The notes under the pieces were generated by a model, which saw nothing but the letters and a program-made list of their open reading frames with translations, did no database searches and had not been told where the DNA came from. Shown piece by piece: positions 1-64,000 of a stretch of DNA of 64,000 nt. The position numbers and the translations under genes were made by a program. The stretch is taken from IMG/VR virus record IMGVR_UViG_3300010396_000041; one strand, written 5' to 3'. Source of the stretch: a virus (taxonomy: Duplodnaviria > Heunggongvirae > Uroviricota > Caudoviricetes). The first letter of the stretch is position 1; the number at the start of each line of letters is the position of its first letter.

Positions 1-2341
1 GCTGCGGCGCCCCGGTCGGAACCGGCGCCGCAATGATGTCGCTCGCCTTGTTCGACGGCGAGTCAGCAGCCCGGCCAGCGGTCAGGTAACCCCGGTCGAA
101 CTGGGCAGCGTCGATCGAAGACTGAGGCACCGAGTGCGTGTTCGGGCCGTCATAGTCCATACCCGGAACCGCGCGGCCAGCCGACTGGAACGGCCGGTTG
201 AACGACCCCGGCTTGATCTGCGTCGGGTTCGGGAAGTTCGCAGGCCCAGGGTTCGCGTCACGGAACGCCTTGTGCGCCTCCAACGCGGCACCGAAGTACG
301 AATCCGAGTCCATGCCCTTCAGCGCGGTGGCCTGACGCAGCAGCGCCGCAGCTACCCGCGCCTGCTCGAACGACCCGCCGTACACGGCGTTCTCGGCCTT
401 CTCCGACCAGTACCGCAGATCCAACGTCGGGAACGTCACACCCGGGTGGCACTTCGCTGCATCTACCGGGTGGAACCCAGCGCACAGCAGATCGTGCAAC
501 GCACCCAACTCATACGGCGCGCCTGCATCCTTGATCCGGCGTGCCGCCTTCATCTCCATCAGGTACGGGCCGTCAGGGTCCGTCGGCAGCTGGGCGTCGT
601 GCTCCAGCGACTCGATGAACGGACCGTCAGGCTCACGGTGCGCAGGCACCGGCTGAATATCCACCGCGCCGACACCGACCGCGTCGCCGTCAGGCGTGGG
701 CTTGCCTTTCTCCACAGTGCCTCCTTCCGCACCCTTGACCTTGTTGTCCGCCATCGGCAGGTAGCCAGGGTTCTGCTTGCCGCACCCCGGGCAGAACTTC
801 TCACCCTTATCCAGCTGCTTCTCGCAGCCAAGGCACGTGAAATCGTGGTTCTTCGACAAAGCCTTCTTAATCGGCTTCGCCTTCGCCATCGACCCACCAC
901 ACTCAGGGCAGAACGCGTGCTTCGCGTGAATGTTCGCGCCGCACCCCGGGCACATGTTCTTCGCCTTCGCAGCCTTCTCCGACGCGACCTCGGCGGCCTT
1001 GTTCGCCTTCGGGAGCTTCGTGCCGCAGTTCTCGCACGTCTTCTGCTTCGAATCCGCGTGATAGTTCTTCCCGCAGTTCGGGCAGGCCTTCGCGCCGGTC
1101 TTCTCGACGTCGGGCTCTTCCATCTCCTCGGTCGCCTTCGCGCCCTTCTTGGAGCTGCCCGGCTTCACCTTCGGTTCCTTGCCGGTGTCATCCAGCTTGG
1201 AACCAGGCTTATCAGCGTCGGTGCCATCACCGTCAGAGTCGGTGCCGTCGAACGCGGGAGCAGCGCCAGGGAACGCCTTCTTACCCTTAGTCGACTTCTC
1301 CTCGTCGTCGCTCTCCGGCTTCGACCCGCCCATGTTCGAGGTCGGGGTCTCGTCGTCCTCGGTATCGTCCTGAGCGCCGGAAGCAGCGTCAGCGTTCATT
1401 CCCTTGTTGCTGCTCATCTCGTCCTTCCACGCCTGTGGCAGCTCAGCGACAAACGACGGGCCCTTACGCTTGGCGATCCGGATGATGTTCGACTTCAGCT
1501 TGTCGCTGGAGTAGTTGTCCGGTCCTGCCCGCCCGATCGAGGAAGCAGCGTCGGAGACGTCGCCAGGGGTCACGATCGGGAACGAGCGGTCCTTGCCAGC
1601 GAAGTCCTCAGCCGGGATCTTGTCGCGGTCCACCCCGCCACCGACGTCCGGGTCCATCTTGCGCTTCTCTACCTCGACCTCAAGGTCCTTCTTCACACCG
1701 AGCAGCTTGGCCATATCGGCGGGAGAGAAGGCGGTGGAGATCTCTTCCGGCATCTCATACGTGGTGGTGGTGGTCTTCGTGATCGACTTGGTGATCATGC
1801 GGGGGGTCTCGTCCTCAACACCCCAGACCTTGCCCACCCACTCCGGCTCACCGCTGTCAGCGGACTTCACCAGCTGGATGCCACAGTTCTTATTTGCCGG
1901 ACGGTCTACGAGGGAAATCTCAACGATCTGCCCGTCCACGATCCGCCCACCCCGGGCGACACCATCACGCACGATCTTCGGCCGGGCGATACCCACGCTG
2001 TAAGCGCGCAGAGCGCCCTTCTCCACCAGCCGCTGCGCAACAGGCTCCACCACCAAGGACTTCACCCAGGTCGAGCCGTCAGCGTCCGTGTTTGCCTCAA
2101 CCCCCACACCGGCAGGGTCGCGCTGCGAATTGTGCTGAACCCGGACGTTAGCGCCCGACGCCAGCCAATCCTGAATGGCCTTCGAAGAGAAGTCGGGATC
2201 GACGATCTGCTCGTCAGAATCAACCGAGCCGTCAGTGGCCTTGCCGTATACAACCAGGTCACCGTCGTCGTTCTTCTCGAACTTAGTGATCGGGAACGAC
2301 AGGTACGTCAGCTCGTTGGTGTTGGTCAGCGTCGCTGCCAC
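1..2341 (-). CDS. capsid maturation (prohead) protease, HK97 family, with a long C-terminal extension carrying three CxxC..CxxC zinc ribbons; 3' end runs off window start
   Basis: Manual minus-strand translation from GTG at 2341-2339 (GAAGGAG 4 nt upstream, in-frame TGA just before) stays open to nt 1. Contains the prohead protease motif ...GRIVDGQIVEISLVDRPAN, then CPNCG..CENCG, CPGCG..CPECG, CLGCE..CPGCG. Absent from the ORF track because it is truncated by the window edge. The antisense + ORF 134..2386 is R-rich junk. Confidence 0.7.
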   Translation of the reverse strand, partial: MAATLTNTNELTYLSFPITKFEKNDDGDLVVYGKATDGSVDSDEQIVDPDFSSKAIQDWLASGANVRVQHNSQRDPAGVGVEANTDADGSTWVKSLVVEPVAQRLVEKGALRAYSVGIARPKIVRDGVARGGRIVDGQIVEISLVDRPANKNCGIQLVKSADSGEPEWVGKVWGVEDETPRMITKSITKTTTTTYEMPEEISTAFSPADMAKLLGVKKDLEVEVEKRKMDPDVGGGVDRDKIPAEDFAGKDRSFPIVTPGDVSDAASSIGRAGPDNYSSDKLKSNIIRIAKRKGPSFVAELPQAWKDEMSSNKGMNADAASGAQDDTEDDETPTSNMGGSKPESDDEEKSTKGKKAFPGAAPAFDGTDSDGDGTDADKPGSKLDDTGKEPKVKPGSSKKGAKATEEMEEPDVEKTGAKACPNCGKNYHADSKQKTCENCGTKLPKANKAAEVASEKAAKAKNMCPGCGANIHAKHAFCPECGGSMAKAKPIKKALSKNHDFTCLGCEKQLDKGEKFCPGCGKQNPGYLPMADNKVKGAEGGTVEKGKPTPDGDAVGVGAVDIQPVPAHREPDGPFIESLEHDAQLPTDPDGPYLMEMKAARRIKDAGAPYELGALHDLLCAGFHPVDAAKCHPGVTFPTLDLRYWSEKAENAVYGGSFEQARVAAALLRQATALKGMDSDSYFGAALEAHKAFRDANPGPANFPNPTQIKPGSFNRPFQSAGRAVPGMDYDGPNTHSVPQSSIDAAQFDRGYLTAGRAADSPSNKASDIIAAPVPTGAPQ

Positions 2342-2382
2342 AGAGCTCCTTCAAGTGAAAGGCGGGGCCCGTTGGCTGCCCG

Positions 2383-2598
2383 CTAAAGGTCGTCCTCTTC
2401 CAACGGCTCAAACTCTGTATACACCAAAGTTCGAGCTACCCACTCGGAATCAGTCGGAAGCACATACCCATAGTCGGTGAATACTGCATTGTGTCGTAGT
2501 TTGATTTTCATGCCCGCTGCTTCAAGGGCAGTCAGCGCCGCCGCCGCCTCCGTCAAAAGACGAGAGGCGACGGCAGGGTCAATGCGCTGCTTACCCAT
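2383..2598 (-). CDS. hypothetical protein (71 aa)
   Basis: ORF track. ATGA overlap with the upstream portal stop. Balanced composition. Confidence 0.5.
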   Translation of the reverse strand: MGKQRIDPAVASRLLTEAAAALTALEAAGMKIKLRHNAVFTDYGYVLPTDSEWVARTLVYTEFEPLEEDDL

Positions 2599-5500
2599 CA
2601 GTCATCCCGAGGGTTCGGCTTACCAGTGGCCTGGATGTGCCGCTCCTGGCAGAACCCCCACGCCTGGTCACTCGACATGTGCCGTGAGGCAATCGCGTGA
2701 CACGCCGTAAGGTCGCCAGGTCCACCCCAATTGATCGCCCCACCAGCGCCAGAGGCATACCAGTTACGCAGCGCCGTCGGGTTACCGCCATCCTTATGCA
2801 GCTGCTCCGCCATCTTCAGCACCGTAGGACTGATGCCCTTCGTTGCCTCCGGAGCCCACTCGTCACACACCATCTCCGGCAGGATGCTGCCTTCAACCAG
2901 AGTGCACGAATAGGTCTCGAAGTCCGGCGGGTTGATCCGGATCATCGAGCAGGTGCCGCACGCCCGCTCAGCGCTGGCAGACTCCCGGTAGTTCACCGAA
3001 GCCTTCGACACCTTGCCCTTGTTCGCAGGGTCATCACCCTGATGCAGCTGAGAGGAGTGCGTCTCTTCCCAGTCCTTATCACCAGCGGTAACCCGCGCGA
3101 TGTAGGCAGGTACCGGCTTACCCAGCGCCTTGTACGCCAGAGTGCGGTGGTGCCCATCGACGACCTTCAGCTTCGGATCGCCAGGCTCCTTCACCATGAT
3201 CGCCGGATGCAGCGCCTCACCAGCCTGGATCTTGTCCTTGAAGTGATCAACCTTGTCCCGCTGGTGATGAGCCGCCCACTTCTCCTCATCGTCGAAGTCG
3301 ATATCCGACAGCGCCACCTCGGTAGGGCCAGACCAGTCAGCCCGATCCACCCAGCCCAAAGCCGACGCCGGGAAGTTGCTGAGCATCAGCTCCTTCACCT
3401 TCGAACCGAGCGAGTCCTTCCGCGCGCCAGGGATACCCGTCACCGGTGAAGTACTCGTCCCGATCGAAGCCATCGACGGCGCCCCACCCCGAGGACCACC
3501 ACCCTGAGAAGGCTGCGGTGCCCTCGACTGCGGGTAGTCAGCGTCATCCTCGTCCGGCGGAGCGCTACGCACCCGCCGCCTCGGCTTCGACATCGTCTCA
3601 CCCGACGAGGTGCCCTCCGCAGGAGCCCAACGCGGCGGCTCTCCACCCGCACTGGGACCTGGCACCCCGCCGGGAACCTCCGGCTGCACCGGCTCATCCA
3701 TCACGACCCTACGTCCGGCACCCACCTCGATCCCGTTGACGTCGTGAGCTGGGAACACCCGGCCCCCACCGCCAGCAGGCACCCGCGCGGCAGCGGTCGG
3801 CAGCTCGTCATAGTCCGGGGCGGGTACCTCAACCACCTGCCCGTTCGTCAACACCCGCCGCAGCGTCGGACCCTTGGCGATCTCGATCGCCTGCTCGATC
3901 GACAGGCCCTTGGTCACATCCTCCTCGATGCTCATCAGCATCATCGAAGAGATGTGCTTCGGCTTCCACGAGATGATCGACCGACCCTTGCGGTAGTGCC
4001 GCGCCAGCGCAGCCAGCTCGGCATCCATCGCCTTGACCAGTCCGGGGATCAACTCGCCCTTGCCCATCTGGTCGACGACCTCGGCGATCTGAGCGGCGGT
4101 GATATCACCCCACTCCACCGACACGCCGTGGTAGCCGCCACCGGCACGGATCGCTTCGTTCTCCAGCGCAGCCAGCTCGGCGGCGATCTGGTCGCGGGTC
4201 ATCGCTTCCACAGCCGCCTGCTCGGGGATACCGGCGAGGAAGTCAGCGCGGTTAGCGATCGTCTGATCCCGCATCGCAGTAATGTCCTGCAACTGCTCGG
4301 CGTAGTAGTTCGACGCCCAGGGGCGCTGGACGTTCTCACCCCACAACGAGTCCATGTCCGGCTGGGTGTACTCCAGTGAGCAGTGGCAGTTCGGGCCGCC
4401 CAGACACACCGGGCCGCCGAACCCTCCGTTACCGGGGTAGCCAGGCAGGTTATCGAACGTGAACTTCTTGCCGTCCCGGGCGACACACAGCGAGCAGTGC
4501 TCTGCGTTCCCGAGATGCCAGATGATCGCGTACTCAGGGTGCGAGCCTTGGATCGTCTGCCCGAACGCCTGGTTGTACGCCATGTTCACGGTGTTCTCGT
4601 AGGCAGTAAGCCGGGAGTTGAGCCAGTCGAGCTCAGCCTGAGCCATACCCATCGCCGCGTAGAACAGCCCGCCGAGGAACGTCTGCTGGCTGGTCGCCAG
4701 CGTGACCGCGAGACCGGCAAAGTCCATCAGCGCGGTATCGGCATAGTCAGCGACAGCGTCTTCGCTGGCAGCGGCCATCGCCTGCTGATAGCCGTCGGCG
4801 AGGGTGTCGGTCGCGTCCGTCATCGCCTGGGCGTGAGTGATCTGCCCTGCCTGGTAGGCGGCGACAGTATCGCGCAGCGTCTGGCGCACCTGAGAGGCAG
4901 CGTCGTTCACCCGCTGCTCTCGACGGGCCTGGTGCGTCTCCTGAGCCTTGGAGATCACCGGGGTGATCGACTTCGAGGTGCCTGATGCGTCAGCTGCCTG
5001 CGCTGCCGCGTGCCCCGGGTTCGCTGATGCCCCACCCGACCCGCTCGGCTTCTTAGGGGCAGGCTTAGCGGGGGCGGAGCCGCCTCCTGAGGGCTTCCCC
5101 GGCCCGCCCGTGGGCTTGGCAGGGGCAGCGCCGTTTGCGGGCGGCTGACCGCCTCCAGCGGGCTTCGCTCCGGTCGCGCCAGGCTGCTGCCCGGCCGGGT
5201 TCTGCGCCGTCGGCTGCTGCCCCGGTGCCACATCTCCGGTCGTGGTGAGCTGACCCAGCGGAACAAACCCGGTCGCCGTCGCCCAACCCGGGTCGACAGT
5301 CTCGGGAAGACCCCACGGCTGGAGACCGAGTTCGCCGCGCGCCTCGTCAATCGAACGAAGACCCGCACCGATCTGAGTCACCAGCATCGTTGTCTGGCGC
5401 TCTTCGTCCTCGTCCTCCTCCAGGCCTTCGAAGACGAACTGCATGTCGTCCTGCTCGCAGACGTCCTGGAGCACCATGTTGAAGATCGAGGTGAGGAACG

Positions 5501-6884
5501 TCAGCAGCGGCTTGGTGGCCTTACGCTCCTGAGTCGACTGGCTTGCCTTCGCCATCTGGTTGGAAGCGCCAGGGGAGGTCGTGGTGCTCACCTTCGGCTG
5601 GATACCCAGCTCCATCGGCTGCACCCCGAATGCCATACACACCTGCGTCATGACGATCTCGTCGAACTGGTCCGCCAGCTCGGTCGGCTTCTGCGGCATC
5701 ACCTTCGAGTCGGCAGGCAGCACGATGATCTTGTGCTTCCAGGCGACATCACCAGCGATAGCGTTCAGCGCGTCCTGCAACTCACGGATCTGATTCGGCG
5801 TCATATTCGAGTTCGCGCCACCAGGCGAGACATATACCGCAGGGACCGTGCCCTCACGGAAGAAGTCCAGCTGATAGCCCTGCTTCTGCAAGCCAGCCAT
5901 CACCGGGATAAGCGCCTGCTCGATCGGCGCGAACCCGTACGGCGTCCACCGGCGAGGCGTCATCCGGTGATACAGCAGCTGATCGCCTCGGAACGCCGGA
6001 CCCTCCAGGCCCTTGTAACGCTCGATGTCCTCCTGCGTGATCATCGTCTGCAAGTCCGTACGCGGCACCCCGTACAGGTACTGCTGGAACGCCGGAGCAG
6101 GCGGGCGAGGCTTCGCGCCGTGCATATCCACCAGCGGGCGGATCGTCGGCGCCGTCACCAGACGAAGGTGCTTGAGATCAGTGCCGAACACGCCCTTGCT
6201 GTTTCCCCACGACGGCTGCATCAGCAGGGCGCAGGTGTCGTAGACCAAGACCTCTTCGAGGACCACACCGAGCCATTCAGTCCACGTATCATAGTCGGGG
6301 TCTGCGTGGTTGAAGAACTTGATCGCTTCGGCGCGGCGCTTACCGAAATCAGCTGCCTTCGTGGGGGAGCCGCGCATCGCTTTCGCGGCGTCCTTCGTCG
6401 GCATGATGTCCCAGTTCAGGCCCCGGATCTCGTTCTTACGCAGCTCGATACAAGCACGGGCGACCGAGTAGAGGTCTGCCAGGGTCCGCAGCGTCGAGAA
6501 GTCCGCCAGCTTGACCCCGCCCTCGGACCCAGGGGTGCCTACCGGAAGGTTCCAGCCGACCGGGTACTCCCACCAGCGCGGTTCCGCACGCGGGGTGTCC
6601 GGCGAGGCGGGAGCGTCAACAGGGACCGGCAGGATCGGGGAGAACGGCCCGAACGCGCCTTCAGTGAAGTCCTGAGGCAGCCGAGGCAGGAACCCGCCAT
6701 ACGCATACGACCATGACGGCCCCTGGCTGCCGCCGGTCTGGAGCTGCGCTGTCAGCGGTGAAAGCTGCCCGAAGTTGGGGTTAGCCATCTGCGGAGGCAT
6801 AGAGCCCTGGGCTCCGCCAGGGACGTGCTTAGAGAGCGGCGAGAGAGCACGAGCCACCCGGCGGGCATCCGAAGCCACAGACAA
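2598..6884 (-). CDS. portal protein fused to a MuF-like head-morphogenesis domain and a C-terminal ParB/Srx-like (DGHHR) nuclease domain (1428 aa)
   Basis: N-terminal portal-like region (GYQLDFFREGTVPAVYVSPG). G/P/A/K low-complexity linker. MuF-like region (HCSLCVARDGKKF, CLGGPNCHCSLEY). C-terminal KVVDGHHRTLAYKALG, a ParB/sulfiredoxin-type motif. Confidence 0.85.
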   Translation of the reverse strand: MSVASDARRVARALSPLSKHVPGGAQGSMPPQMANPNFGQLSPLTAQLQTGGSQGPSWSYAYGGFLPRLPQDFTEGAFGPFSPILPVPVDAPASPDTPRAEPRWWEYPVGWNLPVGTPGSEGGVKLADFSTLRTLADLYSVARACIELRKNEIRGLNWDIMPTKDAAKAMRGSPTKAADFGKRRAEAIKFFNHADPDYDTWTEWLGVVLEEVLVYDTCALLMQPSWGNSKGVFGTDLKHLRLVTAPTIRPLVDMHGAKPRPPAPAFQQYLYGVPRTDLQTMITQEDIERYKGLEGPAFRGDQLLYHRMTPRRWTPYGFAPIEQALIPVMAGLQKQGYQLDFFREGTVPAVYVSPGGANSNMTPNQIRELQDALNAIAGDVAWKHKIIVLPADSKVMPQKPTELADQFDEIVMTQVCMAFGVQPMELGIQPKVSTTTSPGASNQMAKASQSTQERKATKPLLTFLTSIFNMVLQDVCEQDDMQFVFEGLEEDEDEERQTTMLVTQIGAGLRSIDEARGELGLQPWGLPETVDPGWATATGFVPLGQLTTTGDVAPGQQPTAQNPAGQQPGATGAKPAGGGQPPANGAAPAKPTGGPGKPSGGGSAPAKPAPKKPSGSGGASANPGHAAAQAADASGTSKSITPVISKAQETHQARREQRVNDAASQVRQTLRDTVAAYQAGQITHAQAMTDATDTLADGYQQAMAAASEDAVADYADTALMDFAGLAVTLATSQQTFLGGLFYAAMGMAQAELDWLNSRLTAYENTVNMAYNQAFGQTIQGSHPEYAIIWHLGNAEHCSLCVARDGKKFTFDNLPGYPGNGGFGGPVCLGGPNCHCSLEYTQPDMDSLWGENVQRPWASNYYAEQLQDITAMRDQTIANRADFLAGIPEQAAVEAMTRDQIAAELAALENEAIRAGGGYHGVSVEWGDITAAQIAEVVDQMGKGELIPGLVKAMDAELAALARHYRKGRSIISWKPKHISSMMLMSIEEDVTKGLSIEQAIEIAKGPTLRRVLTNGQVVEVPAPDYDELPTAAARVPAGGGGRVFPAHDVNGIEVGAGRRVVMDEPVQPEVPGGVPGPSAGGEPPRWAPAEGTSSGETMSKPRRRVRSAPPDEDDADYPQSRAPQPSQGGGPRGGAPSMASIGTSTSPVTGIPGARKDSLGSKVKELMLSNFPASALGWVDRADWSGPTEVALSDIDFDDEEKWAAHHQRDKVDHFKDKIQAGEALHPAIMVKEPGDPKLKVVDGHHRTLAYKALGKPVPAYIARVTAGDKDWEETHSSQLHQGDDPANKGKVSKASVNYRESASAERACGTCSMIRINPPDFETYSCTLVEGSILPEMVCDEWAPEATKGISPTVLKMAEQLHKDGGNPTALRNWYASGAGGAINWGGPGDLTACHAIASRHMSSDQAWGFCQERHIQATGKPNPRDD

Positions 6885-6894
6885 CCCCTTCCTG

Positions 6895-9528
6895 TTAATC
6901 CAGCACCCAAGCTGTCGTGGGAGCCGTGCCGGTCGAAGCGTTGACCACCCACCAGCAGCCCGCAGGCACCCGGAACGTGATCAGCGGGAGCGCGCCAGCG
7001 GCCTGCGAGTAGATCGTCGTGAGCGCAGGAGCAGTAGCACTACCCGCCAGCGACGATACCTGGATGGAGGTGATATTGGTGCCGCCGGAAGCCACCACCG
7101 TGGCATCACGCCAGAACGTGTTGGCCTGTGCGGTGTTCAGAGTGAAGCTCGGCGAAGCGACCGCGCCGCGCACCTGCTGCTCTTTGATGATCCGCAGGTT
7201 CGTTGCGAACGTCGGGGTGATCGACGAAGGCGACCCGGTGAACCTGATCTCACCCGCTGCCGCCGCGAGGCTGGTGCCGGTGTTCGGGTTGTCGCGCAGC
7301 TGGACGGTGCCTTCAGTGTCGAGCACTGCGTGAACGATCGGGCCGATACCGGCGGCGCCGGGTCCGAAGAAGTTCAGGTGGTAGGTGCATGCCTCCACGC
7401 ACGCCTGGTCGAACCAGGAGGCGTGCAGCGCGGAGACCACTCCGGCCGAGCCGCCGTCGCCGTAGTTACCGACCGGGCACAGCCCAGACCAGCAGTACAG
7501 CAGGGTGACGTTGTTGCCGACGGTGTGTTCCATCGCCAGCAGGGCGTAGGTGTAGCCGCCGTTGCACACCACGTTGTTGAGGTAGTTCGAGGCGTTGTTG
7601 CCGTTCGACGGCATGATCAGCCCAGCCGACAGGCCGCCGGAGAACAATGTCACGTTCGTGAAGTCGCCGCTGTTGCCGTTGTACAGCTCGATCACGCCTG
7701 TGGTGCCGTACGCGAAGTTCCGGGCGTGGAAGCGGGCAGCGCCGAACATGTTCGCGGCGCTGTAGGTCCACCCGGCGTTCGAGTGCGTGGTCAGGATCGA
7801 GATGTCCTGGAAGACCACGCAGGTGTTCGAGTACACCGGGGTGGGGGTGCCGACCCCGAACCCGTTGAACCCGGTGCCGCAGCCGATCACCGAGGGGTTG
7901 CCTCCGAAGCCGCCAGAGGTTCCGGCGATTGATTGCGACTGAAGGGCGGCAGTGGTGAACACCCCGAAGGAGACCAGCGGCGACCCGGACCAGAACGGGT
8001 AGGAGGCGTTCCAGTAGCGGGTCTGCCCGCCGTCTCCTGCGCCCTTGAACACCAGGGTGACACCCGGGTTGCGTTCCGGGTTGATCGGAATGGTCAGCTG
8101 GGAATTAAACGCGATGTTGGTGCCGTCGGTGTGCTTGAGCGGGCCGCCGATCCCGAAGAACTTGCCCGTCGGGCTCGGGATGGTGATCTCTGCCAGCCCG
8201 TGCGCCTGGGCGTAGGTGTTCGCTGCCGCGATAGCCGACTGGAACGCGGCAGTGTCATCGGTGGCCCACAGCACCTGGAGACCGGACGCGGTCAGCGTGG
8301 GCGTGGTGTTCCAGGTGGCGGTGAAGCTGGTTGCGGAGTTCACGGCGGTGATGGTGCCCACCGAGGTGGTCTGCCCGCTGGTGGTCTGATTCTGGAGGGC
8401 GTTTTTGACCATGACGACCTTGCCGACGTCGCCGGAAGTCAGGACCGACTCGCCGATAGTGACGGTGCTGGAGGTCGCGGTGGTCGCCCCAGTGTTGCTG
8501 ACCTTCCCATCGCCTTTGGCGCCGTAGGCGTAGACGCTGAACTGGTAGGCCTGCAAGGGGTGGGTGTGCCCGAGGTCTGCTGCGGTGTTGGTGGTGCCGA
8601 GCGCGGCAGGTCCGTCAGGCTGAAGCAGCGTGGCGTTCGAGCCGTATTCCACTGCGCCTTGCGCGAGGGTGGTCGCGGCCGGGAGATCGGCTGCCTGGAT
8701 CGCTGCCAGCGCCGCGTTGACGCCATCGGAACGCAGGTAGTGCCCTGCCGACTGGGTGCCGGTGAGGGTGTTGATGGCTGCCTGCGCGGTGGCTGCTGCT
8801 GTACCGCCCTGGGCGAGGGGCAGCGGCGCGGCAAGGTGGGTGGCGGTGACCTGTGGGCTGCCTGCGATGCCGCCGAGGTCTCCGGTCAGCTGGACGATTC
8901 CTTCAGCGGCGTTCGTCGCGGCAGGTAGCTGGGTGGGGGTGGCGGTGCCGGAGATCTGCGCGAAGGAGTAGTCGCCGGTCTGTGCGGTGACGGCTCCGGT
9001 GCGGGTGAAGACGGAGGAGACTCCGCCGCTGATGGTGTGCCAGGTTCCGTCGCCTGCCAGGAACTCGGTGCTGATTCCTGGCGGGGTGGTGATGGGGGTG
9101 GTGCCGAGGGTGAAGGTGCCGGTGAAGGTGTTGGCACCGCTCCAGGTGTTGGGTCCTGCCAGGGTGCCGTAGGCGGTGAGGGTGGGCGCGGTGGAGTACT
9201 GGGCGAGGTCGGCGATATTGAGGGTGCCGGTGCCGGTGGGCTTGATGTAGTAGCTGGAGGTGACGGTGCTGATGGAGTTGTACTGGATGGTCTCGACGAC
9301 CTTGTAACCCCAGCCGGTGGGGGTGACGCCTGCGGTGTCGGTGGGTAGCAGCGCGACGGAGAGGGCTCCGTTGGTCAGGGCGGCGGTGATGGTCAGCTGC
9401 GGGAGCATGACGCCTTGGGTGGTGGCGGCGAGTTCTGCGGTGGGGGTGAAGGTGACGGTGCCTCGTACGGGGTTGCCGGAGGCGTCGCTGTAGGTGCCGA
9501 TCACGGTACAGGTCGGCGGAAAGCTCAT
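6895..9528 (-). CDS. tail fibre/tailspike-like protein with pectate-lyase-type right-handed beta-helix (877 aa)
   Basis: T/G/S/A-rich. Motif YAYGAKGDGKV...TDDTAAFQSAIAAANTY is typical of the pectate-lyase-3 / tailspike beta-helix N-cap. The + ORFs 6775..7932 and 7933..8928 are antisense artefacts. Confidence 0.7.
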   Translation of the reverse strand: MSFPPTCTVIGTYSDASGNPVRGTVTFTPTAELAATTQGVMLPQLTITAALTNGALSVALLPTDTAGVTPTGWGYKVVETIQYNSISTVTSSYYIKPTGTGTLNIADLAQYSTAPTLTAYGTLAGPNTWSGANTFTGTFTLGTTPITTPPGISTEFLAGDGTWHTISGGVSSVFTRTGAVTAQTGDYSFAQISGTATPTQLPAATNAAEGIVQLTGDLGGIAGSPQVTATHLAAPLPLAQGGTAAATAQAAINTLTGTQSAGHYLRSDGVNAALAAIQAADLPAATTLAQGAVEYGSNATLLQPDGPAALGTTNTAADLGHTHPLQAYQFSVYAYGAKGDGKVSNTGATTATSSTVTIGESVLTSGDVGKVVMVKNALQNQTTSGQTTSVGTITAVNSATSFTATWNTTPTLTASGLQVLWATDDTAAFQSAIAAANTYAQAHGLAEITIPSPTGKFFGIGGPLKHTDGTNIAFNSQLTIPINPERNPGVTLVFKGAGDGGQTRYWNASYPFWSGSPLVSFGVFTTAALQSQSIAGTSGGFGGNPSVIGCGTGFNGFGVGTPTPVYSNTCVVFQDISILTTHSNAGWTYSAANMFGAARFHARNFAYGTTGVIELYNGNSGDFTNVTLFSGGLSAGLIMPSNGNNASNYLNNVVCNGGYTYALLAMEHTVGNNVTLLYCWSGLCPVGNYGDGGSAGVVSALHASWFDQACVEACTYHLNFFGPGAAGIGPIVHAVLDTEGTVQLRDNPNTGTSLAAAAGEIRFTGSPSSITPTFATNLRIIKEQQVRGAVASPSFTLNTAQANTFWRDATVVASGGTNITSIQVSSLAGSATAPALTTIYSQAAGALPLITFRVPAGCWWVVNASTGTAPTTAWVLD

Positions 9529-9549
9529 GGTGGGCGCACCCTCTCCGTT

Positions 9550-9564
9550 ATGCTACGCTACTCA
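9550..9564 (+). promoter_or_regulatory. conserved 15-bp upstream motif ATGCTACGCTACTCA (plus orientation)
   Basis: 36 nt upstream of ATG 9601. One of about 27 copies. Confidence 0.6.
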
Positions 9565-9600
9565 CAGGCTGTCAGATCGGCAGCGCAGAAGGGTCCTGCT

Positions 9601-9930
9601 ATGACGTTGTTCCACATCGAAAACAAGCTCACCAGCGACCGGCACCGCTACGTCCAGTACCACCGCCTCGGCGGGTTGACGTTCTGCATCGACGTCACCT
9701 TCTACCCCGAGGGTATCGAGTACTCGCAGGCAGACATCTCGGTCCTGTCCGAAGGACGCGAGTGGACCGAGCTCGCCGAGTTCACCGCCGACAACTGGCA
9801 CGCCGGAGCCAAGGCCGTCGAAGGCGACGAGCGGATCGCGGTGTTCAAGCAGATCTGCGCGTTCCTCCTCGAAGTCGGCTGCCAGGCCACCGGGCTGATG
9901 GCCGCGACCGCAGCGGAGGACGAGGAGTAG
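9601..9930 (+). CDS. hypothetical protein (109 aa)
   Basis: ATG 9601 follows the motif plus a GAAGGG RBS. Balanced composition (MTLFHIENKLTSDRHRYVQYHRLGG...). Confidence 0.5.
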   Translation: MTLFHIENKLTSDRHRYVQYHRLGGLTFCIDVTFYPEGIEYSQADISVLSEGREWTELAEFTADNWHAGAKAVEGDERIAVFKQICAFLLEVGCQATGLMAATAAEDEE

Positions 9931-10175
9931 TGCGTACCCGGGTGCGCGCCTACCTGGCGCGGGTGATCAAAAGCACGTTCGGGTTCCACGCCCGGGGCGA
10001 CGTCGAGTTCTCCAACGCCGAGGTGGTCAACGGCATGGTCGTGATGACCATGACGATGACCGCGATCAACGCGACGCTGCGGCTGACCCTGAAGCCCGAG
10101 ACCGCGTGGCTGGTCGGCAACCGGCTGAGCGACGCGGGACACGAGGCGAGCAAGGACCGCGATGGCAGCCGGTGA
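9930..10175 (+). CDS. hypothetical protein (81 aa)
   Basis: GTG start overlapping the upstream stop (TAGTG). Real-looking part of ORF 9762..10175 (VRTRVRAYLARVIKSTFGFHARGD...). Confidence 0.45.
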   Translation: MRTRVRAYLARVIKSTFGFHARGDVEFSNAEVVNGMVVMTMTMTAINATLRLTLKPETAWLVGNRLSDAGHEASKDRDGSR

Positions 10176-10338
10176 CGTCTACAGCGTCACCTGGTTAGAA
10201 GAGGACCAGGAATGGGTGGCGACCCACAACGGGTTCCCCTCCCTCTCCTACCTCGCCCCGATGCCGGTGCACGCACTCGCTGGGCTCCAGCGGTTGATCG
10301 CTGACTACCGCAAGGAGCAGGCGCAGCAGCAGAAGTAG
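10162..10338 (+). CDS. hypothetical protein (58 aa)
   Basis: Manual: ATG 10162 to TAG 10336-10338 (MAAGDVYSVTWLEEDQEWVATHNGF...). Below the ORF-track length cutoff. Confidence 0.4.
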   Translation: MAAGDVYSVTWLEEDQEWVATHNGFPSLSYLAPMPVHALAGLQRLIADYRKEQAQQQK

Positions 10339-10345
10339 CGCAACG

Positions 10346-10370
10346 CCCCCGCCCGCCTGGGCGGGGGTTC
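10346..10370 (+). terminator. rho-independent terminator-like hairpin (CCCCCGCCC/GGGCGGGGG)
   Basis: Perfect 9-bp GC stem plus TT, immediately after the stop at 10338. Confidence 0.55.
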
Positions 10371-10393
10371 CTCATCTCAGAGATGGAGGCACC

Positions 10394-10543
10394 ATGACCA
10401 CCCCGCCTAAGAAGCCGCAGTCCGACAGCTACAAGACCCGGCGCGGCAAGGACGCGGTCTATCAGCAGGAGCGGGCGTACAAGAGCTCGCAGCGGGAGCG
10501 GCTGCCGCGCCTGCGTGAGAAGCGCGAGAAGAAGGACAAGTGA
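10394..10543 (+). CDS. hypothetical basic protein (49 aa)
   Basis: Manual: GGAGG RBS then ATG 10394 (MTTPPKKPQSDSYKTRRGKD...). TGATG overlap with the next gene. Confidence 0.4.
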   Translation: MTTPPKKPQSDSYKTRRGKDAVYQQERAYKSSQRERLPRLREKREKKDK

Positions 10544-10797
10544 TGGGGCGCGTCCGTAGCTGGTGGAACGGGTCGATCAAGCACGTTGGCTGGTCTCCGT
10601 GGCATGTCACGAAGGTGGTGTCGGTCACGGTGGAGGTCAACTCTGGCGGGGCGACTCCGCCTGGCCAGCGCGGACGCGTCATTCACTGCGCGATGACTCC
10701 CGAGCGGGCTCGGGTGCTGGCGCTGCTCTTGATGAAGTACGCGATGGAGGCGGAGGCTGAGCAGCGGCGACTTCTGGGTGGTGCCGACCCCGACTAG
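10543..10797 (+). CDS. hypothetical protein (84 aa)
   Basis: ORF 10540..10797. ATG at 10543. Confidence 0.5.
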   Translation: MGRVRSWWNGSIKHVGWSPWHVTKVVSVTVEVNSGGATPPGQRGRVIHCAMTPERARVLALLLMKYAMEAEAEQRRLLGGADPD

Positions 10798-10799
10798 TC

Positions 10800-10814
10800 A
10801 TGCTACGTTGCTCA
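10800..10814 (+). promoter_or_regulatory. conserved upstream motif variant ATGCTACGTTGCTCA
   Basis: Abuts ATG 10816. Confidence 0.5.
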
Positions 10815-10815
10815 C

Positions 10816-11034
10816 ATGACTTCGACAGTGCCCGCCGCCAAGCTCGCCAAGCTCACCACCGCCGCGCTCATCGAGCAGTACGAGATCGCCGTGGCCGACC
10901 GCGTCACCGTATTCGCCGCCGAGGGCTCGAAGCACGGCGGGCACTCCCCGAAGCAGAAGCGCGTCGACCGGATCGTGGACCTGCTCTCCACCCGCGCCGA
11001 TCAGGGAGACGCTGACGCGCTCGCCTGGTTCTAG
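10816..11034 (+). CDS. hypothetical protein (72 aa)
   Basis: ORF track. Motif immediately upstream, hairpin downstream. Confidence 0.55.
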   Translation: MTSTVPAAKLAKLTTAALIEQYEIAVADRVTVFAAEGSKHGGHSPKQKRVDRIVDLLSTRADQGDADALAWF

Positions 11035-11042
11035 ATCCACTA

Positions 11043-11075
11043 AGGCCCCCCGCCCGCAAAGGTGAGGGGCCTCCT
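11043..11075 (+). terminator. terminator-like GC hairpin (AGGCCCC...GGGGCCT)
   Basis: Follows the stop at 11034. Confidence 0.5.
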
Positions 11076-11127
11076 TCATGCCCAGAACGCTCGGAGAGCG
11101 CGTCTCCCGGTCTCCCAGCGCTTTCAG

Positions 11128-11319
11128 CTAGACCAGGGCGGGCGCGGGCTTGAAAGCGCCCTCACAGCGCCCCTCGTGCTCCTGACGGGAGCGCACCGCA
11201 TCCGCCCACACCTCGACGTGGTTCACCGTCCACGCCGCCTGGCAGCAGCGGTGACAGATCAACACCCACGGCAGCCGAGGCGGCAGCGTCGCAGTCTCGT
11301 CGTACTCTTCCTCGCTCAT
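11128..11319 (-). CDS. hypothetical Cys/His-containing protein (63 aa)
   Basis: Real part of ORF 11128..11424 from M36 (MSEEEYDETATLPPRLPWVLICHRCCQ...). Upstream part is a wrong-frame R-rich run. Confidence 0.45.
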   Translation of the reverse strand: MSEEEYDETATLPPRLPWVLICHRCCQAAWTVNHVEVWADAVRSRQEHEGRCEGAFKPAPALV

Positions 11320-11765
11320 GCCAACTCCGGTCCATCTCGAAAGATCACGTTCTCGGTAGGCCAGGCGCCGTCCGGCCAGTACTCCACCCGCTTGAGGGAG
11401 CCGTTCTCCTGATACTCGACGCACTTGACCCTAGGGCAGGCGCGGGCGTGGATGCCCTGGCAGTGCTGGCAGGCTTCGCCCTTGTCGAAGTACTCCATCA
11501 CCCGGTCGCGGTCAGCGCCTTCCAGCGCCACCTCGGGCGGCGCCATCGCCCGCAGCGCCATCAGGTAGGAGGCGGCGTCTTCCCCGACCGGGGTGGCCCC
11601 CTTCTCGTATGCCTCGATACGGGCGGGAGAGACCCCTAGGAGCTCCGCAAGCCGAGCGCGCGTGATACCCGCCCCCTCACGGGCTGCGCGCCGCTCCTGC
11701 GCGCTCATAGCGGTCAGCGCGCGATGAGCGACCGACCACTCAGCCAGCGTGTTCAGGACGCTCAC
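11316..11765 (-). CDS. XRE/Cro-CI-type helix-turn-helix transcriptional regulator (149 aa)
   Basis: HTH signature ITRARLAELLGVSPARIEAYEKG. Confidence 0.7.
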   Translation of the reverse strand: MSVLNTLAEWSVAHRALTAMSAQERRAAREGAGITRARLAELLGVSPARIEAYEKGATPVGEDAASYLMALRAMAPPEVALEGADRDRVMEYFDKGEACQHCQGIHARACPRVKCVEYQENGSLKRVEYWPDGAWPTENVIFRDGPELA

Positions 11766-12067
11766 GAACCCACCGCCTGATCGGTGCCGTCCCAGGTGAA
11801 CTCAGCCACCGGCAGATGCTTCGAGCAGGCGACGCAGTAGGTAGCGCCGTAGAACTTCGGATCACGTGCGTAGGTCTCTGCCAGCGCGGTACCCATCGTG
11901 GTGAGCGATCCGCAGGCCTTGTGGATGTAGGAGCGGCGAACCGGGCGCACGAAGCCCTTGGCACGTTCTTCCTCCGACAAGACAAGGTAGACCTCTGCTT
12001 GCGACACCTGGTGCTCATCGACGCCGTGAGTCAGGCGCGGGTCGTCAGGGTCAGTGGTCAGCGACAT
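11762..12067 (-). CDS. hypothetical protein (101 aa)
   Basis: ORF track, balanced composition. Confidence 0.55.
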   Translation of the reverse strand: MSLTTDPDDPRLTHGVDEHQVSQAEVYLVLSEEERAKGFVRPVRRSYIHKACGSLTTMGTALAETYARDPKFYGATYCVACSKHLPVAEFTWDGTDQAVGS

Positions 12068-12088
12068 CTAGGCTCCTTGGAACGAGCT

Positions 12089-12119
12089 GTAGGGCGCCCC
12101 GTCCCCGTGGGCGCCCTAC
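12089..12119 (-). terminator. perfect inverted repeat GTAGGGCGCCC..GGGCGCCCTAC
   Basis: 11-bp stem. Lies between the tRNA block and gene 11762..12067. Confidence 0.45.
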
Positions 12120-12126
12120 ATGATCA

Positions 12127-12203
12127 TGGTAGCGGTGACGGGGTTCGAACCCGTGCTCTCTGCATTGAAAGTGCAGTGTCTTAGGCCACTAGACGACACC
12201 GCC
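12127..12203 (-). tRNA. tRNA-Glu (anticodon TTC), CCA encoded
   Basis: Manual fold: acceptor GGCGGTG/CACCGCT, anticodon loop CTTTCAA, T-arm ACGGG-TTCGAAC-CCCGT. Confidence 0.65.
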
Positions 12204-12204
12204 G

Positions 12205-12279
12205 TACCCCCGGTCGGACTCGAACCGACGACCCGCGCATTAAGAGTGCGCTGCTCTAGACCAGCTGAGCTACAGAGGC
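12205..12279 (-). tRNA. tRNA-Lys (anticodon CTT)
   Basis: Acceptor GCCTCTG/CGGGGGT (3 G-U pairs), D-arm TAGCTCAGCTGGTCTAGAGC, loop CTCTTAA. Confidence 0.6.
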
Positions 12280-12289
12280 TTGCCTTGCG

Positions 12290-12364
12290 TACCCCGTACC
12301 GGACTTGAACCGGTGTCCTCCGCCTTGAGAGGGCGGCGTCCTAGACCATCTAGACCAACGGGGC
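12290..12364 (-). tRNA. tRNA-Glu (anticodon CTC)
   Basis: Acceptor GCCCCGT/ACGGGGT, loop CTCTCAA, T-loop TTCAAGT. Confidence 0.6.
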
Positions 12365-12381
12365 GCTGTCTGCTACGTGAC

Positions 12382-12687
12382 TCATTCTAGCTCAAAGCCG
12401 AGCGCGCCCGCCACCGCCTTCACCGTCGCACACGGCCAGGCAACCGCGTACTCATCCGGCACTCCGCATGCCGCGCACACCGCCCGCATCGGCCCGTACG
12501 TAGCCAGGTCAGTACCAAAGCCCATCCCGTGCTCCACGCAGTCGTGGATCTCCAGGACCGCCAGCAGCGCATCCACCGCCGCCGAGCACTGCTGGCAGCC
12601 ACAGTCGAACTCGCAGCCTTCACAATGCCCCCGATCGTCCGTCAGCGCTGCCAGCCGCTCACGCAAAGCTTCAACAGTGTTGATCAT
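12382..12687 (-). CDS. hypothetical Cys-rich protein (101 aa)
   Basis: ORF track (HCEGCEFDCGCQQCS...). Confidence 0.55.
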   Translation of the reverse strand: MINTVEALRERLAALTDDRGHCEGCEFDCGCQQCSAAVDALLAVLEIHDCVEHGMGFGTDLATYGPMRAVCAACGVPDEYAVAWPCATVKAVAGALGFELE

Positions 12688-12688
12688 G

Positions 12689-12776
12689 CGGAAGGGGGGA
12701 GGGTCGAACTCCCACGAGTGTTACCTCAAACGCTTTTCGAGAGCGTCGCCGCCGCCATCTATCGGCTGGCCCTTCC
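12689..12776 (-). tRNA. tRNA-Ser (anticodon CGA), class II
   Basis: Acceptor GGAAGGG/CCCTTCC, loop CTCGAAA, long variable arm. Confidence 0.6.
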
Positions 12777-12786
12777 AGGAACTACG

Positions 12787-12861
12787 TACCGTCGGCGAGA
12801 CTCGAACTCGCAACCACCGCCACCTGAAGACGGCGCCTCTACCAGATTGGGCTACGACGGC
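12787..12861 (-). tRNA. tRNA, anticodon read as CAG (identity uncertain; short variable arm, irregular D-stem)
   Basis: Acceptor GCCGTCG/CGACGGT, T-arm GCGAG-TTCGAGT-CTCGC, best loop TTCAGGT. Confidence 0.4.
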
Positions 12862-12862
12862 G

Positions 12863-12945
12863 CGGAGGGCACAGGGATCGAACCTGTGCTGGTGACCCAG
12901 GCCTCTGCTTAGCAAGCAGGCCCCTTACCTCTCGGGCAGCCCTCC
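12863..12945 (-). tRNA. tRNA-Ser (anticodon GCT), class II
   Basis: Acceptor GGAGGGC/GCCCTCC, loop TTGCTAA, variable arm GGCCTGGGTCACCAGC. Confidence 0.6.
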
Positions 12946-12948
12946 AAG

Positions 12949-13146
12949 TCACGAAGATCGTGACAGGAGACTCCGAAGGTCCTCGACCAGCAGCTCGTGG
13001 TAGAAGCCGTCCTCGCCCCGGACACCAGCGACGCCCGCAGGTTCCAGCGGCGACTTCTCCCGAGCCCCGACAGCATCCAGGAAAGCCTGCACCCGATCAC
13101 GGGGCGACTCACCGGGATACGGAGGCAGCTGGTTCACGCTTGGCAT
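12949..13146 (-). CDS. hypothetical protein (65 aa)
   Basis: ORF track. Confidence 0.4.
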   Translation of the reverse strand: MPSVNQLPPYPGESPRDRVQAFLDAVGAREKSPLEPAGVAGVRGEDGFYHELLVEDLRSLLSRSS

Positions 13147-13321
13147 CGTCGCACACCTTGTGGCACGGCGCCAGCTTTACCGGGTGCCGCAGGATCGCCG
13201 GTCGCCCGCAGTGCATACACGGCCCCGCGTAGTCCCTGGCAGCAACCGGAGCGTGAGACCAGTCGACAGTGCCCCACGTCGTACGACCCGGTTCCGTCGC
13301 GGTCGTCTTCCGTGGGGCCAT
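13109..13321 (-). CDS. hypothetical Cys/His protein (70 aa)
   Basis: ORF track (GPCMHCGRPAILRHPVKLAPCHKVCDD). Confidence 0.4.
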   Translation of the reverse strand: MAPRKTTATEPGRTTWGTVDWSHAPVAARDYAGPCMHCGRPAILRHPVKLAPCHKVCDDAKREPAASVSR

Positions 13322-13379
13322 GCCGTACTCCTTCGCGCTGAGGGCTTGGCATGCCCGGCACGCTGTCTAGAGCTCCAGC

Positions 13380-13589
13380 CTAGCTGGTAGGCCGGGAGAG
13401 CGCCTGATACGCCCGCTCCGCCCGCGCCCAGCGATCCAGCGGGTCAGAGTCAAGACCAAGCGCCTGATCCTGCGAGAGGAACCCGTCAGCGAGCAGCTTG
13501 GTCGCCGTATACCGCTGAAGGTCTTCCCACGTGGTCTCCGGCGGGTCAGGGTAGCGGCGCGCCTGCCAGCGGCCAGCCACCTCAGTCAC
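13380..13589 (-). CDS. hypothetical protein (69 aa)
   Basis: GTG start in a GTGA overlap with the upstream stop. Real part of ORF 13380..13715. Confidence 0.4.
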   Translation of the reverse strand: MTEVAGRWQARRYPDPPETTWEDLQRYTATKLLADGFLSQDQALGLDSDPLDRWARAERAYQALSRPTS

Positions 13590-13927
13590 TCGTCGCGTCC
13601 ATACGCGGCATCCCGAGCCTTGCGCAGCAGCCGGATCAGCCGGTTCAGCTGATCGCGCTCCAGGTTCGCGGTATACAGCTCGTCCTGCGGGGTCTCCGGC
13701 GGCGGAGGCCAGCACGTTGCCTGGTCGTAGTCTTCCTTCGACACCGGCGGGTAGGGCAGGATCGAGAGAGAGACCCCGCCACTGAGTTCCATGTCACTGG
13801 AGGACAACGTCGACCAGTGCAGCGTCAGGCGGGGGGAGGTGATCATCACCTTGCCGGTGACTTCGCCCAGCTCGTTCCAAGAGTTCGACTCTTCGCTGTG
13901 CGGCCATGCAATGACTTCTTTCGGCAT
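13586..13927 (-). CDS. hypothetical protein (113 aa)
   Basis: ORF track. Confidence 0.5.
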   Translation of the reverse strand: MPKEVIAWPHSEESNSWNELGEVTGKVMITSPRLTLHWSTLSSSDMELSGGVSLSILPYPPVSKEDYDQATCWPPPPETPQDELYTANLERDQLNRLIRLLRKARDAAYGRDE

Positions 13928-13937
13928 CGCGCCGAAC

Positions 13938-13988
13938 CTCCATCGCGGAGTAGAGGCAGCCTCGCGCCGCCTACTACTCCGCGATGGT
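13938..13988 (-). terminator. long inverted repeat CCATCGCGGAGTAG...CTACT(ACT)CCGCGATGG
   Basis: 14-bp stem between the genes ending at 14011 and starting at 13927. Confidence 0.4.
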
Positions 13989-14010
13989 ACTAGCTAGAGC
14001 TCACCCACGC

Positions 14011-14202
14011 TCAGGCTTCGAACTCTTCCCACTCGAAGCCGCAGCCAGGCTGAAGGCATCGCAGCAGGACGAGTACCTGCTTGTTCAGGGTCCGGCGGCT
14101 GACTGCGACGTTGCGGTTGTGCGAGCAGCCAGGTGCGGGCCTGGTCGACCCTGCGGGAGCCCCCGACCAGGTGTTCGGGGTCTCCTTCTTCCGCCAGCCC
14201 AT
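14011..14202 (-). CDS. hypothetical protein (63 aa)
   Basis: Real C-terminal part of ORF 14011..14436 from M79 (MGWRKKETPNTW...CLQPGCGFEWEEFEA). TGATG coupling. Confidence 0.45.
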   Translation of the reverse strand: MGWRKKETPNTWSGAPAGSTRPAPGCSHNRNVAVSRRTLNKQVLVLLRCLQPGCGFEWEEFEA

Positions 14203-14321
14203 CAGGCGTACTCCTCGTAGGTGCCCTGGCAGTCGTTGCACCGGTAAATGATGATCGTGTACCCGCCTTCGGTGCGGCGGGAGATCTCGGTGCGCGAGCC
14301 GGTGTGACGGCAGTTCGGCAT
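14202..14321 (-). CDS. zinc-ribbon mini-protein (39 aa)
   Basis: Manual: MPNCRHTGSRTEISRRTEGGYTIIIYRCNDCQGTYEEYA. TAG-ATG junction with the upstream gene. Confidence 0.4.
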   Translation of the reverse strand: MPNCRHTGSRTEISRRTEGGYTIIIYRCNDCQGTYEEYA

Positions 14322-14513
14322 CTAGATCGCCTCGTCCCAGTTCGAGCCGCAGGCCTGGCAGGTCATGTGCTTGATGCCCTTGGAGGCGTCGCGGCCGTAC
14401 TCGCTGACCGCGCCGACGTGGCTGTTGCCCTGGCACTGGGGCGGGGTGTACAGGTTCTCGGTGCCGGGGTTGCGGGTGTCGTAGTTGTTGTCGCCGCTGC
14501 GGTGCTTGGCCAT
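14322..14513 (-). CDS. hypothetical Cys-containing protein (63 aa)
   Basis: ORF track. Motif copy 49 nt upstream. Confidence 0.5.
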   Translation of the reverse strand: MAKHRSGDNNYDTRNPGTENLYTPPQCQGNSHVGAVSEYGRDASKGIKHMTCQACGSNWDEAI

Positions 14514-14562
14514 AGGTGGCCTCCCTTGTGGATCAGTGGTTTCTGATGGGCGTTCAGCCCTA

Positions 14563-14577
14563 TGAGTAATGTAGCAT
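14563..14577 (-). promoter_or_regulatory. conserved upstream motif TGAGTAATGTAGCAT (minus orientation)
   Basis: Upstream of ATG 14513. Confidence 0.55.
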
Positions 14578-14601
14578 CAGAACCCTGATCTTGCACGTAG
14601 G

Positions 14602-14677
14602 GCGGGCAGGCGGGACTCGAACCCGCAGAAGTACCACGCCAACTAAGGCGCCGCTCTACCAATTGAGCTACTGCCCG
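14602..14677 (-). tRNA. tRNA with atypical anticodon arm (apparent 6-nt loop TTAGTT); identity unresolved
   Basis: Acceptor CGGGCAG/CTGCCCG, D-arm TAGCTCAATTGGTAGAGC, T-arm GCGGG-TTCGAGT-CCCGC. Confidence 0.45.
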
Positions 14678-14680
14678 ACG

Positions 14681-14753
14681 TGCGCCTGAAGGGACTCGAA
14701 CCCCTGACTCGCCGCTTAGGACGCGGCAGCTCTATCCACTGAGCTACAGACGC
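14681..14753 (-). tRNA. tRNA-Arg (anticodon CCT)
   Basis: Acceptor GCGTCTG/CAGGCGC, loop GTCCTAA. Confidence 0.6.
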
Positions 14754-14758
14754 TTGCG

Positions 14759-14837
14759 TACGCTCGGCGGGAGTCGAACCCGCACCCCGAAGGAGCGGCT
14801 TTTGAGGCCGCCGTGTCTGCCGTTCCACCACGAGCGC
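14759..14837 (-). tRNA. tRNA-Leu (anticodon CAA), class II
   Basis: Loop CTCAAAA, variable arm TCCTTCGGGGT, T-arm GCGGG-TTCGACT-CCCGC. Confidence 0.6.
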
Positions 14838-14843
14838 CAGCGT

Positions 14844-14976
14844 CGGGCAGGGCAGGAGTTGAACCTGCCTCGGCGGGGCCAATCACCGCTGTCAACAACC
14901 GCAGGCCCCTATTCGGCCACTGCCATCCACCAGGACGCACCGGAATCGAACCGGCTACCGCCCACTCTGCCCGACG
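14844..14976 (-). ncRNA. about 132-nt tRNA-like structured element with two T-arm-like hairpins and paired termini GTCGGGCAG/CTGCCCGAC
   Basis: Contains GCAGG-TTCAACT-CCTGC and GCCGG-TTCGATT-CCGGT. No canonical cloverleaf found. Confidence 0.35.
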
Positions 14977-15049
14977 TAGGCGCTGAGAGACTTGAACTCC
15001 CGACATCCGGTTTGTAAGACCGGCGCTCTTCCAACTGAGCTAAGCACCC
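14977..15049 (-). tRNA. tRNA-Val (anticodon TAC)
   Basis: Acceptor GGGTGCT/AGCGCCT, loop CTTACAA. Confidence 0.6.
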
Positions 15050-15169
15050 ATCACCACCCACATTCTTAGCAGCACTTTGCGGGCCGCGCCCCACCATAGA
15101 CCTGGCCACGAAGACCTGGTCACAGGCGAGGTGCGAGTCTGCACCCGGAGGGTGGCCCCACCGTCCCGT

Positions 15170-15242
15170 TGGCGTAGAGGGAATTGCACCCCCGCGCAAC
15201 ACTGCTTATCAGGCAGCTGCTCTACTGCTGAGCTATACGCCT
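15170..15242 (-). tRNA. tRNA-Ile (anticodon GAT) with non-canonical T-loop TGCAATT
   Basis: D-arm TAGCTCAGCAGTAGAGC, loop CTGATAA. Confidence 0.5.
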
Positions 15243-15252
15243 TCGTCGTGCG

Positions 15253-15326
15253 TGGATGTGGGAGGAGTTGAACCTCCGACCCCTGCCTTATCAGGGCAGT
15301 GCTCTCACCACCTGAGCTACACATCC
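15253..15326 (-). tRNA. tRNA-Ile (anticodon GAT)
   Basis: Acceptor GGATGTG/CACATCC, loop CTGATAA. Confidence 0.6.
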
Positions 15327-15415
15327 GGGTGCGGGCGGCCGAGAGCTTCCGCGCGGTAGTCCTCTCGGTATCCGGCCCAGGCTTCGCCATGCACAGCTCA
15401 GCCAGCTTTCCCGCG

Positions 15416-15488
15416 TGGACGCTACAGGATTTGAACCTGCGACCCCCTGCTTGCAAGGCAGGTGCTCTACCAGCTGAGCTAAGCGCCC
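15416..15488 (-). tRNA. tRNA-Ala (anticodon TGC)
   Basis: Acceptor GGGCGCT/AGCGTCC with G3-U70, loop CTTGCAA. Confidence 0.65.
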
Positions 15489-15497
15489 TGGTGTGAC

Positions 15498-15553
15498 GGG
15501 CAGACGTTGCTTCCGTGGATGCGCCGTTCCCGGCTCATCGCCAACGTCTGCCC
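15498..15553 (-). other. 12-bp inverted repeat GGGCAGACGTTG...CAACGTCTGCCC with a 32-nt loop in a tRNA spacer
   Basis: Seen directly. Shares CAGACG with the hairpin at 16583-16620. Confidence 0.4.
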
Positions 15554-15557
15554 ATCG

Positions 15558-15631
15558 TGGCTGGAGGCGGGTTCGAACCGCCGACCCCTCGCTTTTCAGG
15601 CGAGTGCTCGTACCAACTGAGCTATCCAGCC
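15558..15631 (-). tRNA. tRNA-Phe (anticodon GAA)
   Basis: Acceptor GGCTGGA/TCCAGCC, loop CTGAAAA. Confidence 0.65.
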
Positions 15632-15733
15632 ATGCTGCGCCGCCTCTGATTCATGACGGATCGTCCCCCGCTCCTGGAAGGGGTGCCCACGCTGCCACAG
15701 GATCTCCCTGGACAACACAACAGCGGCGCTGCG

Positions 15734-15806
15734 CTGCCCACCGTGGATTCGAACCACGAACCGCCTGATTCAGAGTCAGGTGCGCTGCCAATTGCGCTAG
15801 CGGGCA
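15734..15806 (-). tRNA. tRNA-Gln (anticodon CTG)
   Basis: Loop CTCTGAA, T-arm CGTGG-TTCGAAT-CCACG. Confidence 0.6.
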
Positions 15807-15823
15807 TCGATATCAAGTTGTAG

Positions 15824-15898
15824 AGCTGATGGCCGGACTCGAACCGGCGACCGCCCGATTACGAGTCGGGTGCTCTAGGCCAGCTGAGCTACACCAGC
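15824..15898 (-). tRNA. tRNA-Thr (anticodon CGT)
   Basis: Acceptor GCTGGTG/CATCAGC, loop CTCGTAA. Confidence 0.6.
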
Positions 15899-15899
15899 G

Positions 15900-15972
15900 T
15901 CCGGATGGCAGGACTCGAACCTGCGATCTCCTGGTCCCAAACCAGGCGCCTTTCCAACTAGGCCACATCCAG
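15900..15972 (-). tRNA. tRNA-Pro (anticodon TGG)
   Basis: Anticodon stem CCTGG/CCAGG, loop TTTGGGA. Confidence 0.6.
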
Positions 15973-15995
15973 TCTTGCTATGTTTCTGTACTGCG

Positions 15996-16069
15996 TCGGG
16001 GTAGCCGGACTTGAACCGACGACCTCTTGTCCCCCAGACAAGCGCCCTACCAAGCTGGGCCATACCCCG
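15996..16069 (-). tRNA. tRNA-Pro (anticodon GGG)
   Basis: Acceptor CGGGGTA/TACCCCG, loop CTGGGGG. Confidence 0.6.
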
Positions 16070-16120
16070 GTGGAGCCGAAGGGGGCGGGGTTGCGCGCCC
16101 CGGCGCTTCCCCCCTCGACG

Positions 16121-16193
16121 CTCCCTCGGCAGGGCTCGAACCTGCGACCCACGGATTAACAATCCGTTGCTCTGCCAACTGAGCTACAAGGGA
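16121..16193 (-). tRNA. tRNA-Asn (anticodon GTT)
   Basis: Loop TTGTTAA. Confidence 0.6.
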
Positions 16194-16214
16194 ATGCTAT
16201 GAAGTTGGCAGGCC

Positions 16215-16312
16215 CGTTTCCCCTAACGCTGGTACGGCCAGCGCAAACAGGGCACGAACTGAGTTCGGACCTCAGCCTTCCGGCGTTCAAACCCCACGGG
16301 CCAACAGGGTCA
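16215..16312 (-). ncRNA. tRNA-like element without canonical T-arm (paired ends GGCCCG/CGGGCC, anticodon-like hairpin CTGAG-GTCCGAA-CTCAG reading CCG)
   Basis: Manual folding only. Confidence 0.3.
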
Positions 16313-16322
16313 TCGCCTTAGT

Positions 16323-16402
16323 GGCAGGAGCAGGATTCGAACCTGCGAAGCGTGAGCGATCGGTTTACAGCCGACTTCCATTGGCCACTCGGACACCCTG
16401 CC
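16323..16402 (-). tRNA. tRNA-Tyr (anticodon GTA), class II
   Basis: Acceptor GGCAGGG/TCCTGCC, loop CTGTAAA, variable arm CGCTCACGCTTCG. Confidence 0.6.
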
Positions 16403-16422
16403 ATTGCTGTTCAGTTGTAACG

Positions 16423-16493
16423 AGTCGCTGGCCGGATTTGAACCGGCGTCCACGGCTTTGCAGGCCGTTGCCTCGCCTCTCGGCCACAGCGAC
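16423..16493 (-). tRNA. tRNA-Cys (anticodon GCA)
   Basis: Acceptor GTCGCTG/CAGCGAC, loop CTGCAAA. Confidence 0.6.
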
Positions 16494-16503
16494 ACCTCTT
16501 GCG

Positions 16504-16576
16504 AGCCGAGGACGGGACTTGAACCCGCAACATCCTGATTGGAAGTCAGGCTCCCTACCAATTGGGCGACCTCGGC
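16504..16576 (-). tRNA. tRNA-Gly (anticodon TCC)
   Basis: Acceptor GCCGAGG/CCTCGGC, loop CTTCCAA. Confidence 0.65.
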
Positions 16577-16582
16577 GAGGTG

Positions 16583-16620
16583 AAGCAGACGTTCGCTGGG
16601 GTCAGCTGTCCTGGCTATCC
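16583..16620 (-). other. 10-bp inverted repeat GAAGCAGACG...CGTCTGCTTC in a tRNA spacer
   Basis: Seen directly. Confidence 0.35.
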
Positions 16621-16630
16621 GTCTGCTTCG

Positions 16631-16704
16631 CGGTCCTGACGGGACTTGAACCCGCGACCTCCACCTTGACAGGGTGGCGAGCACTCCAACTGCTCTACAG
16701 GACC
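16631..16704 (-). tRNA. tRNA-Asp (anticodon GTC)
   Basis: Acceptor GGTCCTG/CAGGACC, loop CTGTCAA. Confidence 0.65.
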
Positions 16705-16788
16705 TTGTGATGGCAGCACGGTGATCAGTGAACTGACGGAACAGCAGCGCCCTGGGATCTCTCCAGGTTCTACTCCGTACTGCCTTCG

Positions 16789-16864
16789 TAGCGGTGGTCG
16801 GATTCGAACCGACGATCTCAGGATTATGAGCCCTGCGGGGACGACCGAGCTCCCCTACACCGCG
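16789..16864 (-). tRNA. tRNA-Met (anticodon CAT); 1-72 mismatch and GGG in the anticodon stem hint at initiator-like features
   Basis: Loop CTCATAA, T-arm GTCGG-TTCGAAT-CCGAC. Confidence 0.55.
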
Positions 16865-16868
16865 TCGT

Positions 16869-16948
16869 TGGTGCCTGACCCCTACGAGAGTAGTCAGGCA
16901 CCGGGTCGGCTGGGAGCGCTTTTCCTCGGGCGAGGTTCGCTTTCGCCC
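16869..16948 (-). terminator. two tandem GC hairpins (GGTGCCTGAC...GTCAGGCACC and GGGCGAGGTTCGCTTTCGCCC)
   Basis: Directly downstream of the toxin-gene stop at 17003. Confidence 0.5.
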
Positions 16949-17002
16949 CGCTCCCTGCCGATGCCTCTATATTACGCTACTCGCTTCGGTGTACGCCAGT
17001 GA

Positions 17003-17239
17003 CTACGGGTGGGCGCGCTCAACCATACGGATGAACGTGATCGAGTCGGCGTGCAGAGCGAACACGGTGCGGTGCCGGTAGTCCTTGAAGTACACGAACC
17101 GCTTGTCGTCTCCCCGGGCGTCGTTGCCTGCCTGCCAGTACAGCGCGGTGATCTTCTCGACTACCGGGATGTTGTCCAGGCCGTGATGGACGTAGGAGAC
17201 CTCGAAGGTGTGCATGTCGCTGGCGACAGCTTCAGTCAT
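17003..17239 (-). CDS. YoeB/Txe-like (RelE superfamily) toxin (78 aa)
   Basis: Real part of ORF 17003..17296 from M20. ITALYWQAGNDARGDDKRFVY and HRTVFALHADSITFIRMVERAH resemble YoeB (DYLYWQETDKRIV; HRLVYAVTDDSLLIAACRYHY). AAGGAAAG RBS. Confidence 0.55.
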   Translation of the reverse strand: MTEAVASDMHTFEVSYVHHGLDNIPVVEKITALYWQAGNDARGDDKRFVYFKDYRHRTVFALHADSITFIRMVERAHP

Positions 17240-17249
17240 GAGCTTTCCT

Positions 17250-17534
17250 TCATGGTTGGTTGGTAGGCCACGACGGGTGCTCGTCTGACCAGTCATCTGG
17301 CAGCCGGTCCCAGCCGTGGGCGTCCTTGATCGCAGCGACCAGCATGCCGTACAGAGCGCCCGCAGGAGCCATGTGAAGCCCGCCAGAGGCTAGATGGATA
17401 TAGCGGGCTCTCTCAGCCTCGTAGAACGCCCTGTGAGAGCTCTCTAGGGCTACCGCATCCTGGGGCCCGTCTTCGGGCGGGAGACCCAGCGCGGCGAGGC
17501 GCTTGTGTCCCCTGACCTCTTCTGCCTGACTCAT
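17250..17534 (-). CDS. hypothetical protein (94 aa); position suggests a possible antitoxin
   Basis: Real part of ORF 17250..17594 from M21. No recognisable YefM/Phd motif. Confidence 0.4.
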   Translation of the reverse strand: MSQAEEVRGHKRLAALGLPPEDGPQDAVALESSHRAFYEAERARYIHLASGGLHMAPAGALYGMLVAAIKDAHGWDRLPDDWSDEHPSWPTNQP

Positions 17535-17666
17535 GGTTGCCACCTGCATCGGAGATGATAGATGTCCGGTTCTGTCATGGTTCAACCTGGGCACTGCCGC
17601 CTGCCGTAGGAGCAGCTTACGGAAACGCCCAGGTCGTCGTTATGCCACCTGCGGTTATGTGGCACC

Positions 17667-19097
17667 CTAGTTCTCGCAGCCGCACTTCGGGCAGCGGTCG
17701 TGAATCTCAGGCAGGTACGGGTGCTTGCACTCCTGACAGGTGATCGCCCCGTACCCCTCCATCCACGAGCCCTCCGTCAGCCCCGTCAGCTCCGTCGCCG
17801 CCCACACCAGCGCATCCATCCGGTCCGGGCTGCCCGAGAGGCCAGGCACGTAGGTGCACAGCTGGTCCTCCAGCTCCGGCAACGTCCCGACATGATGCAT
17901 ACGGCCCTGCTCGTACAGGGAAGAGATCGGCTCCGCCCTGATGGTCTTGCCCCTGGAGGCACGCACCTGCTTGTAAGGAACGTTACGGTCCACAGCCCGC
18001 AGAGTCCGGCCGATGTAGTCGCCGCCGTTGTTCACCTCAGCAACGATGCAGTCAGCTTTGAACTCCCGGTACACCCACAGGGCCCGGCGCATCACCTCGT
18101 CAGGGGTGCCCCGGAACGAGTAGTCACCCAGGACGTAGCCGTGATCACCCTGATGCCCGACCACGACGATGCCTGACTCGTCCGACTCATCGCCGGAGGT
18201 CACCGCAGGGTCGATCGCTACCACGACGCGGGTGAGGTTCGGGACCTCTTCCTTCCCGACCCGGTACTGGTCGATCACCGTGCGCGACCACAGGGCGCCC
18301 TCAATGTCCTCCAACAGCTCGCCTTCGAGCTCCTGGCGGCCCAGGCGGGAACCTTCGTAGCGATGCTTGAGCTCCGCCAGCGCTGTCGCCGAGAGGTTCA
18401 GCGCGTTCTCCCAGGTCGATCCCCGGGTGATGTGGACCGAGCCGTCCTTGCGGCCGAACAGGTCCCGGATCAGCTTCGTCGGGCGCGGGGTGGTGGTGAC
18501 CACGATGCGGGGTTTCTCGCCTTTACGCAGCGCAGGGACCAGTCCCTCATGCCAGGTGGCTTCGTAGCGCCAGGAGCCGAGCTCATCACACCAGGCGCCC
18601 CACAGGTTCGCGCCTCGGGCGCGTTCGGGCTGGTCGGCGGAGTAGCCGTAGATCACGGAGTTGTTCTTCAGCATGATCTGTAGCTCGTTGCGGCGGTAGT
18701 TCGCCAGCTGGTCCTCGCCGAGGGCTTTCAGCACGCCGGTGGAGCCTTCGAGGCAGGTCTTGCGCACGTCACGGAACGTGGGTGCGAACACCGCCCATTC
18801 GGAGCCGGGGAACTTCAGCGCCTGCTTCACCAGCCAGGTCGAGCCGACCAGGGACTTGCCGAATCCTCGGCCGGACATCAGCAGCCAGATCACGAAGTCG
18901 TCGTCTGGGCCTTGGCAGCCGCAGGTGAAGCCGTTGCCGTCAGGCTTGTGGTGGTCTGGGTGGTCGGGGGGTAGCTGCTTGGGTCGGAAGGTGTCGGGGT
19001 AGCGGGAAGCGCGAAGCACGCCGAGTCTGGCTTGTAGGGCCATGTACTCGGCGTGCTTCTGCTCTAGCAGGCGTTTAATCTCCCGTGGGTCATCCAC
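17667..19097 (-). CDS. terminase large subunit (476 aa)
   Basis: Terminase-like N-terminal region (SGRGFGKSLVGSTWLVKQALKFPGSEWAVFAPTF). C-terminal Zn ribbon (CQECK...CPKCGC). Confidence 0.9.
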   Translation of the reverse strand: MDDPREIKRLLEQKHAEYMALQARLGVLRASRYPDTFRPKQLPPDHPDHHKPDGNGFTCGCQGPDDDFVIWLLMSGRGFGKSLVGSTWLVKQALKFPGSEWAVFAPTFRDVRKTCLEGSTGVLKALGEDQLANYRRNELQIMLKNNSVIYGYSADQPERARGANLWGAWCDELGSWRYEATWHEGLVPALRKGEKPRIVVTTTPRPTKLIRDLFGRKDGSVHITRGSTWENALNLSATALAELKHRYEGSRLGRQELEGELLEDIEGALWSRTVIDQYRVGKEEVPNLTRVVVAIDPAVTSGDESDESGIVVVGHQGDHGYVLGDYSFRGTPDEVMRRALWVYREFKADCIVAEVNNGGDYIGRTLRAVDRNVPYKQVRASRGKTIRAEPISSLYEQGRMHHVGTLPELEDQLCTYVPGLSGSPDRMDALVWAATELTGLTEGSWMEGYGAITCQECKHPYLPEIHDRCPKCGCEN

Positions 19098-19593
19098 GCT
19101 GTTCCTCGGCGGCGATCTGCTCGTTGAGTTCGGCGATAGCGGCGTCGAACGCGGAGGAGATGTTCACCTCTGCCTTCACGTTGATCTTCAGGGCTGCGTC
19201 CAGGCCGAGGAGCTTGGCGCGGCGTTCCTGGATCGCCAGTAGGTCCCTACGGGCACGGGAGTTGGGTGCCGTGTCGTAGATGGGGGTGCCGTCGGGGTTG
19301 ACGGCGATGCGGCCTGACTGGGTGACGTGGGGGTGGCGGGTGAGGGCTTCGCGCCAGGCGATGGCGCGCAGGGAGTCGAGTTCTTCGAGCTGTTCGGCAA
19401 CGATCTCGTCGACGGTGGAGCGGAGTTCGGCGGCGCGCTGGGAGAAGCCGAGGGAGGCGTCTTTGCGTGCGGTGCCTTCGGTGATGCCGAGTTCGCGTGC
19501 GATGTCCGCGTATCGGGCGCCGCGTGCTTTCATGGCGATGACTCGGGTGCGGCGCTCGGCGACCTCGGCCTGCTTTGCGATGTTCGCAGGCAT
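19090..19593 (-). CDS. terminase small subunit (HTH) (167 aa)
   Basis: HTH ARGARYADIARELGITEGTARKDASLG. 8-nt overlap with terL. Confidence 0.75.
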   Translation of the reverse strand: MPANIAKQAEVAERRTRVIAMKARGARYADIARELGITEGTARKDASLGFSQRAAELRSTVDEIVAEQLEELDSLRAIAWREALTRHPHVTQSGRIAVNPDGTPIYDTAPNSRARRDLLAIQERRAKLLGLDAALKINVKAEVNISSAFDAAIAELNEQIAAEEQRG

Positions 19594-19629
19594 GGAGTTC
19601 TCCTGTATGTGTGAAGTGTTGTAGCTAGT

Positions 19630-19803
19630 TTACTGGTTGGGTGGCTGCTGTGTCGTGTTGATCTTGATGAGTGCGGCGATCAACTCGATAGCTTCGGAGC
19701 GGTCGAAGCCAGCGGCACGGTAATTCTTGTACATCTCGTAGGTGGCGATGGCTCCGGCGAGGGCGTCGGGGAGTGCTTCGTTGATGTGCTGTTCTTCGTC
19801 CAT
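19630..19803 (-). CDS. hypothetical protein (57 aa)
   Basis: Manual: MDEEQHINEALPDALAGAIATYEMYKNYRAAGFDRSEAIELIAALIKINTTQQPPNQ. Confidence 0.4.
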   Translation of the reverse strand: MDEEQHINEALPDALAGAIATYEMYKNYRAAGFDRSEAIELIAALIKINTTQQPPNQ

Positions 19804-19807
19804 TGGC

Positions 19808-19966
19808 CTAGTGGAAGTAGTCGCGGCGGGCGAAGTGCAGGGCGAGGAACGTCAGTCCTGCCAGCGCCAGGGTGGTGGGGGTGAACCAGGCGTTGTTGAT
19901 GTGCGCCTGGGTGCCTTGCAGGATCGTGGCGACGGCGAGGAGTACGGCTGCGACGACGGCGAACAT
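19808..19966 (-). CDS. small membrane protein (52 aa)
   Basis: Manual: MFAVVAAVLLAVATILQGTQAHINNAWFTPTTLALAGLTFLALHFARRDYFH. AAGGAGG RBS. Confidence 0.4.
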   Translation of the reverse strand: MFAVVAAVLLAVATILQGTQAHINNAWFTPTTLALAGLTFLALHFARRDYFH

Positions 19967-20242
19967 TTAGTCCTCCTTGGGGCGGCCACTGATCTTGTCC
20001 ATCAGGTTGTTGATGGCGTCAGTGTCCATGACCTGTGCCCCGTGGATCTTGAAAGTATGCTCGTCGCGCTTCGCCCGGTACTCCGTGACGATTTCGCCGA
20101 TGACATGCAGGATCATCTCGTCGTCCCAGTCATCGAACCTCGGGTCATCGAGGTTGCGGGCAAGAGACTTGATCGCCTGGCGTAGGGTCTTGCGGGCCAT
20201 CGCGTAGTTACCTCCGATGGGCCAGCGCTTCATGTCGCTCAT
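19967..20242 (-). CDS. hypothetical protein (91 aa)
   Basis: ORF track. Confidence 0.55.
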   Translation of the reverse strand: MSDMKRWPIGGNYAMARKTLRQAIKSLARNLDDPRFDDWDDEMILHVIGEIVTEYRAKRDEHTFKIHGAQVMDTDAINNLMDKISGRPKED

Positions 20243-20502
20243 CTGCTGCTCCGGTAGGTCGCGAGGGTCGCGTGGATCTGGGCTCTAGCGAGGGTCCAGG
20301 TCATGCCGATCTCGGACATGCGGGTCGGGTCGGCAGCGAGGAGGCGTTCAGCTTCCAGGTAGTGCTCTTCCGGGGTGAACGTGGGTGCCTCGGTGCGGCG
20401 GGTGACCCGTAGCTCGGTCATCTCCTGCTCCAGCTTCTCAACCCGGTAGGCCAGCGATTGGAGGAGCTGGGTGGGGTTGCGCGGCTCGGGCCAGTCTGTC
20501 AT
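20239..20502 (-). CDS. hypothetical protein (87 aa)
   Basis: ORF 20239..20568 from M23. Confidence 0.5.
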   Translation of the reverse strand: MTDWPEPRNPTQLLQSLAYRVEKLEQEMTELRVTRRTEAPTFTPEEHYLEAERLLAADPTRMSEIGMTWTLARAQIHATLATYRSSR

Positions 20503-20852
20503 CCGCCGATGATCCTGTATCCGGCTTGTGGGCGGGCGGCTGCTGCTTTCAACGCCTTGACTTCGCATTCGAGCTGGTGAAGGCGGGAGATCAGGGTGGA
20601 GGCGAGTTCTTTGGACACGTGGGTCAAGGCGACCTCTGCCGGGAACGGGATCACCACGACCTGGCGTTCCAGTTTGGCTTCGAGGTACTGCTGGTACTCG
20701 CGTGCCTGGTTCGGGGTCAGCGCCTGGTGTAGCGGGCGGATGAACACGATGTCGTCGGGGCCGATGTTCGCCGAGCCGATCGGTGCCCAGGCGGGTCCGG
20801 CTTCGATCTTGTCGAGGCGGGCGGCGAGGGTGTGGAGCGCTTCGTCGGTCAT
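20499..20852 (-). CDS. hypothetical protein (117 aa)
   Basis: ORF 20499..20942 from M31. Confidence 0.5.
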   Translation of the reverse strand: MTDEALHTLAARLDKIEAGPAWAPIGSANIGPDDIVFIRPLHQALTPNQAREYQQYLEAKLERQVVVIPFPAEVALTHVSKELASTLISRLHQLECEVKALKAAAARPQAGYRIIGG

Positions 20853-21112
20853 CCGGTCACCGCGATCGTGTGGGCATCGCAGAAGTACTCGCCGGTCTCG
20901 GCGGGGCGGGGGCAGCGGCCCAGGCCGAGCGGGCTCATGCACAGCCCTGCGTTGCGGTGCGCTTTCGCGCGGCGGCGGCCAGGCCCGGAAGTCGGGATGA
21001 GCCGGTCAGCGTTCTGCTGGAGTAGCCGCAGGGTACGACGGTGGTTGGCCAAGCGGGCTTCGACCTTGAACAGGGCTGCCTGGCGGTTGCGGTCGCGGTA
21101 GCGGGGGGTCAC
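20849..21112 (-). CDS. hypothetical protein (87 aa)
   Basis: ORF track. Confidence 0.45.
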   Translation of the reverse strand: MTPRYRDRNRQAALFKVEARLANHRRTLRLLQQNADRLIPTSGPGRRRAKAHRNAGLCMSPLGLGRCPRPAETGEYFCDAHTIAVTG

Positions 21113-21178
21113 GTGGCTGCCTCCGTGGTTGATGGTGGGGTGCCGACCGGCGGTGCTGATCCGCCGGTCGGCGGTGGG

Positions 21179-21400
21179 TCATGGTGCGTAGATGATGCGG
21201 GTGGCGCCGCCATGTCCGTGGATCGTCTCGACGTCTTCGATGCTGGCGTAGATCGCGGTTGAGGCGACCGTGGTGCGCCAGCGTAGGGCGCAGGCACCGT
21301 CGGTGAAGATGATCCCTTCGGCGACGGTGCCGGTGCCGGAGGTGCCGGTGACGTCTTCCTCGCGGTAGAGGTAGAAGATCCGCATGCTGGGGTCGTTCAC
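21179..21400 (-). CDS. hypothetical protein (73 aa)
   Basis: ORF track (GTG start). Confidence 0.5.
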   Translation of the reverse strand: MNDPSMRIFYLYREEDVTGTSGTGTVAEGIIFTDGACALRWRTTVASTAIYASIEDVETIHGHGGATRIIYAP

Positions 21401-21549
21401 GGCTCTCGGCCTGCTCCCTCGCAGCGGGGGGCGAATGGTAGGTGGCTGGTGAGGTTCTTGTTCACGTGGTGGCGTACCAGGCCTTTGCGGGTGAGTTGGA
21501 ATTCTCGTCCGCAGACCGGGCAGATCACCCGTTCGATGTGCCTGCTCAC
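21397..21549 (-). CDS. zinc-finger mini-protein (50 aa)
   Basis: Manual: VSRHIERVICPVCGREFQLTRKGLVRHHVNKNL... GTGA overlaps at both ends. Confidence 0.4.
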   Translation of the reverse strand: MSRHIERVICPVCGREFQLTRKGLVRHHVNKNLTSHLPFAPRCEGAGREP

Positions 21550-21788
21550 GCGTGCAGGTCGGTCACTGCCTGCTCAGCTGCCGCGATAACGGCAGGAGCG
21601 GCGTTCTCCGCTGCCTTCTCCGCGTCCTGGGCCAGACCCTCGCCTGCCTTCTCCGCGTCGGCCAGAACCGCTTCTCCGGCGGTTTCTGCCGCCTCCTCGG
21701 CGATCGGGGCGTCCTTCTTAAAGACGGCCTCGAACTTGTCGGCGAACTCGTGGATCAGGTCTGCGAGGTCGTGGAAGGGGTTAGCCAT
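21546..21788 (-). CDS. hypothetical acidic protein (80 aa)
   Basis: ORF track. Confidence 0.5.
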   Translation of the reverse strand: MANPFHDLADLIHEFADKFEAVFKKDAPIAEEAAETAGEAVLADAEKAGEGLAQDAEKAAENAAPAVIAAAEQAVTDLHA

Positions 21789-21972
21789 GGTGATCCTTAC
21801 GTTTCGCTGCCTGGCAGTCCGCTGCCTGGCGCAGGGCTGTTAGGTCGTACAGGCGGCGCCGGGGATGGCTCGGGTCCTTCTGGGAGGGGACCTTGTAGAT
21901 CGAGACCCAGTACCGGATGGTGCCCGGGGCGACCTTGAACATCACGGCTGCTGCTTGAGCGTCGGCGTACAA
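21781..21972 (-). CDS. excisionase/MerR-like HTH DNA-binding protein (63 aa)
   Basis: MFKVAPGTIRYWVSIYKVPS resembles Xis-type HTH. Confidence 0.45.
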   Translation of the reverse strand: MYADAQAAAVMFKVAPGTIRYWVSIYKVPSQKDPSHPRRRLYDLTALRQAADCQAAKRKDHHG

Positions 21973-21973
21973 C

Positions 21974-22105
21974 AGGCGCCTCCCCCGGTTACTCTCTGTC
22001 GCGGGGGCGCCCAGTTCGCGCCAACTAGCAGCACTATTGTTGGTGATCTTGAAACTGTCAAGCTGGGCAACGCGAAGACCCCCGGGCCGCTAGGGCACCG
22101 GGGGT
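21974..22105 (-). terminator. two GC hairpins (GGCGCCTCCCCCG...CGGGGGCGCC at 21974-22012; GACCCCCGG...CCGGGGGTC at 22076-22105) flanking a locally AT-rich island containing TTGACA
   Basis: The second hairpin directly follows the stop at 22120. The AT-rich 22020-22070 could hold a sigma70-like promoter reading leftward. Confidence 0.4.
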
Positions 22106-22119
22106 CTGGCAGGGGTAGA

Positions 22120-22548
22120 TCAGGGCTTCGGCGCAGCGTTGCGCAGCCGCTCAGGCTCCGCCACCATGCCCGCCACCCCAAGCAGGCACGACTCCTGCAC
22201 ATCCTTGAGCTCATCGGTCACCGTGATCAACACACCGCCGTTGATCCAGATCTCGCCGACCTTCTCGATCAACGACAGCTTGGACGCAGCCTGATGCAGC
22301 CCAGGCACCACCAGCGAACGCATATACACGTTCGTCAGCGGCCACAGCGCGTCCTTCGCCGCGTCCAGGTGCCGCGCCGCCCGCTGGTAGTCCTCGTCAT
22401 CGACCGCAGAGCCAGCGGCGCGCAGAGCCTTCGCTGCCGTACCCAGCGCCGCGTACTGCTCGGGGCGCTCCAGGATCAGCGCGTCGGCGCCCAGGGAGCA
22501 GCAGCGCGCCATCGACTCCAGGCGCAGGCGGGTGCTGGAGAGATCCAT
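22120..22548 (-). CDS. hypothetical protein (142 aa)
   Basis: ORF track. Confidence 0.55.
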   Translation of the reverse strand: MDLSSTRLRLESMARCCSLGADALILERPEQYAALGTAAKALRAAGSAVDDEDYQRAARHLDAAKDALWPLTNVYMRSLVVPGLHQAASKLSLIEKVGEIWINGGVLITVTDELKDVQESCLLGVAGMVAEPERLRNAAPKP

Positions 22549-22964
22549 CAGAACCCTCCGTTCAGCTTGAGGTACTTGGCCAGGGCGGTCAGCTCGGTCA
22601 CCATCGCCGAGCCGGTCGTGTTGATCCAGTCCTCGTCGGCGGCCACCTTCGGGTGCCCCTCGGAGTAGCCGAAGCCGGACAGCACCTCGGCGAACACGGC
22701 GACAGCGGCAATCTCGTCGCTCAGTCCGCCGCCCTGGAGCGCTTCCATCGCCATCGCCAGGTACATCGTCGCGGTGCCGCTAGCGTCGATGGAGGGGTTC
22801 GCCAGCAGGCCCGTCGCCGCGCGGTAGGGGGCGGCCATGCGGATCAGGCACAGCGTGATCTCGGCGGTCTGGATGTCGCAGGCGGCGTTCTCGAAGGCTT
22901 CGGCGACTCGGGCGAGGTAGGTCGCGGCCATCGCGCGCCGCTGCCAGCCGGGTGCGTCGCTCAT
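22548..22964 (-). CDS. hypothetical protein (138 aa)
   Basis: ORF track. Confidence 0.55.
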   Translation of the reverse strand: MSDAPGWQRRAMAATYLARVAEAFENAACDIQTAEITLCLIRMAAPYRAATGLLANPSIDASGTATMYLAMAMEALQGGGLSDEIAAVAVFAEVLSGFGYSEGHPKVAADEDWINTTGSAMVTELTALAKYLKLNGGF

Positions 22965-23122
22965 GACTGCACCTCGCCGTCGGTCAGCTCGATCACGGTG
23001 CCCTCCGGCACGAGCGCGTCCAGGGACTGCTCGAAGTCCCGAGCCGCCTTACGCGCCGGGTCGGGCATGCTGGCGGATGCGTCGATGATGAACCCGAGGT
23101 CGGGGTTGATCTCGTCGGTCAT
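22961..23122 (-). CDS. hypothetical protein (53 aa)
   Basis: ORF 22961..23188 from M23. GGAAGGAG RBS. Confidence 0.5.
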   Translation of the reverse strand: MTDEINPDLGFIIDASASMPDPARKAARDFEQSLDALVPEGTVIELTDGEVQS

Positions 23123-23154
23123 GGTTCTCCTTCCGGGGCGGGCATCTCCCGCTA

Positions 23155-23169
23155 TGAGTAGCGTAGCAT
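23155..23169 (-). promoter_or_regulatory. conserved upstream motif TGAGTAGCGTAGCAT
   Basis: 32 nt upstream of ATG 23122. Confidence 0.6.
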
Positions 23170-23214
23170 GACGAAAGCCCGCCAGCACGGGGCCAGCGGG
23201 CTTTGGGAAGTTGA

Positions 23215-23634
23215 TCAGGCGCGCTCGGCAGCGACGAACTCCGCCAGGATGACCCGAATCTCCGCCACTGTCACCACCCCGCGCATGCGGCCGATCACCT
23301 GCTTGATCGCCGAGGCGGCGTCAACGAGGTCGCGCACCCTCGGCTTCTCGCCAAGGTCGTCGACCAGCTGACGCAGCCAGGCGAACTGACCCGGGCGGCC
23401 ACTGCCGGAGATCAGCATCAGGTCCTCGGCGAGGATCATCAGGCGGTGCTCGTAGGAGCCCTCCTCGACCTCGACCAGGTCCTTGGCGAAGACCAGGCTC
23501 TGGAAGTTGGGGCGCGAAAGCCAGAAGGAGAGGTAGATCCGGTCGTTTCCGTCGATGTCGTTGTAGCCGTGGGCGACCCGACCCCACTCGGTACCGTCGG
23601 TGCTGACCATCAGCTTGCCGGTCATCTCGTTCAT
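23215..23634 (-). CDS. hypothetical protein (139 aa)
   Basis: ORF 23215..23790 from M53. GAGAGGAG RBS. Confidence 0.55.
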   Translation of the reverse strand: MNEMTGKLMVSTDGTEWGRVAHGYNDIDGNDRIYLSFWLSRPNFQSLVFAKDLVEVEEGSYEHRLMILAEDLMLISGSGRPGQFAWLRQLVDDLGEKPRVRDLVDAASAIKQVIGRMRGVVTVAEIRVILAEFVAAERA

Positions 23635-23668
23635 GTTCTGCTCCTCTCGGGTGAGCGTCCTTCGCTCT

Positions 23669-23683
23669 GTGAGCAATGTAGCA
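23669..23683 (-). promoter_or_regulatory. conserved motif variant TGAGCAATGTAGCAC
   Basis: 34 nt upstream of ATG 23634. Confidence 0.5.
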
Positions 23684-23711
23684 CAACCGACCGGGGTGCG
23701 CACCGGTCCTG

Positions 23712-23735
23712 CGGTTGGCCAACTGGCCAAACCCA
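23712..23735 (-). terminator. palindromic hairpin GGTTTGGCCAGTTGGCCAACC
   Basis: Follows the stop at 23842. Related palindrome at 27268-27300. Confidence 0.45.
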
Positions 23736-23841
23736 GGACCGTCAGCGAAGCGCCAGGAGCGCCGCTCCCGCGCTGGCGACCCCTGGGCAAGGCAATGCCC
23801 CCCGGGCGGCTCCCGAGGGGCGGAGAAGCGCTCCTGAAGGC

Positions 23842-24408
23842 TTAGAGCGCCTTGATAGCGGCGATGGCCGCCCGCGCCTGCCGCGTACGCAGCGGTGCCA
23901 GAACCTTGCGGGCCGCGACCAGCTCGTCAGTCTCGACCAGGCCCGCCGCCTCCTTCAGCGCGTCCTGCGAAGCCTTGGTCAGCGCCTTCGCCGAGGCCTC
24001 CAGCAGCGTCTCGACGATCGCCTTGCGCGCCCACTGGCGGGGGAAGATCTCTTCGTCCTCGACCGCCGCGTCCTCAGCCTCGGTGATCGTCTTGGCGACC
24101 TCGGCGACCGCCTTGACCAGCTCGACCTCGACCAGCGAAACCTGCCCGGCGCCTTCGAGGTCAGCCAGCTGAGCGCGCAGGCCCATCAGCTCGTACTCGA
24201 CCTCGGCGAGCTCGGCGGTCAGCTCCTTGATCTTGTCGTCCCACCGCAGCTCGGCCTGCGAGGCGACCCGGTGGGCCTGACCCTTGGCCCAACGGCGCTT
24301 GTCGCGGGCCAGGCCCCGGCGCCCCTCGGCGTTCTCGATCTGCTCGGCCAGGCGGGCGGAGCGGGCGGTGAGGGTCTGGATCTTCTTGGCGATCTGCGTG
24401 GCGTTCAT
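23842..24408 (-). CDS. PLRTR-tail family paralog 1 (188 aa), coiled-coil N-terminus
   Basis: C-terminus AARKVLAPLRTRQARAAIAAIKAL. Confidence 0.6.
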   Translation of the reverse strand: MNATQIAKKIQTLTARSARLAEQIENAEGRRGLARDKRRWAKGQAHRVASQAELRWDDKIKELTAELAEVEYELMGLRAQLADLEGAGQVSLVEVELVKAVAEVAKTITEAEDAAVEDEEIFPRQWARKAIVETLLEASAKALTKASQDALKEAAGLVETDELVAARKVLAPLRTRQARAAIAAIKAL

Positions 24409-24447
24409 GGTTTCTGCCTCCGTCTCTGTCGCGCGTCCTTCGCGCTA

Positions 24448-24462
24448 TGAGTAATATAGCAT
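24448..24462 (-). promoter_or_regulatory. conserved motif TGAGTAATATAGCAT
   Basis: 39 nt upstream of ATG 24408. Confidence 0.55.
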
Positions 24463-24490
24463 AGCGGCGCCGGAGGTCGCACCTCCCTCT

Positions 24491-25021
24491 CTACAGCGCC
24501 CGGATCAGCGCAATCGCCTTCAGGGCCGCCTTCGTGCGCAGCGGAATCAGCACCCGCCGAGCCGCCTGCGCATCGCCGCCCTGAAGCTCCATCGCCGCGT
24601 CCAGCAGCGCCTCCCGGCTGGCCTCGGTGCGCGCCGAGCACGCAGCAGAGAACACGAAGAACCGGATCTCGTCGAGCTCGGGAGTCTCGATCACCTCGGC
24701 GGGGGCAGGCGCCTCGGTGTTCTCGATGCACTCGATCATGGAGATGTTCTCCAGCAGCGCCAGCTCCTCGCGCAGCGCGGCGATGTGGCTGGTCAGCTGG
24801 GCGATACGCACCGAGGGGCGGGAGGTCTTGCGCGCCGCCTGATAGCGCACCAGCGCCCGACCGGCGACCGCGATGTCGTGGTACAGGCCGTTGATGTTCG
24901 CCTGCTCGGCTGCGGCACGCTGGGCGTCGGTCATGCTCGCGGCGTTGCGCTCGGCGCAAGCGGTGATCGCCGCGTAGCCGGAGTGGCGCTTGCCGCAGGT
25001 CACGCAGTACATCGCGCTCAT
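24491..25021 (-). CDS. PLRTR-tail family paralog 2 (176 aa)
   Basis: ORF 24491..25096 from M26. C-terminus AARRVLIPLRTKAALKAIALIRAL. Confidence 0.6.
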   Translation of the reverse strand: MSAMYCVTCGKRHSGYAAITACAERNAASMTDAQRAAAEQANINGLYHDIAVAGRALVRYQAARKTSRPSVRIAQLTSHIAALREELALLENISMIECIENTEAPAPAEVIETPELDEIRFFVFSAACSARTEASREALLDAAMELQGGDAQAARRVLIPLRTKAALKAIALIRAL

Positions 25022-25056
25022 GATCTTCTCCCTTCCGGCGAGCGTGTTTCGCTCTG

Positions 25057-25071
25057 TGAGTAGCGTAGCAT
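25057..25071 (-). promoter_or_regulatory. conserved motif TGAGTAGCGTAGCAT
   Basis: 35 nt upstream of ATG 25021. Confidence 0.6.
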
Positions 25072-25136
25072 TGCCGCACCTGGGCTGGCACGACAAAGGC
25101 GCCCGCCTCTTTCGAGGGGGCGCCTTCGCGCGGGTC

Positions 25137-25586
25137 TTACAGGGCCTTGATCGCCGCGATGCCCGCCAGCGCCACCCGGGTGCGCAGCGGCACGAGCACC
25201 TTGCGCGCCTCCTCGGTCTTGCCTTCGAGCACCAGCGCCGCCGCCTTGGTCAGCGCGCTCATCGACTCGTGCGTCTTCGCGGCGTGGGCGCCCTTGTCCA
25301 GCTTCTCGGCGATCTCCGCCAGCGCCGGGTTCACCGGGGCCTCGACCTCGACCGGAGCCGCCTCGGCGCCTTCGATCTTGACTTCGACCACCAGCGCGAC
25401 CGGGCCGTACTCGTTCTTGCGCGAGGCCTGAGCGGCGGAGCCGTGGAAGGTGACCCCGTAGCCGCCCGACTGGTACGGGCCGCGCACGGCCGCGTGGGTG
25501 TAGGCGCGGTGGCTGGTGCGGGTGGAGCGGATCTCGGTGCCGTTGATGGTGGCTTCGGCGATGTAGGTGATCTTCTTGGCGGCCAT
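25137..25586 (-). CDS. PLRTR-tail family paralog 3 (149 aa)
   Basis: ORF 25137..25715 from M44. C-terminus EEARKVLVPLRTRVALAGIAAIKAL. Confidence 0.6.
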   Translation of the reverse strand: MAAKKITYIAEATINGTEIRSTRTSHRAYTHAAVRGPYQSGGYGVTFHGSAAQASRKNEYGPVALVVEVKIEGAEAAPVEVEAPVNPALAEIAEKLDKGAHAAKTHESMSALTKAAALVLEGKTEEARKVLVPLRTRVALAGIAAIKAL

Positions 25587-25626
25587 TGTGATCTTCTCCT
25601 TCTCTGCGGCGCGTCCCTCGCGCACA

Positions 25627-25641
25627 TGAGTAATGTAGCAT
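25627..25641 (-). promoter_or_regulatory. conserved motif TGAGTAATGTAGCAT
   Basis: 40 nt upstream of ATG 25586. Confidence 0.6.
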
Positions 25642-25773
25642 GGCTGCACCTGGGCGCGCACCCCCCTGGCCACAGCGACTTTCCGCCCCTCTCCCACCCT
25701 GGCGAGCCCAGGCATGCGCGAAGCCCTCGGGAAGCTCTCCCGAGGGCTCCTAGCGCGCGCTCCGCGCCTCCTG

Positions 25774-26082
25774 CTAGCGGCGGAAGGCGATGGCGCTCTC
25801 TTCGATGTGAGCGGTCTTGCCGCTGGGCAGCTTCACGAAGATCTGGATGCCGTTGAAGCCAGCGTTCGAGGTGGAGAGCACTTCGACCTCGGCGCCCGCC
25901 TCGACCCACTCGTCATCGACGACCTCGTTGTTGACGAAGTTGGTGAAGTAGGCCCGCTGCATCGTCACCAGGGTCTTGCCCTTGAACAGCGTCGAGAGAA
26001 TCCAGGCCGCGTCGTGCGGGATCTTGCGGTTCTGGGCGATCTTGGCGGTGTCGACCCGGCTCAGCGTGATCAGCTCGGACAT
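25774..26082 (-). CDS. hypothetical protein (102 aa)
   Basis: ORF 25774..26121 from M14. GAGAGGAG RBS. Confidence 0.55.
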   Translation of the reverse strand: MSELITLSRVDTAKIAQNRKIPHDAAWILSTLFKGKTLVTMQRAYFTNFVNNEVVDDEWVEAGAEVEVLSTSNAGFNGIQIFVKLPSGKTAHIEESAIAFRR

Positions 26083-26120
26083 CGTCTGCTCCTCTCGGTG
26101 GGCGCCCCCTTGGCGCCACA

Positions 26121-26135
26121 TGAGTAATGTAGCAT
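26121..26135 (-). promoter_or_regulatory. conserved motif TGAGTAATGTAGCAT
   Basis: 38 nt upstream of ATG 26082. Confidence 0.6.
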
Positions 26136-26154
26136 CATGGCGCCGGTGCTGGCA

Positions 26155-26466
26155 CTACCGCATGCAGAGGCAGGTTCCGCCAGCAGGACCGCAAGCAGGG
26201 GTATCGTGCGGCCATTCGATCTTCGGCCAGGGCATCGCCTTGACCACCCGCTCCAGCTCATCACGCACCGCCTGCGCACGCTCGTACGTCTCCCGCGCCG
26301 AGCGGGCATGATCTTCCGGGATCTCCAGCTGCTTCGGCGGCTGCTCGAAGAACAGCGCATCGCTGCACAGCCGCTCCACCCCGGTGCCCAGCGCGTAGCG
26401 CAGCGCCAGCAGTTGATCGGCACTCAGCCTCAGTAGGTAGTCGCCTTGGTTGTAGCTGATCTCCAT
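26155..26466 (-). CDS. hypothetical protein (103 aa)
   Basis: ORF 26155..26769 from M102. AAGGAG RBS. No motif; lies behind the hairpin at 26476-26510. Confidence 0.5.
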   Translation of the reverse strand: MEISYNQGDYLLRLSADQLLALRYALGTGVERLCSDALFFEQPPKQLEIPEDHARSARETYERAQAVRDELERVVKAMPWPKIEWPHDTPACGPAGGTCLCMR

Positions 26467-26475
26467 CGTGCTCCT

Positions 26476-26510
26476 TAAAAGCGAGAGGGGCGCCCCCCTT
26501 GCGGAGGGCG
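26476..26510 (-). terminator. twin palindrome GGGCGCCC..GGGCGCCC hairpin
   Basis: Follows the stop at 26523. Confidence 0.45.
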
Positions 26511-26522
26511 CCCTGTGAGGGT

Positions 26523-26720
26523 TTAGAGGATCATGAACTCGTCGTCGTCGACCAGGACGTTCAGGCGCCGGTCGGCGTAGGGCGAGTCCCACTTGACCTC
26601 GATGACCTTGAGTGCCGGGTGCCAGGCCCTGATGATGCCGGTGGCGCCGTCGGGGATCGGGTCGGAGTCGGTGGAGTGCAGGAGCTTGATCTTTTGGCCC
26701 TTGAGGTACTGCTCGGTCAT
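26523..26720 (-). CDS. hypothetical protein (65 aa)
   Basis: ORF track. GGAAAGGA RBS. Confidence 0.55.
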   Translation of the reverse strand: MTEQYLKGQKIKLLHSTDSDPIPDGATGIIRAWHPALKVIEVKWDSPYADRRLNVLVDDDEFMIL

Positions 26721-26754
26721 GGAGATCCTTTCCGTCGCGGGACCTTCCCGCTAC

Positions 26755-26769
26755 GGAGTAGCGTAGCAT
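26755..26769 (-). promoter_or_regulatory. conserved motif variant GGAGTAGCGTAGCAT
   Basis: 34 nt upstream of ATG 26720. Confidence 0.55.
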
Positions 26770-26814
26770 GACGAGAGGGGTCCGGCACGAGGCACGGACC
26801 CCTCTCTTTGCAGG

Positions 26815-27189
26815 TCAGCTGGAGTGACTGGCGATCTCTCGCGCCCGCCCCAGCACAGCCACCAGCGCGTTCGACAGGTTCATCCGGACCGAGGTGACGA
26901 TGGCGTCAGCCTGCATCGCGGTGCCGTAAGCCAGCAGGGCCGCGCCGAGCTCGTCGAGGTTGAACCCGTGACCCTCCCAGCTGCGCACCGTGCCGCGCAG
27001 CAGCTCCAGCGCCAGCTCGTACTGCTCGGCTTCAATGTTGCTCACGATGCCGTAGAAGTCGAGCGCCAGGGCTTCCAGGGTCCGCTTCACCGAGGTGTCG
27101 GCGACCCCCGGCTCGTCCGCCACCTGCTCCAGGTGCCAGGCGCACGCGTTGAGGTGGGCGCGGGCGACGGTGGCGGTCAGTCGGTTCAT
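26815..27189 (-). CDS. hypothetical protein (124 aa)
   Basis: ORF 26815..27240 from M18. GAAGGGAG RBS. Confidence 0.55.
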   Translation of the reverse strand: MNRLTATVARAHLNACAWHLEQVADEPGVADTSVKRTLEALALDFYGIVSNIEAEQYELALELLRGTVRSWEGHGFNLDELGAALLAYGTAMQADAIVTSVRMNLSNALVAVLGRAREIASHSS

Positions 27190-27225
27190 GTTCGCTCCCT
27201 TCGTGAGCCGGCCTCTCCGGCTACG

Positions 27226-27240
27226 TGAGTAGCGTAGCAT
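27226..27240 (-). promoter_or_regulatory. conserved motif TGAGTAGCGTAGCAT
   Basis: 37 nt upstream of ATG 27189. Confidence 0.6.
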
Positions 27241-27267
27241 GACGGCCCATCAGATGGCACTACAACG

Positions 27268-27300
27268 GAAAGACCCCGCAGTTGGCCAGTTGGCCAACTG
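27268..27300 (-). terminator. 15-bp perfect palindromic hairpin CCCCGCAGTTGGCCA GT TGGCCAACTGCGGGG
   Basis: Follows the stop at 27381. Confidence 0.55.
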
Positions 27301-27380
27301 CGGGGCCCTACCCGGGGTCGGCTGAAGGGAGGAGCAGCCCGACCCATCTACCGCCGAGACGTCTAACCGGCGGGAACCTA

Positions 27381-27728
27381 TCAGGGAGTTACCAGCCCAA
27401 GATCCACCACACTGAACCCACGCGGCCCAGCCTGCTGCATCTCCGTGCCTTCACTCACCCGAGCCTGATAATCAACCGCGTGCGCCCCAATCGAAAGCAA
27501 CTGCATGTAGATCAGCCCATACTCCGTCGGGGCCTTCACCACCTCCGTGCCATCGATCACGAACCGCACCCACGCGTCCTCACCCAGACCCAGCACATAG
27601 CCCTGGAGCTGAACGACAAACCCCAAGCCCGTGATGGTCAGCGGACCGCCCACCAGCGAAACCCAGGCATCGTCCGTGACCAGAGTGCTGGTCGTCGAAG
27701 CGAAGGCGACATCAGTCAGCAGCGCCAT
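27381..27728 (-). CDS. hypothetical protein (115 aa)
   Basis: ORF track. Coupled to the upstream gene (TGATCATG). Confidence 0.5.
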   Translation of the reverse strand: MALLTDVAFASTTSTLVTDDAWVSLVGGPLTITGLGFVVQLQGYVLGLGEDAWVRFVIDGTEVVKAPTEYGLIYMQLLSIGAHAVDYQARVSEGTEMQQAGPRGFSVVDLGLVTP

Positions 27729-27730
27729 GA

Positions 27731-29758
27731 TCAGATCCGCATACCGGGATCGCGCGAGTCACGCGGGTCGCGGTCGTAGTCATCGCCAGCGCGCGAGGAA
27801 GCAGCGTACGAACGCGCCCGGTTCCAGTTCACGGACCGGTTCGAGTCCTCGATCACGACGTTCACGTACTGGCGCGGGTCATCGCGGTCGCGCTCACGCC
27901 GCCCGCCACACCCGCAGGGGTCTTCCTTCTTGCAGCAGCACGCCAGCTGCAACTCCAGCGTGTCGATCTTGGTCTTCAGCTGCGTCTCGGTCGCCAGACC
28001 CCGCGCAAAGCGCCGCTCAGCGCCTTCCTCGTCGAGGTGCCGGATAAGGCTGCGGGTGCGGTCCTCATCGTCGCGGGAACGGCGCTCGAAGCCGCGCATC
28101 TCATCCAGGTTGCGGTCAGCCAGAGCACGCAGCAGGTCGTGCGTGCGGTCCTCGCGGTCCCGGAGGTAAAGACGCGTCTCCAGGTCCGTCTTGGTGTTGT
28201 GCTCCCGCGTGCGGTCACCCTGGTGCCGCACCTCGTCGCTGATGTGGATCAGCCGCTCCGAGGTACGCCGGTCGTGGTCACCCAGCGACTCGGACAGTTC
28301 CTCCAGGTTGTGGGTGACCTGCCGCTCAATCTGGTGCTCGATGCGGCGCTCAGAGTCATCCAGGTTCTTGGTGGAACGACGCTCGAACGCATCCAGGTTG
28401 TGCGTCTGACGCCGCTCGGCGTCGTCCGCGTTCTTGGTGAGCCGCAGCTCCTCCTGGTAGATGTCGCGTTCGATGTTGCGCTGGACCATGTCCAGGCGCT
28501 CCTGATCGCGCCGTTCTGCGTCACGCTGGTAGTTGCTCAGGCGCCGCTCAGCGTCACCAAGCTGTTCCTGCGTTTCCTCACCCACGTGCCGCACCACGCC
28601 GTCGATCCGGCGTTCGGTGTCACACAGGTCCTTCTCCAGCGCACCGAACGCCTCGGCGTTCTCCTCGCCGTAGTGGTCGACCTTGTCACCAAGGCGCCGC
28701 TCGGAGTTGGTGATGTGCTCTGCCAGCCGCTCGCGGCCGAAAGCACCTTCACGGCGGTCCTCGTCGATATCGCGTTCGATCCGGCGTTCCGCGTTGGCAA
28801 GGTGCTCGTTGGTGTGACCGAAGCCGTGTACCGACTCGCGGCGACCGCCATCGATGTTGCCATCCAGCCAGCGGGCGTTGGCGTCAGCACCTTCGTGCAG
28901 GTAACGGGTGTTCGCACCGTTCTGCTCCGCCAGGCGCCACGCGTTCGCGTCCTGACCCGAGTGCAGCCAGCGGGCGTTGGCATCCTGTCCGGTGTGCAGC
29001 CAGCGCGCGCTATCGCCGACCTCGTCTTCGACGTCGTCGATCTCACGGGAAAGGTAGCGGGTGTTGGCATCGACGTTCGCGTCAGTGCGACGCTGCCCGT
29101 CACCAAGCCAGCGGGCGCTCTCCTCGACGCGGTGATCGGTGCGGCGCTGGCCTTCGTGCAGCCAGCGGCCGTTGGCGTTGACGTCCTTCTCTACGTCATC
29201 GACTTCACGCGCCACCCACCAGGCGTTCTGGTTGACGTTTGCGTCGGTCTGGCGCTGGCCGTCGCCGAGCCAGCGGGCTTCACTGTCGGACTGGCGCGAA
29301 GCGCCGAGGAATCCGTGATCGACGTTGCGGTCGGTCGCGGCCTGGCCCTTGGCGGTGCCGTAGAAGCCTGCTGCGGTCTCGGCGCTCATCGCGCGGTGCT
29401 CGCCCGACAGGAACCGGCCGTTGGCATCGACGTTACGGTCGGTCGCCGCCTGGCCTGCGGCGGTGTTCTGGAAGCCTCGGTCGATCTCGTTGTCGAGGAA
29501 CAGCGCGTCGCGGTTGATCTCAGCAGACAGGTGCTGGGTGTTACGGTTCGCCTCGGCGTCGATGTAGCCGGTGCTGTCGGCGATGGCACGGTTGGTGTGC
29601 AGGAATTCGTTGTCGACGTTGCGGAAGCCAGCGTCGACGTTGTTGTCCGTGTGGCGCTGGCCTTCAAGAATCAGGGCAGTGTCATAGGAGGGTACGGGTA
29701 CGGGGATGGGCACCGGGTGGTTGTGGTGGTGCCAGGGGCCCGGCATGGAATCGCTCAC
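27731..29758 (-). CDS. large D/E/R/N-rich tandem-repeat protein (about 675 aa) with C-terminal Cys cluster CCCKKEDPCGCGG
   Basis: About 10 repeats of ..ARWL..GQRRTD.NVD.N.. then ERR/coiled-coil-like repeats. N-content argues against a GC-driven spurious frame. Antisense + ORF 28037..29836 is junk. Start GTG 29758 (GGAGG 8 nt upstream) or ATG 29746; the ORF track's TTG 29827 start is less likely. Confidence 0.6.
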   Translation of the reverse strand: MSDSMPGPWHHHNHPVPIPVPVPSYDTALILEGQRHTDNNVDAGFRNVDNEFLHTNRAIADSTGYIDAEANRNTQHLSAEINRDALFLDNEIDRGFQNTAAGQAATDRNVDANGRFLSGEHRAMSAETAAGFYGTAKGQAATDRNVDHGFLGASRQSDSEARWLGDGQRQTDANVNQNAWWVAREVDDVEKDVNANGRWLHEGQRRTDHRVEESARWLGDGQRRTDANVDANTRYLSREIDDVEDEVGDSARWLHTGQDANARWLHSGQDANAWRLAEQNGANTRYLHEGADANARWLDGNIDGGRRESVHGFGHTNEHLANAERRIERDIDEDRREGAFGRERLAEHITNSERRLGDKVDHYGEENAEAFGALEKDLCDTERRIDGVVRHVGEETQEQLGDAERRLSNYQRDAERRDQERLDMVQRNIERDIYQEELRLTKNADDAERRQTHNLDAFERRSTKNLDDSERRIEHQIERQVTHNLEELSESLGDHDRRTSERLIHISDEVRHQGDRTREHNTKTDLETRLYLRDREDRTHDLLRALADRNLDEMRGFERRSRDDEDRTRSLIRHLDEEGAERRFARGLATETQLKTKIDTLELQLACCCKKEDPCGCGGRRERDRDDPRQYVNVVIEDSNRSVNWNRARSYAASSRAGDDYDRDPRDSRDPGMRI

Positions 29759-29917
29759 GTGAGATGCCTCCGGAAAGAGATGTGCCGTGGCTCGGAGGTA
29801 GCCAGGCGCTGGCACATTATCACGCAAAGAATGTAACGATCTTGGGATTGAGTGAACCCTTCGTGGACAGCTTAGAACCCCAGCCCGAAGGCTGGGGTTG
29901 CGCAGGTCAGAGGCCTA

Positions 29918-30220
29918 TCACGACTCGTTGTTCAGCACCCTGCGATTGACCATCAGAACTGCCGCCGCGTTCCGCGCCAGCTCGAATATCCACTCGCTGG
30001 TGTCCTGCCGCGTGATCGATTCGAGGGTGGTGCGGGCCAGCTCCAGGTGCTCGCTGGCGGCGATTGGGGTGCGGGTGAGGTGCACGGCGGCCAGTCGGGT
30101 CTCCCCAGCTGCCTTGGTGAGCTTCACGGCGGTCTGATAGGAGACATCGTCGCGGGAAACGAGCTGGTCAAGGGAGGTAGCCCAGTGGCGCAGCTGGGTC
30201 GCGTCGCTGCCGAGGTTCAT
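29918..30220 (-). CDS. hypothetical protein (100 aa)
   Basis: ORF 29918..30424 from M69. GAAGGAG RBS lies inside the end of the upstream mini-gene. GC hairpin AACCCCAGCC..GGCTGGGGTT downstream. Confidence 0.55.
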   Translation of the reverse strand: MNLGSDATQLRHWATSLDQLVSRDDVSYQTAVKLTKAAGETRLAAVHLTRTPIAASEHLELARTTLESITRQDTSEWIFELARNAAAVLMVNRRVLNNES

Positions 30221-30222
30221 CT

Positions 30223-30369
30223 TTAGTTCTCCTTCACGCGCAGAACGTAAACGGTGACCGTTGCGACCGCGCCGAGGATCAGGGTGGGCATGGCGTAGCG
30301 CCACTCGACGAAGTCGGTCAGCGCGGTGCCGACGCCGTTGAAGACGTCGGAGAGCAGGCGGGTGATCAT
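30223..30369 (-). CDS. small membrane protein (48 aa)
   Basis: Manual: MITRLLSDVFNGVGTALTDFVEWRYAMPTLILGAVATVTVYVLRVKEN. Confidence 0.4.
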   Translation of the reverse strand: MITRLLSDVFNGVGTALTDFVEWRYAMPTLILGAVATVTVYVLRVKEN

Positions 30370-30409
30370 GGTTCACTCCTTTCGGTGGCTCGGGCGGTCC
30401 GAGCGGATA

Positions 30410-30424
30410 TGAGTAACGTAGCAC
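30410..30424 (-). promoter_or_regulatory. conserved motif TGAGTAACGTAGCAC
   Basis: 40 nt upstream of ATG 30369. Confidence 0.55.
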
Positions 30425-30605
30425 AGCGCCACGGGGGACGCACTATCAGCCCTACCTCGCCCCTTCCCGCCTCGGAGCGGGCTTCTGCGCCCCTCCCAGC
30501 CCGCCCCCTTGCCCCAGGGCTAGAGCCCTCTCGGGAGCGCGGGAGAGCGCCCCATGGCAGCGCGAAGGCCCCCGCCCGGGTGAGGGGCGGGGGCCTTCGG
30601 TCAGG

Positions 30606-30914
30606 CTAGTTCGAGTCCGGACGGTTCGCCTTGATCAGGTTCATCACCCAGCGCGGGACGTTCTCCATCTTCGAGTAGCGCCAGATGATCCGGTCGTTCG
30701 GACGAAGCTCGCCGCGCACGATGTGAGCACCGACGACGGAGACCGCAACCGGTGCCCAGTCACCCTTGTTCACCCGCGACCAGGTGGCCATGATCGTGTC
30801 GGCCTCCATCTTGGTCCGGCCCTGCTCCATCACCTTGTCGGGGTGATCGATGACTTCGATCTCCACCGAGCAGGCGTAGCTCTTGGTGATGGCGCCGACC
30901 TCGTAAGCCGTCAT
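30606..30914 (-). CDS. hypothetical protein (102 aa)
   Basis: ORF 30606..30992 from M27. GAGAGGAG RBS. Confidence 0.55.
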   Translation of the reverse strand: MTAYEVGAITKSYACSVEIEVIDHPDKVMEQGRTKMEADTIMATWSRVNKGDWAPVAVSVVGAHIVRGELRPNDRIIWRYSKMENVPRWVMNLIKANRPDSN

Positions 30915-30953
30915 GTGCTGCTCCTCTCCGCTGCCCGGCGCTTCCGGGCTACG

Positions 30954-30968
30954 TGAGTAGCGTAGCAT
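30954..30968 (-). promoter_or_regulatory. conserved motif TGAGTAGCGTAGCAT
   Basis: 40 nt upstream of ATG 30914. Confidence 0.6.
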
Positions 30969-30988
30969 TGCTGCACGCTCGGTGGCAC

Positions 30989-31129
30989 TCACGGCTTCTT
31001 TTCCCGCTCCGCCTGCTCCCGAGCCTCCTCCTCCGCCAGCCTCCGCCGACCCTCCTCGGCAACCCGCACCGCCTCAGCAATCTGCCGCGCAGTCTCACGC
31101 GAGTACTCCGCATCGCTCTGCTCGCCCAC
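30989..31129 (-). CDS. possible small E/R-rich protein (46 aa)
   Basis: Manual. GTG start with GGAGGTG RBS. Low-complexity. Confidence 0.3.
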   Translation of the reverse strand: MGEQSDAEYSRETARQIAEAVRVAEEGRRRLAEEEAREQAEREKKP

Positions 31130-31131
31130 GA

Positions 31132-31464
31132 CTACACCTCCGAATTCAGCAGCTGAGCACGGCTCGCCGCCTCCAGCCGCGCCTTAAGCACCTGGTCTTC
31201 CCAATCCTCAGCGCCATCCGGGACGCTCGCCACCACCACCCGGCCCAGCACCTCACCCTCGTCCGTCACCCGCTGCACCACAATCAGCATCGCCTGACGC
31301 GTCGAGATATCAGCCACCTGCCACTGCGCCGACCGCTTGACCTCCGCACGCTTCACCGCCTCCACCCGCGTCTGGCCACGCACGGCCCGGCCGATGACAA
31401 GGATCGTCACGGCCAGGCCGACGCACAGCAGCCCGATGGACATGGCTGCCAAAACTACATCCAT
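31132..31464 (-). CDS. membrane-anchored protein (110 aa)
   Basis: ORF track. N-terminal TM helix. Confidence 0.5.
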   Translation of the reverse strand: MDVVLAAMSIGLLCVGLAVTILVIGRAVRGQTRVEAVKRAEVKRSAQWQVADISTRQAMLIVVQRVTDEGEVLGRVVVASVPDGAEDWEDQVLKARLEAASRAQLLNSEV

Positions 31465-32456
31465 TACTTCGCGCCCACCGCGAGACCAGCACCCGGCGCA
31501 TACGTCGTGATACCCGGCGGCAGCGCCTGCTCCTCAGCGATCACCCCGCACACCGGGCACGCGCTGTAGCCCTGCTGAGTGATCTCGTTCGCCTGTGCCG
31601 TGAGCTTCGCAGCGTTCACCTTCGCCTGCGCCGTGGAGACCTGAGCGAACGCGGCCTGAGCCGAGTCGATCGCCGACTGGACCCCACCAGGCAGCGTCAC
31701 CGTCGAGATCGTGAACCGCAGACCCGTCAGGTAGTTACCGCCGAGCTGGGACTTCAAGTCGCTCGCCAGCTCGGTGTTGATCGTGTTCTGGATGTTCGCC
31801 AGATTCCCGTTGCTCGACGCGCTCGCCACCGCCGCCACCGACGTGTTCGTCGCGTTCTTCACCAGCGCACACGCAGGGTCCACGTCAGCGCAGCTGACCG
31901 CGCTCATCGCGGTGCGCAGCTCGTTCTGGAGCGTCGGGCGAACCACCGCGTTGATGAACGCGTTCCAGCCGTCGCTCCCGTCGTACGGGTGCAGCGCCTT
32001 CCCATCCCACACGTAGGTCTGGGTACCGTACGAGTCATCGAACGTACCGAGCACATCGTGCTTGAGGTTCAGCGAGTAGTACAACGTTCCCTGGATCGTG
32101 ATCTCCACCCCGTCGCTCGACGGGACGTTGATCGAGTCGGAGGAGTTCGTCTGCCCCTGCTTCGGGTCAGCGCTGATCGTGTACACCTGCTGCTGCGCCG
32201 GGTAGATGTGCTCCGTGCTGTAAAGCCCGGTGTAGGTCATTCCGGCGCCCGGGTCCAAGAACCCCCGGACGTTCTGGTTGGCGAAGCCGCCGTTGCGCAG
32301 CACCGCGATGTGCCCGCCGTCGATCGAGTCGAGCGACCCGACCGCCGCGAAGCAGACCGACAGGCCCACGATCAGTCCGGTGGCGCCGAGGACCGATCCC
32401 ACGCCCCACCGAGCCACACGGCCCGGGGTCCACTCCTTGTCATAGCTCATGGTCAA
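31464..32456 (-). CDS. membrane-anchored/exported hypothetical protein (330 aa)
   Basis: ORF track. N-terminal TM helix; S/T/N/Q-rich body. Confidence 0.6.
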   Translation of the reverse strand: MTMSYDKEWTPGRVARWGVGSVLGATGLIVGLSVCFAAVGSLDSIDGGHIAVLRNGGFANQNVRGFLDPGAGMTYTGLYSTEHIYPAQQQVYTISADPKQGQTNSSDSINVPSSDGVEITIQGTLYYSLNLKHDVLGTFDDSYGTQTYVWDGKALHPYDGSDGWNAFINAVVRPTLQNELRTAMSAVSCADVDPACALVKNATNTSVAAVASASSNGNLANIQNTINTELASDLKSQLGGNYLTGLRFTISTVTLPGGVQSAIDSAQAAFAQVSTAQAKVNAAKLTAQANEITQQGYSACPVCGVIAEEQALPPGITTYAPGAGLAVGAK

Positions 32457-32515
32457 TCCTTGATAGATGGTTGATAGGAGAAGGGCGGGCCCCCGAAGGA
32501 ACCCGCCCGTGGTGC

Positions 32516-34129
32516 CTAGAACGGCCAGGTGCCGTTACGACCCGCCTCCAGCAGCGGAATCAGGCGGAACGCCTGGTCCGTCAGCCCGCCGAAGGTGTGC
32601 CGGTTCTCACTGCCCGACGGAGCGTGCCCGTAGCGGTAGCCCGCCAGGTTCCAGGTGTAGACCGGCACCGTCTTCGGGACCGCTGCCGTCACATCCCAGG
32701 CGCCGTGGTAATCCGCCTGCTCGTCCGTCAGGATGATCACCCGGTCGTGTGCCTTGTAGTGCGTCGAGACCGCCTGCTGCGTCGAGGTACCACCCAGGTC
32801 GGTGAACCGGTCGATCAGCTTGAGCACCGAGTCGCCCGTGCGGAAACGCACCTCATGCGAGGAGGAGCCGAACTGAACGAGGTCAGCCTTCTCCGCGCGC
32901 AGCGCCAGCGCCGTACCGAACAAGGCTGCCGAGTCGGCGCGGTTCAACTGCGTCTTCTCGGAGATCCCGCCGAACATCGATCCGGAGCGGTCTACCAGCA
33001 CCAGAGTGCGGCCCGGCAAGCTCGGGACGTTCTCCAGCGACATGTTCAGCGCCTGCTCCAGCGGCCACGCCCAGCGCAGCCCGGAGTGCTTGTACGCGGC
33101 GAGGAACCGGAACGGGAACTGGCGCGACTTGCGGACCTCGTCGAGGTTGGCGATCCGCGCGGCGACCGCGTTCGCGGCGCCTTCGCTGATCTTCTTCTCG
33201 TCGAAGTTACGCAGGTTCCTGATCAAGGCCATATAGCCCATGGTCGGGATCTGCTTCTCCCAGGTGGCGCCGTCCATCGCGCCCTGCTTCCACCCGGCCG
33301 TCGCCTCCCAGGTCATGCCAGCCTTCGCCAGCTGCTCCGAAGCGTCGTCCGAGGCGAGCAGAGCCGCCTTCTCCTCGGCGTCGAGGGACGTCAGCTCCTT
33401 ACGGGCGGTGATGGTCTTGAGCCGTGCCGACGCCGGGTTCTCCGGGTCCTCACGGTCGTGACGGCGGTCGATCGCGTGCTCGAACAGGTCACCCTGCCAG
33501 GCCTTACCGACCGCCGGGCCCGGGTGCACCAGCTCCAGCACATCGCCCATACGCACCGCGTCGCCCTTGCTGTCGTACTTGAGCAGGCTGCGCTCGTTGT
33601 ACAGGCGCCGGGTCGCGTCGCCGAGACCGCGCTTGACCGGCTTCGGCATGGCCTTGCCGTACTTCGAGATCCAGTACGCCAGCAGCTCGGCAGGCTCGTC
33701 GGCGCGCTGGCAGGCAGCGTCGATCGCGCGGCGGTTGAAGCCGCGCACCTCGAAGACGGTGCCGACTCCCTCGCCGTCCTCGACCACCTTCGCGTCGATA
33801 CGGGCCTTCACCAGCTCGGCGGCCATGACCAGAGAAGCCGAGCGCATGTTGGCCTCGTTGCGCAGCCACGGGATCATCCGGACCAGCCAGTCCGGGTCCT
33901 CCAGCGCCACCTGGTGCACCAGCTGCTCGAAACGCGCGTCGCGCTGGTCGGCGCGCTCGTAGTAGGTGTTCTCGCCCACCATGTTGGTCACCGCGAGCAG
34001 GAACAGCTCAGACTTCGCGTCGCGGGCGAAGCCGGGGGCGCCGTTGAAGGTACGGCCGGTCGGGGTCTTCGCGGTCTTCACCGGGGAAGTGGTACGCGGC
34101 TTGGCGGTGGCGGTGTTGAACTTCGACAT
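32516..34129 (-). CDS. rsr: Ro60/Rsr ortholog (TROVE domain + C-terminal vWA/MIDAS), about 537 aa
   Basis: MSKFNT...TNMVGENTYYE TROVE-type N-terminus. C-terminal LVLVDRSGSM MIDAS. ATG 34129 with GAGGGGAG RBS; alternative GTG 34165. Confidence 0.85.
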   Translation of the reverse strand: MSKFNTATAKPRTTSPVKTAKTPTGRTFNGAPGFARDAKSELFLLAVTNMVGENTYYERADQRDARFEQLVHQVALEDPDWLVRMIPWLRNEANMRSASLVMAAELVKARIDAKVVEDGEGVGTVFEVRGFNRRAIDAACQRADEPAELLAYWISKYGKAMPKPVKRGLGDATRRLYNERSLLKYDSKGDAVRMGDVLELVHPGPAVGKAWQGDLFEHAIDRRHDREDPENPASARLKTITARKELTSLDAEEKAALLASDDASEQLAKAGMTWEATAGWKQGAMDGATWEKQIPTMGYMALIRNLRNFDEKKISEGAANAVAARIANLDEVRKSRQFPFRFLAAYKHSGLRWAWPLEQALNMSLENVPSLPGRTLVLVDRSGSMFGGISEKTQLNRADSAALFGTALALRAEKADLVQFGSSSHEVRFRTGDSVLKLIDRFTDLGGTSTQQAVSTHYKAHDRVIILTDEQADYHGAWDVTAAVPKTVPVYTWNLAGYRYGHAPSGSENRHTFGGLTDQAFRLIPLLEAGRNGTWPF

Positions 34130-34171
34130 GGTGGTGCTCCCCTCTTTCTGGGTGGCAGAGGGCACACGAAA

Positions 34172-34313
34172 GGGTGATGCCCGAGATCAAATCGTCGACT
34201 GTGTTAGCGCTCTACCGTTGAGCTATACGGCCCGAAGGCCATAACCGGATTCGAACCAGCAACCTCTTCATTACAAGTGAAGTAACAGTCAACATACGCA
34301 CCGGGCATCACCC
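34172..34313 (-). ncRNA. Y-RNA-like unit A with tRNA-like module (T-arm, loop-closed acceptor GGCCATA-TTCG-GGCCGTATA, D-arm)
   Basis: Termini GGGTGATGCCCGG/TCGGGCATCACCC pair (13 bp). Shares the GAAGTAAC...CGCACCGGG and GAGATCAAATCG blocks with units B-F. Confidence 0.5.
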
Positions 34314-34323
34314 TGACGTGGTC

Positions 34324-34447
34324 CCTCCCGAGATCAATTCGACGACGGTTTTAGAGTTCTGCGCTCAGTTGCGCGGAACGGGATTCGAACCCGAAGCCCC
34401 CGAAGGAGCTGTTCACCAGAAGTAACCGTCATCTGCGCACCGGGAGG
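34324..34447 (-). ncRNA. Y-RNA-like unit B with tRNA-like T-arm GGGTTCGAATCCCG
   Basis: Termini CCTCCCG/CGGGAGG plus GAUGACGG/CCGUCGUC pair around an internal loop. Confidence 0.5.
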
Positions 34448-34470
34448 TGCAAGTCTGTGGGTGCTGCGGT

Positions 34471-34569
34471 GGGAGGTCCCGCCTGAGATCAAATCGGCTG
34501 GGGTGTCTTGTTTTTGAATTGCGATCAATTGAAGTAACCCCGTCCTGCGCACCAGGCAGGACCTCCCAC
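34471..34569 (-). ncRNA. Y-RNA-like unit C (short, no tRNA-like module)
   Basis: Termini GGGAGGTCC/GGGACCTCCC pair. Same conserved end blocks. Confidence 0.4.
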
Positions 34570-34582
34570 TTTTCCGCGACGG

Positions 34583-34726
34583 GGCGTCCCCGAGATCAAA
34601 TCGGCGACGGGCTTTTTTACTAATGCTCTACCAGCTGAGCTATCCGGCGGCGAGCCGCCGGACTAGGACTCGAACCTAGGACCCTTAGTGCCTCATGAAG
34701 TATCCGTCGCCTGCGCACCGGGAACT
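34583..34726 (-). ncRNA. Y-RNA-like unit D with tRNA-like module (T-arm CCTAGGTTCGAGTCCTAG, loop-closed stem TCCGGCGGC-TCG-CCGCCGGA, D-arm TAGCTCAGCTGGTAGAGC)
   Basis: Manual folding. Confidence 0.45.
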
Positions 34727-34744
34727 CCCTATCAGCGGAATGAG

Positions 34745-34893
34745 GTCTCGCCAGAGATCAAATCGGGGAAGGAGACGTAGCGTGCTATCCATTACACTAC
34801 CCCTGCTTGTTCTGGTGCAGGGGGCGGGAATCGAACCCACTCTGCCGGTTCCGTAGACCGAAGTAGCCTTCTCCTACGCACCTGGCGAACCTC
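34745..34893 (-). ncRNA. Y-RNA-like unit E with tRNA-like module (GGGTTCGATTCCC T-arm, loop-closed CCCCTGC...GCAGGGG, D-arm-like TAGTGTAATGGATAGCAC)
   Basis: Manual folding. Confidence 0.45.
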
Positions 34894-34914
34894 ATATGCA
34901 GTTATCAAGAATCA

Positions 34915-34995
34915 GCCTGGCCAGAGATCATCATGGCTCTGGTGTTGGTTTCTTTAGCGAAGAAGTAACCAGTGCCTTCGCACCTAGCCAGGCAA
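34915..34995 (-). ncRNA. Y-RNA-like unit F (short)
   Basis: Variant end blocks GAGATCATCATGG and GAAGTAACCAGTGCCTTCGCACCTAGCCAGG. Confidence 0.35.
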
Positions 34996-34999
34996 GCTA

Positions 35000-35040
35000 G
35001 CGAGGCGGGGGGCGGAGCGCTTCGGGGTTGCCCCCCGCTC
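35000..35040 (-). other. GC hairpin GCGGGGGGC...GCCCCCCGC between the motif copy and the Y-RNA array (5' leader structure)
   Basis: Seen directly. Confidence 0.35.
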
Positions 35041-35050
35041 CCTGCCTCTG

Positions 35051-35065
35051 AAAGTAGCGTAGCAC
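35051..35065 (-). promoter_or_regulatory. conserved motif variant AAAGTAGCGTAGCAC heading the Y-RNA array/rsr unit
   Basis: Only copy followed by noncoding RNAs rather than an RBS. Confidence 0.5.
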
Positions 35066-35195
35066 AGCGCCAGAGCGCCCCGCCAATCGCTTTAGCGCCT
35101 ACCCCGCACGCCCCGCGTCCCGAGCGCTCTAAGCCCCCTCTCCGAGGCTCCCAGCGCCCTTCTCCCGCCCTGCCGCGCCCCGGGCATAGCGAGAG

Positions 35196-35216
35196 CCCAC
35201 GGGCGCGACCCGTGGA
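35196..35216 (-). terminator. hairpin CCACGGGCGCGACCCGTGG
   Basis: Follows the stop at 35237. Confidence 0.4.
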
Positions 35217-35236
35217 CTCTCAGAGCTCGATTGTAC

Positions 35237-35515
35237 TTACAGCTGGTTGGGCAGGCGCCCTATCGCCTCTAGCCGAGCCAGCGCCAGGCGCGAAGCGCGG
35301 GTGCGCAGCGGCCCCAGGAACTCCCGCGCCCGGTCCAGATTCTCGTTCGCCTCGATGGTCTTGCCCACCTTGATCCAGTCGGCTGCCGAATTCAGGTACA
35401 GATGGCAGACCCACAGGGTCACCTTCGCGCGTTCTCGCCTGGCCGAGCTGGAGGCGGTGGCGAGTTCTTCGCTCGCCCCCTCCAGCTCGATCAGCGTGGT
35501 CTGACGGCGGGTCAC
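35237..35515 (-). CDS. PLRTR-tail family divergent member (92 aa)
   Basis: C-terminus REFLGPLRTRASRLALARLEAIGRL. ATGA-coupled to the upstream paralog. Confidence 0.5.
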   Translation of the reverse strand: MTRRQTTLIELEGASEELATASSSARRERAKVTLWVCHLYLNSAADWIKVGKTIEANENLDRAREFLGPLRTRASRLALARLEAIGRLPNQL

Positions 35516-36069
35516 AGCAGACCCAGCGTCTTGATGTCCTTGATCGCCTTGGTGCTCACGCGGGTGCGCAGGGGACTGAGGATCTTGTGGGCGACGTGCA
35601 GGCGGACGTTCGCGTCGCCGTTGACCCCGCGCAGCAGGAACCCGCGCGCCAAGCGCACCTCGTGGGCGGCGCTGGCCAGCTGCGACTCGGCCTCGTAGGT
35701 GCGGGCGCGCTTCGAGCCGTCCATGAGCGCGAGGAACATCTGATCCAGCTTCTCCATCGCCGCCGCCTTCAGCGCGCTCGGCTGGTGCTCGGCGATGGCT
35801 TCCAGCGCCTCGGTCACCTGCCCGTCGGGCACCTCCTGCGGGTAGAAGCAGTTGAAGACCTGGTCCCAGTCGGCGAGCTCCAGCGTCGAGGTGCGCAGGT
35901 TGGACTTGTCGCGCAGGTACTGCTTCGCGTTGATCTCGAACGCGGCGCGCTCGGTGCCCATGTGCTCGAAGGCACGGCCGTAGCGGGAGCTGCGGTCGGC
36001 GCCTCCGTCGGGCCAGAAGTCCATGTCGAGGTTGCGGATCACCGCGCGGGTGGCGCCCTTGTTCGCCAT
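35512..36069 (-). CDS. PLRTR-tail family paralog 5 (185 aa)
   Basis: ORF 35512..36147 from M27. C-terminus HKILSPLRTRVSTKAIKDIKTLGLL. AAAGGAGA RBS. Confidence 0.6.
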   Translation of the reverse strand: MANKGATRAVIRNLDMDFWPDGGADRSSRYGRAFEHMGTERAAFEINAKQYLRDKSNLRTSTLELADWDQVFNCFYPQEVPDGQVTEALEAIAEHQPSALKAAAMEKLDQMFLALMDGSKRARTYEAESQLASAAHEVRLARGFLLRGVNGDANVRLHVAHKILSPLRTRVSTKAIKDIKTLGLL

Positions 36070-36106
36070 GATCGTCTCCTTTCTGTGGGCTGGTCTCTCC
36101 AGCCTA

Positions 36107-36121
36107 TGAGTAACGTAGCAG
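36107..36121 (-). promoter_or_regulatory. conserved motif TGAGTAACGTAGCAG
   Basis: 38 nt upstream of ATG 36069. Confidence 0.55.
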
Positions 36122-36210
36122 AGCGCGCGGGAGGTGGCACCATTCACTTCGCCGCCCCCTCAAAGTGAATGAGCCCGCCCCCGTGCTGGGGGCGGGCTCG
36201 GCGACCTGTC

Positions 36211-36708
36211 TTACAGGGCCTTGATCATGTGAATCGCCTTCAGGGCGACCCGGGTGCGGATCGGGTAGAGCGTCTTGCGCGCGTCGTCGAGCTGGCCCGC
36301 CTTCAGCTGCCCGGCCGCCTTGGTCAGCACCGTCTTGGACACGTCGGTCTTCGCGGTCTGCACCCCGCCGAGCACGAACTGGATGATCTCGGCGACCGCC
36401 GAGGGCACTTCGGGCTTCGCGGCCTTGCGGATGCGCTTGGCCGGAGCCTTGGGCGCCTCGACGACCGGCTCGGCCGGGGTCTCGGCGACCCTCGCCTGCG
36501 CCTTGGCCTCGTTCTTCGCGCACATCTGGCAGAAGCGACCGCCCTTGGCCATCAGCCGCTCGACCTCGGCGGGGGTGATGTGCTTGCCGCTGACGTCGCC
36601 GTAGCCCCGAGAGACCATGGAACGCGAGGCGGTGGGGCAGTAGGTCGTGTGGACGGTGCCGGTGCCGGTGAGGATGGCGTACTCGTTGTTCTGGCCGTCG
36701 ATCATCAT
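36211..36708 (-). CDS. PLRTR-tail family paralog 6 (165 aa)
   Basis: ORF 36211..36807 from M34. C-terminus DARKTLYPIRTRVALKAIHMIKAL. AGGAGGAAG RBS. Confidence 0.6.
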   Translation of the reverse strand: MMIDGQNNEYAILTGTGTVHTTYCPTASRSMVSRGYGDVSGKHITPAEVERLMAKGGRFCQMCAKNEAKAQARVAETPAEPVVEAPKAPAKRIRKAAKPEVPSAVAEIIQFVLGGVQTAKTDVSKTVLTKAAGQLKAGQLDDARKTLYPIRTRVALKAIHMIKAL

Positions 36709-36748
36709 CTGAATCTTCCTCCTGTTCGGGGCCCGTCTCTCGGGCACA

Positions 36749-36763
36749 TGAGTAATGTAGCAC
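36749..36763 (-). promoter_or_regulatory. conserved motif TGAGTAATGTAGCAC
   Basis: 41 nt upstream of ATG 36708. Confidence 0.55.
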
Positions 36764-36806
36764 AGCCGCAAGAGATGCCGCACCCCCATCTTGAACAGGG
36801 GAAACA

Positions 36807-37196
36807 CTACTTCGTGCGCTCCGGGCGGTCAGGATCAATCGAGACAGTCAGCCACACCCCGTGCAGCTCGAACGCCCTTAACTGGGCAAACATCGCCAGC
36901 TTGAACGCGTCCTCATACGAGTAGCACAGCAGGTGAAGGTCATCGCCCCACGGGACCACCACATTCACCATGTAGTCCTCCCGCAGCACCTTCGGCTCCT
37001 TCGGCGCCGGAAAGAAGATCGAGCCCATCGCCAGCAGCGTGCAGTACCCGCCCAGTGCAGCGATCACCACTGAAACCCGGGTGCCGCCATCCCACGCCGT
37101 GCCCCAAGCCCAGTAAGCGCCAGCGCCGCACAAGCCAGTGACGAACCCCATATAGCCATACGCCTGCCAGGGGCGTCGCCAGGCTGGGTACTTCAT
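36807..37196 (-). CDS. membrane protein (129 aa)
   Basis: ORF 36807..37445 from M84. AAAGGAGG RBS. W/G-rich TM helices. Confidence 0.5.
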   Translation of the reverse strand: MKYPAWRRPWQAYGYMGFVTGLCGAGAYWAWGTAWDGGTRVSVVIAALGGYCTLLAMGSIFFPAPKEPKVLREDYMVNVVVPWGDDLHLLCYSYEDAFKLAMFAQLRAFELHGVWLTVSIDPDRPERTK

Positions 37197-37287
37197 GATC
37201 AAACCTCCTTTCCGTTCCGGACCTTCCGGACTAGGCGGGCGCCGCCCCCCGGGGGGAAAGGGGGCGGTTCCCACCTGGCCCGTTCTG

Positions 37288-37638
37288 TCAGCAGGCCAAG
37301 CCTTCCGGCGAGAAGCGCACCGGCAGTTCATACAGTCGAGGGCTGAAGTCGTACACCCGCACCCCGCCATCGTCCGAGGCGGGCGCGAGCACTTCTGCCA
37401 CCACCAGCTCACGCACCACGCGGGCCATCGCATCCTCCCGGTCAAGGCGGCGCAGCGCTTCGGTCAGCGCGTCCTCGGGCACCTCGACCGGCCCGGTGAC
37501 CTTGCGTGCCTCAGCACACTGATCCCGCCGCGCCTCAGCCAGGCCCCAATACTCGGCCATCGCCTCTCGTCCTTCCTGCGTGCCCGCCAGCGCGACAGCG
37601 CGTTCGTAGGCTGCTTGCAGGTCGTCCTCAGTCACCAT
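37288..37638 (-). CDS. hypothetical protein (116 aa)
   Basis: ORF 37288..37761 from M42. Confidence 0.5.
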   Translation of the reverse strand: MVTEDDLQAAYERAVALAGTQEGREAMAEYWGLAEARRDQCAEARKVTGPVEVPEDALTEALRRLDREDAMARVVRELVVAEVLAPASDDGGVRVYDFSPRLYELPVRFSPEGLAC

Positions 37639-37643
37639 GGCGA

Positions 37644-38027
37644 TCACCGGTTCGGGATGTCGATCGGGTCCATCGGCAGCAGCGTGAAGCCGATGATCGT
37701 GACAGTCCTGGGGTCGCTCACGCGCACCTCGGCGGCGATCTCGTCGCGCATGCGCATGCACAGGTGCGCGGTGGTCTCACCCTCCTGTACCCGCAGCGCA
37801 CCGAAGGAGCTGTGCAGCCGGTGCACCCCAGCGCCCTCAGTCAGCGGGTAGGACACCTGCGCCTGGTAGAGCAGCCAGAGCACCGAGCGGAACTCCCGGC
37901 GGCAGTCGAGGCAGTCGACGTCGCTGTAGGTGGTGCTGGCGCCTTCAGAGGCGACCTCTTCCGGGTCGAACGGTTCGCCAAGCAGGGTGCAGACTGCGGC
38001 GGAGTTGTCGAAGAACTTCAAGTGCAC
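37644..38027 (-). CDS. hypothetical protein (127 aa)
   Basis: ORF track. GTG start with GAGGGAGG RBS. Confidence 0.5.
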   Translation of the reverse strand: MHLKFFDNSAAVCTLLGEPFDPEEVASEGASTTYSDVDCLDCRREFRSVLWLLYQAQVSYPLTEGAGVHRLHSSFGALRVQEGETTAHLCMRMRDEIAAEVRVSDPRTVTIIGFTLLPMDPIDIPNR

Positions 38028-38065
38028 GGTGCCTCCCTCGCTGTTTGCCCGGACCGTCCGGACTA

Positions 38066-38085
38066 GCCGAGCGCCACCCGGTGGG
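38066..38085 (-). terminator. palindrome CCACCCGGTGGGTGG
   Basis: Follows the stop at 38109. Confidence 0.4.
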
Positions 38086-38108
38086 TGGTTCTCAGCTGAC
38101 CCGGACAG

Positions 38109-38396
38109 TTACCGGCACATCGCGTAGGCGAGCAGCGGGACCTGGATCGTGATCGGCTCGTTGAAGGTGCGCATCGCGCCGGTCGGCATCGGGTCGCGCA
38201 TCAGCGCATAGGAGCCGAGGTTGGTGGTGTCGATGAACTCGGCGGCCTGGAGCAGGGTGGGGAACTCGATGTCGACGATGCCGTTCTGGTCGGTGCCGCC
38301 GTGGCGTACGCCGTTGTAGATCTGGGCGGCGGTGGACAGGTCGGTGAGCAGCTGCTCCTCGGCGGCCTTGGCGCGCTCGTTGATGTCGGTGGCCAT
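38109..38396 (-). CDS. hypothetical protein (95 aa)
   Basis: ORF 38109..38813 from M140. AAAGGAGAA RBS. Confidence 0.55.
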   Translation of the reverse strand: MATDINERAKAAEEQLLTDLSTAAQIYNGVRHGGTDQNGIVDIEFPTLLQAAEFIDTTNLGSYALMRDPMPTGAMRTFNEPITIQVPLLAYAMCR

Positions 38397-38431
38397 GGGG
38401 GTTCTCCTTTCGGGGCCCGTACCTCGGGCTA

Positions 38432-38446
38432 TGAGTAACGTAGCAT
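38432..38446 (-). promoter_or_regulatory. conserved motif TGAGTAACGTAGCAT
   Basis: 36 nt upstream of ATG 38396. Confidence 0.6.
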
Positions 38447-38477
38447 GCCTGACGGGGGAGGGGAACCCCCCGGAAGG

Positions 38478-38512
38478 GACAGGGCCCCGGGTAATGCCCC
38501 CCGGGGCCCTGC
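38478..38512 (-). terminator. 10-bp GC hairpin GGGCCCCGGG...CCCGGGGCCC
   Basis: Follows the stop at 38519. Confidence 0.5.
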
Positions 38513-38518
38513 TTGGCG

Positions 38519-38683
38519 CTACTTGCGGCGCCGCTCGACGGCGGCAGCCGCGTCGGCGACGTCCACCTTGGCGTTGGCCACCGCGATGGTGTCGGGGTCG
38601 GCGTTGTCGAGCATCGCCTGCGCCCGCTCCAGGTGCGCGTCGGCCTGGGCCGGGGTGGTCTCGCCCCGGTTGTCGGTGGGCAT
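38519..38683 (-). CDS. hypothetical protein (54 aa)
   Basis: ORF 38519..38758 from M26. GAGAGGAGA RBS. Confidence 0.5.
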   Translation of the reverse strand: MPTDNRGETTPAQADAHLERAQAMLDNADPDTIAVANAKVDVADAAAAVERRRK

Positions 38684-38723
38684 ATGGTCTCCTCTCGTTC
38701 GCGCTCGACAGTTCCGAGCGATA

Positions 38724-38738
38724 CGAGTAACGTAGCAT
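38724..38738 (-). promoter_or_regulatory. conserved motif variant CGAGTAACGTAGCAT
   Basis: 41 nt upstream of ATG 38683. Confidence 0.55.
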
Positions 38739-38764
38739 AGGGCTGCGAGGGGCGGCACGTCCCC

Positions 38765-39226
38765 CTACCAGCGCCGACGCCACCAGAACCCATGGCAGCG
38801 AACCGCCCCGCACATGTCGCAGTGCTCATGCCCAAAGCACTGATCCGCCGAGAACCCACATCCATCAGTGCAATCACGCAGACACCGCCGAGGTTCGCCA
38901 TGCCGCGTCGGACAGGCAGAGATCGGCCCCAGCCACGCCACGATCCGCCCCTGCCTGATGTACATCTGAGCCAGCGTCTTGCTATTGAGCTTCCAATGCT
39001 CCAGATCCTTCTGGAGCCTGCGCACCCACGCCAGGTGTGCCGTCGCCTCCGCCCGCGCCGCCGTCACCTGACCAGTCAGACGGGCACAACGAGCCCTCTC
39101 CGTGGCCAGAGCCTCCTCCGCCCTCTCACGGGCAAGCCGCTCCGCTTTCAGCTCGGCAACCGCGCTCTCCGCCCGCTCCCGCCAGGCATCCCGGCGGCGG
39201 GTCATCTCCTCAACGCCGGTCATCAT
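38765..39226 (-). CDS. coiled-coil protein with Cys/His-rich C-terminus (about 153 aa)
   Basis: ORF 38765..39259; start likely M12 (GGAGGA RBS). C-terminal CLRDCTDGCGFSADQCFGHEHCDMCGAVRCHG. Confidence 0.5.
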   Translation of the reverse strand: MMTGVEEMTRRRDAWRERAESAVAELKAERLARERAEEALATERARCARLTGQVTAARAEATAHLAWVRRLQKDLEHWKLNSKTLAQMYIRQGRIVAWLGPISACPTRHGEPRRCLRDCTDGCGFSADQCFGHEHCDMCGAVRCHGFWWRRRW

Positions 39227-39467
39227 CCATCCTCCACCGTGCGTCATAGCGCTCAGCACACCTCTTACACTGCTTCATCCGCCACCAATGCGGGTTATCG
39301 CTATTGACCTCACTGTCATACGGGCTGACGACCAATGATCGGTAAAACTCGCCGACCTTAATCGAACGAGCATCGCAAGGGTCACACCAGTGCGGCTTAC
39401 GTGCCTTGCGGACCGTCGCCTTGATCACGGCGCCTCGTACAGCTCGTAGCGCACCTTCTGAAGCCAC
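39210..39467 (-). CDS. hypothetical Cys-containing protein (85 aa)
   Basis: ORF track. Confidence 0.5.
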   Translation of the reverse strand: MASEGALRAVRGAVIKATVRKARKPHWCDPCDARSIKVGEFYRSLVVSPYDSEVNSDNPHWWRMKQCKRCAERYDARWRMDDDRR

Positions 39468-40108
39468 TGCTCGATCATCCAGAAGTCAGGCTCCTGCGGC
39501 AGCACCGTCGTAGCGCGCTTGAACGCCTCCTCAGCCGTCGCCATGAACGGCACCGCCGCCTGCGGGTCCTTCTCCACCGCCTCCCCGAAATCCCGGTACC
39601 GCTGCGGGTCAGCCAGACGCACTGTCAGCTCGCCCGTGGTGTAAAGCGAGAACCCTTGATCCACCAGGCGCATCAGATGACGGGCGTGCTTGGCCACCCG
39701 ACGCTCCGGAACATCACTGTCGAACTTCCCCCGGTTCAGCAGTCTGCGGAATTGCTCGGTGGCGTACCCCAGGTACGCGCCCTTGACCCGGTGAGCGCAC
39801 AGGAACGAGCTACGAATCCCGATCAGTTCAGAACCCAGCGGCGTGGTGACCTCGTACTCCTCCAGCCACAAGATCTCATTGACCGTCGGGTTCCCACCCA
39901 GCAGCAGCCGCACCGCCTTCCCAGCCTCGTGCAGGCAGATATCCGGGTCGTGCGAGTCCAGGGTGCTCTTCGGCACCACCAGCCCAAGCAGCCGGGAAGT
40001 GGGCCAAGCGAAGATCCCGAGCCGGTCCACGTCCGACTCCGGGGTCGCCAGCCCATATGCGGTCGAACCGACCACGCCCTGAAGCAGGACCTGCTCTCTC
40101 ACCTTCAC
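39425..40108 (-). CDS. nucleotidyltransferase-fold protein (Pol-beta-like NTase), about 227 aa
   Basis: GSTAYGLATPESDVD matches the GS-x9-13-[DE]x[DE] NTase signature. GTG start with GGAGG RBS (ORF 39425..40222 trimmed). Confidence 0.6.
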   Translation of the reverse strand: MKVREQVLLQGVVGSTAYGLATPESDVDRLGIFAWPTSRLLGLVVPKSTLDSHDPDICLHEAGKAVRLLLGGNPTVNEILWLEEYEVTTPLGSELIGIRSSFLCAHRVKGAYLGYATEQFRRLLNRGKFDSDVPERRVAKHARHLMRLVDQGFSLYTTGELTVRLADPQRYRDFGEAVEKDPQAAVPFMATAEEAFKRATTVLPQEPDFWMIEQWLQKVRYELYEAP

Positions 40109-40695
40109 GGCGCCTCCTTCGCCAACTCGATCAGCTGCTCCTGCGACACCGGCGTGTAATCCCACTGGTCCACCCCTACGTTGATCATCAGCGTGCCTGC
40201 CTCGGTACGCTTGGTTTTCCATGCCTCATGCACATGCCCGCACAGCAGAAGCTTGCCGTCGTCCTCTAGACGCTGCTCGCTGTAACGTTCGGTCCTGGTG
40301 TGATCCCCCGTCCCGCGATACGGCAGATGTGCGATATTCACGCGATCCCGACCAAGCGCGTAGCCCACGGCGGTGCCTTCGGTGTGGATGATGGAGAACC
40401 CTGCCTCCATGTACTCCCGTACCCACCGCTTCCACCGCTTGTGATACTCCCAGCAGGCGTCGTGGTTCCCGGCGACCAGGATCTTCGTTCCGTTCAAGCG
40501 GTTGACGTTGAGCAGACCAGGGCGCCCGATCGCAACGTCGCCGAGCACCCACACCATGTCCTCGGGAGCGACCACCTGGTTCCAGCGGTAGACCATCTCG
40601 TCGTTCATCTGCGTCACCGTCTTGAACGGCCGGTAGCACAACTCGATGATCCGCTCGTGGCCGAAGTGATGGTCCGAGGTGTAGAACACGTTCAT
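40105..40695 (-). CDS. calcineurin-like metallophosphoesterase (196 aa)
   Basis: GDVAIG...GNHD...GHVH motifs. ATGA-coupled to the NTase gene. Confidence 0.8.
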   Translation of the reverse strand: MNVFYTSDHHFGHERIIELCYRPFKTVTQMNDEMVYRWNQVVAPEDMVWVLGDVAIGRPGLLNVNRLNGTKILVAGNHDACWEYHKRWKRWVREYMEAGFSIIHTEGTAVGYALGRDRVNIAHLPYRGTGDHTRTERYSEQRLEDDGKLLLCGHVHEAWKTKRTEAGTLMINVGVDQWDYTPVSQEQLIELAKEAP

Positions 40696-41021
40696 CCCTG
40701 CTTACCCTCCCTCTTCTCCTTACGCTCCCGCGCCGCCTTCGCCTTCGAGTAGCGGTCCCAGCGGTTGAGCTTGTGCGGCCTGGTGCGCTGATACTCCCGG
40801 TTCGCGGTCGTGCACAGCTCACACCGGCACTTCCAGTTGACATAGCCGTTGTATGTTCCATGTGGAACAAGCTCCGGGTTCGCCTCGGTGATCGCCTTCT
40901 GCTTCTCCCGGCGCTCCCGCGATGCCCTAGCTGCCGCAGCCCTGCACTCCTGACAGCGACAGCCCTTCGTGTACATCGACCGGGTGCCGTGCTCAGCAGT
41001 GCCTTTCTTGCCCGCCGCCAT
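40692..41021 (-). CDS. tandem CRC-motif zinc-ribbon protein (109 aa)
   Basis: HGTRSMYTKGCRCQEC and HGTYNGYVNWKCRCELC; K/R-rich tail. Confidence 0.55.
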   Translation of the reverse strand: MAAGKKGTAEHGTRSMYTKGCRCQECRAAAARASRERREKQKAITEANPELVPHGTYNGYVNWKCRCELCTTANREYQRTRPHKLNRWDRYSKAKAARERKEKREGKQG

Positions 41022-41280
41022 CCCGCTTCTCCCTCCGCTTCCTGTTCCCGATGCTGCCCACCGCCTTGCAGCGCTCGCAGCGGCACCCCCAGTTGAAGTA
41101 GCCGCTATCAGTACCGTGCGGAACCCGGGAGTCGCCAGCGGCGACCATTGCCGTGCGCTGCGCCCGGTAGTGCTTCATGCGGTCCGAGTGGCCTGCCTTG
41201 CATGCCTCGCACCGGCAGCCCTTGGCGTAGGCGGAAGGAGTGCCGTGCTTCAGGTCACGCTCTTTCTTCACGCGAGCCAT
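40993..41280 (-). CDS. tandem CRC-motif zinc-ribbon protein (95 aa)
   Basis: ORF 40993..41304 from M9. HGTPSAYAKGCRCEAC, HGTDSGYFNWGCRCERC. Confidence 0.55.
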   Translation of the reverse strand: MARVKKERDLKHGTPSAYAKGCRCEACKAGHSDRMKHYRAQRTAMVAAGDSRVPHGTDSGYFNWGCRCERCKAVGSIGNRKRREKRDGGGQERHC

Positions 41281-41447
41281 CCGTCCTTCACCAGCTCGTA
41301 GCACAAGTCGAGTCGTACTACGAGGTCAGGGTCAAGGTATTTCGACCAGTCGACCTTCTCGCCGCACGCCCCGCAGGTGGCCCCTTCGCCAGGGACGACC
41401 TCGATCTCACACGTCGGGTGCCAGCAGGCGCCTATCTCTTGTCCCAT
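41268..41447 (-). CDS. Cys-rich mini-protein (59 aa)
   Basis: Manual: MGQEIGACWHPTCEIEVVPGEGATCGACGEKVDWSKYLDP... Confidence 0.4.
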   Translation of the reverse strand: MGQEIGACWHPTCEIEVVPGEGATCGACGEKVDWSKYLDPDLVVRLDLCYELVKDGWLA

Positions 41448-41863
41448 CCAAGATCACGCTCCATCAGCTCGATCTCCTTCGCCTTCTCCTGCGCTGCCGC
41501 CTCCCGCTGGCGCTTCGAGCTACGCCCCGACCCTGTCGCGAACCGCGCCACGCCCTTAAGCCACCAGCGCGACCCGATGAACATCCACGCCAGCGGCCAG
41601 AAGAACCCAAATACTGACGCGCCGATCAAATCGCTTTTGTGCTCGTTCTTCTGATAGTGGCGCTGTGCTTCAGAAAGGTTCGGGAACTTCTGGCGGTACT
41701 GAACGCTCCCGCCCCAGGTGCGACCATCAGGCACGTGAATGCCGCACTCCAGGTAGTTGTCGATCGTCACTGAACGCCACAGCCCGTAGAGGTACCGCGT
41801 CGTGAGAAGGCTGGCGCCGCCCTGCGCGGCCACCAGCCCAAGCACGAGTAAAGCAGTGCTCAT
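41432..41863 (-). CDS. membrane protein (about 143 aa)
   Basis: ORF 41432..41890, likely from M10. Confidence 0.5.
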   Translation of the reverse strand: MSTALLVLGLVAAQGGASLLTTRYLYGLWRSVTIDNYLECGIHVPDGRTWGGSVQYRQKFPNLSEAQRHYQKNEHKSDLIGASVFGFFWPLAWMFIGSRWWLKGVARFATGSGRSSKRQREAAAQEKAKEIELMERDLGWDKR

Positions 41864-42072
41864 CGCACCCCCAGGCCTTTGTAAAGCCACTCGATTGCCG
41901 CACCGACTCGATCATCCAGGTAGAACGGGTCGATACCTGCTTCCCGCATCCGGTTGGCCAGCTCCACATCCAACGTGCTGACCGCGTTGAACAGAGCCTG
42001 ACCCACCCGATACTGCGGGTAGCGTTCCAACATCTCCCGCCACAGGTTGAAGATCTCTTCCATCGAGTTCAT
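41860..42072 (-). CDS. hypothetical protein (70 aa)
   Basis: ORF track. Confidence 0.5.
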   Translation of the reverse strand: MNSMEEIFNLWREMLERYPQYRVGQALFNAVSTLDVELANRMREAGIDPFYLDDRVGAAIEWLYKGLGVR

Positions 42073-42875
42073 CGGACCGGCTTCGTCGGGTGCGGCGGGT
42101 ACTCGATCTCAGCCCAGTGCGTCACCTCGTCATCCAGGTGCGTGCCATTGCACTCGATGAAGCTGTCGCCGTCGAAGTAGCCGATCTCAACCGGGTAGTA
42201 GTCACCGTCCATCTTCTGCCGAGGCTTGAGCGCCAGCCACAGCGGCTCATCCCAGATGATCGCCGCCCGGTCCGTCACCGACCGCCAGGTCACCGTATGC
42301 GGGTGCGCCACCCGGATCGGGCCGAGCCAGCCAGGCGGAGGCGCCGTCACCACCACCTGCGGGCCGCGTGCGTCGATGTCGTCCAACGCTTCGTTGAACT
42401 TCTTACGCAGCTCGACGGTATGCGGGTGATCGTCTGGAAGGAACCGCCACGGGCCAGCCAGCAGCTCCTCCAGGTCCTTGTCGCCGTCAGCGTCGTACGG
42501 CTGGGATTCGACGAACTTCTTCAGCGCCTCGGTCTCCTCCGCCGTGATCGGCTTCTTCGGGTCGCGGCAGCAGCCGTCGCAGCCATGGACCGATTCGGTG
42601 CTGGCGAACTCCTCACCGCCGTTACGACGGGCGAAAGCAAGCGAGTCCGGGTCCGGATGCCCGCAGCCGTGCGGGCAGGTGCGCTCCGCCAGAACGAACA
42701 CCGGGCCGCGTACCACCGCCGTCGCGGTAGAGCCTTCGATGGTGATGGCAGGCATCTCCACCGCGCGGTCGATGCGGTAGACGATCGGCCATTCGTTCAT
42801 GTGGTGATCACTTGGGTTGTGCACCACGCAGGGATGCCCGTCACACTGCATCGGGCTGTGCGTCCTTACCGTCAT
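42069..42875 (-). CDS. hypothetical protein with Cys/His clusters (268 aa)
   Basis: ORF 42069..42920 from M16. Confidence 0.55.
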   Translation of the reverse strand: MTVRTHSPMQCDGHPCVVHNPSDHHMNEWPIVYRIDRAVEMPAITIEGSTATAVVRGPVFVLAERTCPHGCGHPDPDSLAFARRNGGEEFASTESVHGCDGCCRDPKKPITAEETEALKKFVESQPYDADGDKDLEELLAGPWRFLPDDHPHTVELRKKFNEALDDIDARGPQVVVTAPPPGWLGPIRVAHPHTVTWRSVTDRAAIIWDEPLWLALKPRQKMDGDYYPVEIGYFDGDSFIECNGTHLDDEVTHWAEIEYPPHPTKPVR

Positions 42876-43326
42876 CGGCGTGTTCCTCTCTGTTGATCTG
42901 CCGCTGCCGCCATGCCTCATATGCGTTCAACACCTCAGCAAACCCGTGCATGATCGAGCCGTTGCGGCGGTGATCTTTACCGGCGACCCGATCGAACACC
43001 GTCTTCACCTCATCGGGCACCGTCTGCGCGGTGAACGTCATCTGCTGCATCGCCGCCAGCCGTGCCGCTTTCGCTTTCGCTCGGCGGGCACGGTCGTACT
43101 CCCGTGCGTAGGCCTTGCATTCCTCACACCGGCACCGCCACATCGCGTACGCGGTAAGCGTGCCGTGCTCAGGTACCTGATTCGGGTCTACTGCCGCCAG
43201 CGCCTGGCATACCTTCCGCTGCTTCGCCGAGACCTCGGCGTTCGCGGTCTTGCACGGTTGGCAGCGGCACCCCTGGGCGTAGCGCTCAGGAGTACCGCAC
43301 TGCCGCTCGATCTTGCGAGCTACCAC
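42841..43326 (-). CDS. tandem CRC-motif zinc-ribbon protein (161 aa)
   Basis: CGTPERYAQGCRCQPC, HGTLTAYAMWRCRCEEC. Confidence 0.55.
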   Translation of the reverse strand: MVARKIERQCGTPERYAQGCRCQPCKTANAEVSAKQRKVCQALAAVDPNQVPEHGTLTAYAMWRCRCEECKAYAREYDRARRAKAKAARLAAMQQMTFTAQTVPDEVKTVFDRVAGKDHRRNGSIMHGFAEVLNAYEAWRQRQINREEHADDGKDAQPDAV

Positions 43327-43327
43327 A

Positions 43328-43501
43328 TCACTCCTTGCTCTCCTCGTAGTTGAACGAGGACCAACCGCCGAGCACAGCGGCGAACCCGGTCACGGCCGAG
43401 TACTGCCACGTGTGCAGATGCAGCACGAACCTACCGATCACGAAGGCGACCACGCCCCACACGATCAAGCCGATGAGTCCGTAGGTGAGTTTCTGCCTCA
43501 C
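43328..43501 (-). CDS. small membrane protein (57 aa)
   Basis: GTG start in a GTGA overlap. Real part of ORF 43328..43669. Confidence 0.4.
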   Translation of the reverse strand: MRQKLTYGLIGLIVWGVVAFVIGRFVLHLHTWQYSAVTGFAAVLGGWSSFNYEESKE

Positions 43502-43689
43502 TGATGCGCACCCTTCGTCAGCTTGCGGCGCAGCATGAACGCCGCGAAGATCGCCAGCACCGCGTCGGCGGCAGCCACGTACCACGAGCCGCCGGTCCCG
43601 GCCTCGATGACCGCCGAGAGCACCATGGCGCCGAGGAAGAACCCCCACACCCCGGCACGGACCTGCCACACGAACCTAACCTTCGGCAT
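43498..43689 (-). CDS. small membrane protein (63 aa)
   Basis: ORF track. Confidence 0.45.
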   Translation of the reverse strand: MPKVRFVWQVRAGVWGFFLGAMVLSAVIEAGTGGSWYVAAADAVLAIFAAFMLRRKLTKGAHQ

Positions 43690-43846
43690 GCTTGACCTCC
43701 ACGATGTGGTAGTAGCCGCACTGACAGACCTTGACCTCGTGGTCCTTGCCCGTCAGCGCCGAGCGCTTCTCGCAGGGACCGCCCGGTCCTTCAGCGTCCT
43801 CACGGCGCGAGAACTTGAACGCGCCGGGGTGCTCACACTCGCCCAT
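43676..43846 (-). CDS. Cys-containing mini-protein (56 aa)
   Basis: Manual: MGECEHPGAFKFSRREDAEGPGGPCEKRSALTGKDHEVKVCQCGYYHIVEVKHAEG. Confidence 0.4.
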   Translation of the reverse strand: MGECEHPGAFKFSRREDAEGPGGPCEKRSALTGKDHEVKVCQCGYYHIVEVKHAEG

Positions 43847-44133
43847 CACTTACCTACCAAGACCTGGTGGATACCGGGGGCCAGCTTCTGCTCGAAGAAC
43901 ACGACGATCTCGTCGTCGCCGACCTTCACCCTGATCTCGTTGTCGGGCACCGAGATGCACCGGTCGTCCTGGGCATTGATCCGCGCGGTCTCCTGGTTCA
44001 GCTCCAGCCACTTCGTCTTGGCCTGGTTGATGGCCCGCTGAACCTCGTTCCAGCAGGCGCCGAAGCCGGGGTCGACCGGCACCACCCACTCATGCCGCAG
44101 CGTGACGGCGCTGCGGTGGTACACATCAGTCAT
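43846..44133 (-). CDS. hypothetical protein (95 aa)
   Basis: ORF 43846..44169 from M13. AGGAGGAAC RBS. Confidence 0.5.
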   Translation of the reverse strand: MTDVYHRSAVTLRHEWVVPVDPGFGACWNEVQRAINQAKTKWLELNQETARINAQDDRCISVPDNEIRVKVGDDEIVVFFEQKLAPGIHQVLVGK

Positions 44134-44441
44134 TCGGTTCCTCCTGTTCCGGGGTGGGGGGGTTCCCACCTGCTAAGGATCGGTGCGGGCTTCGGTACCC
44201 GCGCCGGTGTCGAGTGCACCACGCGGTCAAAGAACCGGCACAGGCACAGATCGCAGATGTTGATCACCAGACGGGAGCCGTCCATCTCGTCGAAGACAGC
44301 CGATCCGAAGTTGCCGGGAGAGGAGAACATCACCGCGCCCCATGCCTGGGTCGAGGGGAAGTCGCCGTCAGGTACGTCGAACGCGGCAGGCAGCTCCTTG
44401 CCGCAGGTGAAGCACGGCGGGGGCAGCGTCAGGTCAGTCAT
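44130..44441 (-). CDS. hypothetical protein (103 aa)
   Basis: ORF track. Confidence 0.5.
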   Translation of the reverse strand: MTDLTLPPPCFTCGKELPAAFDVPDGDFPSTQAWGAVMFSSPGNFGSAVFDEMDGSRLVINICDLCLCRFFDRVVHSTPARVPKPAPILSRWEPPHPGTGGTE

Positions 44442-44766
44442 CGATCCCTTCCGTCCAGTACTCGTTGAGGATGTAGCCGGTGGCGAACATGTCGCCGGTG
44501 AAGCCCAGGCGCTTGGCTCCGGGGCGTCGCTCGGCGAACAGAGACCAGAACCGGTTGGCGAACCCGAAGCCTCTCGGAGAGGTCTGCTCGCGCCATTCCA
44601 GGCGCTGCGGGGTCGAGTTGGGGTTGCGTTCGCGGTCGCGTCGGACGTAATGCTCTTCTGCGTCGCGCTGTGCCTGTTCGAGGGTGCCGCGCAGACGCGG
44701 GCAGATCACCACTCCCGATTTGCCGTAGGACCAGCCGTAGGCGACCTTGTGGGCTACTTCACCCAT
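44434..44766 (-). CDS. hypothetical protein (110 aa)
   Basis: ORF 44434..44817 from M18. Confidence 0.5.
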   Translation of the reverse strand: MGEVAHKVAYGWSYGKSGVVICPRLRGTLEQAQRDAEEHYVRRDRERNPNSTPQRLEWREQTSPRGFGFANRFWSLFAERRPGAKRLGFTGDMFATGYILNEYWTEGIDD

Positions 44767-44939
44767 GGGCCGGTCACCCCCATATGCCGGTGCTGGGTGC
44801 GCAGGCAGCGCGAGCACAGGCGCGCCTCGGTCTCCGGGTCGCCGGTGGGGTACCAGGGCTCGGGCGTGTGGGCGCGGTGCTTACAGATGAGGTAGTAAGC
44901 CAGCCACTCGATCACGTCCAAGATCCATTCAGGCACCAT
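44754..44939 (-). CDS. hypothetical protein (61 aa)
   Basis: ORF 44754..45044 from M36. GAGGAGACC RBS. Confidence 0.45.
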   Translation of the reverse strand: MVPEWILDVIEWLAYYLICKHRAHTPEPWYPTGDPETEARLCSRCLRTQHRHMGVTGPWVK

Positions 44940-45075
44940 CGTCGGTCTCCTCGTCCTCGCGCGGCAGGCAGGCTGCATCGAGCCGGTTGCAGATCCAGTA
45001 GCGGATCGGCTTGGGCAGGTGAAGCCGGTGGCTGGTCTGGTCAATGAAGATCCAGGCCCGCAGGGGCAGCCGCAT
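44929..45075 (-). CDS. hypothetical protein (48 aa)
   Basis: ORF 44929..45282 from M70. GAGAGGAGAG RBS. Confidence 0.4.
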   Translation of the reverse strand: MRLPLRAWIFIDQTSHRLHLPKPIRYWICNRLDAACLPREDEETDDGA

Positions 45076-45090
45076 GATCTCTCCTCTCTC

Positions 45091-45105
45091 GGAGTAGCGT
45101 AGCAT
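45091..45105 (-). promoter_or_regulatory. conserved motif variant GGAGTAGCGTAGCAT
   Basis: Only 16 nt upstream of ATG 45075, the shortest spacer of the family. Confidence 0.5.
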
Positions 45106-45259
45106 TGCCCAGCCTGAGTACGCGAGGACCGCTACTAGGAGCCCTTCTCCCGCGCTCTCCCCCCGCCCGTGGGGCATGAGCCCAGAGAGCTCGGGAAAGC
45201 GCGGGAGAAGCCCGGAGAACGCCGCAGGGCCCCCGTAGGGGCCCTGGGCTTCGAGCGGG

Positions 45260-46078
45260 TCAGCTGCCGAGCGCGTGGTCAAGCTCCTTCAGCGCGGTCT
45301 CGTACTGCCCCGCCTCGATGTACTCGACCGCCTTGTCCATCGACGCGCACTGCTCTGGGAAGGCTGAACGCCACTCGTTCGCCAGCTCCATCAGCTTCAT
45401 GGTGATGTCGTCCGCGTGCACACCCGCCGCCTGCCCCGGCCAGATCTTGGCGGCGATCTTGTCGAGCATGTCGCGGTCGGCCGAGCGCACGACCTCGACG
45501 TTGTCAGCCGAGGTGAACACCCGCTGCCCCTGGTAGTCGAAGCCGACCCGGTAGAAGCTCGCCCAGCGGCTGGAGCGGTACTTGTCCTCGCCGAACCAGG
45601 TGATCACCAGCTCGGTGCCTACCGGGATGTTCAGCCCGCCCTTGTTCTTCGGGGTCTTGATCACCTTGACCGTCTTGACGGTACGACCGGCACGGGGGGT
45701 GTTCGCCTCCTGCTCGAACGCCCGCTCACGCTGCGCCCTGCGCTGCTCGACCTGATAGGCCTTGTACGCGGCCTTGACCTCCTCGGTCGCGTCCACGCTG
45801 GCGCTGTTGGCATAGGTCCAGCCTCGGGTGGTCGCGTACTCGATCTCGCGCGGGCCGCCGAGCTCAGCGTCCCAGACGATCGCGTAGAAGTCGCTGTCGT
45901 CATGGTGGTTGTGCTCGCCGAGGGAGAGCACGCAGCCGACCCATGTGGTCTCGAAGTACTCGGGCTTGGAGTGCTTGACGCTGGTCAGGCGCTCCAGCTC
46001 GGCGGGGTTGACCAGCTCGTAGGTCGGGCTGCCGAGGCGGGTGGGGTCCTGCTGGCTGGTCAGCCGCTTGATCGCCAT
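45260..46078 (-). CDS. hypothetical protein (272 aa)
   Basis: ORF track. GGAAGGAG RBS. Confidence 0.6.
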   Translation of the reverse strand: MAIKRLTSQQDPTRLGSPTYELVNPAELERLTSVKHSKPEYFETTWVGCVLSLGEHNHHDDSDFYAIVWDAELGGPREIEYATTRGWTYANSASVDATEEVKAAYKAYQVEQRRAQRERAFEQEANTPRAGRTVKTVKVIKTPKNKGGLNIPVGTELVITWFGEDKYRSSRWASFYRVGFDYQGQRVFTSADNVEVVRSADRDMLDKIAAKIWPGQAAGVHADDITMKLMELANEWRSAFPEQCASMDKAVEYIEAGQYETALKELDHALGS

Positions 46079-46115
46079 GGTGTTCGTCTCCTTCCGGGCG
46101 CGTCTCTCGCGCTAT

Positions 46116-46130
46116 GGAGTAGCGTAGCAT
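46116..46130 (-). promoter_or_regulatory. conserved motif variant GGAGTAGCGTAGCAT
   Basis: 38 nt upstream of ATG 46078. Confidence 0.55.
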
Positions 46131-46193
46131 AGCCCGCCTGGTCTGGCACAACGCCCAAAGACCCCGCCGTAGCGGGGCCCCCGGGGTCCTAGC

Positions 46194-47108
46194 TCACGCC
46201 GAGGCGTGGGCCGCGTTGTACAGGTCGTACAGCTTGACCGGCACGTAGTTCGGGCCGAGCTCGTCCTTCTTCACGTGCCCCTGCTCGATCGCCCAGTTGC
46301 GCACCTGCGCCTTGGTCGGGGCCTTGCCCTCGGCCGCCGGGCGAGCCGAGCGCACCGCCGGAGCGGTCGGGTTCCAGCTGGCCGGGTCCTTGACGTAGTC
46401 GTTGAACAGGCGCACCGCCCGCTTGAACGCGTCCTTGTACGACCGGCGGGTCGACTCCAGCAGCTCCTGCTTGGCCGCGTCGAACTTCGTCAGCGTCGCC
46501 GCCACGTCGATCGTGGTCAGGTCGGTCTTCTCCAGGTCACCGCCAGTCGCCACCAGCACCGCCTTGACCTTGAGCCGGTAGGCGCTCAGGGCACCGTCCG
46601 GCAGCTTGCCGTCGGCGTCGGCCTTGGCGAAGACCTCGAACAGGCTGATCGCGTTCTTGCCGTTGCCCTTGCCCTCGACCTTGGCGGGCTTGGCGGGCTT
46701 CGCCTCAGCCGCCGGGGTCTCGGTCTTCGGCTCCGGCTTGGCCGCCGCCGCCTTCTTGGCCGCCTTGGCGGGCTTGGCCTCGGGCTTCGCGCTCTCCAGC
46801 ACCGCGACGTCGCCGTTGGTCAGCTCCGGCAGGCCGGGGATGTTCGCCGACTCGGCCGCCTTCTTCTCGGCCTCCTGCTGCGCGATCTTCACGCACATCC
46901 CGCAGTGCTGCGCGCCCTTGGTGACCCGCTCGAACGCGTCGGTCAGGGAGATCTTCATGGCGCCGACCTTGGCCTGCTGCGCCGGGGTGACCGCCTTCTC
47001 GATCTGCTTGAAGTTCATGCAGAGCGGCTGCGTGTGGATCATGCCCGACTTGGCCAGGTAGGCGTAGGGCTCGGTCTCGACGACCTCGGTGTTCGGCTGC
47101 TCGGTCAT
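46194..47108 (-). CDS. Lsr2-like nucleoid-associated protein with K/A/P-rich linker (304 aa)
   Basis: ORF 46194..47183 from M26. Linker AKPAKAAKKAAAAKPEPKTE. C-terminus AQVRNWAIEQGHVKKDELGPNYVPVKLYDLYNAAH resembles the Lsr2 DNA-binding domain. Confidence 0.6.
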   Translation of the reverse strand: MTEQPNTEVVETEPYAYLAKSGMIHTQPLCMNFKQIEKAVTPAQQAKVGAMKISLTDAFERVTKGAQHCGMCVKIAQQEAEKKAAESANIPGLPELTNGDVAVLESAKPEAKPAKAAKKAAAAKPEPKTETPAAEAKPAKPAKVEGKGNGKNAISLFEVFAKADADGKLPDGALSAYRLKVKAVLVATGGDLEKTDLTTIDVAATLTKFDAAKQELLESTRRSYKDAFKRAVRLFNDYVKDPASWNPTAPAVRSARPAAEGKAPTKAQVRNWAIEQGHVKKDELGPNYVPVKLYDLYNAAHASA

Positions 47109-47147
47109 GGTCTCTAGCTCCTCTCGTTCGCCCCCCTGTGGGGCGAT

Positions 47148-47162
47148 GTGAGTACAGTAGCA
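47148..47162 (-). promoter_or_regulatory. conserved motif variant TGAGTACAGTAGCAT
   Basis: 40 nt upstream of ATG 47108. Confidence 0.5.
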
Positions 47163-47210
47163 TGACCGACAGGCAGGCCACACCCCCTGCCTGAACAGGG
47201 GGAATGGGGA

Positions 47211-47792
47211 CTAGCAGCAGCGAGTATGAGCCAAGAACTCGGCTCGCGTGGGGTCCTGCTCGCGGAAAACCCCCGTCAGCGACGTGGTCCGCATGATCGA
47301 CCCAGGCTTACGCGCGCCGCGCGTGACCATACAGCTATGGGTCGCGTGAATCGCGCAGGCAGCGCCGAGCACATCCAGATGCTTCTCTATAGCGCCCGTC
47401 ACCTGAGCCGTCAGCCGCTCCTGGATCTGGAGCGACCGCGCATACCAGTCGACCAGCCGAGCCAGCTTAGACAGACCAACCACCGCGCCGGTCGGGCCAG
47501 GGATGTACGCGACGAAGGCGTGACCCCAGAACGGCAGCAGGTGATGCTCACAGGTGCTGGAGAACTCGATCGGGCCGAGCGTGATCATCTGATCCGGCGC
47601 AGGTGAAGCGTCCGAGAACGTCACCGCCAACAGCTCCTCAGGAGCTGGCCCCGTGGGGGTCGTCGCCTCGATCAGAGCCTTCAGTACCCGACGCGGGGTA
47701 TCGAAAAGGCCCGGGCGGTCCGGGTCCTGGCCCGCCGCGATCAGAAGATCGCGCACCCCGTCGAGCGCGAACCCCTCGGTCACATGATCCAT
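47211..47792 (-). CDS. folE: GTP cyclohydrolase I (193 aa)
   Basis: ORF 47211..48026 from M79. [33 protein letters not shown]. Confidence 0.8.
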
Positions 47793-48205
47793 GCTGCCTC
47801 GTTCACATGAGTCTCCCGAACCACGCACCGAGAGATCACCGCATAGGGGGCACGCACCAAATCGCGCAGCACCTTCTGCCCCTCCTCGGCGATCATCGCG
47901 GCAACGTTCTCCACCGTCGGCCAGCCGTGCACCACGTAGACCTTGCAGCCCTCGGCGCGCAACAGCGGCACCAGCGGGTCGTCCGGGCCGAGCATCGACC
48001 CGTGATCCAGATTGTGGTCGATCCACTGGCGAAGCCCAGCCTTGAACGGCCCGAACTCAACCAGCACCCCGCCCGAAGCCAGCTGCGGCGCCTGCGCGGT
48101 CACCTCAACCCACCATGAATGACCGTGCAGAGACTTGCACTTTCCCTCAAGGTGCGGCAGCCGATGCGCGGTCTCGAAGTTATGACGCACCGTCACCTCA
48201 TGCAT
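47780..48205 (-). CDS. queD: 6-carboxy-5,6,7,8-tetrahydropterin synthase (141 aa)
   Basis: ORF 47780..48256 from M18. [12 protein letters not shown]...[13 protein letters not shown]. Confidence 0.8.
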
Positions 48206-48944
48206 CTGCCAGCACCCCCTCGGCGAAGTCGCGGTCCTCGTACTCGGTCGGGTCAATCAGTCCAGCGTCGCGGAACGCTTCGATCCGCTCGACGCAGGTG
48301 CCACACCGGCCGCAGTGCTTCGCTGGCGCTCCGTCAGTCAGGTAGGCATCGCCGTGCTTCGGAACCTGCCCGCCCTTGTAGCACGACCAGGTCAATCCGA
48401 GGGGCACCCCGAGCCGAGCCCCCTCACGGGCGATATCAGCCTTCGACCAAGTCACGAACGGCGTCACGATCCGGGGAACGTGGAACCCGTCGAGTCCCTG
48501 CGCTGCCAACTCCCGAAGCGCACCAACCCACTGCGGGCGGCAGTCGGGGTACACGGCGTGATCTCCCGCGTGGATGCCGAGCGCAACCAGCTCAGCACCG
48601 CGCGCCGAAGCAATCCCGATAGCGATATTCGCCATGATCGAGTTGCGGTTCGGCACGACCGTGGCACGCATGTTCTCTTCGGCATAGTGCCCTTCCGGGA
48701 CCTCGATCGACTTGTCGGTCAAAGCCGAGCCAGTCAGCTGCTTCCCAACCGACCGCAGATCGATCTCGTGCCACTCGGCGTCGTAATGATCGGCGATCTG
48801 AACCGCTGCCGTGAGCTCACGCTCGTGCCGCTGCCCATAGTTGAACGACAGCGCCAAGACGTCATACGTCTGATGGATGTGCGCCAAGAGCGTCGAGGAG
48901 TCCATACCCCCCGACAGCGACACAACCGCGAGTGCCCTGCCCAT
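48198..48944 (-). CDS. queC: 7-cyano-7-deazaguanine (preQ0) synthase (248 aa)
   Basis: SLSGGMDSSTLLA PP-loop. C-terminal CGRCGTC zinc site. Confidence 0.85.
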   Translation of the reverse strand: MGRALAVVSLSGGMDSSTLLAHIHQTYDVLALSFNYGQRHERELTAAVQIADHYDAEWHEIDLRSVGKQLTGSALTDKSIEVPEGHYAEENMRATVVPNRNSIMANIAIGIASARGAELVALGIHAGDHAVYPDCRPQWVGALRELAAQGLDGFHVPRIVTPFVTWSKADIAREGARLGVPLGLTWSCYKGGQVPKHGDAYLTDGAPAKHCGRCGTCVERIEAFRDAGLIDPTEYEDRDFAEGVLADA

Positions 48945-48991
48945 CTAGTGCTCCTTAGTTCGTAGTACGACCACTGTATTCGCTACATGCC

Positions 48992-50116
48992 TCATGTGCC
49001 ATCGACGGCTTCGAGGTGACCGGCGACAGTCTTCAAGTTCACCGGGATCGTCTCGGCGAGGAACACCTGCGTGCCCTCCTGCTCGCTGGCGTACTGACCG
49101 GCGCCCTTCAAGTTGAATGACAGAGAGTTCGCCAGGTACACGTTCGTGCCCGCCTCAGCCTGGTTCGTGATCTCGATCGCGTCCTTCAGGCAGTTGCCTC
49201 CCTGATCGGCGGCGAGGAACACCCCGGTGCCGTTGACCACCGGCGCGGCGGTGATCAGGTGCTGTGAGGCATCGACCGCCAGGTAGACCGAGGTGCCGCG
49301 CTGCGTGAGCGACTTCGGGGCGGGTACCTTGTGTCGCTTGGCGAGGTAGTCGCCCATGCGCAGGTAGGCGATAGCGGGAGCGCCGCGCATCATCGCGACC
49401 TCCTTGCGGAACTGAGGTTCAGTACGCTGCGACTTCTGGGCGAACCCGGGACGTCCGACCAGAGCGGGGTCAGCGCCGTGAGCGCGCAGCAGACGGGCGT
49501 GCTTGCGGGCGGCGAGCCGGTCACCTCCCTGGAGCTGGATCAGCTTGTTGGCACGGTCATCCCACAGCGTGATGGTGCCGTAGCGCATCCCTGATGCCCA
49601 GGCGGAAGAGTCCACGCTGTAGAACGGCAGCTTGCGCAGCGTCTCCAGGCGGGTCTGGCCGAAGCCGTGGAACACCGTGCCGGTCTCCTGGGCGATCTTG
49701 AAGCATTGGATCAGCCAGCGCAGCACCGCAGGGGCGTCCTTCGCGTGCGGCACCATCCCGCCAAGCGCCATGTAGTCGTACTGCTTGACTAGCTTCTCCA
49801 GCTCCGCATAGGGGGTGCCGGTGTGGAACACTGGCAGCACCGGGAGACCCTGCCGTTCGAGGGCAGCCGTGTTACGCGCGGTAGCGGCAGGGTCCCCGAT
49901 CACATCCAAGGTCGCCCGCACCGTCAGCAGGTGGTCCCATTCCTTCAGCCACGCGGCGTAGTCCGCCAGCTTGATCGTCGCGCCCAGGGTTGCTGCCGAG
50001 AACGCCCCGGAGTCAGCGAACACCTCGCACGGCCCGTGGTAGGAGTCGACGATCTCTTGAAGGTTGGTCTTCTGGTGATAGTGGAACGAGACCAGGAACC
50101 GGAATACCCCGCTCAC
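48992..50116 (-). CDS. tRNA-guanine transglycosylase-like (DpdA-like) paralog 1 (374 aa) with C-terminal about 20-aa repeats
   Basis: TGT-like FADSGAFS and ALGGMVP. C-terminal repeats TSVYLAVDAS/TGVFLAADQG/TNVYLANSLS/TQVFLAETIP. Confidence 0.6.
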   Translation of the reverse strand: MSGVFRFLVSFHYHQKTNLQEIVDSYHGPCEVFADSGAFSAATLGATIKLADYAAWLKEWDHLLTVRATLDVIGDPAATARNTAALERQGLPVLPVFHTGTPYAELEKLVKQYDYMALGGMVPHAKDAPAVLRWLIQCFKIAQETGTVFHGFGQTRLETLRKLPFYSVDSSAWASGMRYGTITLWDDRANKLIQLQGGDRLAARKHARLLRAHGADPALVGRPGFAQKSQRTEPQFRKEVAMMRGAPAIAYLRMGDYLAKRHKVPAPKSLTQRGTSVYLAVDASQHLITAAPVVNGTGVFLAADQGGNCLKDAIEITNQAEAGTNVYLANSLSFNLKGAGQYASEQEGTQVFLAETIPVNLKTVAGHLEAVDGT

Positions 50117-50994
50117 AGCTCACCCGCCGAGATCGCCGCTGGAACGTCGTCGGGGAACACCGCGAGATATAGCACGGTGCCTTTCGTCCGCCAGCCCTCC
50201 GGCGGCGTGACCTTGTGGCGAACGGCCATAGCCTCCCCCATTTTCATGTGCGCGACCATACCTGCTCGTTTCAGCATCGCACGTTCTAACTTGAATTGTT
50301 CAGGTGTGCGACGCTTCGCCTGGGCGAACCCGACCGCGCCGATCAGGTGAGTGGAGATCCCGTGCGCGGTCAGCAGCTGCCGGTCCGTTGGCGACCTGAC
50401 GGGCCGCCCACATAGCACCACCCTGAACCGGCGGGTCGAAGGGTTCCACAGCCGTGCCTCGCCGAAGCGCACCCCAGCCGACCAGGTACTGGAGTCGACG
50501 CTGTAGAACGGTAGGGCGCTAAGAAGCTGCGGGGAGGTCTGTCCGAAGCCGTGGAAGCGGGTGCCGTACTGCTCGCCGATCTTGAAGCAGCGGATCAGCC
50601 AGCGGCCCAGCGTCGAGACCTGGTTGCCGAACGGCACCATCCCGCCGAGCGCGATGTACGGGTACTCCTGACACAGCTTCTCCAGCCGGTCGAACCCGGA
50701 GCCGGTGTGGAACACCGGGATCACCTTCAGGCCGTCAGCGTTGAGTTTCACGGTGTTGCGTTGGGTGGCCTCGGGGTCGCCGATCACGTCCAAGGTGGCT
50801 GCGGTGGTGATGAACCGGCGGTGCTCGCCCAGCCAGGCCTTGTAGTCGGCGAGCTTCACCTGAGCGCCGATCGAGGCAGCCGAATACGCCCCCGAGTCGG
50901 CGAAGATCTCCGAACCCGGGGGCAGCTTGCGACTCAGCGCCGCGACGTCGGTATCACGGTGATAGTGAAAGGAGAGCAGGACCCGGACTCTCAC
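50113..50994 (-). CDS. tRNA-guanine transglycosylase-like (DpdA-like) paralog 2 (293 aa)
   Basis: Alignable with paralog 1 over about 270 aa (FADSGAYSAASIGAQVKLADYKAWL..., ALGGMVPFG...). Confidence 0.6.
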   Translation of the reverse strand: MRVRVLLSFHYHRDTDVAALSRKLPPGSEIFADSGAYSAASIGAQVKLADYKAWLGEHRRFITTAATLDVIGDPEATQRNTVKLNADGLKVIPVFHTGSGFDRLEKLCQEYPYIALGGMVPFGNQVSTLGRWLIRCFKIGEQYGTRFHGFGQTSPQLLSALPFYSVDSSTWSAGVRFGEARLWNPSTRRFRVVLCGRPVRSPTDRQLLTAHGISTHLIGAVGFAQAKRRTPEQFKLERAMLKRAGMVAHMKMGEAMAVRHKVTPPEGWRTKGTVLYLAVFPDDVPAAISAGEL

Positions 50995-51599
50995 GCATCG
51001 GCCCGCGCCTTCTGGATCAGATGCATAAACCGGTCATTGTCGTCGTTCGGGTTCATACAGCCGTTGGTCAGCTCATAGAAGTCATCGCGGACGTTCGGGG
51101 GGACCTTGAACCGCAGGGTGGGCCAGAGGTCTTCCTCGTCGTGCTCGCCGAACTCGGTCTCCAGGTCGTCGAGGGAAGGCGGCTCATCGCCTTCCTCACC
51201 GCCGAGGAGCGCTGCCAGCTCCTCGAAGTCCTCGGCGTGGTAGCCGGTGCCGGAGAAGTCGCCGTCCAGCCGCTCCAGGAGCACCAGGAGGGCGTCGTCG
51301 TCGTAGGTGGCGATGTCGCTGGTGCGGTTCGCCGAGAGCATGATCTTCAGGGCGCGGGCGTCGTCCACGTCGACCAGTACCACGTCGATGGTGTCCCAGC
51401 CGAGCTGGCGCGCGGCCAGCAGGGTGTGGTTACCCGACAGTACATATCGGGTGGATGCCTGGACGACCAGGGGGGAGTACTGGCCGTTCTCTTTCAGCGA
51501 CTCGGCGATGATGTTCGGGTCGCCCCGGCGTGCATTCTCGGGATGCGTGATGAGTGAGTCGGTTTCTACCGTCTCGATATTGTCAAGGAGGGAACCCAT
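50991..51599 (-). CDS. ParB-like nuclease-domain protein (202 aa)
   Basis: LITHPENARRGD...VLSGNHTLLAARQLG ParB N-terminal motifs. Acidic C-terminus. Confidence 0.7.
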   Translation of the reverse strand: MGSLLDNIETVETDSLITHPENARRGDPNIIAESLKENGQYSPLVVQASTRYVLSGNHTLLAARQLGWDTIDVVLVDVDDARALKIMLSANRTSDIATYDDDALLVLLERLDGDFSGTGYHAEDFEELAALLGGEEGDEPPSLDDLETEFGEHDEEDLWPTLRFKVPPNVRDDFYELTNGCMNPNDDNDRFMHLIQKARADA

Positions 51600-51656
51600 G
51601 GCGCCCAGGGTAGCGAACCCTGGGCGCCATGCTCCTGATCTGGCTCCGCTGAAGGT

Positions 51657-51821
51657 CTAGAAGGCGACCAGGCGCCGACGAGCGGCACGGCGGGCACGAA
51701 GATCGTGCATATAGTCGGTGTTGGCCTGGGTGCAGCGGGGGCAGCGGCACTTGTGGTTCACATAGCCGTTGCGCGTCCCGTGCTTGATGTCAGGAGCGAC
51801 GTACCGCTTGGTGGTGGTCAT
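51657..51821 (-). CDS. single CRC-motif zinc-ribbon protein (54 aa)
   Basis: ORF 51657..51992 from M58. HGTRNGYVNHKCRCPRC. GAGGAGAC RBS. Confidence 0.5.
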   Translation of the reverse strand: MTTTKRYVAPDIKHGTRNGYVNHKCRCPRCTQANTDYMHDLRARRAARRRLVAF

Positions 51822-52414
51822 GCCTTGTCTCCTCGGGCCTTGACGAAGTCCCCGAGCCGCGCCCGTGCCCATTGAGAGGGTAGGGCGCTGATGTCCGCAG
51901 GCTGAACATTGTCGGTGCCCAGACGCATGGCGAGCTTGGCCAGGGAGTCGGCGCACTCGTTGAGAGGGTGGCCGATGTGACCGGGCTGCCACAGGTAGTC
52001 GATCTCCGGGTGCGTAGCGACGAGCGCTGCGAAGTCTTCCAGTCTCGGCTGGGGGACGTTCTCCGGCTGATAGAACAGGGGACGGTGGCGCTTGTACTCC
52101 GGGGGGAGTATGTCCTGGTCACCGTTGCGCCAGGCCGTCAAGAACTTCACCGCGTCCTGAGAGTCAGTCAGTACGGTGATACGTGCGCCGAGCCCACGCT
52201 TGTGGAGCGCGTAGTAAACGGCGTACAGCTCATATACGGCGTTGTCAGCGAGCACCGGTTTCACGGTGCGTAGACGTGCCGCCCACGTGCCGTCAGTGGC
52301 GACGTGGGCAAGACCGATGCAGCCGGTCTCTGAACTGATGGCAGCGTCAGCGGCGATGATCAGATCGCCGGGGATGGGCTCGACGGCGCCGTCCATGGTG
52401 TATCGACGCCGCAT
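51818..52414 (-). CDS. ribonuclease H (198 aa)
   Basis: DGA...GC.G...TDSQ...QPGHIGHPLNECADSLAK. Confidence 0.7.
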   Translation of the reverse strand: MRRRYTMDGAVEPIPGDLIIAADAAISSETGCIGLAHVATDGTWAARLRTVKPVLADNAVYELYAVYYALHKRGLGARITVLTDSQDAVKFLTAWRNGDQDILPPEYKRHRPLFYQPENVPQPRLEDFAALVATHPEIDYLWQPGHIGHPLNECADSLAKLAMRLGTDNVQPADISALPSQWARARLGDFVKARGDKA

Positions 52415-52427
52415 GGAGGTCTCCTTT

Positions 52428-52598
52428 CTAGGTGCGTGCCCGGTGGCGGGCGCGCGCGGCGGTCAGGCTTTCGGGGGTGGTGACTGAGCAGTAGATGGTC
52501 GGGTCTACCTGGGAGCGCAATTCTTTGAGCGCCGCTCGCACGCTGGCGTGATTGAGCTTGCCAGCGCGCTGGAGCAACAGCGTCGGGTCCTTACGCAA
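52428..52598 (-). CDS. possible small protein (about 56 aa, TTG start)
   Basis: GGAAGGAG 10 nt upstream of TTG, downstream of the motif copy at 52647. Weak. Confidence 0.25.
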   Translation of the reverse strand: MRKDPTLLLQRAGKLNHASVRAALKELRSQVDPTIYCSVTTPESLTAARARHRART

Positions 52599-52646
52599 GG
52601 TTGCCGAGCTCCTTCCGCTTAATCGGTAGCGGCGGGAATGCCGCTT

Positions 52647-52661
52647 TGAGTAGCGTAGCAC
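52647..52661 (-). promoter_or_regulatory. conserved motif TGAGTAGCGTAGCAC (leftward member of a divergent pair)
   Basis: Back-to-back with 52706-52720. Confidence 0.55.
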
Positions 52662-52705
52662 GCGAGAGGGGGTGTACCCCAGAGTCAGGCCCTCGCGCTG
52701 GTCTC

Positions 52706-52720
52706 ATGCTACGCTACTCA
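52706..52720 (+). promoter_or_regulatory. conserved motif ATGCTACGCTACTCA (rightward member of a divergent pair)
   Basis: 31 nt upstream of GTG 52752 (queE). Confidence 0.6.
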
Positions 52721-52751
52721 GGTAAGGATCAGCTCACCCCGAAAGGCCCCC

Positions 52752-53495
52752 GTGGACAACCTTCTCGTCAACGAGATCTTCGGACCCACCATTCAAGGAG
52801 AGGGCGCAGCCGCTGGCAGGCACTGCCTGTTCGTGCGCCTGGCCCTGTGCAACCTCGAATGCTCCTGGTGCGACACCCCCTACACCTGGGCGCTGACCCC
52901 GCAGAAGGCAGCCAAGCACGCCAGCGGCAAGCAGTACGACAAGACCACCCAGGTACGCGAGATGACTCCGGGCCAGGTCATCGACGCACTCACCAACCTG
53001 TGGAACATCAAGGTCAGTCCGACCATGGTGGTGGTCTCCGGCGGCGAACCGCTGATGCAGCGCAATCAGCTTCCCGAGCTGGCGCGCAGGCTTCATGACC
53101 TGGGCTGCCCGCTGCACATCGAAACTGCGGGCACGCTCATTCCCCCGAGTGAGCTCACCGACGGGGTCGCTCAGTACAACGTCTCGCCCAAGCTGGCCAA
53201 CAGCGGCAATGTGTTGACCAAGCGGTTCAAGCCCTCCGTGCTCGCTCACTTCGCCAGCCTCGATCAGGCGTGGTTCAAGTTCGTCGCGACCTCTCCCGCT
53301 GACCTCGATGAGATCGATGGGATTGTGGCGATGACCGGCATTCGTGCCGATCGGGTCATGATCATGCCTGAGGGGGTGACCCCTGGCGGGAACCTGGCCG
53401 TGGGCAGGGCAATCGCCGATGCTGTGATCGGCCGTGGCTTTGGTCTGACCTTGAGGAGCCATATCTTGCTTTGGGGCGATGAGAGAGGGCGCTAG
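52752..53495 (+). CDS. queE: 7-carboxy-7-deazaguanine synthase, radical SAM (247 aa)
   Basis: CNLECSWCDTPYTW cluster. SGGEPL. Confidence 0.85.
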   Translation: MDNLLVNEIFGPTIQGEGAAAGRHCLFVRLALCNLECSWCDTPYTWALTPQKAAKHASGKQYDKTTQVREMTPGQVIDALTNLWNIKVSPTMVVVSGGEPLMQRNQLPELARRLHDLGCPLHIETAGTLIPPSELTDGVAQYNVSPKLANSGNVLTKRFKPSVLAHFASLDQAWFKFVATSPADLDEIDGIVAMTGIRADRVMIMPEGVTPGGNLAVGRAIADAVIGRGFGLTLRSHILLWGDERGR

Positions 53496-53534
53496 AGAAA
53501 GCTGGGCGGGCCTCTTTGCGGAAGCCCGCCCGCC

Positions 53535-53549
53535 ATGCTACGCTACTCG
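53535..53549 (+). promoter_or_regulatory. conserved motif variant ATGCTACGCTACTCG
   Basis: 63 nt upstream of GTG 53613. Confidence 0.5.
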
Positions 53550-53612
53550 ACATCGGCAACGCCCCCACAGCTGAACCTCCATTCACCACAACCCAGCGAA
53601 AGGACACCACTG

Positions 53613-54461
53613 GTGCCCGAAACCCTGATCAACCCGGTCGTCAACGCGCCGGACCCCACGTGGGTGCTCATCACTCCCGAGATGGCCGCAGAGTGGCTGA
53701 AGGAGCTCAACACCCACAACCGGCGGCTCAACATGGGCCACGTCGAGTCGCTGTCGCGCGACATGATGGCCGGTAAGTGGCTGCCGAACAACAACGCCAT
53801 CGCCTTCGGCATCAACCCGGAAGGCCGGGAAGTCCTCCTCGACGGACAGCACCGCCTGGCCGCCATCCGCCGCGCCGGGGTCGCCATCCCGATGCTGGTC
53901 CAGCGTGGCCTGCCCATGGACTCGCAGAAGGCCATGGACATCAACCGGGCGCGCACCTACAAGGACCAGCTGCACCTGGACGACATCAAGAACTCCTCGA
54001 CCATCGCCGCCGTGCTCCGGCGCATCTGCCTGTGGGAGGCAGGGTCCTACCGTTCCAACAACTCGACGTTCAAGCCCACGCGCGCCGAGATGGACGAGAT
54101 GTTCGCCGCGCACCCCGACCTCGTCAAGGACGCGGACTGGGCACGGGGCCGGGCAGCTTCACTCCAGCTGGCCCCGACGGTGGCAACCTTCGTGCGGTGG
54201 CTGCTGCGCGAGACCAACGAGAAGGAAGGCATCTGGTTCACCGACCGGATGTACGACCTGCACGAGCTGCCGCGCGACCACATCATCCAGGTGCTTCACC
54301 GGCGTATCTCTCGGGAGCGGGAGATGCGCGCGTACGGGCCGGATGACTACACGGCTCTGATCATCAGGGCCTGGAACTACTACCGGCGCGGCGAGACCCC
54401 CGTGAAGATCCAGATGCCGGGAATGCTGACCAACGAGACGTTCCCGCGTCCGGTGGTCTGA
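53613..54461 (+). CDS. DGQHR-domain (DndB/ParB-like) protein (282 aa)
   Basis: ORF 53535..54461 trimmed to GTG 53613 (GAAAGGA RBS). LLDGQHRLAAIRRAG. Confidence 0.6.
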   Translation: MPETLINPVVNAPDPTWVLITPEMAAEWLKELNTHNRRLNMGHVESLSRDMMAGKWLPNNNAIAFGINPEGREVLLDGQHRLAAIRRAGVAIPMLVQRGLPMDSQKAMDINRARTYKDQLHLDDIKNSSTIAAVLRRICLWEAGSYRSNNSTFKPTRAEMDEMFAAHPDLVKDADWARGRAASLQLAPTVATFVRWLLRETNEKEGIWFTDRMYDLHELPRDHIIQVLHRRISREREMRAYGPDDYTALIIRAWNYYRRGETPVKIQMPGMLTNETFPRPVV

Positions 54462-54473
54462 ACGCACGTTCGC

Positions 54474-54500
54474 TCTGGCCCCCTGCTTCGGCGGGGGGCC
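54474..54500 (+). terminator. hairpin GGCCCCCTGCTTCGGCGGGGGGCC
   Basis: Follows the stop at 54461. Confidence 0.55.
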
Positions 54501-54520
54501 AGCGTCATATAGGGGTAATC

Positions 54521-55012
54521 ACTGTGTTGATTTCACGGGGCGACGCGATCGTCGCCATCGCCATGTCCATCGAAGCCGGTCAGTATGTGATCTCTATCCC
54601 ACCGGCTATAGCCGTGTCGGTGATGGAGTCGCTGACGGAACTCAATCCGACGCACTATCTGGATAAGGGCGCGCCGGAGATCATGGTCGCTGACGGGGAG
54701 AATGCGATCACCGCCGTAGGGGCGATGGGCATGTATCAATCGATCTTCGGAGAGCAGAACATCGCCTCGGTGGCGGTGCTGCCCCCTGGCACCCCGCCGG
54801 AGCGGGTGAAGGCGGCGATCTCACGGGGGAGCATCGCGCCGGTGGAGCAGGTGCCGAGCCTGATTCTGCTCTCGCAGCCGGACGCGGCGGACCCGGAGAT
54901 CACCTATGTGGTGGACCTGATGATCGAGGCGCTGGCGGCCTCGGAGCCTGAGCACGCGGCGTACCTGAAGGAGGCCGCGAAGGCATACGAGGAGAAGTAC
55001 GGCGACGAGTAA
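54521..55012 (+). CDS. hypothetical protein (163 aa)
   Basis: ORF 54524..55012 extended to GTG 54521 (AGGGG RBS). Confidence 0.5.
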   Translation, partial: TVLISRGDAIVAIAMSIEAGQYVISIPPAIAVSVMESLTELNPTHYLDKGAPEIMVADGENAITAVGAMGMYQSIFGEQNIASVAVLPPGTPPERVKAAISRGSIAPVEQVPSLILLSQPDAADPEITYVVDLMIEALAASEPEHAAYLKEAAKAYEEKYGDE

Positions 55013-55025
55013 CGCTGGTGCCGGT

Positions 55026-55052
55026 GGCGCCCTATCGATCTTGGTAGGGCGC
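55026..55052 (+). terminator. hairpin GGCGCCCTA TCGATCTTGG TAGGGCGC
   Basis: Follows the stop at 55012. Confidence 0.5.
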
Positions 55053-55102
55053 TACTGTGTCATGCCGGGAGGTGGCCGAGCGGGAACGTCGCCCGGCCCG
55101 AT

Positions 55103-55117
55103 AGAGTGACGTAGCAT
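55103..55117 (-). promoter_or_regulatory. conserved-motif-like sequence AGAGTGACGTAGCAT in the minus orientation, upstream of a + gene (anomalous orientation)
   Basis: Seen directly. No convincing minus-strand gene to its left. Confidence 0.3.
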
Positions 55118-55207
55118 GACATGAGATCCGAAAGAGAGGCCCCCGGGTCAGTGGGGGCCGCTCTCGGATGCACAGGATCACGCACAACCAGCAACAGGGA
55201 GGCTAGC

Positions 55208-56401
55208 ATGACCAACGGGCAGCCGCAGCCCATCGCCCGCCAGACCCATGGGCCCGAAAGCGCCCCAGAAACGCCCGGAGAGCGCTTCTCCGCCGCTCCC
55301 GACCCCGCCGCCGCCCCTGACATCGCTCAGGCAGTAATCGCCTCTCAGCTGCCTTCCTCGTCCAAGCTGACGATGCTCACGCTCGCCGCGCTCGGCGACG
55401 TCGTTCAGATCGGCCTGGAGAGCCTGGTGAAGCTCACCGGGTTGACCAAGCCGACGGTACGGGTGCATTTGTCCGCCCTGGAGAACGACGGCTGGTTGCT
55501 GATTGACCGGCCCAGCGCCGAGGACAGCGCCCGTCGTATCCCCCCTATTTACCGCCTCGCCGTACCGGCCGAGATCTTTCACACGGGTCAAATGGCTTGC
55601 CCTGTTAACGTGTTTACAGGTCAAGCCATTATCCCCGTCACGGGTGAAATGACTTACCCTGTTAAGGCCTTTACAGGTCAAGTCATTTCACCCCCGCGCG
55701 GGAGCGCGCGCGCGCACTGCCTTTCTGAAAACCTAGATATCTATACTTCAGTTAGTTCTTCTCTCTCAGTGAGCGAAGCGAACGGTAACGCGCGAGGAGT
55801 GATCGACGAAGCGGCTGCGCCGCTGCCGCTCCCTTCGGTCGCTGAGATCGAACTCCGCACGGTGCCGTCGAAGCCCACCCGCAAGGCCACCCCGAACGAC
55901 TCGATGGAGTTCGACCGGTTCTGGAAGGGCTACCCCCGGAAGATCGGCAAGGGCGCCGCCCGCCAGGCCTGGGCGAAGCACGTCATCGCCGCCCGGATCG
56001 ACGTCGAACTGGTGATCTCCGCCGCCGAGTTCTTCGGACTCACCCGGGCCGGGCAGGACCCGAAGTACACCCCGCATGCCTCGACCTGGCTTAGCCAGCA
56101 GCGCTGGGAGGACACCCCGGACCCCGAGTACCGGGAGCTGAACAAGGCTGAGCAGCGTACGGCGCACAACCTGTCGCTGGTCGTCGCCGCTGCCGAGCGC
56201 GAAGGCACCAACCCGTTGTCGCTGCTCTTCCCGGACGAGGCTGAGCAGGCGCGGCTGAAGGCGGAGGCCGATGCCTGGTACCGGGGAGAGCCGCTGCCGC
56301 CGCGCCCGGTCGCCCCCAGTGCCCCCCAGGAGGCGCGGAGAGGCGGCTCTCCCGCCCTCGAAGGGGCAGAGTGGGGCCAGGGAAGGGGTCGCCTTTTCTG
56401 A
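55208..56401 (+). CDS. replication-initiator/replisome-organiser-like protein (397 aa)
   Basis: ORF 55121..56401 from M30 (GGGAGG RBS). Winged-HTH (LTMLTLAALGDVVQIGLESLVKLTGLTKPTVRVHLSALENDGWL). Three about 12-aa repeats (xPVxxFTGQ). C-terminal FDRFWKGYPRKIGKGAARQAWAKH. Confidence 0.55.
   Translation: MTNGQPQPIARQTHGPESAPETPGERFSAAPDPAAAPDIAQAVIASQLPSSSKLTMLTLAALGDVVQIGLESLVKLTGLTKPTVRVHLSALENDGWLLIDRPSAEDSARRIPPIYRLAVPAEIFHTGQMACPVNVFTGQAIIPVTGEMTYPVKAFTGQVISPPRGSARAHCLSENLDIYTSVSSSLSVSEANGNARGVIDEAAAPLPLPSVAEIELRTVPSKPTRKATPNDSMEFDRFWKGYPRKIGKGAARQAWAKHVIAARIDVELVISAAEFFGLTRAGQDPKYTPHASTWLSQQRWEDTPDPEYRELNKAEQRTAHNLSLVVAAAEREGTNPLSLLFPDEAEQARLKAEADAWYRGEPLPPRPVAPSAPQEARRGGSPALEGAEWGQGRGRLF
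55560..55770 (+). repeat. two about 55-bp direct repeats, each an inverted repeat (AATGGCTTG..CAAGCCATT; GAAATGACTT..AAGTCATTTC), followed by a locally AT-rich patch (55731-55770)
   Basis: Seen directly. Lies inside the initiator-like gene. Confidence 0.55.
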
Positions 56402-56450
56402 GCGCTCCTAGCCCCCGGTTGTACCGATCGACCAGAGACCAGGAGTGATC

Positions 56451-56975
56451 ATGAACCAGGACCAGGCGGCAGCCCTGCTCGCCTACATCTCGGCCATCGA
56501 CCGCCGCCCGATCCAGGACGGCGACTCGGTGCTATGGGCCGATCTGCTTGACGACATTCCGTATGACCCGGCCAAGGCGGCGGTGCGGGCTCACTACCGC
56601 GAAGAGTCGCGGTGGATTACTCCGGCAGAGGTTCGGCGGCGGGCGCTGGCGAGCCGAGCCGAGGCGACTCGCCGCCCCCTACCGCCCGGGCCCGAAGCCG
56701 TGCCAGACGCTGACCCAGACGATGAGCCCGGATACAGGCGGGCGCTGGCTGAAGGCCGCTGGCGCGAACCCGACCCGGAGGCAAGACCGCGCCCGGTCGC
56801 CGAGCTTCTGGCGGGCTACGGCGCAGTCACCGTGATCCCGCCAGAAGAGCCCTCCGGCCCGCTGGCGGTGCCCTGCCCGATGCGCTCGTGCGGCGCGAAG
56901 GCGGGCGAGGCCTGCCGGAATATGTTCGGGCGGGAAAGGGACCCGCATCCGGTACGACGCCGCGACCCTGGGTGA
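56451..56975 (+). CDS. hypothetical protein (174 aa)
   Basis: ORF 56445..56975. ATG 56451 with AGGAGTG RBS. Confidence 0.5.
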   Translation: MNQDQAAALLAYISAIDRRPIQDGDSVLWADLLDDIPYDPAKAAVRAHYREESRWITPAEVRRRALASRAEATRRPLPPGPEAVPDADPDDEPGYRRALAEGRWREPDPEARPRPVAELLAGYGAVTVIPPEEPSGPLAVPCPMRSCGAKAGEACRNMFGRERDPHPVRRRDPG

Positions 56976-57028
56976 TCTTGACCATTGGTCAATGATTTGG
57001 CTACACTGCTCCCGAAAGGAGGGGCGCC

Positions 57029-57463
57029 ATGGAAAAGCCCGTTACCTCAAAGGCCTGTAGTCGGTGCGGGAAGATGCGTCCCGCCAACCAGTACCGAGTG
57101 ATCCGTTCCCGCAAGACCGGGAAAACCCGGCTCCACTCGTGGTGTATGCAATGCCAGAGCGAATACATGGCATTGAAATGGGAGGCCACTGATACGCCCG
57201 CGCGGCGCACCAGTGAAGCCAAGCGAGTGCGCGCCTACCAGAAGGACCCGAAGGTAGCCGCACGGCGCTCCGCACGCTCGGGAGCCCAGTACCGGGCTCT
57301 CGCAGCGCTGCGGGTGCGTCACCCTGATGAGTACGAGGTCTTGCGCACCCGCCTCGGTGCACGCTCGTACCCGGCTCTCGCCGCTCTGCGCGAAGCGCAC
57401 CGCGACGAATACCAGCAGCTGTACGACGAGCAGCTGCGGGTGGCCGGAATTGAGCTGGCGTAA
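57029..57463 (+). CDS. zinc-ribbon protein (144 aa)
   Basis: CSRCGK...CMQCQ. GAAAGGAGGGG RBS. Confidence 0.5.
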   Translation: MEKPVTSKACSRCGKMRPANQYRVIRSRKTGKTRLHSWCMQCQSEYMALKWEATDTPARRTSEAKRVRAYQKDPKVAARRSARSGAQYRALAALRVRHPDEYEVLRTRLGARSYPALAALREAHRDEYQQLYDEQLRVAGIELA

Positions 57464-57674
57464 GTCAGCCGCGTGCCTCGCTGTCGAGGAGAAATGGATC
57501 TTCAATGAGATCCGCCCCGACAGCGAGGACGCATATCGTGCCGGTAGAATCTGTGCTGATTGTCCAGTCCTCCGTGAGTGCTACCAGTGGGCATTGGACG
57601 AGAAACATTACGAGGGAATCGCCGCCGGTTGGATCTGGCTCGATTCGGCATGGCATCGGAGGCAGCGGTGTTGA
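57450..57674 (+). CDS. WhiB-like Fe-S transcription factor (74 aa, TTG start)
   Basis: Frame of ORF 57327..57674. C-x19-C-x2-C-x5-C (CLAV...ICADCPVLREC). No ATG/GTG in frame after the upstream stop. Confidence 0.5.
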   Translation: MSWRKSAACLAVEEKWIFNEIRPDSEDAYRAGRICADCPVLRECYQWALDEKHYEGIAAGWIWLDSAWHRRQRC

Positions 57675-58042
57675 AGCGTAAGTCTCGGCGCCCCACGGGC
57701 CCGAGCGTCGGGGTACGCGAAGAGGTCTGGGAGCGCGCCGGGGGGTACTGCGAGAGGTGCGGGAAGGCGATCGGCACCTCTGCTATGTCAGTGCATCACC
57801 GGCGCCCCCGCCGCATGGGGGGCACCACTGATCCGACGGTGAACACCCCCGCCAATCTGGCGATCTTGTGCGGGTCGGGCACCACGGGGTGTCACGGGGA
57901 GATCGAAAGCCACCGCACCGAGGCGTACGCCGACGGCTGGCTGCTGCATGCAGGACAGGACCCTGCTGACGTTCCGGTGCGCCTGCGCGGCGGGCCGATG
58001 ATCTTCCTGACCCCCGACGGCGGGTACCGCTCTCTGGTCTAA
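57650..58042 (+). CDS. HNH endonuclease (130 aa)
   Basis: ORF 57578..58042 from M25. CERCGK...HHRRPRRMGG...N...CGSGTTGCHGEIE. Confidence 0.75.
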   Translation: MASEAAVLKRKSRRPTGPSVGVREEVWERAGGYCERCGKAIGTSAMSVHHRRPRRMGGTTDPTVNTPANLAILCGSGTTGCHGEIESHRTEAYADGWLLHAGQDPADVPVRLRGGPMIFLTPDGGYRSLV

Positions 58043-58043
58043 A

Positions 58044-58066
58044 GGGTGGTGCGTTGAGCCACCCGC
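58044..58066 (+). terminator. hairpin GGGTGGTGCGTTGAGCCACCC
   Basis: Follows the stop at 58042. Confidence 0.45.
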
Positions 58067-58073
58067 TTGCGCT

Positions 58074-58088
58074 ATGCTACGCTACTCC
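58074..58088 (+). promoter_or_regulatory. conserved motif variant ATGCTACGCTACTCC
   Basis: 34 nt upstream of ATG 58123. Confidence 0.55.
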
Positions 58089-58122
58089 CGTGCCAGAGAG
58101 CCTGGCATGCGAAGGAGTACGC

Positions 58123-58374
58123 ATGAAGATCTACCTGCTCAGAGAATCCAGCGGAGCGCCCGAAGACTTCTGGCCGCTCTCCGCCCACCGCACCAAGGAC
58201 GGCGCGGTCACCCGCATGCGCGAAAAGGCCGACGAGTACGGCCTGACCGTACGTCCCTACGGGCCCAACGACGGACCCAGCGGACCCGACGGCTACACCG
58301 GCGAGCTCCAGGCGTTCCCCAAGTACCACGACGGGCGACACCTGTTCATCGGCGAGATGGAGCTGGAGGACTGA
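58123..58374 (+). CDS. hypothetical protein (83 aa)
   Basis: ORF 58054..58374 from M24. GAAGGAG RBS. Confidence 0.55.
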   Translation: MKIYLLRESSGAPEDFWPLSAHRTKDGAVTRMREKADEYGLTVRPYGPNDGPSGPDGYTGELQAFPKYHDGRHLFIGEMELED

Positions 58375-58790
58375 TGCCAACCGCAACCGACATGCGGGTC
58401 ATCCTCGACCCGGTCCTGAAGCCAACCGTCTCCTACGGCGACGGCTACACCATCTACCGCGAGATCGAATCAGCCTTCGGTCAAGCGATCCGCCGTTCCA
58501 TCACCATGGACGTCCGGCCGTTCTTCGTGCGCATGCACGCCGACATGACCGTACGGCCCTTCACCGACCCGCTTACCGGCACAGAGCGCTGGGCGCTGGT
58601 CGTCGACAATGACGACGTCGTGATCATGCGCGACTTCCCGGCCAAGCGACACGCGATCCGCTTCTACGAGCAGCTGGCCCGCGACCTCTCCGCCGACCAT
58701 CGCGCCATCCACGGCGACCGCGCCCACGTCTGGGACTTCAGCGACGTCACGGGCGTGCCAACCAACGGAAGGCACTCCGATGGTTGGTGA
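58374..58790 (+). CDS. hypothetical protein (138 aa)
   Basis: ORF 58074..58790 from M101. TGATG coupling. Confidence 0.55.
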   Translation: MPTATDMRVILDPVLKPTVSYGDGYTIYREIESAFGQAIRRSITMDVRPFFVRMHADMTVRPFTDPLTGTERWALVVDNDDVVIMRDFPAKRHAIRFYEQLARDLSADHRAIHGDRAHVWDFSDVTGVPTNGRHSDGW

Positions 58791-59085
58791 CCTCATCGAG
58801 CACCTGACCTCCCTGGGCATCCCGATCAAGGAATCCATAGAGGCCAGGCGACGCGGCGGCGTCACCGCCCGCTGGGTCGGCACCGAACTGCACGTCAGCG
58901 TGTACTACGGGTTCGACCGCTCCCCCGACTCCTGGGACATCAACGTCGTCGACTACACCGCGCAACTCGCCACCATCCTGCGCTCCCTTGGCAGGCACGT
59001 GGCGATGGTGAAGATGGACGAGCAACACGGGGCGATGCACACCTTCGTCCCGCCCACCGATCCCTGGAGCCCTCGTGCATCCTGA
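58780..59085 (+). CDS. hypothetical protein (101 aa)
   Basis: ORF track. Confidence 0.5.
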   Translation: MVGDLIEHLTSLGIPIKESIEARRRGGVTARWVGTELHVSVYYGFDRSPDSWDINVVDYTAQLATILRSLGRHVAMVKMDEQHGAMHTFVPPTDPWSPRAS

Positions 59086-59533
59086 CGAGATTGCCACCCT
59101 GCGACTCAACGGCCAGTTCTACGGCGAAGCCGGACTAGCTGAGCTACGAGAGTTCAGGATCGATCTCAACAGCAAGGACTGGGTAGTGCGCTGCCGCGAC
59201 TGCCGCACCGAGATCGTCGAGTACGCAGGCGGCCTTTGGGCGGACGTCAACGGCGAACACGCCTGCCAAGGTCTTGACGGCGATGGCACGCTACGCCCGC
59301 ACCAGCCAGGCGAGAAGCCTGTCCCGCTCGACTGGTGCGAGCGTGCCCTGATCATCCCCGACACCGCTCAGGACTCGGTCACCGCCCGCATCGACTTGCC
59401 AGGGGCAGCGTTCTGCCTGACCCTGCGGCGCGAAAGCGACGGGACCATCACCCTGCACCTGCCCCACCCCGAACACGCCAGCAGCCGCAAGCTCATCGAG
59501 CAGGCCCCTGGCATCTACGAAATCACCGAATAA
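59075..59533 (+). CDS. hypothetical Cys-containing protein (152 aa)
   Basis: ORF track, GTG start. Confidence 0.5.
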   Translation: MHPDEIATLRLNGQFYGEAGLAELREFRIDLNSKDWVVRCRDCRTEIVEYAGGLWADVNGEHACQGLDGDGTLRPHQPGEKPVPLDWCERALIIPDTAQDSVTARIDLPGAAFCLTLRRESDGTITLHLPHPEHASSRKLIEQAPGIYEITE

Positions 59534-59543
59534 GGAGCTACAC

Positions 59544-60074
59544 ATGGTTCAGAGCCCGAAGGTCCACCCCGACAAGGCCGCCAAGCGGATCGAGGAACTG
59601 CTGCGGGGAGGAGCGTCCATCAAGACCATCGCCGACGCGGCTGGCCTGCACCCGACCGTGCTCCACCGTATCCGCTCCGGCCGTATCGACCTGATCGAGC
59701 GCGAGACCCAGACGAAGATCCTCGCCGCGAAGCCGAAGATCGGCCCGCAGATCGAAGTCACCGGCACCCGCCGCCGCCTCCAGGCGATTGCCGCGCTCGG
59801 CTACTCGCTGGAAGACGCGTGCGGCGGCACCGGCATTAAGCAGCCGCTGATCACCAACATCCGCACCGGCAAGAACGTCACCACCTCGCCCGAGAACGCG
59901 GCGGCAGTTGCCGAGTTCTACGAGATCATCAAGGACACCCCGGCGGCGAACACCGCTGGCTCCCGCCGCGCGATCTCCTTCGCCCACAAGCACGGCTGGG
60001 TGCCCCCGCAGGCCTGGGAAGGGCTCGACATCGACGACCCGAATGTCGTACCCGGGGAATACGATGCCGACTAG
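59544..60074 (+). CDS. hypothetical protein, possible HTH (176 aa)
   Basis: ORF track. AAGGAG RBS. Confidence 0.55.
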   Translation: MVQSPKVHPDKAAKRIEELLRGGASIKTIADAAGLHPTVLHRIRSGRIDLIERETQTKILAAKPKIGPQIEVTGTRRRLQAIAALGYSLEDACGGTGIKQPLITNIRTGKNVTTSPENAAAVAEFYEIIKDTPAANTAGSRRAISFAHKHGWVPPQAWEGLDIDDPNVVPGEYDAD

Positions 60075-60306
60075 GGCAGGCGACGTCAGGCAGTTCATCC
60101 GTCGCGCCCGCAAGGCAGGAGTCGTGATCACCGGCCCCGATGGCTCCGGCCATTGGGCGGTGATACACGAAGGCCACAGATGCTCCACCATCGCTGGCTC
60201 ACCCAGCGACCACCGGTGGTTGAAGAACGCCGTCGCCGACATCAGAAGGTTCACAGGCATCGACCTGCGACCCGAGCACCAAAAGCGCAAACCCGCAACC
60301 CAGTGA
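60064..60306 (+). CDS. hypothetical protein (80 aa)
   Basis: ORF 59908..60306 from M53. Confidence 0.45.
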   Translation: MPTRAGDVRQFIRRARKAGVVITGPDGSGHWAVIHEGHRCSTIAGSPSDHRWLKNAVADIRRFTGIDLRPEHQKRKPATQ

Positions 60307-60313
60307 GGTAACT

Positions 60314-61321
60314 GTGCCGAACCCGCTCCACCTGATCGCCCCGGGTGTGCGGGTGCTGTCTGAGCCAGAGACCCCCCGACCGGAATGGCTAGAACTCCGG
60401 AAGGGGGGCCTTGGTGGCTCCGACGCACTCGCCATCGCCAACCTCGACCAGTACCGCAGCCCCTTGCGGGTGTGGCTGGAGAAGACCGGCGAAGACCTCA
60501 ACGAGGAAGGCGACAACCCGCTGCTGCACTGGGGTCGGATGATGGAGGCGCCGCTAGCCGACTGGTTCGCCGAGACCAGTGGTATCGAGATCTTCGAATG
60601 CGGGATGCTCGGGCACCCCTCCATCGACTGGATGCGCTTTTCTCCCGACCGGCTTACCGCCGACGACGCCATCTTGGAAATCAAGACTGTCGGTCCGTAC
60701 GCGGTTGCCGCTGCCTGGGAGAATGGAAAGACCCCCGACCGCGCGGTGGTACAGGTGCACCACGGCATGCACGTCACCGGCAAGCAGCGCGCCTACGTCG
60801 TCGGCGGGGTCTGGGGAGCCGAGCCGCAGCTGCGCGTCATCGAACGCGACGAGTCGATCATCGAAGAACTGGTGAAGCTGGAGACCGAGTTCTGGCAGTA
60901 CGTCATCGACCTCACTCCGCCGCCCCTGGGCCAACACCCCGACGAAGCAGCCCTCCTGCGCCTGCTCTACCCCCTCGGAGACCCCGACCTAGCCGTAGAG
61001 CTCTCCCCCCGCGCGTTCGCGGCTCTGAGCGCCTATCAGAAGCTCGGAGAGCAGGCTAAGACGCTCGACGCGCAGCGCCTGGCGATGCAGGCGATCGTTA
61101 CCGCCGAGCTCGGCGAAGCCACCGAAGGCACCTGGCAGGGCAAGCCGGTCGTCAGCTGGCGCAACAACGCCCCGCTTTCGGAGAAGACGCTGCGCACCGA
61201 ACACCCCGACCTCGCCACCGAGTACACGATCCAGAAAGACGCACTCGACCGGGATCGGCTCTACCGCGATCATCCCGAGCTGACCGCCCGCTTGCGGGCG
61301 CGCCGGTTCCTCGTCAACTAA
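60314..61321 (+). CDS. YqaJ-like (lambda-Exo family) viral recombinase exonuclease (335 aa)
   Basis: LRKGGLGGSDALAIANLDQY YqaJ signature. GTG start with GAGG RBS. Confidence 0.8.
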   Translation: MPNPLHLIAPGVRVLSEPETPRPEWLELRKGGLGGSDALAIANLDQYRSPLRVWLEKTGEDLNEEGDNPLLHWGRMMEAPLADWFAETSGIEIFECGMLGHPSIDWMRFSPDRLTADDAILEIKTVGPYAVAAAWENGKTPDRAVVQVHHGMHVTGKQRAYVVGGVWGAEPQLRVIERDESIIEELVKLETEFWQYVIDLTPPPLGQHPDEAALLRLLYPLGDPDLAVELSPRAFAALSAYQKLGEQAKTLDAQRLAMQAIVTAELGEATEGTWQGKPVVSWRNNAPLSEKTLRTEHPDLATEYTIQKDALDRDRLYRDHPELTARLRARRFLVN

Positions 61322-61329
61322 GGACACGC

Positions 61330-62382
61330 ATGGCCAGCCAGCGCGACACCACCAGCCGTCAGTCGCAGAACTACATCAACCACATCGTCATGGTGCTCGA
61401 CATGTCGTACTCGATGATGCCGCACCGTAGCAACCTGATCGCCGTCGCGGACGGTCAGATCTCCCACCTGGCCCGCCGCTCGAAGGAGCTCGACCAGGAG
61501 ACCCGCATCACCGTCTACGTCTTCGACGACGTCAACGAGTGCGTGATCTACGACAAGGACGTGCTGCGTCTTCCGTCGATCGCGAAGTTCTACCACCCGC
61601 GCGGCGGTACCGCGCTGCGCGACGCCACCGGTCAGGCGCTGATCGAGCTGGCCGAGACCCCGGAGCGTTACGGCGACCACGCGTTCCTGGTATACGTGCT
61701 GACTGACGGCGAGGAGAACCGCTCCCGGATGGTCAGCGCCGCGCAGCTGAAGTCCTCGATCGCGGCGCTGCCCGATCACTGGACGGTCGCGGCGCTGGTA
61801 CCGAACGCCATGGGCAAGCACGAGGCCAAGCAGTGCGGGTTCCCCTCGGACAACATCGCCATCTGGAACCCGGACGACAAGGGCGGTGTCGCCGAAGTCG
61901 GCGAAACGATCAAGCAGGCGACCGAGAACTTCATGACCAACCGCGCCAAGGGTGTACGCGGCTCGAAGTCCCTGTTCTCCGTCGGCGCGGACGTTCTCAA
62001 CACGCAGACCGTTGCCGCTGCCGGTCTCACGCCGTTGGACGTCGACTCCTACAACATCCTGCACATCGACCCCAAGCTGCCCGAGAAGACTCCCGTGAAG
62101 CAGTACATCGAGGATGAGCTTGGGCTCAAGTTCCGGATCGGCTCCGTGTACTACGAGCTGACCCGCACCGAGCGCATCCAGCCGGGCAAGAAGGTGCTGG
62201 TGCAGAACAAGAAGTCCGGACATGTCTACGGAGGTCAGCAGGCCCGTGACCTGCTCGGCCTGCCCGACATGCAGGTCACCGTGAAGCCCGACGGGGTCAA
62301 CAAGGACTATCGGGTGCTGATCCAGTCCACGTCCAGCAACCGGCACATGGACCCGAACACCACCGTGCTCATCATGAAGTAG
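61330..62382 (+). CDS. von Willebrand factor A domain protein (350 aa)
   Basis: IVMVLDMSYSM MIDAS (DxSxS) and downstream VLTDGEEN. Confidence 0.65.
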   Translation: MASQRDTTSRQSQNYINHIVMVLDMSYSMMPHRSNLIAVADGQISHLARRSKELDQETRITVYVFDDVNECVIYDKDVLRLPSIAKFYHPRGGTALRDATGQALIELAETPERYGDHAFLVYVLTDGEENRSRMVSAAQLKSSIAALPDHWTVAALVPNAMGKHEAKQCGFPSDNIAIWNPDDKGGVAEVGETIKQATENFMTNRAKGVRGSKSLFSVGADVLNTQTVAAAGLTPLDVDSYNILHIDPKLPEKTPVKQYIEDELGLKFRIGSVYYELTRTERIQPGKKVLVQNKKSGHVYGGQQARDLLGLPDMQVTVKPDGVNKDYRVLIQSTSSNRHMDPNTTVLIMK

Positions 62383-62428
62383 CACCTTGAGAATCGCTCC
62401 CAGCATCACTTCGTGGTAGTGTTGTGCC

Positions 62429-62677
62429 GTGGAGGAAATGACTGGGAGCCAGCTCAAGGCTCTTGAAAACCGGATGCGGCGCGTCGCCGAGCGGCAGGGA
62501 CTAACCCTGACCAAGTCTCGGCGACGCGACCCGCGCGCTATCGGCTATGGCACGTTCACCCTCACGGACGGAATCGTCGTCCTCGGGGAACGGCTCACCC
62601 TGACTCAGGTGGGCCAGCTCCTCCGCGAAGACCCGGCACCCGGACCTTCGAAGGAGCGCAACGTTGCCTACTACTGA
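62429..62677 (+). CDS. hypothetical protein (82 aa)
   Basis: ORF track. Confidence 0.45.
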   Translation: MEEMTGSQLKALENRMRRVAERQGLTLTKSRRRDPRAIGYGTFTLTDGIVVLGERLTLTQVGQLLREDPAPGPSKERNVAYY

Positions 62678-63563
62678 ACTCGCCCAGCGCCTGGCCAACC
62701 GACCCGTCGAACAGGTTGACCTTCGTACGCAGCTGATGGGCATGACCGAGCAGTTCCAGCTGGCCATGCCGCGCGGCTTCGAAGCCAAGCAGCTGGTACG
62801 CGACGCCCTGACCTGCCTGCGCGAGACCCCTAAGCTCGCGCAGTGCGACCCCGCGTCGGTGCTCGGTGGCCTGATGACCGCCGCGCAGCTGGGACTTCGC
62901 CCGGCAGTACTCGGACAGTGCTGGCTGCTGCCGATGTGGAACCGGCGCGCTGGCGGACATCAGGCGACGCTCGTAGTCGGCTACCTCGGCTACCTGGAGC
63001 TGATCAACCGCTCCCAGCGGGTCGCGAAGATCACCGCGCGGAAGGTCTACGAGTTCGATAAGTTTGACGTCGAATACGGCGACAGCGAGCGGTTGAAGCA
63101 CAAGCCGATGCTCTTCGGCGACCGGGGCAGTGTCGTGGCGTACTACGCCACCGCTCAGCTGGTCCCGAAGGCCACCACCTTCCACGTGATGACGAAGGCT
63201 GAGGTCGAGGAGCACCGCGACAAGTTCGCTATGGCCAAGACCAAGGACGGCACCGTCATCGGGCCGTGGCGGGATCACTTCGACCAGATGGCGTTGAAGA
63301 CCGTCATCCTGCGTCTGGTCCGGCTGCTGCCGAAGACCCCGGAGCTGGCAGCGGCGAGCATCGCTGACGGAGCGGTACGCCAGGATCACGACCCGCGCGC
63401 CGATGTGATCACGGTGACGCAGGACGAGCCGCTGGAGGAGCCGACCCCGGCGCTGTCGCTGGAAGCAGCGAAAGCGGCACTCGGCCCGGTCAGCGACGAG
63501 GTGTGGGCTCGGGCCGAGGAGCAGGCGAAGCAGGCTGCCGCCGAAGCAGGATACGAGTCCTGA
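62664..63563 (+). CDS. RecT-family single-strand annealing recombinase (299 aa)
   Basis: GHQATLVVGYLGYLELINRS... TTG start with AAGGAG RBS. Confidence 0.8.
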   Translation: MPTTELAQRLANRPVEQVDLRTQLMGMTEQFQLAMPRGFEAKQLVRDALTCLRETPKLAQCDPASVLGGLMTAAQLGLRPAVLGQCWLLPMWNRRAGGHQATLVVGYLGYLELINRSQRVAKITARKVYEFDKFDVEYGDSERLKHKPMLFGDRGSVVAYYATAQLVPKATTFHVMTKAEVEEHRDKFAMAKTKDGTVIGPWRDHFDQMALKTVILRLVRLLPKTPELAAASIADGAVRQDHDPRADVITVTQDEPLEEPTPALSLEAAKAALGPVSDEVWARAEEQAKQAAAEAGYES

Positions 63564-63614
63564 CGTGGGTGTACCGCCACAGTGGGGGGGAGGCTGTGGC
63601 GGTACGCTCCCCAG

Positions 63615-64000
63615 TATGGTCCCTTGTGTGCGCTGCCGCCATTCGAACGAGAAGCGGCTGTGCCAGCGCTGCACCCAGGCAGTCGATGAACAACTCGCCT
63701 CTCTCCCGGGCTTCTATGCCGACCTGGCCCGGTTCCTCGCTCCAGGCTCGTCAGCGGGCGGAGAGGGCTTCTCCAAGCGCGTAGAGGCCCCCTTGCCTGC
63801 CAGGCTAGGGCCGCTCTCTTTGCGCGGCGCAGGGGGCATCGTAGGGGTTCTGGGGGCGTGGGAAGCAGACTGGCGTGACACCCTCGGCTGGTCGTCGACT
63901 CCGGCGCGTGGGCGGATTGAGCGCGCAGTTGAAGGTCATGCGACATTTCTGCGCAACAACCTGCTGTGGTGCGTCGATGAGCACCCGGCGGTCAAGGAGT
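63615..64000 (+). CDS. hypothetical zinc-finger protein, 3' end beyond the window
   Basis: Manual frame MVPCVRCRHSNEKRLCQRCTQAVDEQLASLPGFYADLARFLAPG... open to the window end. Alternative GTG start at 63582. Not in the ORF track (edge-truncated). Confidence 0.45.

What the first reader, a model, noticed from the sequence alone, without database searches (positions are those of the whole stretch)
55560..55770. Candidate replication origin (iterons plus AT-rich patch) embedded in the initiator-like gene
Seen in sequence. Two about 55-bp direct repeats, each containing a 9-10-bp inverted repeat around CCCTGTTAA(C/G)G..TTTACAGGTCAAG, are immediately followed by the only conspicuously AT-rich 40 bp in the region (CTAGATATCTATACTTCAGTTAGTTCTTCTCTC). 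Both lie inside the gene for a wHTH protein whose own sequence has matching tandem peptide repeats. Established knowledge: phage initiators (lambda O-type) often contain their ori iterons within the coding sequence.
Basis: partly seen in the sequence, partly recalled or inferred. Interest (0 to 1): 0.65.

Follow-up and report, generated by a model that had tools for sequence, protein, structure and literature searches.

The report
Replication origin inside phage initiator gene
A soil phage carries its likely DNA replication start site (four protein-binding repeats plus an easily melted AT-rich patch) inside the gene for the protein that probably binds it, the layout long known from phage lambda and some plasmids, so it is a well-supported but ordinary find.

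Summary
Window 55583-55695 holds four ~23-bp units with dyad-symmetric ends (ACrGGT..ACCyGT), in alternating orientation, spaced 33/24/33 bp. They occur nowhere else in the 64 kb (0 expected by chance). After a 24-bp CGCG-rich spacer comes 55722-55761, the most AT-rich 40-mer of the whole window (30% GC).

All of it lies in gene 55208-56401, which matches PHROG 270, 'replication initiation protein'. It falls in the stretch that AlphaFold2 models as a disordered linker between a confident N-terminal winged-helix domain and a conserved C-terminal helical domain.

Four relatives with DNA available carry their own, different dyad repeats at the same place, followed by an AT-rich block. Near-identical phages have swapped the N-domain plus repeats as one cassette. 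Among 38 dereplicated distant relatives that share only the C-domain, local repeats peak 50-150 nt upstream of that domain.

This is the architecture of lambda O/ori-lambda, pSK41 RepA and SPP1 gp38/oriL. Verdict: a very probable origin (confidence about 0.8, no experiment) and a new member of a known kind. GC skew gives no support either way.

The parts
55208..56401 (+). Initiator gene (397 aa; stop codon included), preceded by GGGAGG at 55197-55202
   Evidence: ORF listed. The identical 397-aa protein P0001 is on record on 11 contigs of up to 106.5 kb. PHROG 270 'replication initiation protein', E = 1.3e-23.
55322..55579 (+). N-terminal winged helix-turn-helix domain (residues 39-124), the presumed iteron-binding module
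   Evidence: AlphaFold2 pLDDT 88-97 with an H-H-E-H-H-E-E topology. Weak Pfam HTH_IclR, HTH_5 and HTH_36 hits. The best Foldseek matches are RepA_N N-terminal domains 4pql, 4pt7 and 5kbj, at E about 1e-2.
55580..55888 (+). Linker-coding stretch (residues 125-227) that holds the origin elements
   Evidence: AlphaFold2 pLDDT 31-47, with no secondary structure after residue 124. GC is 42-52% here against 63-73% in the flanks.
55583..55605 (+). Iteron 1: ACGGGTCAAATGGCTTGCCCTGT
   Evidence: 0 mismatches to the consensus.
55616..55638 (-). Iteron 2, inverted: ACGGGGATAATGGCTTGACCTGT on the minus strand
   Evidence: 3 mismatches.
55640..55662 (+). Iteron 3: ACGGGTGAAATGACTTACCCTGT
   Evidence: 0 mismatches.
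55673..55695 (-). Iteron 4, inverted: GGGGGTGAAATGACTTGACCTGT on the minus strand
   Evidence: 2 mismatches.
55696..55719 (.). GC-rich CGCGCG spacer between the iterons and the AT-rich block
   Evidence: Sequence read. A CGCG-rich block aligns here in L001, L002 and L003; L005 is much weaker.
55722..55761 (.). AT-rich block, the candidate DNA-unwinding element; it contains AAAACC at 55728-55733
   Evidence: Lowest-GC 40-mer of the 64 kb, at 30%. AAAACC occurs once per gene in all five relatives, always in this block, and is read in codon phase 2 in the window and L001 but in phase 1 in L002, L003 and L005.
55759..55852 (.). Imperfect inverted repeat flanking the right side of the AT block (arms 55759-55790 and 55821-55852); a possible third element, with low certainty
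   Evidence: 32-nt arms at 75% complementarity in the window. Counterparts exist in L001 (27 nt, 74%) and L003 (21 of 21 nt), but none in L002 or L005.
55889..56107 (+). Conserved C-terminal helical domain (residues 228-300; FDRFWKGYPRK...W motifs), the presumed replisome-recruiting module
   Evidence: AlphaFold2 pLDDT 85-94. Invariant F, W, Y, P, R and K columns. 19,741 representative proteins match at E <= 1e-3. No Pfam model matches it.

Best explanation
The segment 55583-55761 is the phage's replication origin of the iteron type. It is written into the linker-coding part of its own initiator gene.

Inferred mechanism:
1. Dimers of the N-terminal winged-helix domain bind the four 23-bp units, which have dyad-symmetric ends.
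2. The resulting nucleoprotein complex stresses the adjacent duplex.
3. The AT-rich block 24 bp downstream melts.
4. The conserved C-terminal helical domain recruits a helicase, helicase loader or primase to the opened DNA.

Because the sites lie in frame, each pair of iterons adds 19 residues to a disordered linker in the protein.

Shown here: the sequence anatomy, the uniqueness of the motif, the predicted domain layout, and the comparative pattern. Inferred only: binding, melting, recruitment, and use as the start of replication.
For: 1. The motif is unique. Four copies sit only here in 64 kb, against 0 expected.

2. The AT block is the most AT-rich 40-mer of the window.

3. The host gene is an initiator by profile: PHROG 270 at 1.3e-23, plus PHROG 9327, 9474 and the O-like PHROG 391. 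Of 37 proteins that share its C-domain, 21 have an HTH_36 N-domain, 10 a DnaD_N domain and 1 a Phage_rep_org_N domain.

4. AlphaFold2 places the repeats in a disordered linker (pLDDT 31-47) between two confident domains.

5. The four close relatives with DNA available each have 3-5 dyad units of their own, of different sequence, at the same place. L001 also keeps the 33/24/33/24 spacing. The reading frame stays open in all of them.

6. There is constraint at the DNA level. AAAACC is kept in the AT block in two different reading phases. Between the window and L001, third-position identity is 0.72-0.74 in the origin part against 0.50 in the winged-helix domain.

7. The module is exchanged as a cassette. 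L002 and L005 are 86-89% identical on both sides, but the N-domain plus origin cannot be aligned. The window breaks against L003 and L005 at the same two points, 55213 and 55897.

8. The pattern holds across the family. In 38 dereplicated IMG/VR loci that share only the C-domain, local 9-mer repeats cover 30-38% of positions at -150 to -50 nt from the FWxxYP motif, against about 6% elsewhere. GC also dips at -50 to 0. Perfect dyads are 2.6 times enriched there, p = 0.0012, n = 29. Loci without an N-domain in the same ORF mostly lack the repeats.

9. The same design is experimentally established for lambda O (PMC7466680), pSK41 RepA (PMC5703833) and SPP1 gp38/oriL (PMC6316719).
Against: - There is no experimental evidence of binding or initiation.
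- Cumulative GC skew shows no turning point at 55.6 kb, although in this window skew mostly follows the direction of the genes.
- No helicase, loader, primase or polymerase partner was identified among the window proteins scanned.
- About 42 kb of the ~106.5-kb genome is outside the window, so a second or main origin elsewhere cannot be excluded. SPP1, for example, has two origins.
- No DnaA box lies nearby.
- Iteron spacing is not conserved in L002, L003 and L005.
Confidence: 0.8

Rival explanations
1. The units are binding sites for the winged-helix protein, but they act only in autoregulation or copy control (an operator or handcuffing array inside the gene). The true origin lies elsewhere in the genome.
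For: Iteron arrays in plasmids also serve in control. The occupied sites lie in the path of transcription of the gene itself. 42 kb of the genome was not seen. GC skew gives no origin signal here.
Against: The array is coupled to the most AT-rich block of the window. That iteron-then-AT order is kept in close and in distant relatives, as expected of an unwinding element and not of an operator. No promoter-like site lies in or near it.
Confidence: 0.07
2. The DNA repeats are a by-product of selection for a tandem peptide repeat in the protein linker and have no function as DNA.
For: The repeats are in frame (57 = 19 codons; 33 and 24 are also multiples of 3), and the peptide repeat is visible.
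Against: - Dyad symmetry has no reason to exist under selection on the protein, yet it is found in every relative and is enriched across the family.
- The linker is predicted to be disordered and its sequence is not conserved.
- A conserved DNA motif is read in two different phases.
- The repeats change together with the N-domain.
Confidence: 0.04
3. The two 57-nt hairpins act as RNA in the initiator's own mRNA (translation pausing, processing or stability), or as extruded DNA hairpins that serve as single-strand initiation signals.
For: The fold is very stable, z = -9.3. Hairpin potential is also present in L001 and L002.
Against: No Rfam family matches; the only hit is a spurious miRNA-precursor match at E = 0.054. 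Which units can pair, and at what distance, differs between relatives. In L001 and L005 the units are direct and each is its own palindrome, so no single structure is conserved. What is conserved is a set of dyad-ended units.
Confidence: 0.05
4. The array is a centromere-like (parS) site for one of the nearby ParB-like proteins, or a packaging recognition site.
For: ParB-like genes lie at 50991-51599 and, as a weak match, at 53535-54461. parS sites are palindromic and often repeated.
Against: The repeats track the initiator gene in 38 unrelated contexts. They change with the initiator's N-domain while the neighbouring DNA stays 86-89% identical. The ParB-like gene 50991-51599 sits directly beside the 7-deazaguanine genes. 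The terminase gene is 37 kb away.
Confidence: 0.03

Closest known systems
Phage lambda O protein and ori-lambda (lambdoid phages, including Stx phages)
   Same: The origin lies in the middle of the initiator gene. It consists of four (or six) iterons followed by an AT-rich tract. Extra iterons add residues to the protein (PMC7466680). In this window the iterons also have dyad-symmetric ends. The N-terminal binding domain plus origin behaves as an exchangeable specificity cassette; that this is also the lambdoid pattern is from my own knowledge.
   Different: Homology to O is not convincing: Pfam Phage_rep_O gives no hit, and only PHROG 391 'O-like' matches, at E = 6e-4. The units are 23 bp long and alternate in orientation at 33/24/33 spacing. 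A 24-bp GC-rich spacer separates them from the AT block. The host is a high-GC organism (65% GC), presumably an actinobacterium. No lambda P-like loader was seen.
RepA_N plasmid initiators (pSK41 Rep)
   Same: An N-terminal winged-helix domain binds four Rep boxes located centrally within the rep gene. The central part of the protein is encoded by the origin and acts as a linker. The C-terminal domain is conserved within a host group and contacts primase. N-domain plus origin is swapped as a module in pPR9, to an HTH_36-type phage-like N-domain (PMC5703833). The best structural matches of this N-domain are RepA_N N-terminal domains.
SPP1 gp38 replisome organiser and oriL
   Same: The origin-binding protein binds direct repeats positioned inside its own gene, next to an AT-rich unwinding element (PMC6316719). 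One of the 37 C-domain relatives has the Phage_rep_org_N domain.
   Different: This protein itself gives no Phage_rep_org_N match. No second copy of the repeats (an oriR equivalent) lies in the 64 kb seen.
PHROG 270 and related phage initiators with an HTH_36 or DnaD_N N-domain and the FWxxYPRK C-domain (annotated 'RepA-like replication initiator' in some actinophage records)
   Same: Direct profile match over residues 74-386 of the 426-aa ORF translation used as query. The invariant C-domain motifs are shared. tblastn hits fall on Arthrobacter and Gordonia phage genes with that annotation. Repeats are found across the family at the same position.
   Different: Close relatives are known only from metagenomes, and no record in the phage collection matches at the DNA level. 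The linker here is longer: the iterons lie 212-325 nt upstream of the C-domain motif, against 50-150 nt in most relatives.

Membership tests
Lambda O-type origin (origin inside the initiator gene) | The origin elements lie within the initiator's coding sequence, between a DNA-binding N-domain and a C-domain | tested here: met
   The iterons and the AT block fall in residues 125-227, the low-confidence linker between two confident domains.
Lambda O-type origin (origin inside the initiator gene) | Several (four or more) iterons with internal dyad symmetry | tested here: met
   Four 23-bp units with ACrGGT / ACCyGT ends, against 0 expected by chance.
Lambda O-type origin (origin inside the initiator gene) | An AT-rich tract on one side of the iteron array | tested here: met
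   The lowest-GC 40-mer of the window starts 26 bp after the last unit.
Lambda O-type origin (origin inside the initiator gene) | The initiator is homologous to lambda O (Pfam Phage_rep_O) | tested here: not met
   No Pfam hit at E <= 0.1. Only PHROG 391 'O-like' matches, at E = 5.9e-4 over about 80 residues.
Lambda O-type origin (origin inside the initiator gene) | The initiator binds the iterons, and replication starts there | not testable with these tools
   Needs gel-shift or footprint assays and origin mapping.
RepA_N initiators (pSK41 type) | A RepA_N domain (PF06970) at the N-terminus | tested here: inconclusive
   No Pfam match. However, the top Foldseek hits are RepA_N N-terminal domains 4pql, 4pt7 and 5kbj, at E = 1.3e-2 to 3.9e-2.
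RepA_N initiators (pSK41 type) | Rep boxes located centrally in the rep gene, which encode a linker | tested here: met
   the description of pSK41 is from PMC5703833.
RepA_N initiators (pSK41 type) | A DnaD-like C-terminal helical domain that contacts primase | tested here: inconclusive
SPP1 gp38 / Phage_rep_org_N replisome organisers | A Phage_rep_org_N domain (PF09681) | tested here: not met
   Absent from this protein. Present in 1 of the 37 proteins that share the C-domain.
PHROG 270 / FWxxYPRK C-domain phage initiators | A profile match to the family over both domains | tested here: met
   E = 1.3e-23, residues 74-386 of the 426-aa ORF translation against profile positions 42-286 of 383.
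PHROG 270 / FWxxYPRK C-domain phage initiators | Invariant C-domain residues (F..FW..YPR...K..A ... P...WL....W.D) | tested here: met
   These columns are invariant in alignments A1, A3 and A5.
PHROG 270 / FWxxYPRK C-domain phage initiators | A winged-helix N-domain of the HTH_36 or DnaD_N type | tested here: inconclusive
   HTH_36 matches at E = 0.043, below Pfam's cut-off, but over the full profile. The AlphaFold2 winged-helix fold is confident. Among relatives, 21 of 37 have HTH_36 and 10 of 37 have DnaD_N.

The most novel reading that the evidence does not exclude
Besides the lineage-specific iterons, the origin may hold a second element that does not depend on initiator specificity. The candidate is a set of strand-asymmetric A/C-rich short motifs in the AT block. 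In this window and its four relatives the motif is AAAACC, kept in two different reading phases. In distant relatives the motifs are AACC, ACCC and CCAT(A), often as 12-13-nt tandem repeats, lying in the last 100 nt before the C-domain.

These motifs could be single-strand DNA contacts for the conserved C-domain or for the incoming helicase loader. That would be analogous to DnaA-trios, or to Rep proteins binding one strand of the unwinding element. The initiator would then touch its origin with both domains.
Probability: 0.18. Interest if true: 0.6.

Novelty: new member of a known kind. Interest (0 to 1): 0.35.

Why it matters
It gives a precise and testable origin for an uncultured ~106-kb high-GC phage. 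The host is presumably an actinobacterium.

The wider value is a rule for annotation. A very large set of phage initiators shares the FWxxYPRK C-domain: 19,741 representative protein clusters, with no Pfam model found in the members scanned. In these proteins the origin can be predicted from sequence as the dyad repeats plus AT-rich dip just upstream of that domain. The N-domain plus origin is the unit that recombination exchanges.

This could help in building shuttle vectors for actinobacteria and in reading phage mosaicism. It does not change any concept, because the design has been textbook knowledge since lambda.

Tried and rejected
- Tandem Repeats Finder found nothing at 55300-56000. The array has only two imperfect 57-bp copies.
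- Megablast of 54500-57000 against 50,697 phage records gave no match.
- A scan of viral contigs with the single protein found no relative. The alignment-based scan did work.
- The word-indexed protein search with the C-domain alone returned a single hit. The exhaustive HMMER search later showed that the family is huge.
- A scan of metagenome contigs for the iteron pattern returned one unrelated chance match, L092. It therefore says nothing about a second origin.
It is uninformative, not contradictory.
- No DnaA box lies near the site, and there is no promoter-like site.
- No Rfam family matches the site.
- DNA for relative P0003 was not available.
- The AT-rich, repeat-rich region at 34.2-34.9 kb was considered as a rival origin. 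It was rejected because it matches Y RNA-like (YrlA) genes next to a Ro60-like gene.
- An inserted mobile element (MITE-like) was considered and rejected. The repeats are in frame, are specific to each lineage, and are present at the same place in every relative examined.

Full report
**Context.** The window is part of an uncultured phage.
- It encodes a portal and a large terminase, 24 tRNAs and RecE/RecT-like recombination proteins.
- It carries a set of 7-deazaguanine genes: GTP cyclohydrolase, QueD, QueC, QueE and two DpdA-like transglycosylases.
- It also has a Ro60-like gene.
- GC content is about 65%.
- The initiator protein is found, identical, on 11 metagenome contigs. Two of them, 106,509 and 106,539 bp long, carry the gene at different offsets, which suggests a circular or circularly permuted genome of about 106.5 kb (the circularity is inference).
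- By GC3 and ORF layout, genes run on the minus strand up to about 52.6 kb and on the plus strand from 52.75 kb. The finding lies 3 kb into the rightward block.

**Observation.** The direct repeat is real: 55582-55630 and 55639-55687, 86% identical, period 57 bp.

Each copy is itself a long inverted repeat with arms of 26-27 nt. The region folds very stably as a single strand, z = -9.3.

Read unit by unit, the array is four 23-bp elements at 55583(+), 55616(-), 55640(+) and 55673(-). Their ends are dyad-symmetric (ACrGGT ... ACCyGT), and their core (AATGrCTT) alternates in orientation. A degenerate consensus with up to three mismatches finds only these four in 64 kb, against none expected. The 12-nt core finds the same four, against 0.84 expected.

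A 24-bp CGCG-rich spacer follows. After it comes 55722-55761, at 30% GC the most AT-rich 40-mer of the entire window; the next lowest is 38%. The whole stretch 55580-55790 has 42-52% GC, against 63-73% around it.

**The gene.**
- The ORF is open from 55121 to 56401.
- The likely start is the ATG at 55208, behind a GGGAGG. This gives the 397-aa protein that public gene calls also report.
- It matches PHROG 270 'replication initiation protein' at E = 1.3e-23 over both domains. It also matches two other initiator or primosomal PHROGs through the C-domain, and weakly the 'O-like' PHROG 391 through the N-domain.
- Pfam gives only sub-threshold helix-turn-helix hits: HTH_IclR, HTH_5, HTH_24 and HTH_36.
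- AlphaFold2 (11-sequence alignment) predicts a confident winged-helix domain (residues 39-124, pLDDT 88-97) and an unstructured stretch (residues 125-227, pLDDT 31-47). A confident helical domain follows (residues 228-300), then a helical tail (C-terminal part alone).
- The unstructured stretch corresponds to DNA 55580-55888. The iterons, the spacer and the AT block therefore occupy exactly the linker-coding part of the gene.
- Among solved structures, the best matches of the N-domain are the N-terminal domains of staphylococcal RepA_N initiators (4pql, 4pt7, 5kbj). The scores are weak and many other winged-helix regulators follow closely.

**Close relatives.** Five homologues at 40-61% identity were found, and DNA was obtained for four of them. 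Each keeps one open frame through the region, and each has its own repeat array directly after the winged-helix domain.
- L001 has five 23-bp palindromes, ACGGGTGTAACCATTACACCCGT, at the same 33/24/33/24 spacing.
- L002 has four units of the type GTGGGAAAATGAyTTACCCAC.
- L003 has units of the type GTGGTAAAGCTCCTTACC.
- L005 has a different N-domain and four units of the type CTCAGsTrCCCGAAA..GGAyCTGAG.

Downstream, an AT-rich block aligns in all four; the CGCG-rich block aligns in L001, L002 and L003 and is much weaker in L005. An imperfect inverted repeat further downstream is present in the window, L001 and L003 only.

The hexamer AAAACC occurs exactly once per gene in all five, always in the AT block. 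It is read in codon phase 2 in the window and L001 and in phase 1 in L002, L003 and L005. This argues for constraint on the DNA and not on the peptide.

Between the window and L001, third-codon-position identity is 0.72-0.74 in the origin part against 0.50 in the winged-helix domain, while amino-acid identity is no higher. This is a weak supporting sign.

**Cassette exchange.** L002 and L005 are 86-89% identical in DNA on both sides of the gene's 5' half, but cannot be aligned from the start codon to just before the C-domain (L002 524-1101). The window loses alignment with L003 and with L005 at the same two points, 55213 and 55897. The N-domain and the origin are therefore inherited and exchanged as one module. 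This is what is expected if the N-domain recognises the repeats. The review of staphylococcal plasmids reports the same for pPR9 against pSK41.

**The wider family.** A scan of viral contigs with the alignment found at least 465 loci that encode the C-domain. An exhaustive HMMER search found 19,741 representative proteins at E <= 1e-3.
- In the 81 best loci, and again in 38 loci dereplicated by k-mer sharing, the fraction of bases lying in local 9-mer repeats (direct or inverted, within 250 nt) rises from about 0.06 to 0.30-0.38. The rise is at -150 to -50 nt from the FWxxYP motif, and GC dips at -50 to 0.
- Loci in which the C-domain stands alone, without an N-domain in the same ORF, mostly lack the repeats.
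- The examples inspected are arrays of two to seven units, most of them dyad-symmetric, often spaced 18-25 bp. Unit types include GGTGACnnnnnGTCACC, ATGCGCAAAATCTGCGCAT and GTGCCAAATTGGCAC. In four of the six loci short A/C-rich tandem repeats follow.
- Perfect 6-nt dyads are 2.6 times enriched in that stretch (Wilcoxon p = 0.0012, n = 29).
- The N-domains of these relatives are HTH_36 (21 of 37), DnaD_N (10), and singly Phage_rep_org_N, RP-C or RepL. All of these are initiator or organiser domains. No Pfam model matched the C-domain.

**Comparison with what is known.**
- In lambdoid phages the origin consists of O-binding iterons plus an AT-rich tract in the middle of gene O, and extra iterons lengthen the O protein (PMC7466680).
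- In pSK41 the winged-helix N-terminal domain binds four Rep boxes placed centrally in rep. The origin-encoded central part is a linker, and the C-terminal domain contacts primase (PMC5703833).
- In SPP1, gp38 binds direct repeats of oriL inside gene 38, next to an AT-rich unwinding element (PMC6316719).
- For mycobacteriophage RepA proteins, an origin within repA has only been suggested (PMC7157519).

The present case works like all of these. By sequence it belongs to the PHROG 270 / FWxxYPRK group. It does not belong to the lambda O, RepA_N or Phage_rep_org_N Pfam families.

**Rivals.** Five alternatives were considered. Each is less likely, for the reasons given under Rival explanations and Tried and rejected.
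- A control-only binding array.
- Protein-level repeats with no DNA function.
- RNA or DNA hairpins.
- A partition or packaging site.
- An inserted mobile element.

The other AT-rich, repeat-rich region of the window (34.2-34.9 kb) is explained by Y RNA-like genes.

**What remains open.**
- GC skew gives no signal.
- No helicase or loader partner was identified among the window proteins scanned.
- 42 kb of the genome was not examined.
- Nothing has been tested at the bench.

**A lead beyond the known pattern.** In 29 distant loci with an N-domain, AACC occurs 48 times in the stretch -110 to -10 nt before the C-domain motif, against 12.3 expected. It is found in 21 of the 29 loci and in all three codon phases. 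ACCC, CCAT and ATA-type words are also enriched. The window's AT block, GAAAACCTAGATATCTATAC, has the same character. This may mark a specificity-independent part of the origin. Within-locus tandem repeats and residual relatedness between loci inflate these counts.

**Verdict.** This is a new member of a known kind, of moderate to low interest. The practical by-product is a family-wide rule for locating origins.

Noticed in passing
window 34160-34950 (minus strand), next to gene 32516-34165 (minus strand): There are three Y RNA-like (YrlA) matches below Rfam's gathering score: 46.6 bits (E = 5e-9) at 34598-34710, 33.4 bits at 34206-34267 and 21.1 bits at 34782-34840. Each has a tRNA-like module, and 27-34-nt repeats recur in 3-4 copies. 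They lie directly upstream of a Ro60-like gene (TROVE and VWA domains; PHROG 850). ARAGORN calls no tRNA here. This looks like a phage-borne Ro60/Y RNA module with several Y RNA copies.
   Followed up: partly
window 12127-16864 (minus strand): A cluster of 24 tRNA genes in three groups. One has an odd anticodon loop, which ARAGORN reports as 'tRNA-???' at 14600-14677.
   Followed up: no
window 47211-53495: A 7-deazaguanine (queuosine-precursor) gene set: GTP cyclohydrolase (47211-48026), QueD (47780-48256), QueC (48198-48944), two DpdA-like transglycosylases (48992-50116 and 50113-50994), a ParB-like protein (50991-51599) and QueE (52752-53495). This suggests that the phage DNA carries modified guanines. 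If so, this could affect how the G-rich iteron half-sites are read.
   Followed up: no
window 52647-52720: A 19-nt inverted repeat at 89% complementarity (TGAGTAGCGTAGCACGCGA / TCTCATGCTACGCTACTCA) lies in the intergenic region where leftward and rightward genes diverge. It is a candidate operator or promoter control site.
   Followed up: no
window 2598-6884 (minus strand): A very long ORF of 1428 aa. The portal domain takes only residues 87-725. A ParB-like segment lies near residues 1206-1265, and a further small domain sits at the C-terminus. This may be a fusion, or an ORF called too long.
   Followed up: no
window 27731-29827 (minus strand): A 698-aa ORF with extensive internal DNA repeats (periods 33, 54 and 108 nt) and no PHROG or Pfam match.
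   Followed up: no
loci L006-L086, the 100 nt before the FWxxYP motif; window 55722-55745: Strand-specific A/C-rich words are enriched between the iterons and the C-domain in distant relatives. AACC occurs 48 times against 12.3 expected, and ACCC 54 times against 9.5; CCCAT(A) is also enriched. They occur in all three codon phases and often as 12-13-nt tandem repeats, such as AACCAAAAGACT x2, AGAACCATCAGTA x3 and AACCATCCATAG x2.
   Followed up: partly
protein family of window 55889-56107: The C-domain (F..FW..YPRK.GK..A...W ... P..TWL....W.D) is matched by 19,741 representative proteins at 50% clustering. No Pfam model matched it in any of the 37 members scanned. It occurs both fused to varied winged-helix N-domains and as a stand-alone protein of about 100-150 aa.
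   Followed up: partly
L086 2712-2910 (Streptomyces sp. ME19-01-6, NZ_JARAXF010000020.1): The only cultured-genome relative found (apart from one MAG) carries at least five clear GGTGACGyCCACGTCrCC dyad units (a sixth and a seventh are weaker) at 18-23 bp spacing, followed by AACCAAAAGACT x2, just upstream of the C-domain. This would be a tractable model for testing the rule in a culturable host.
   Followed up: partly
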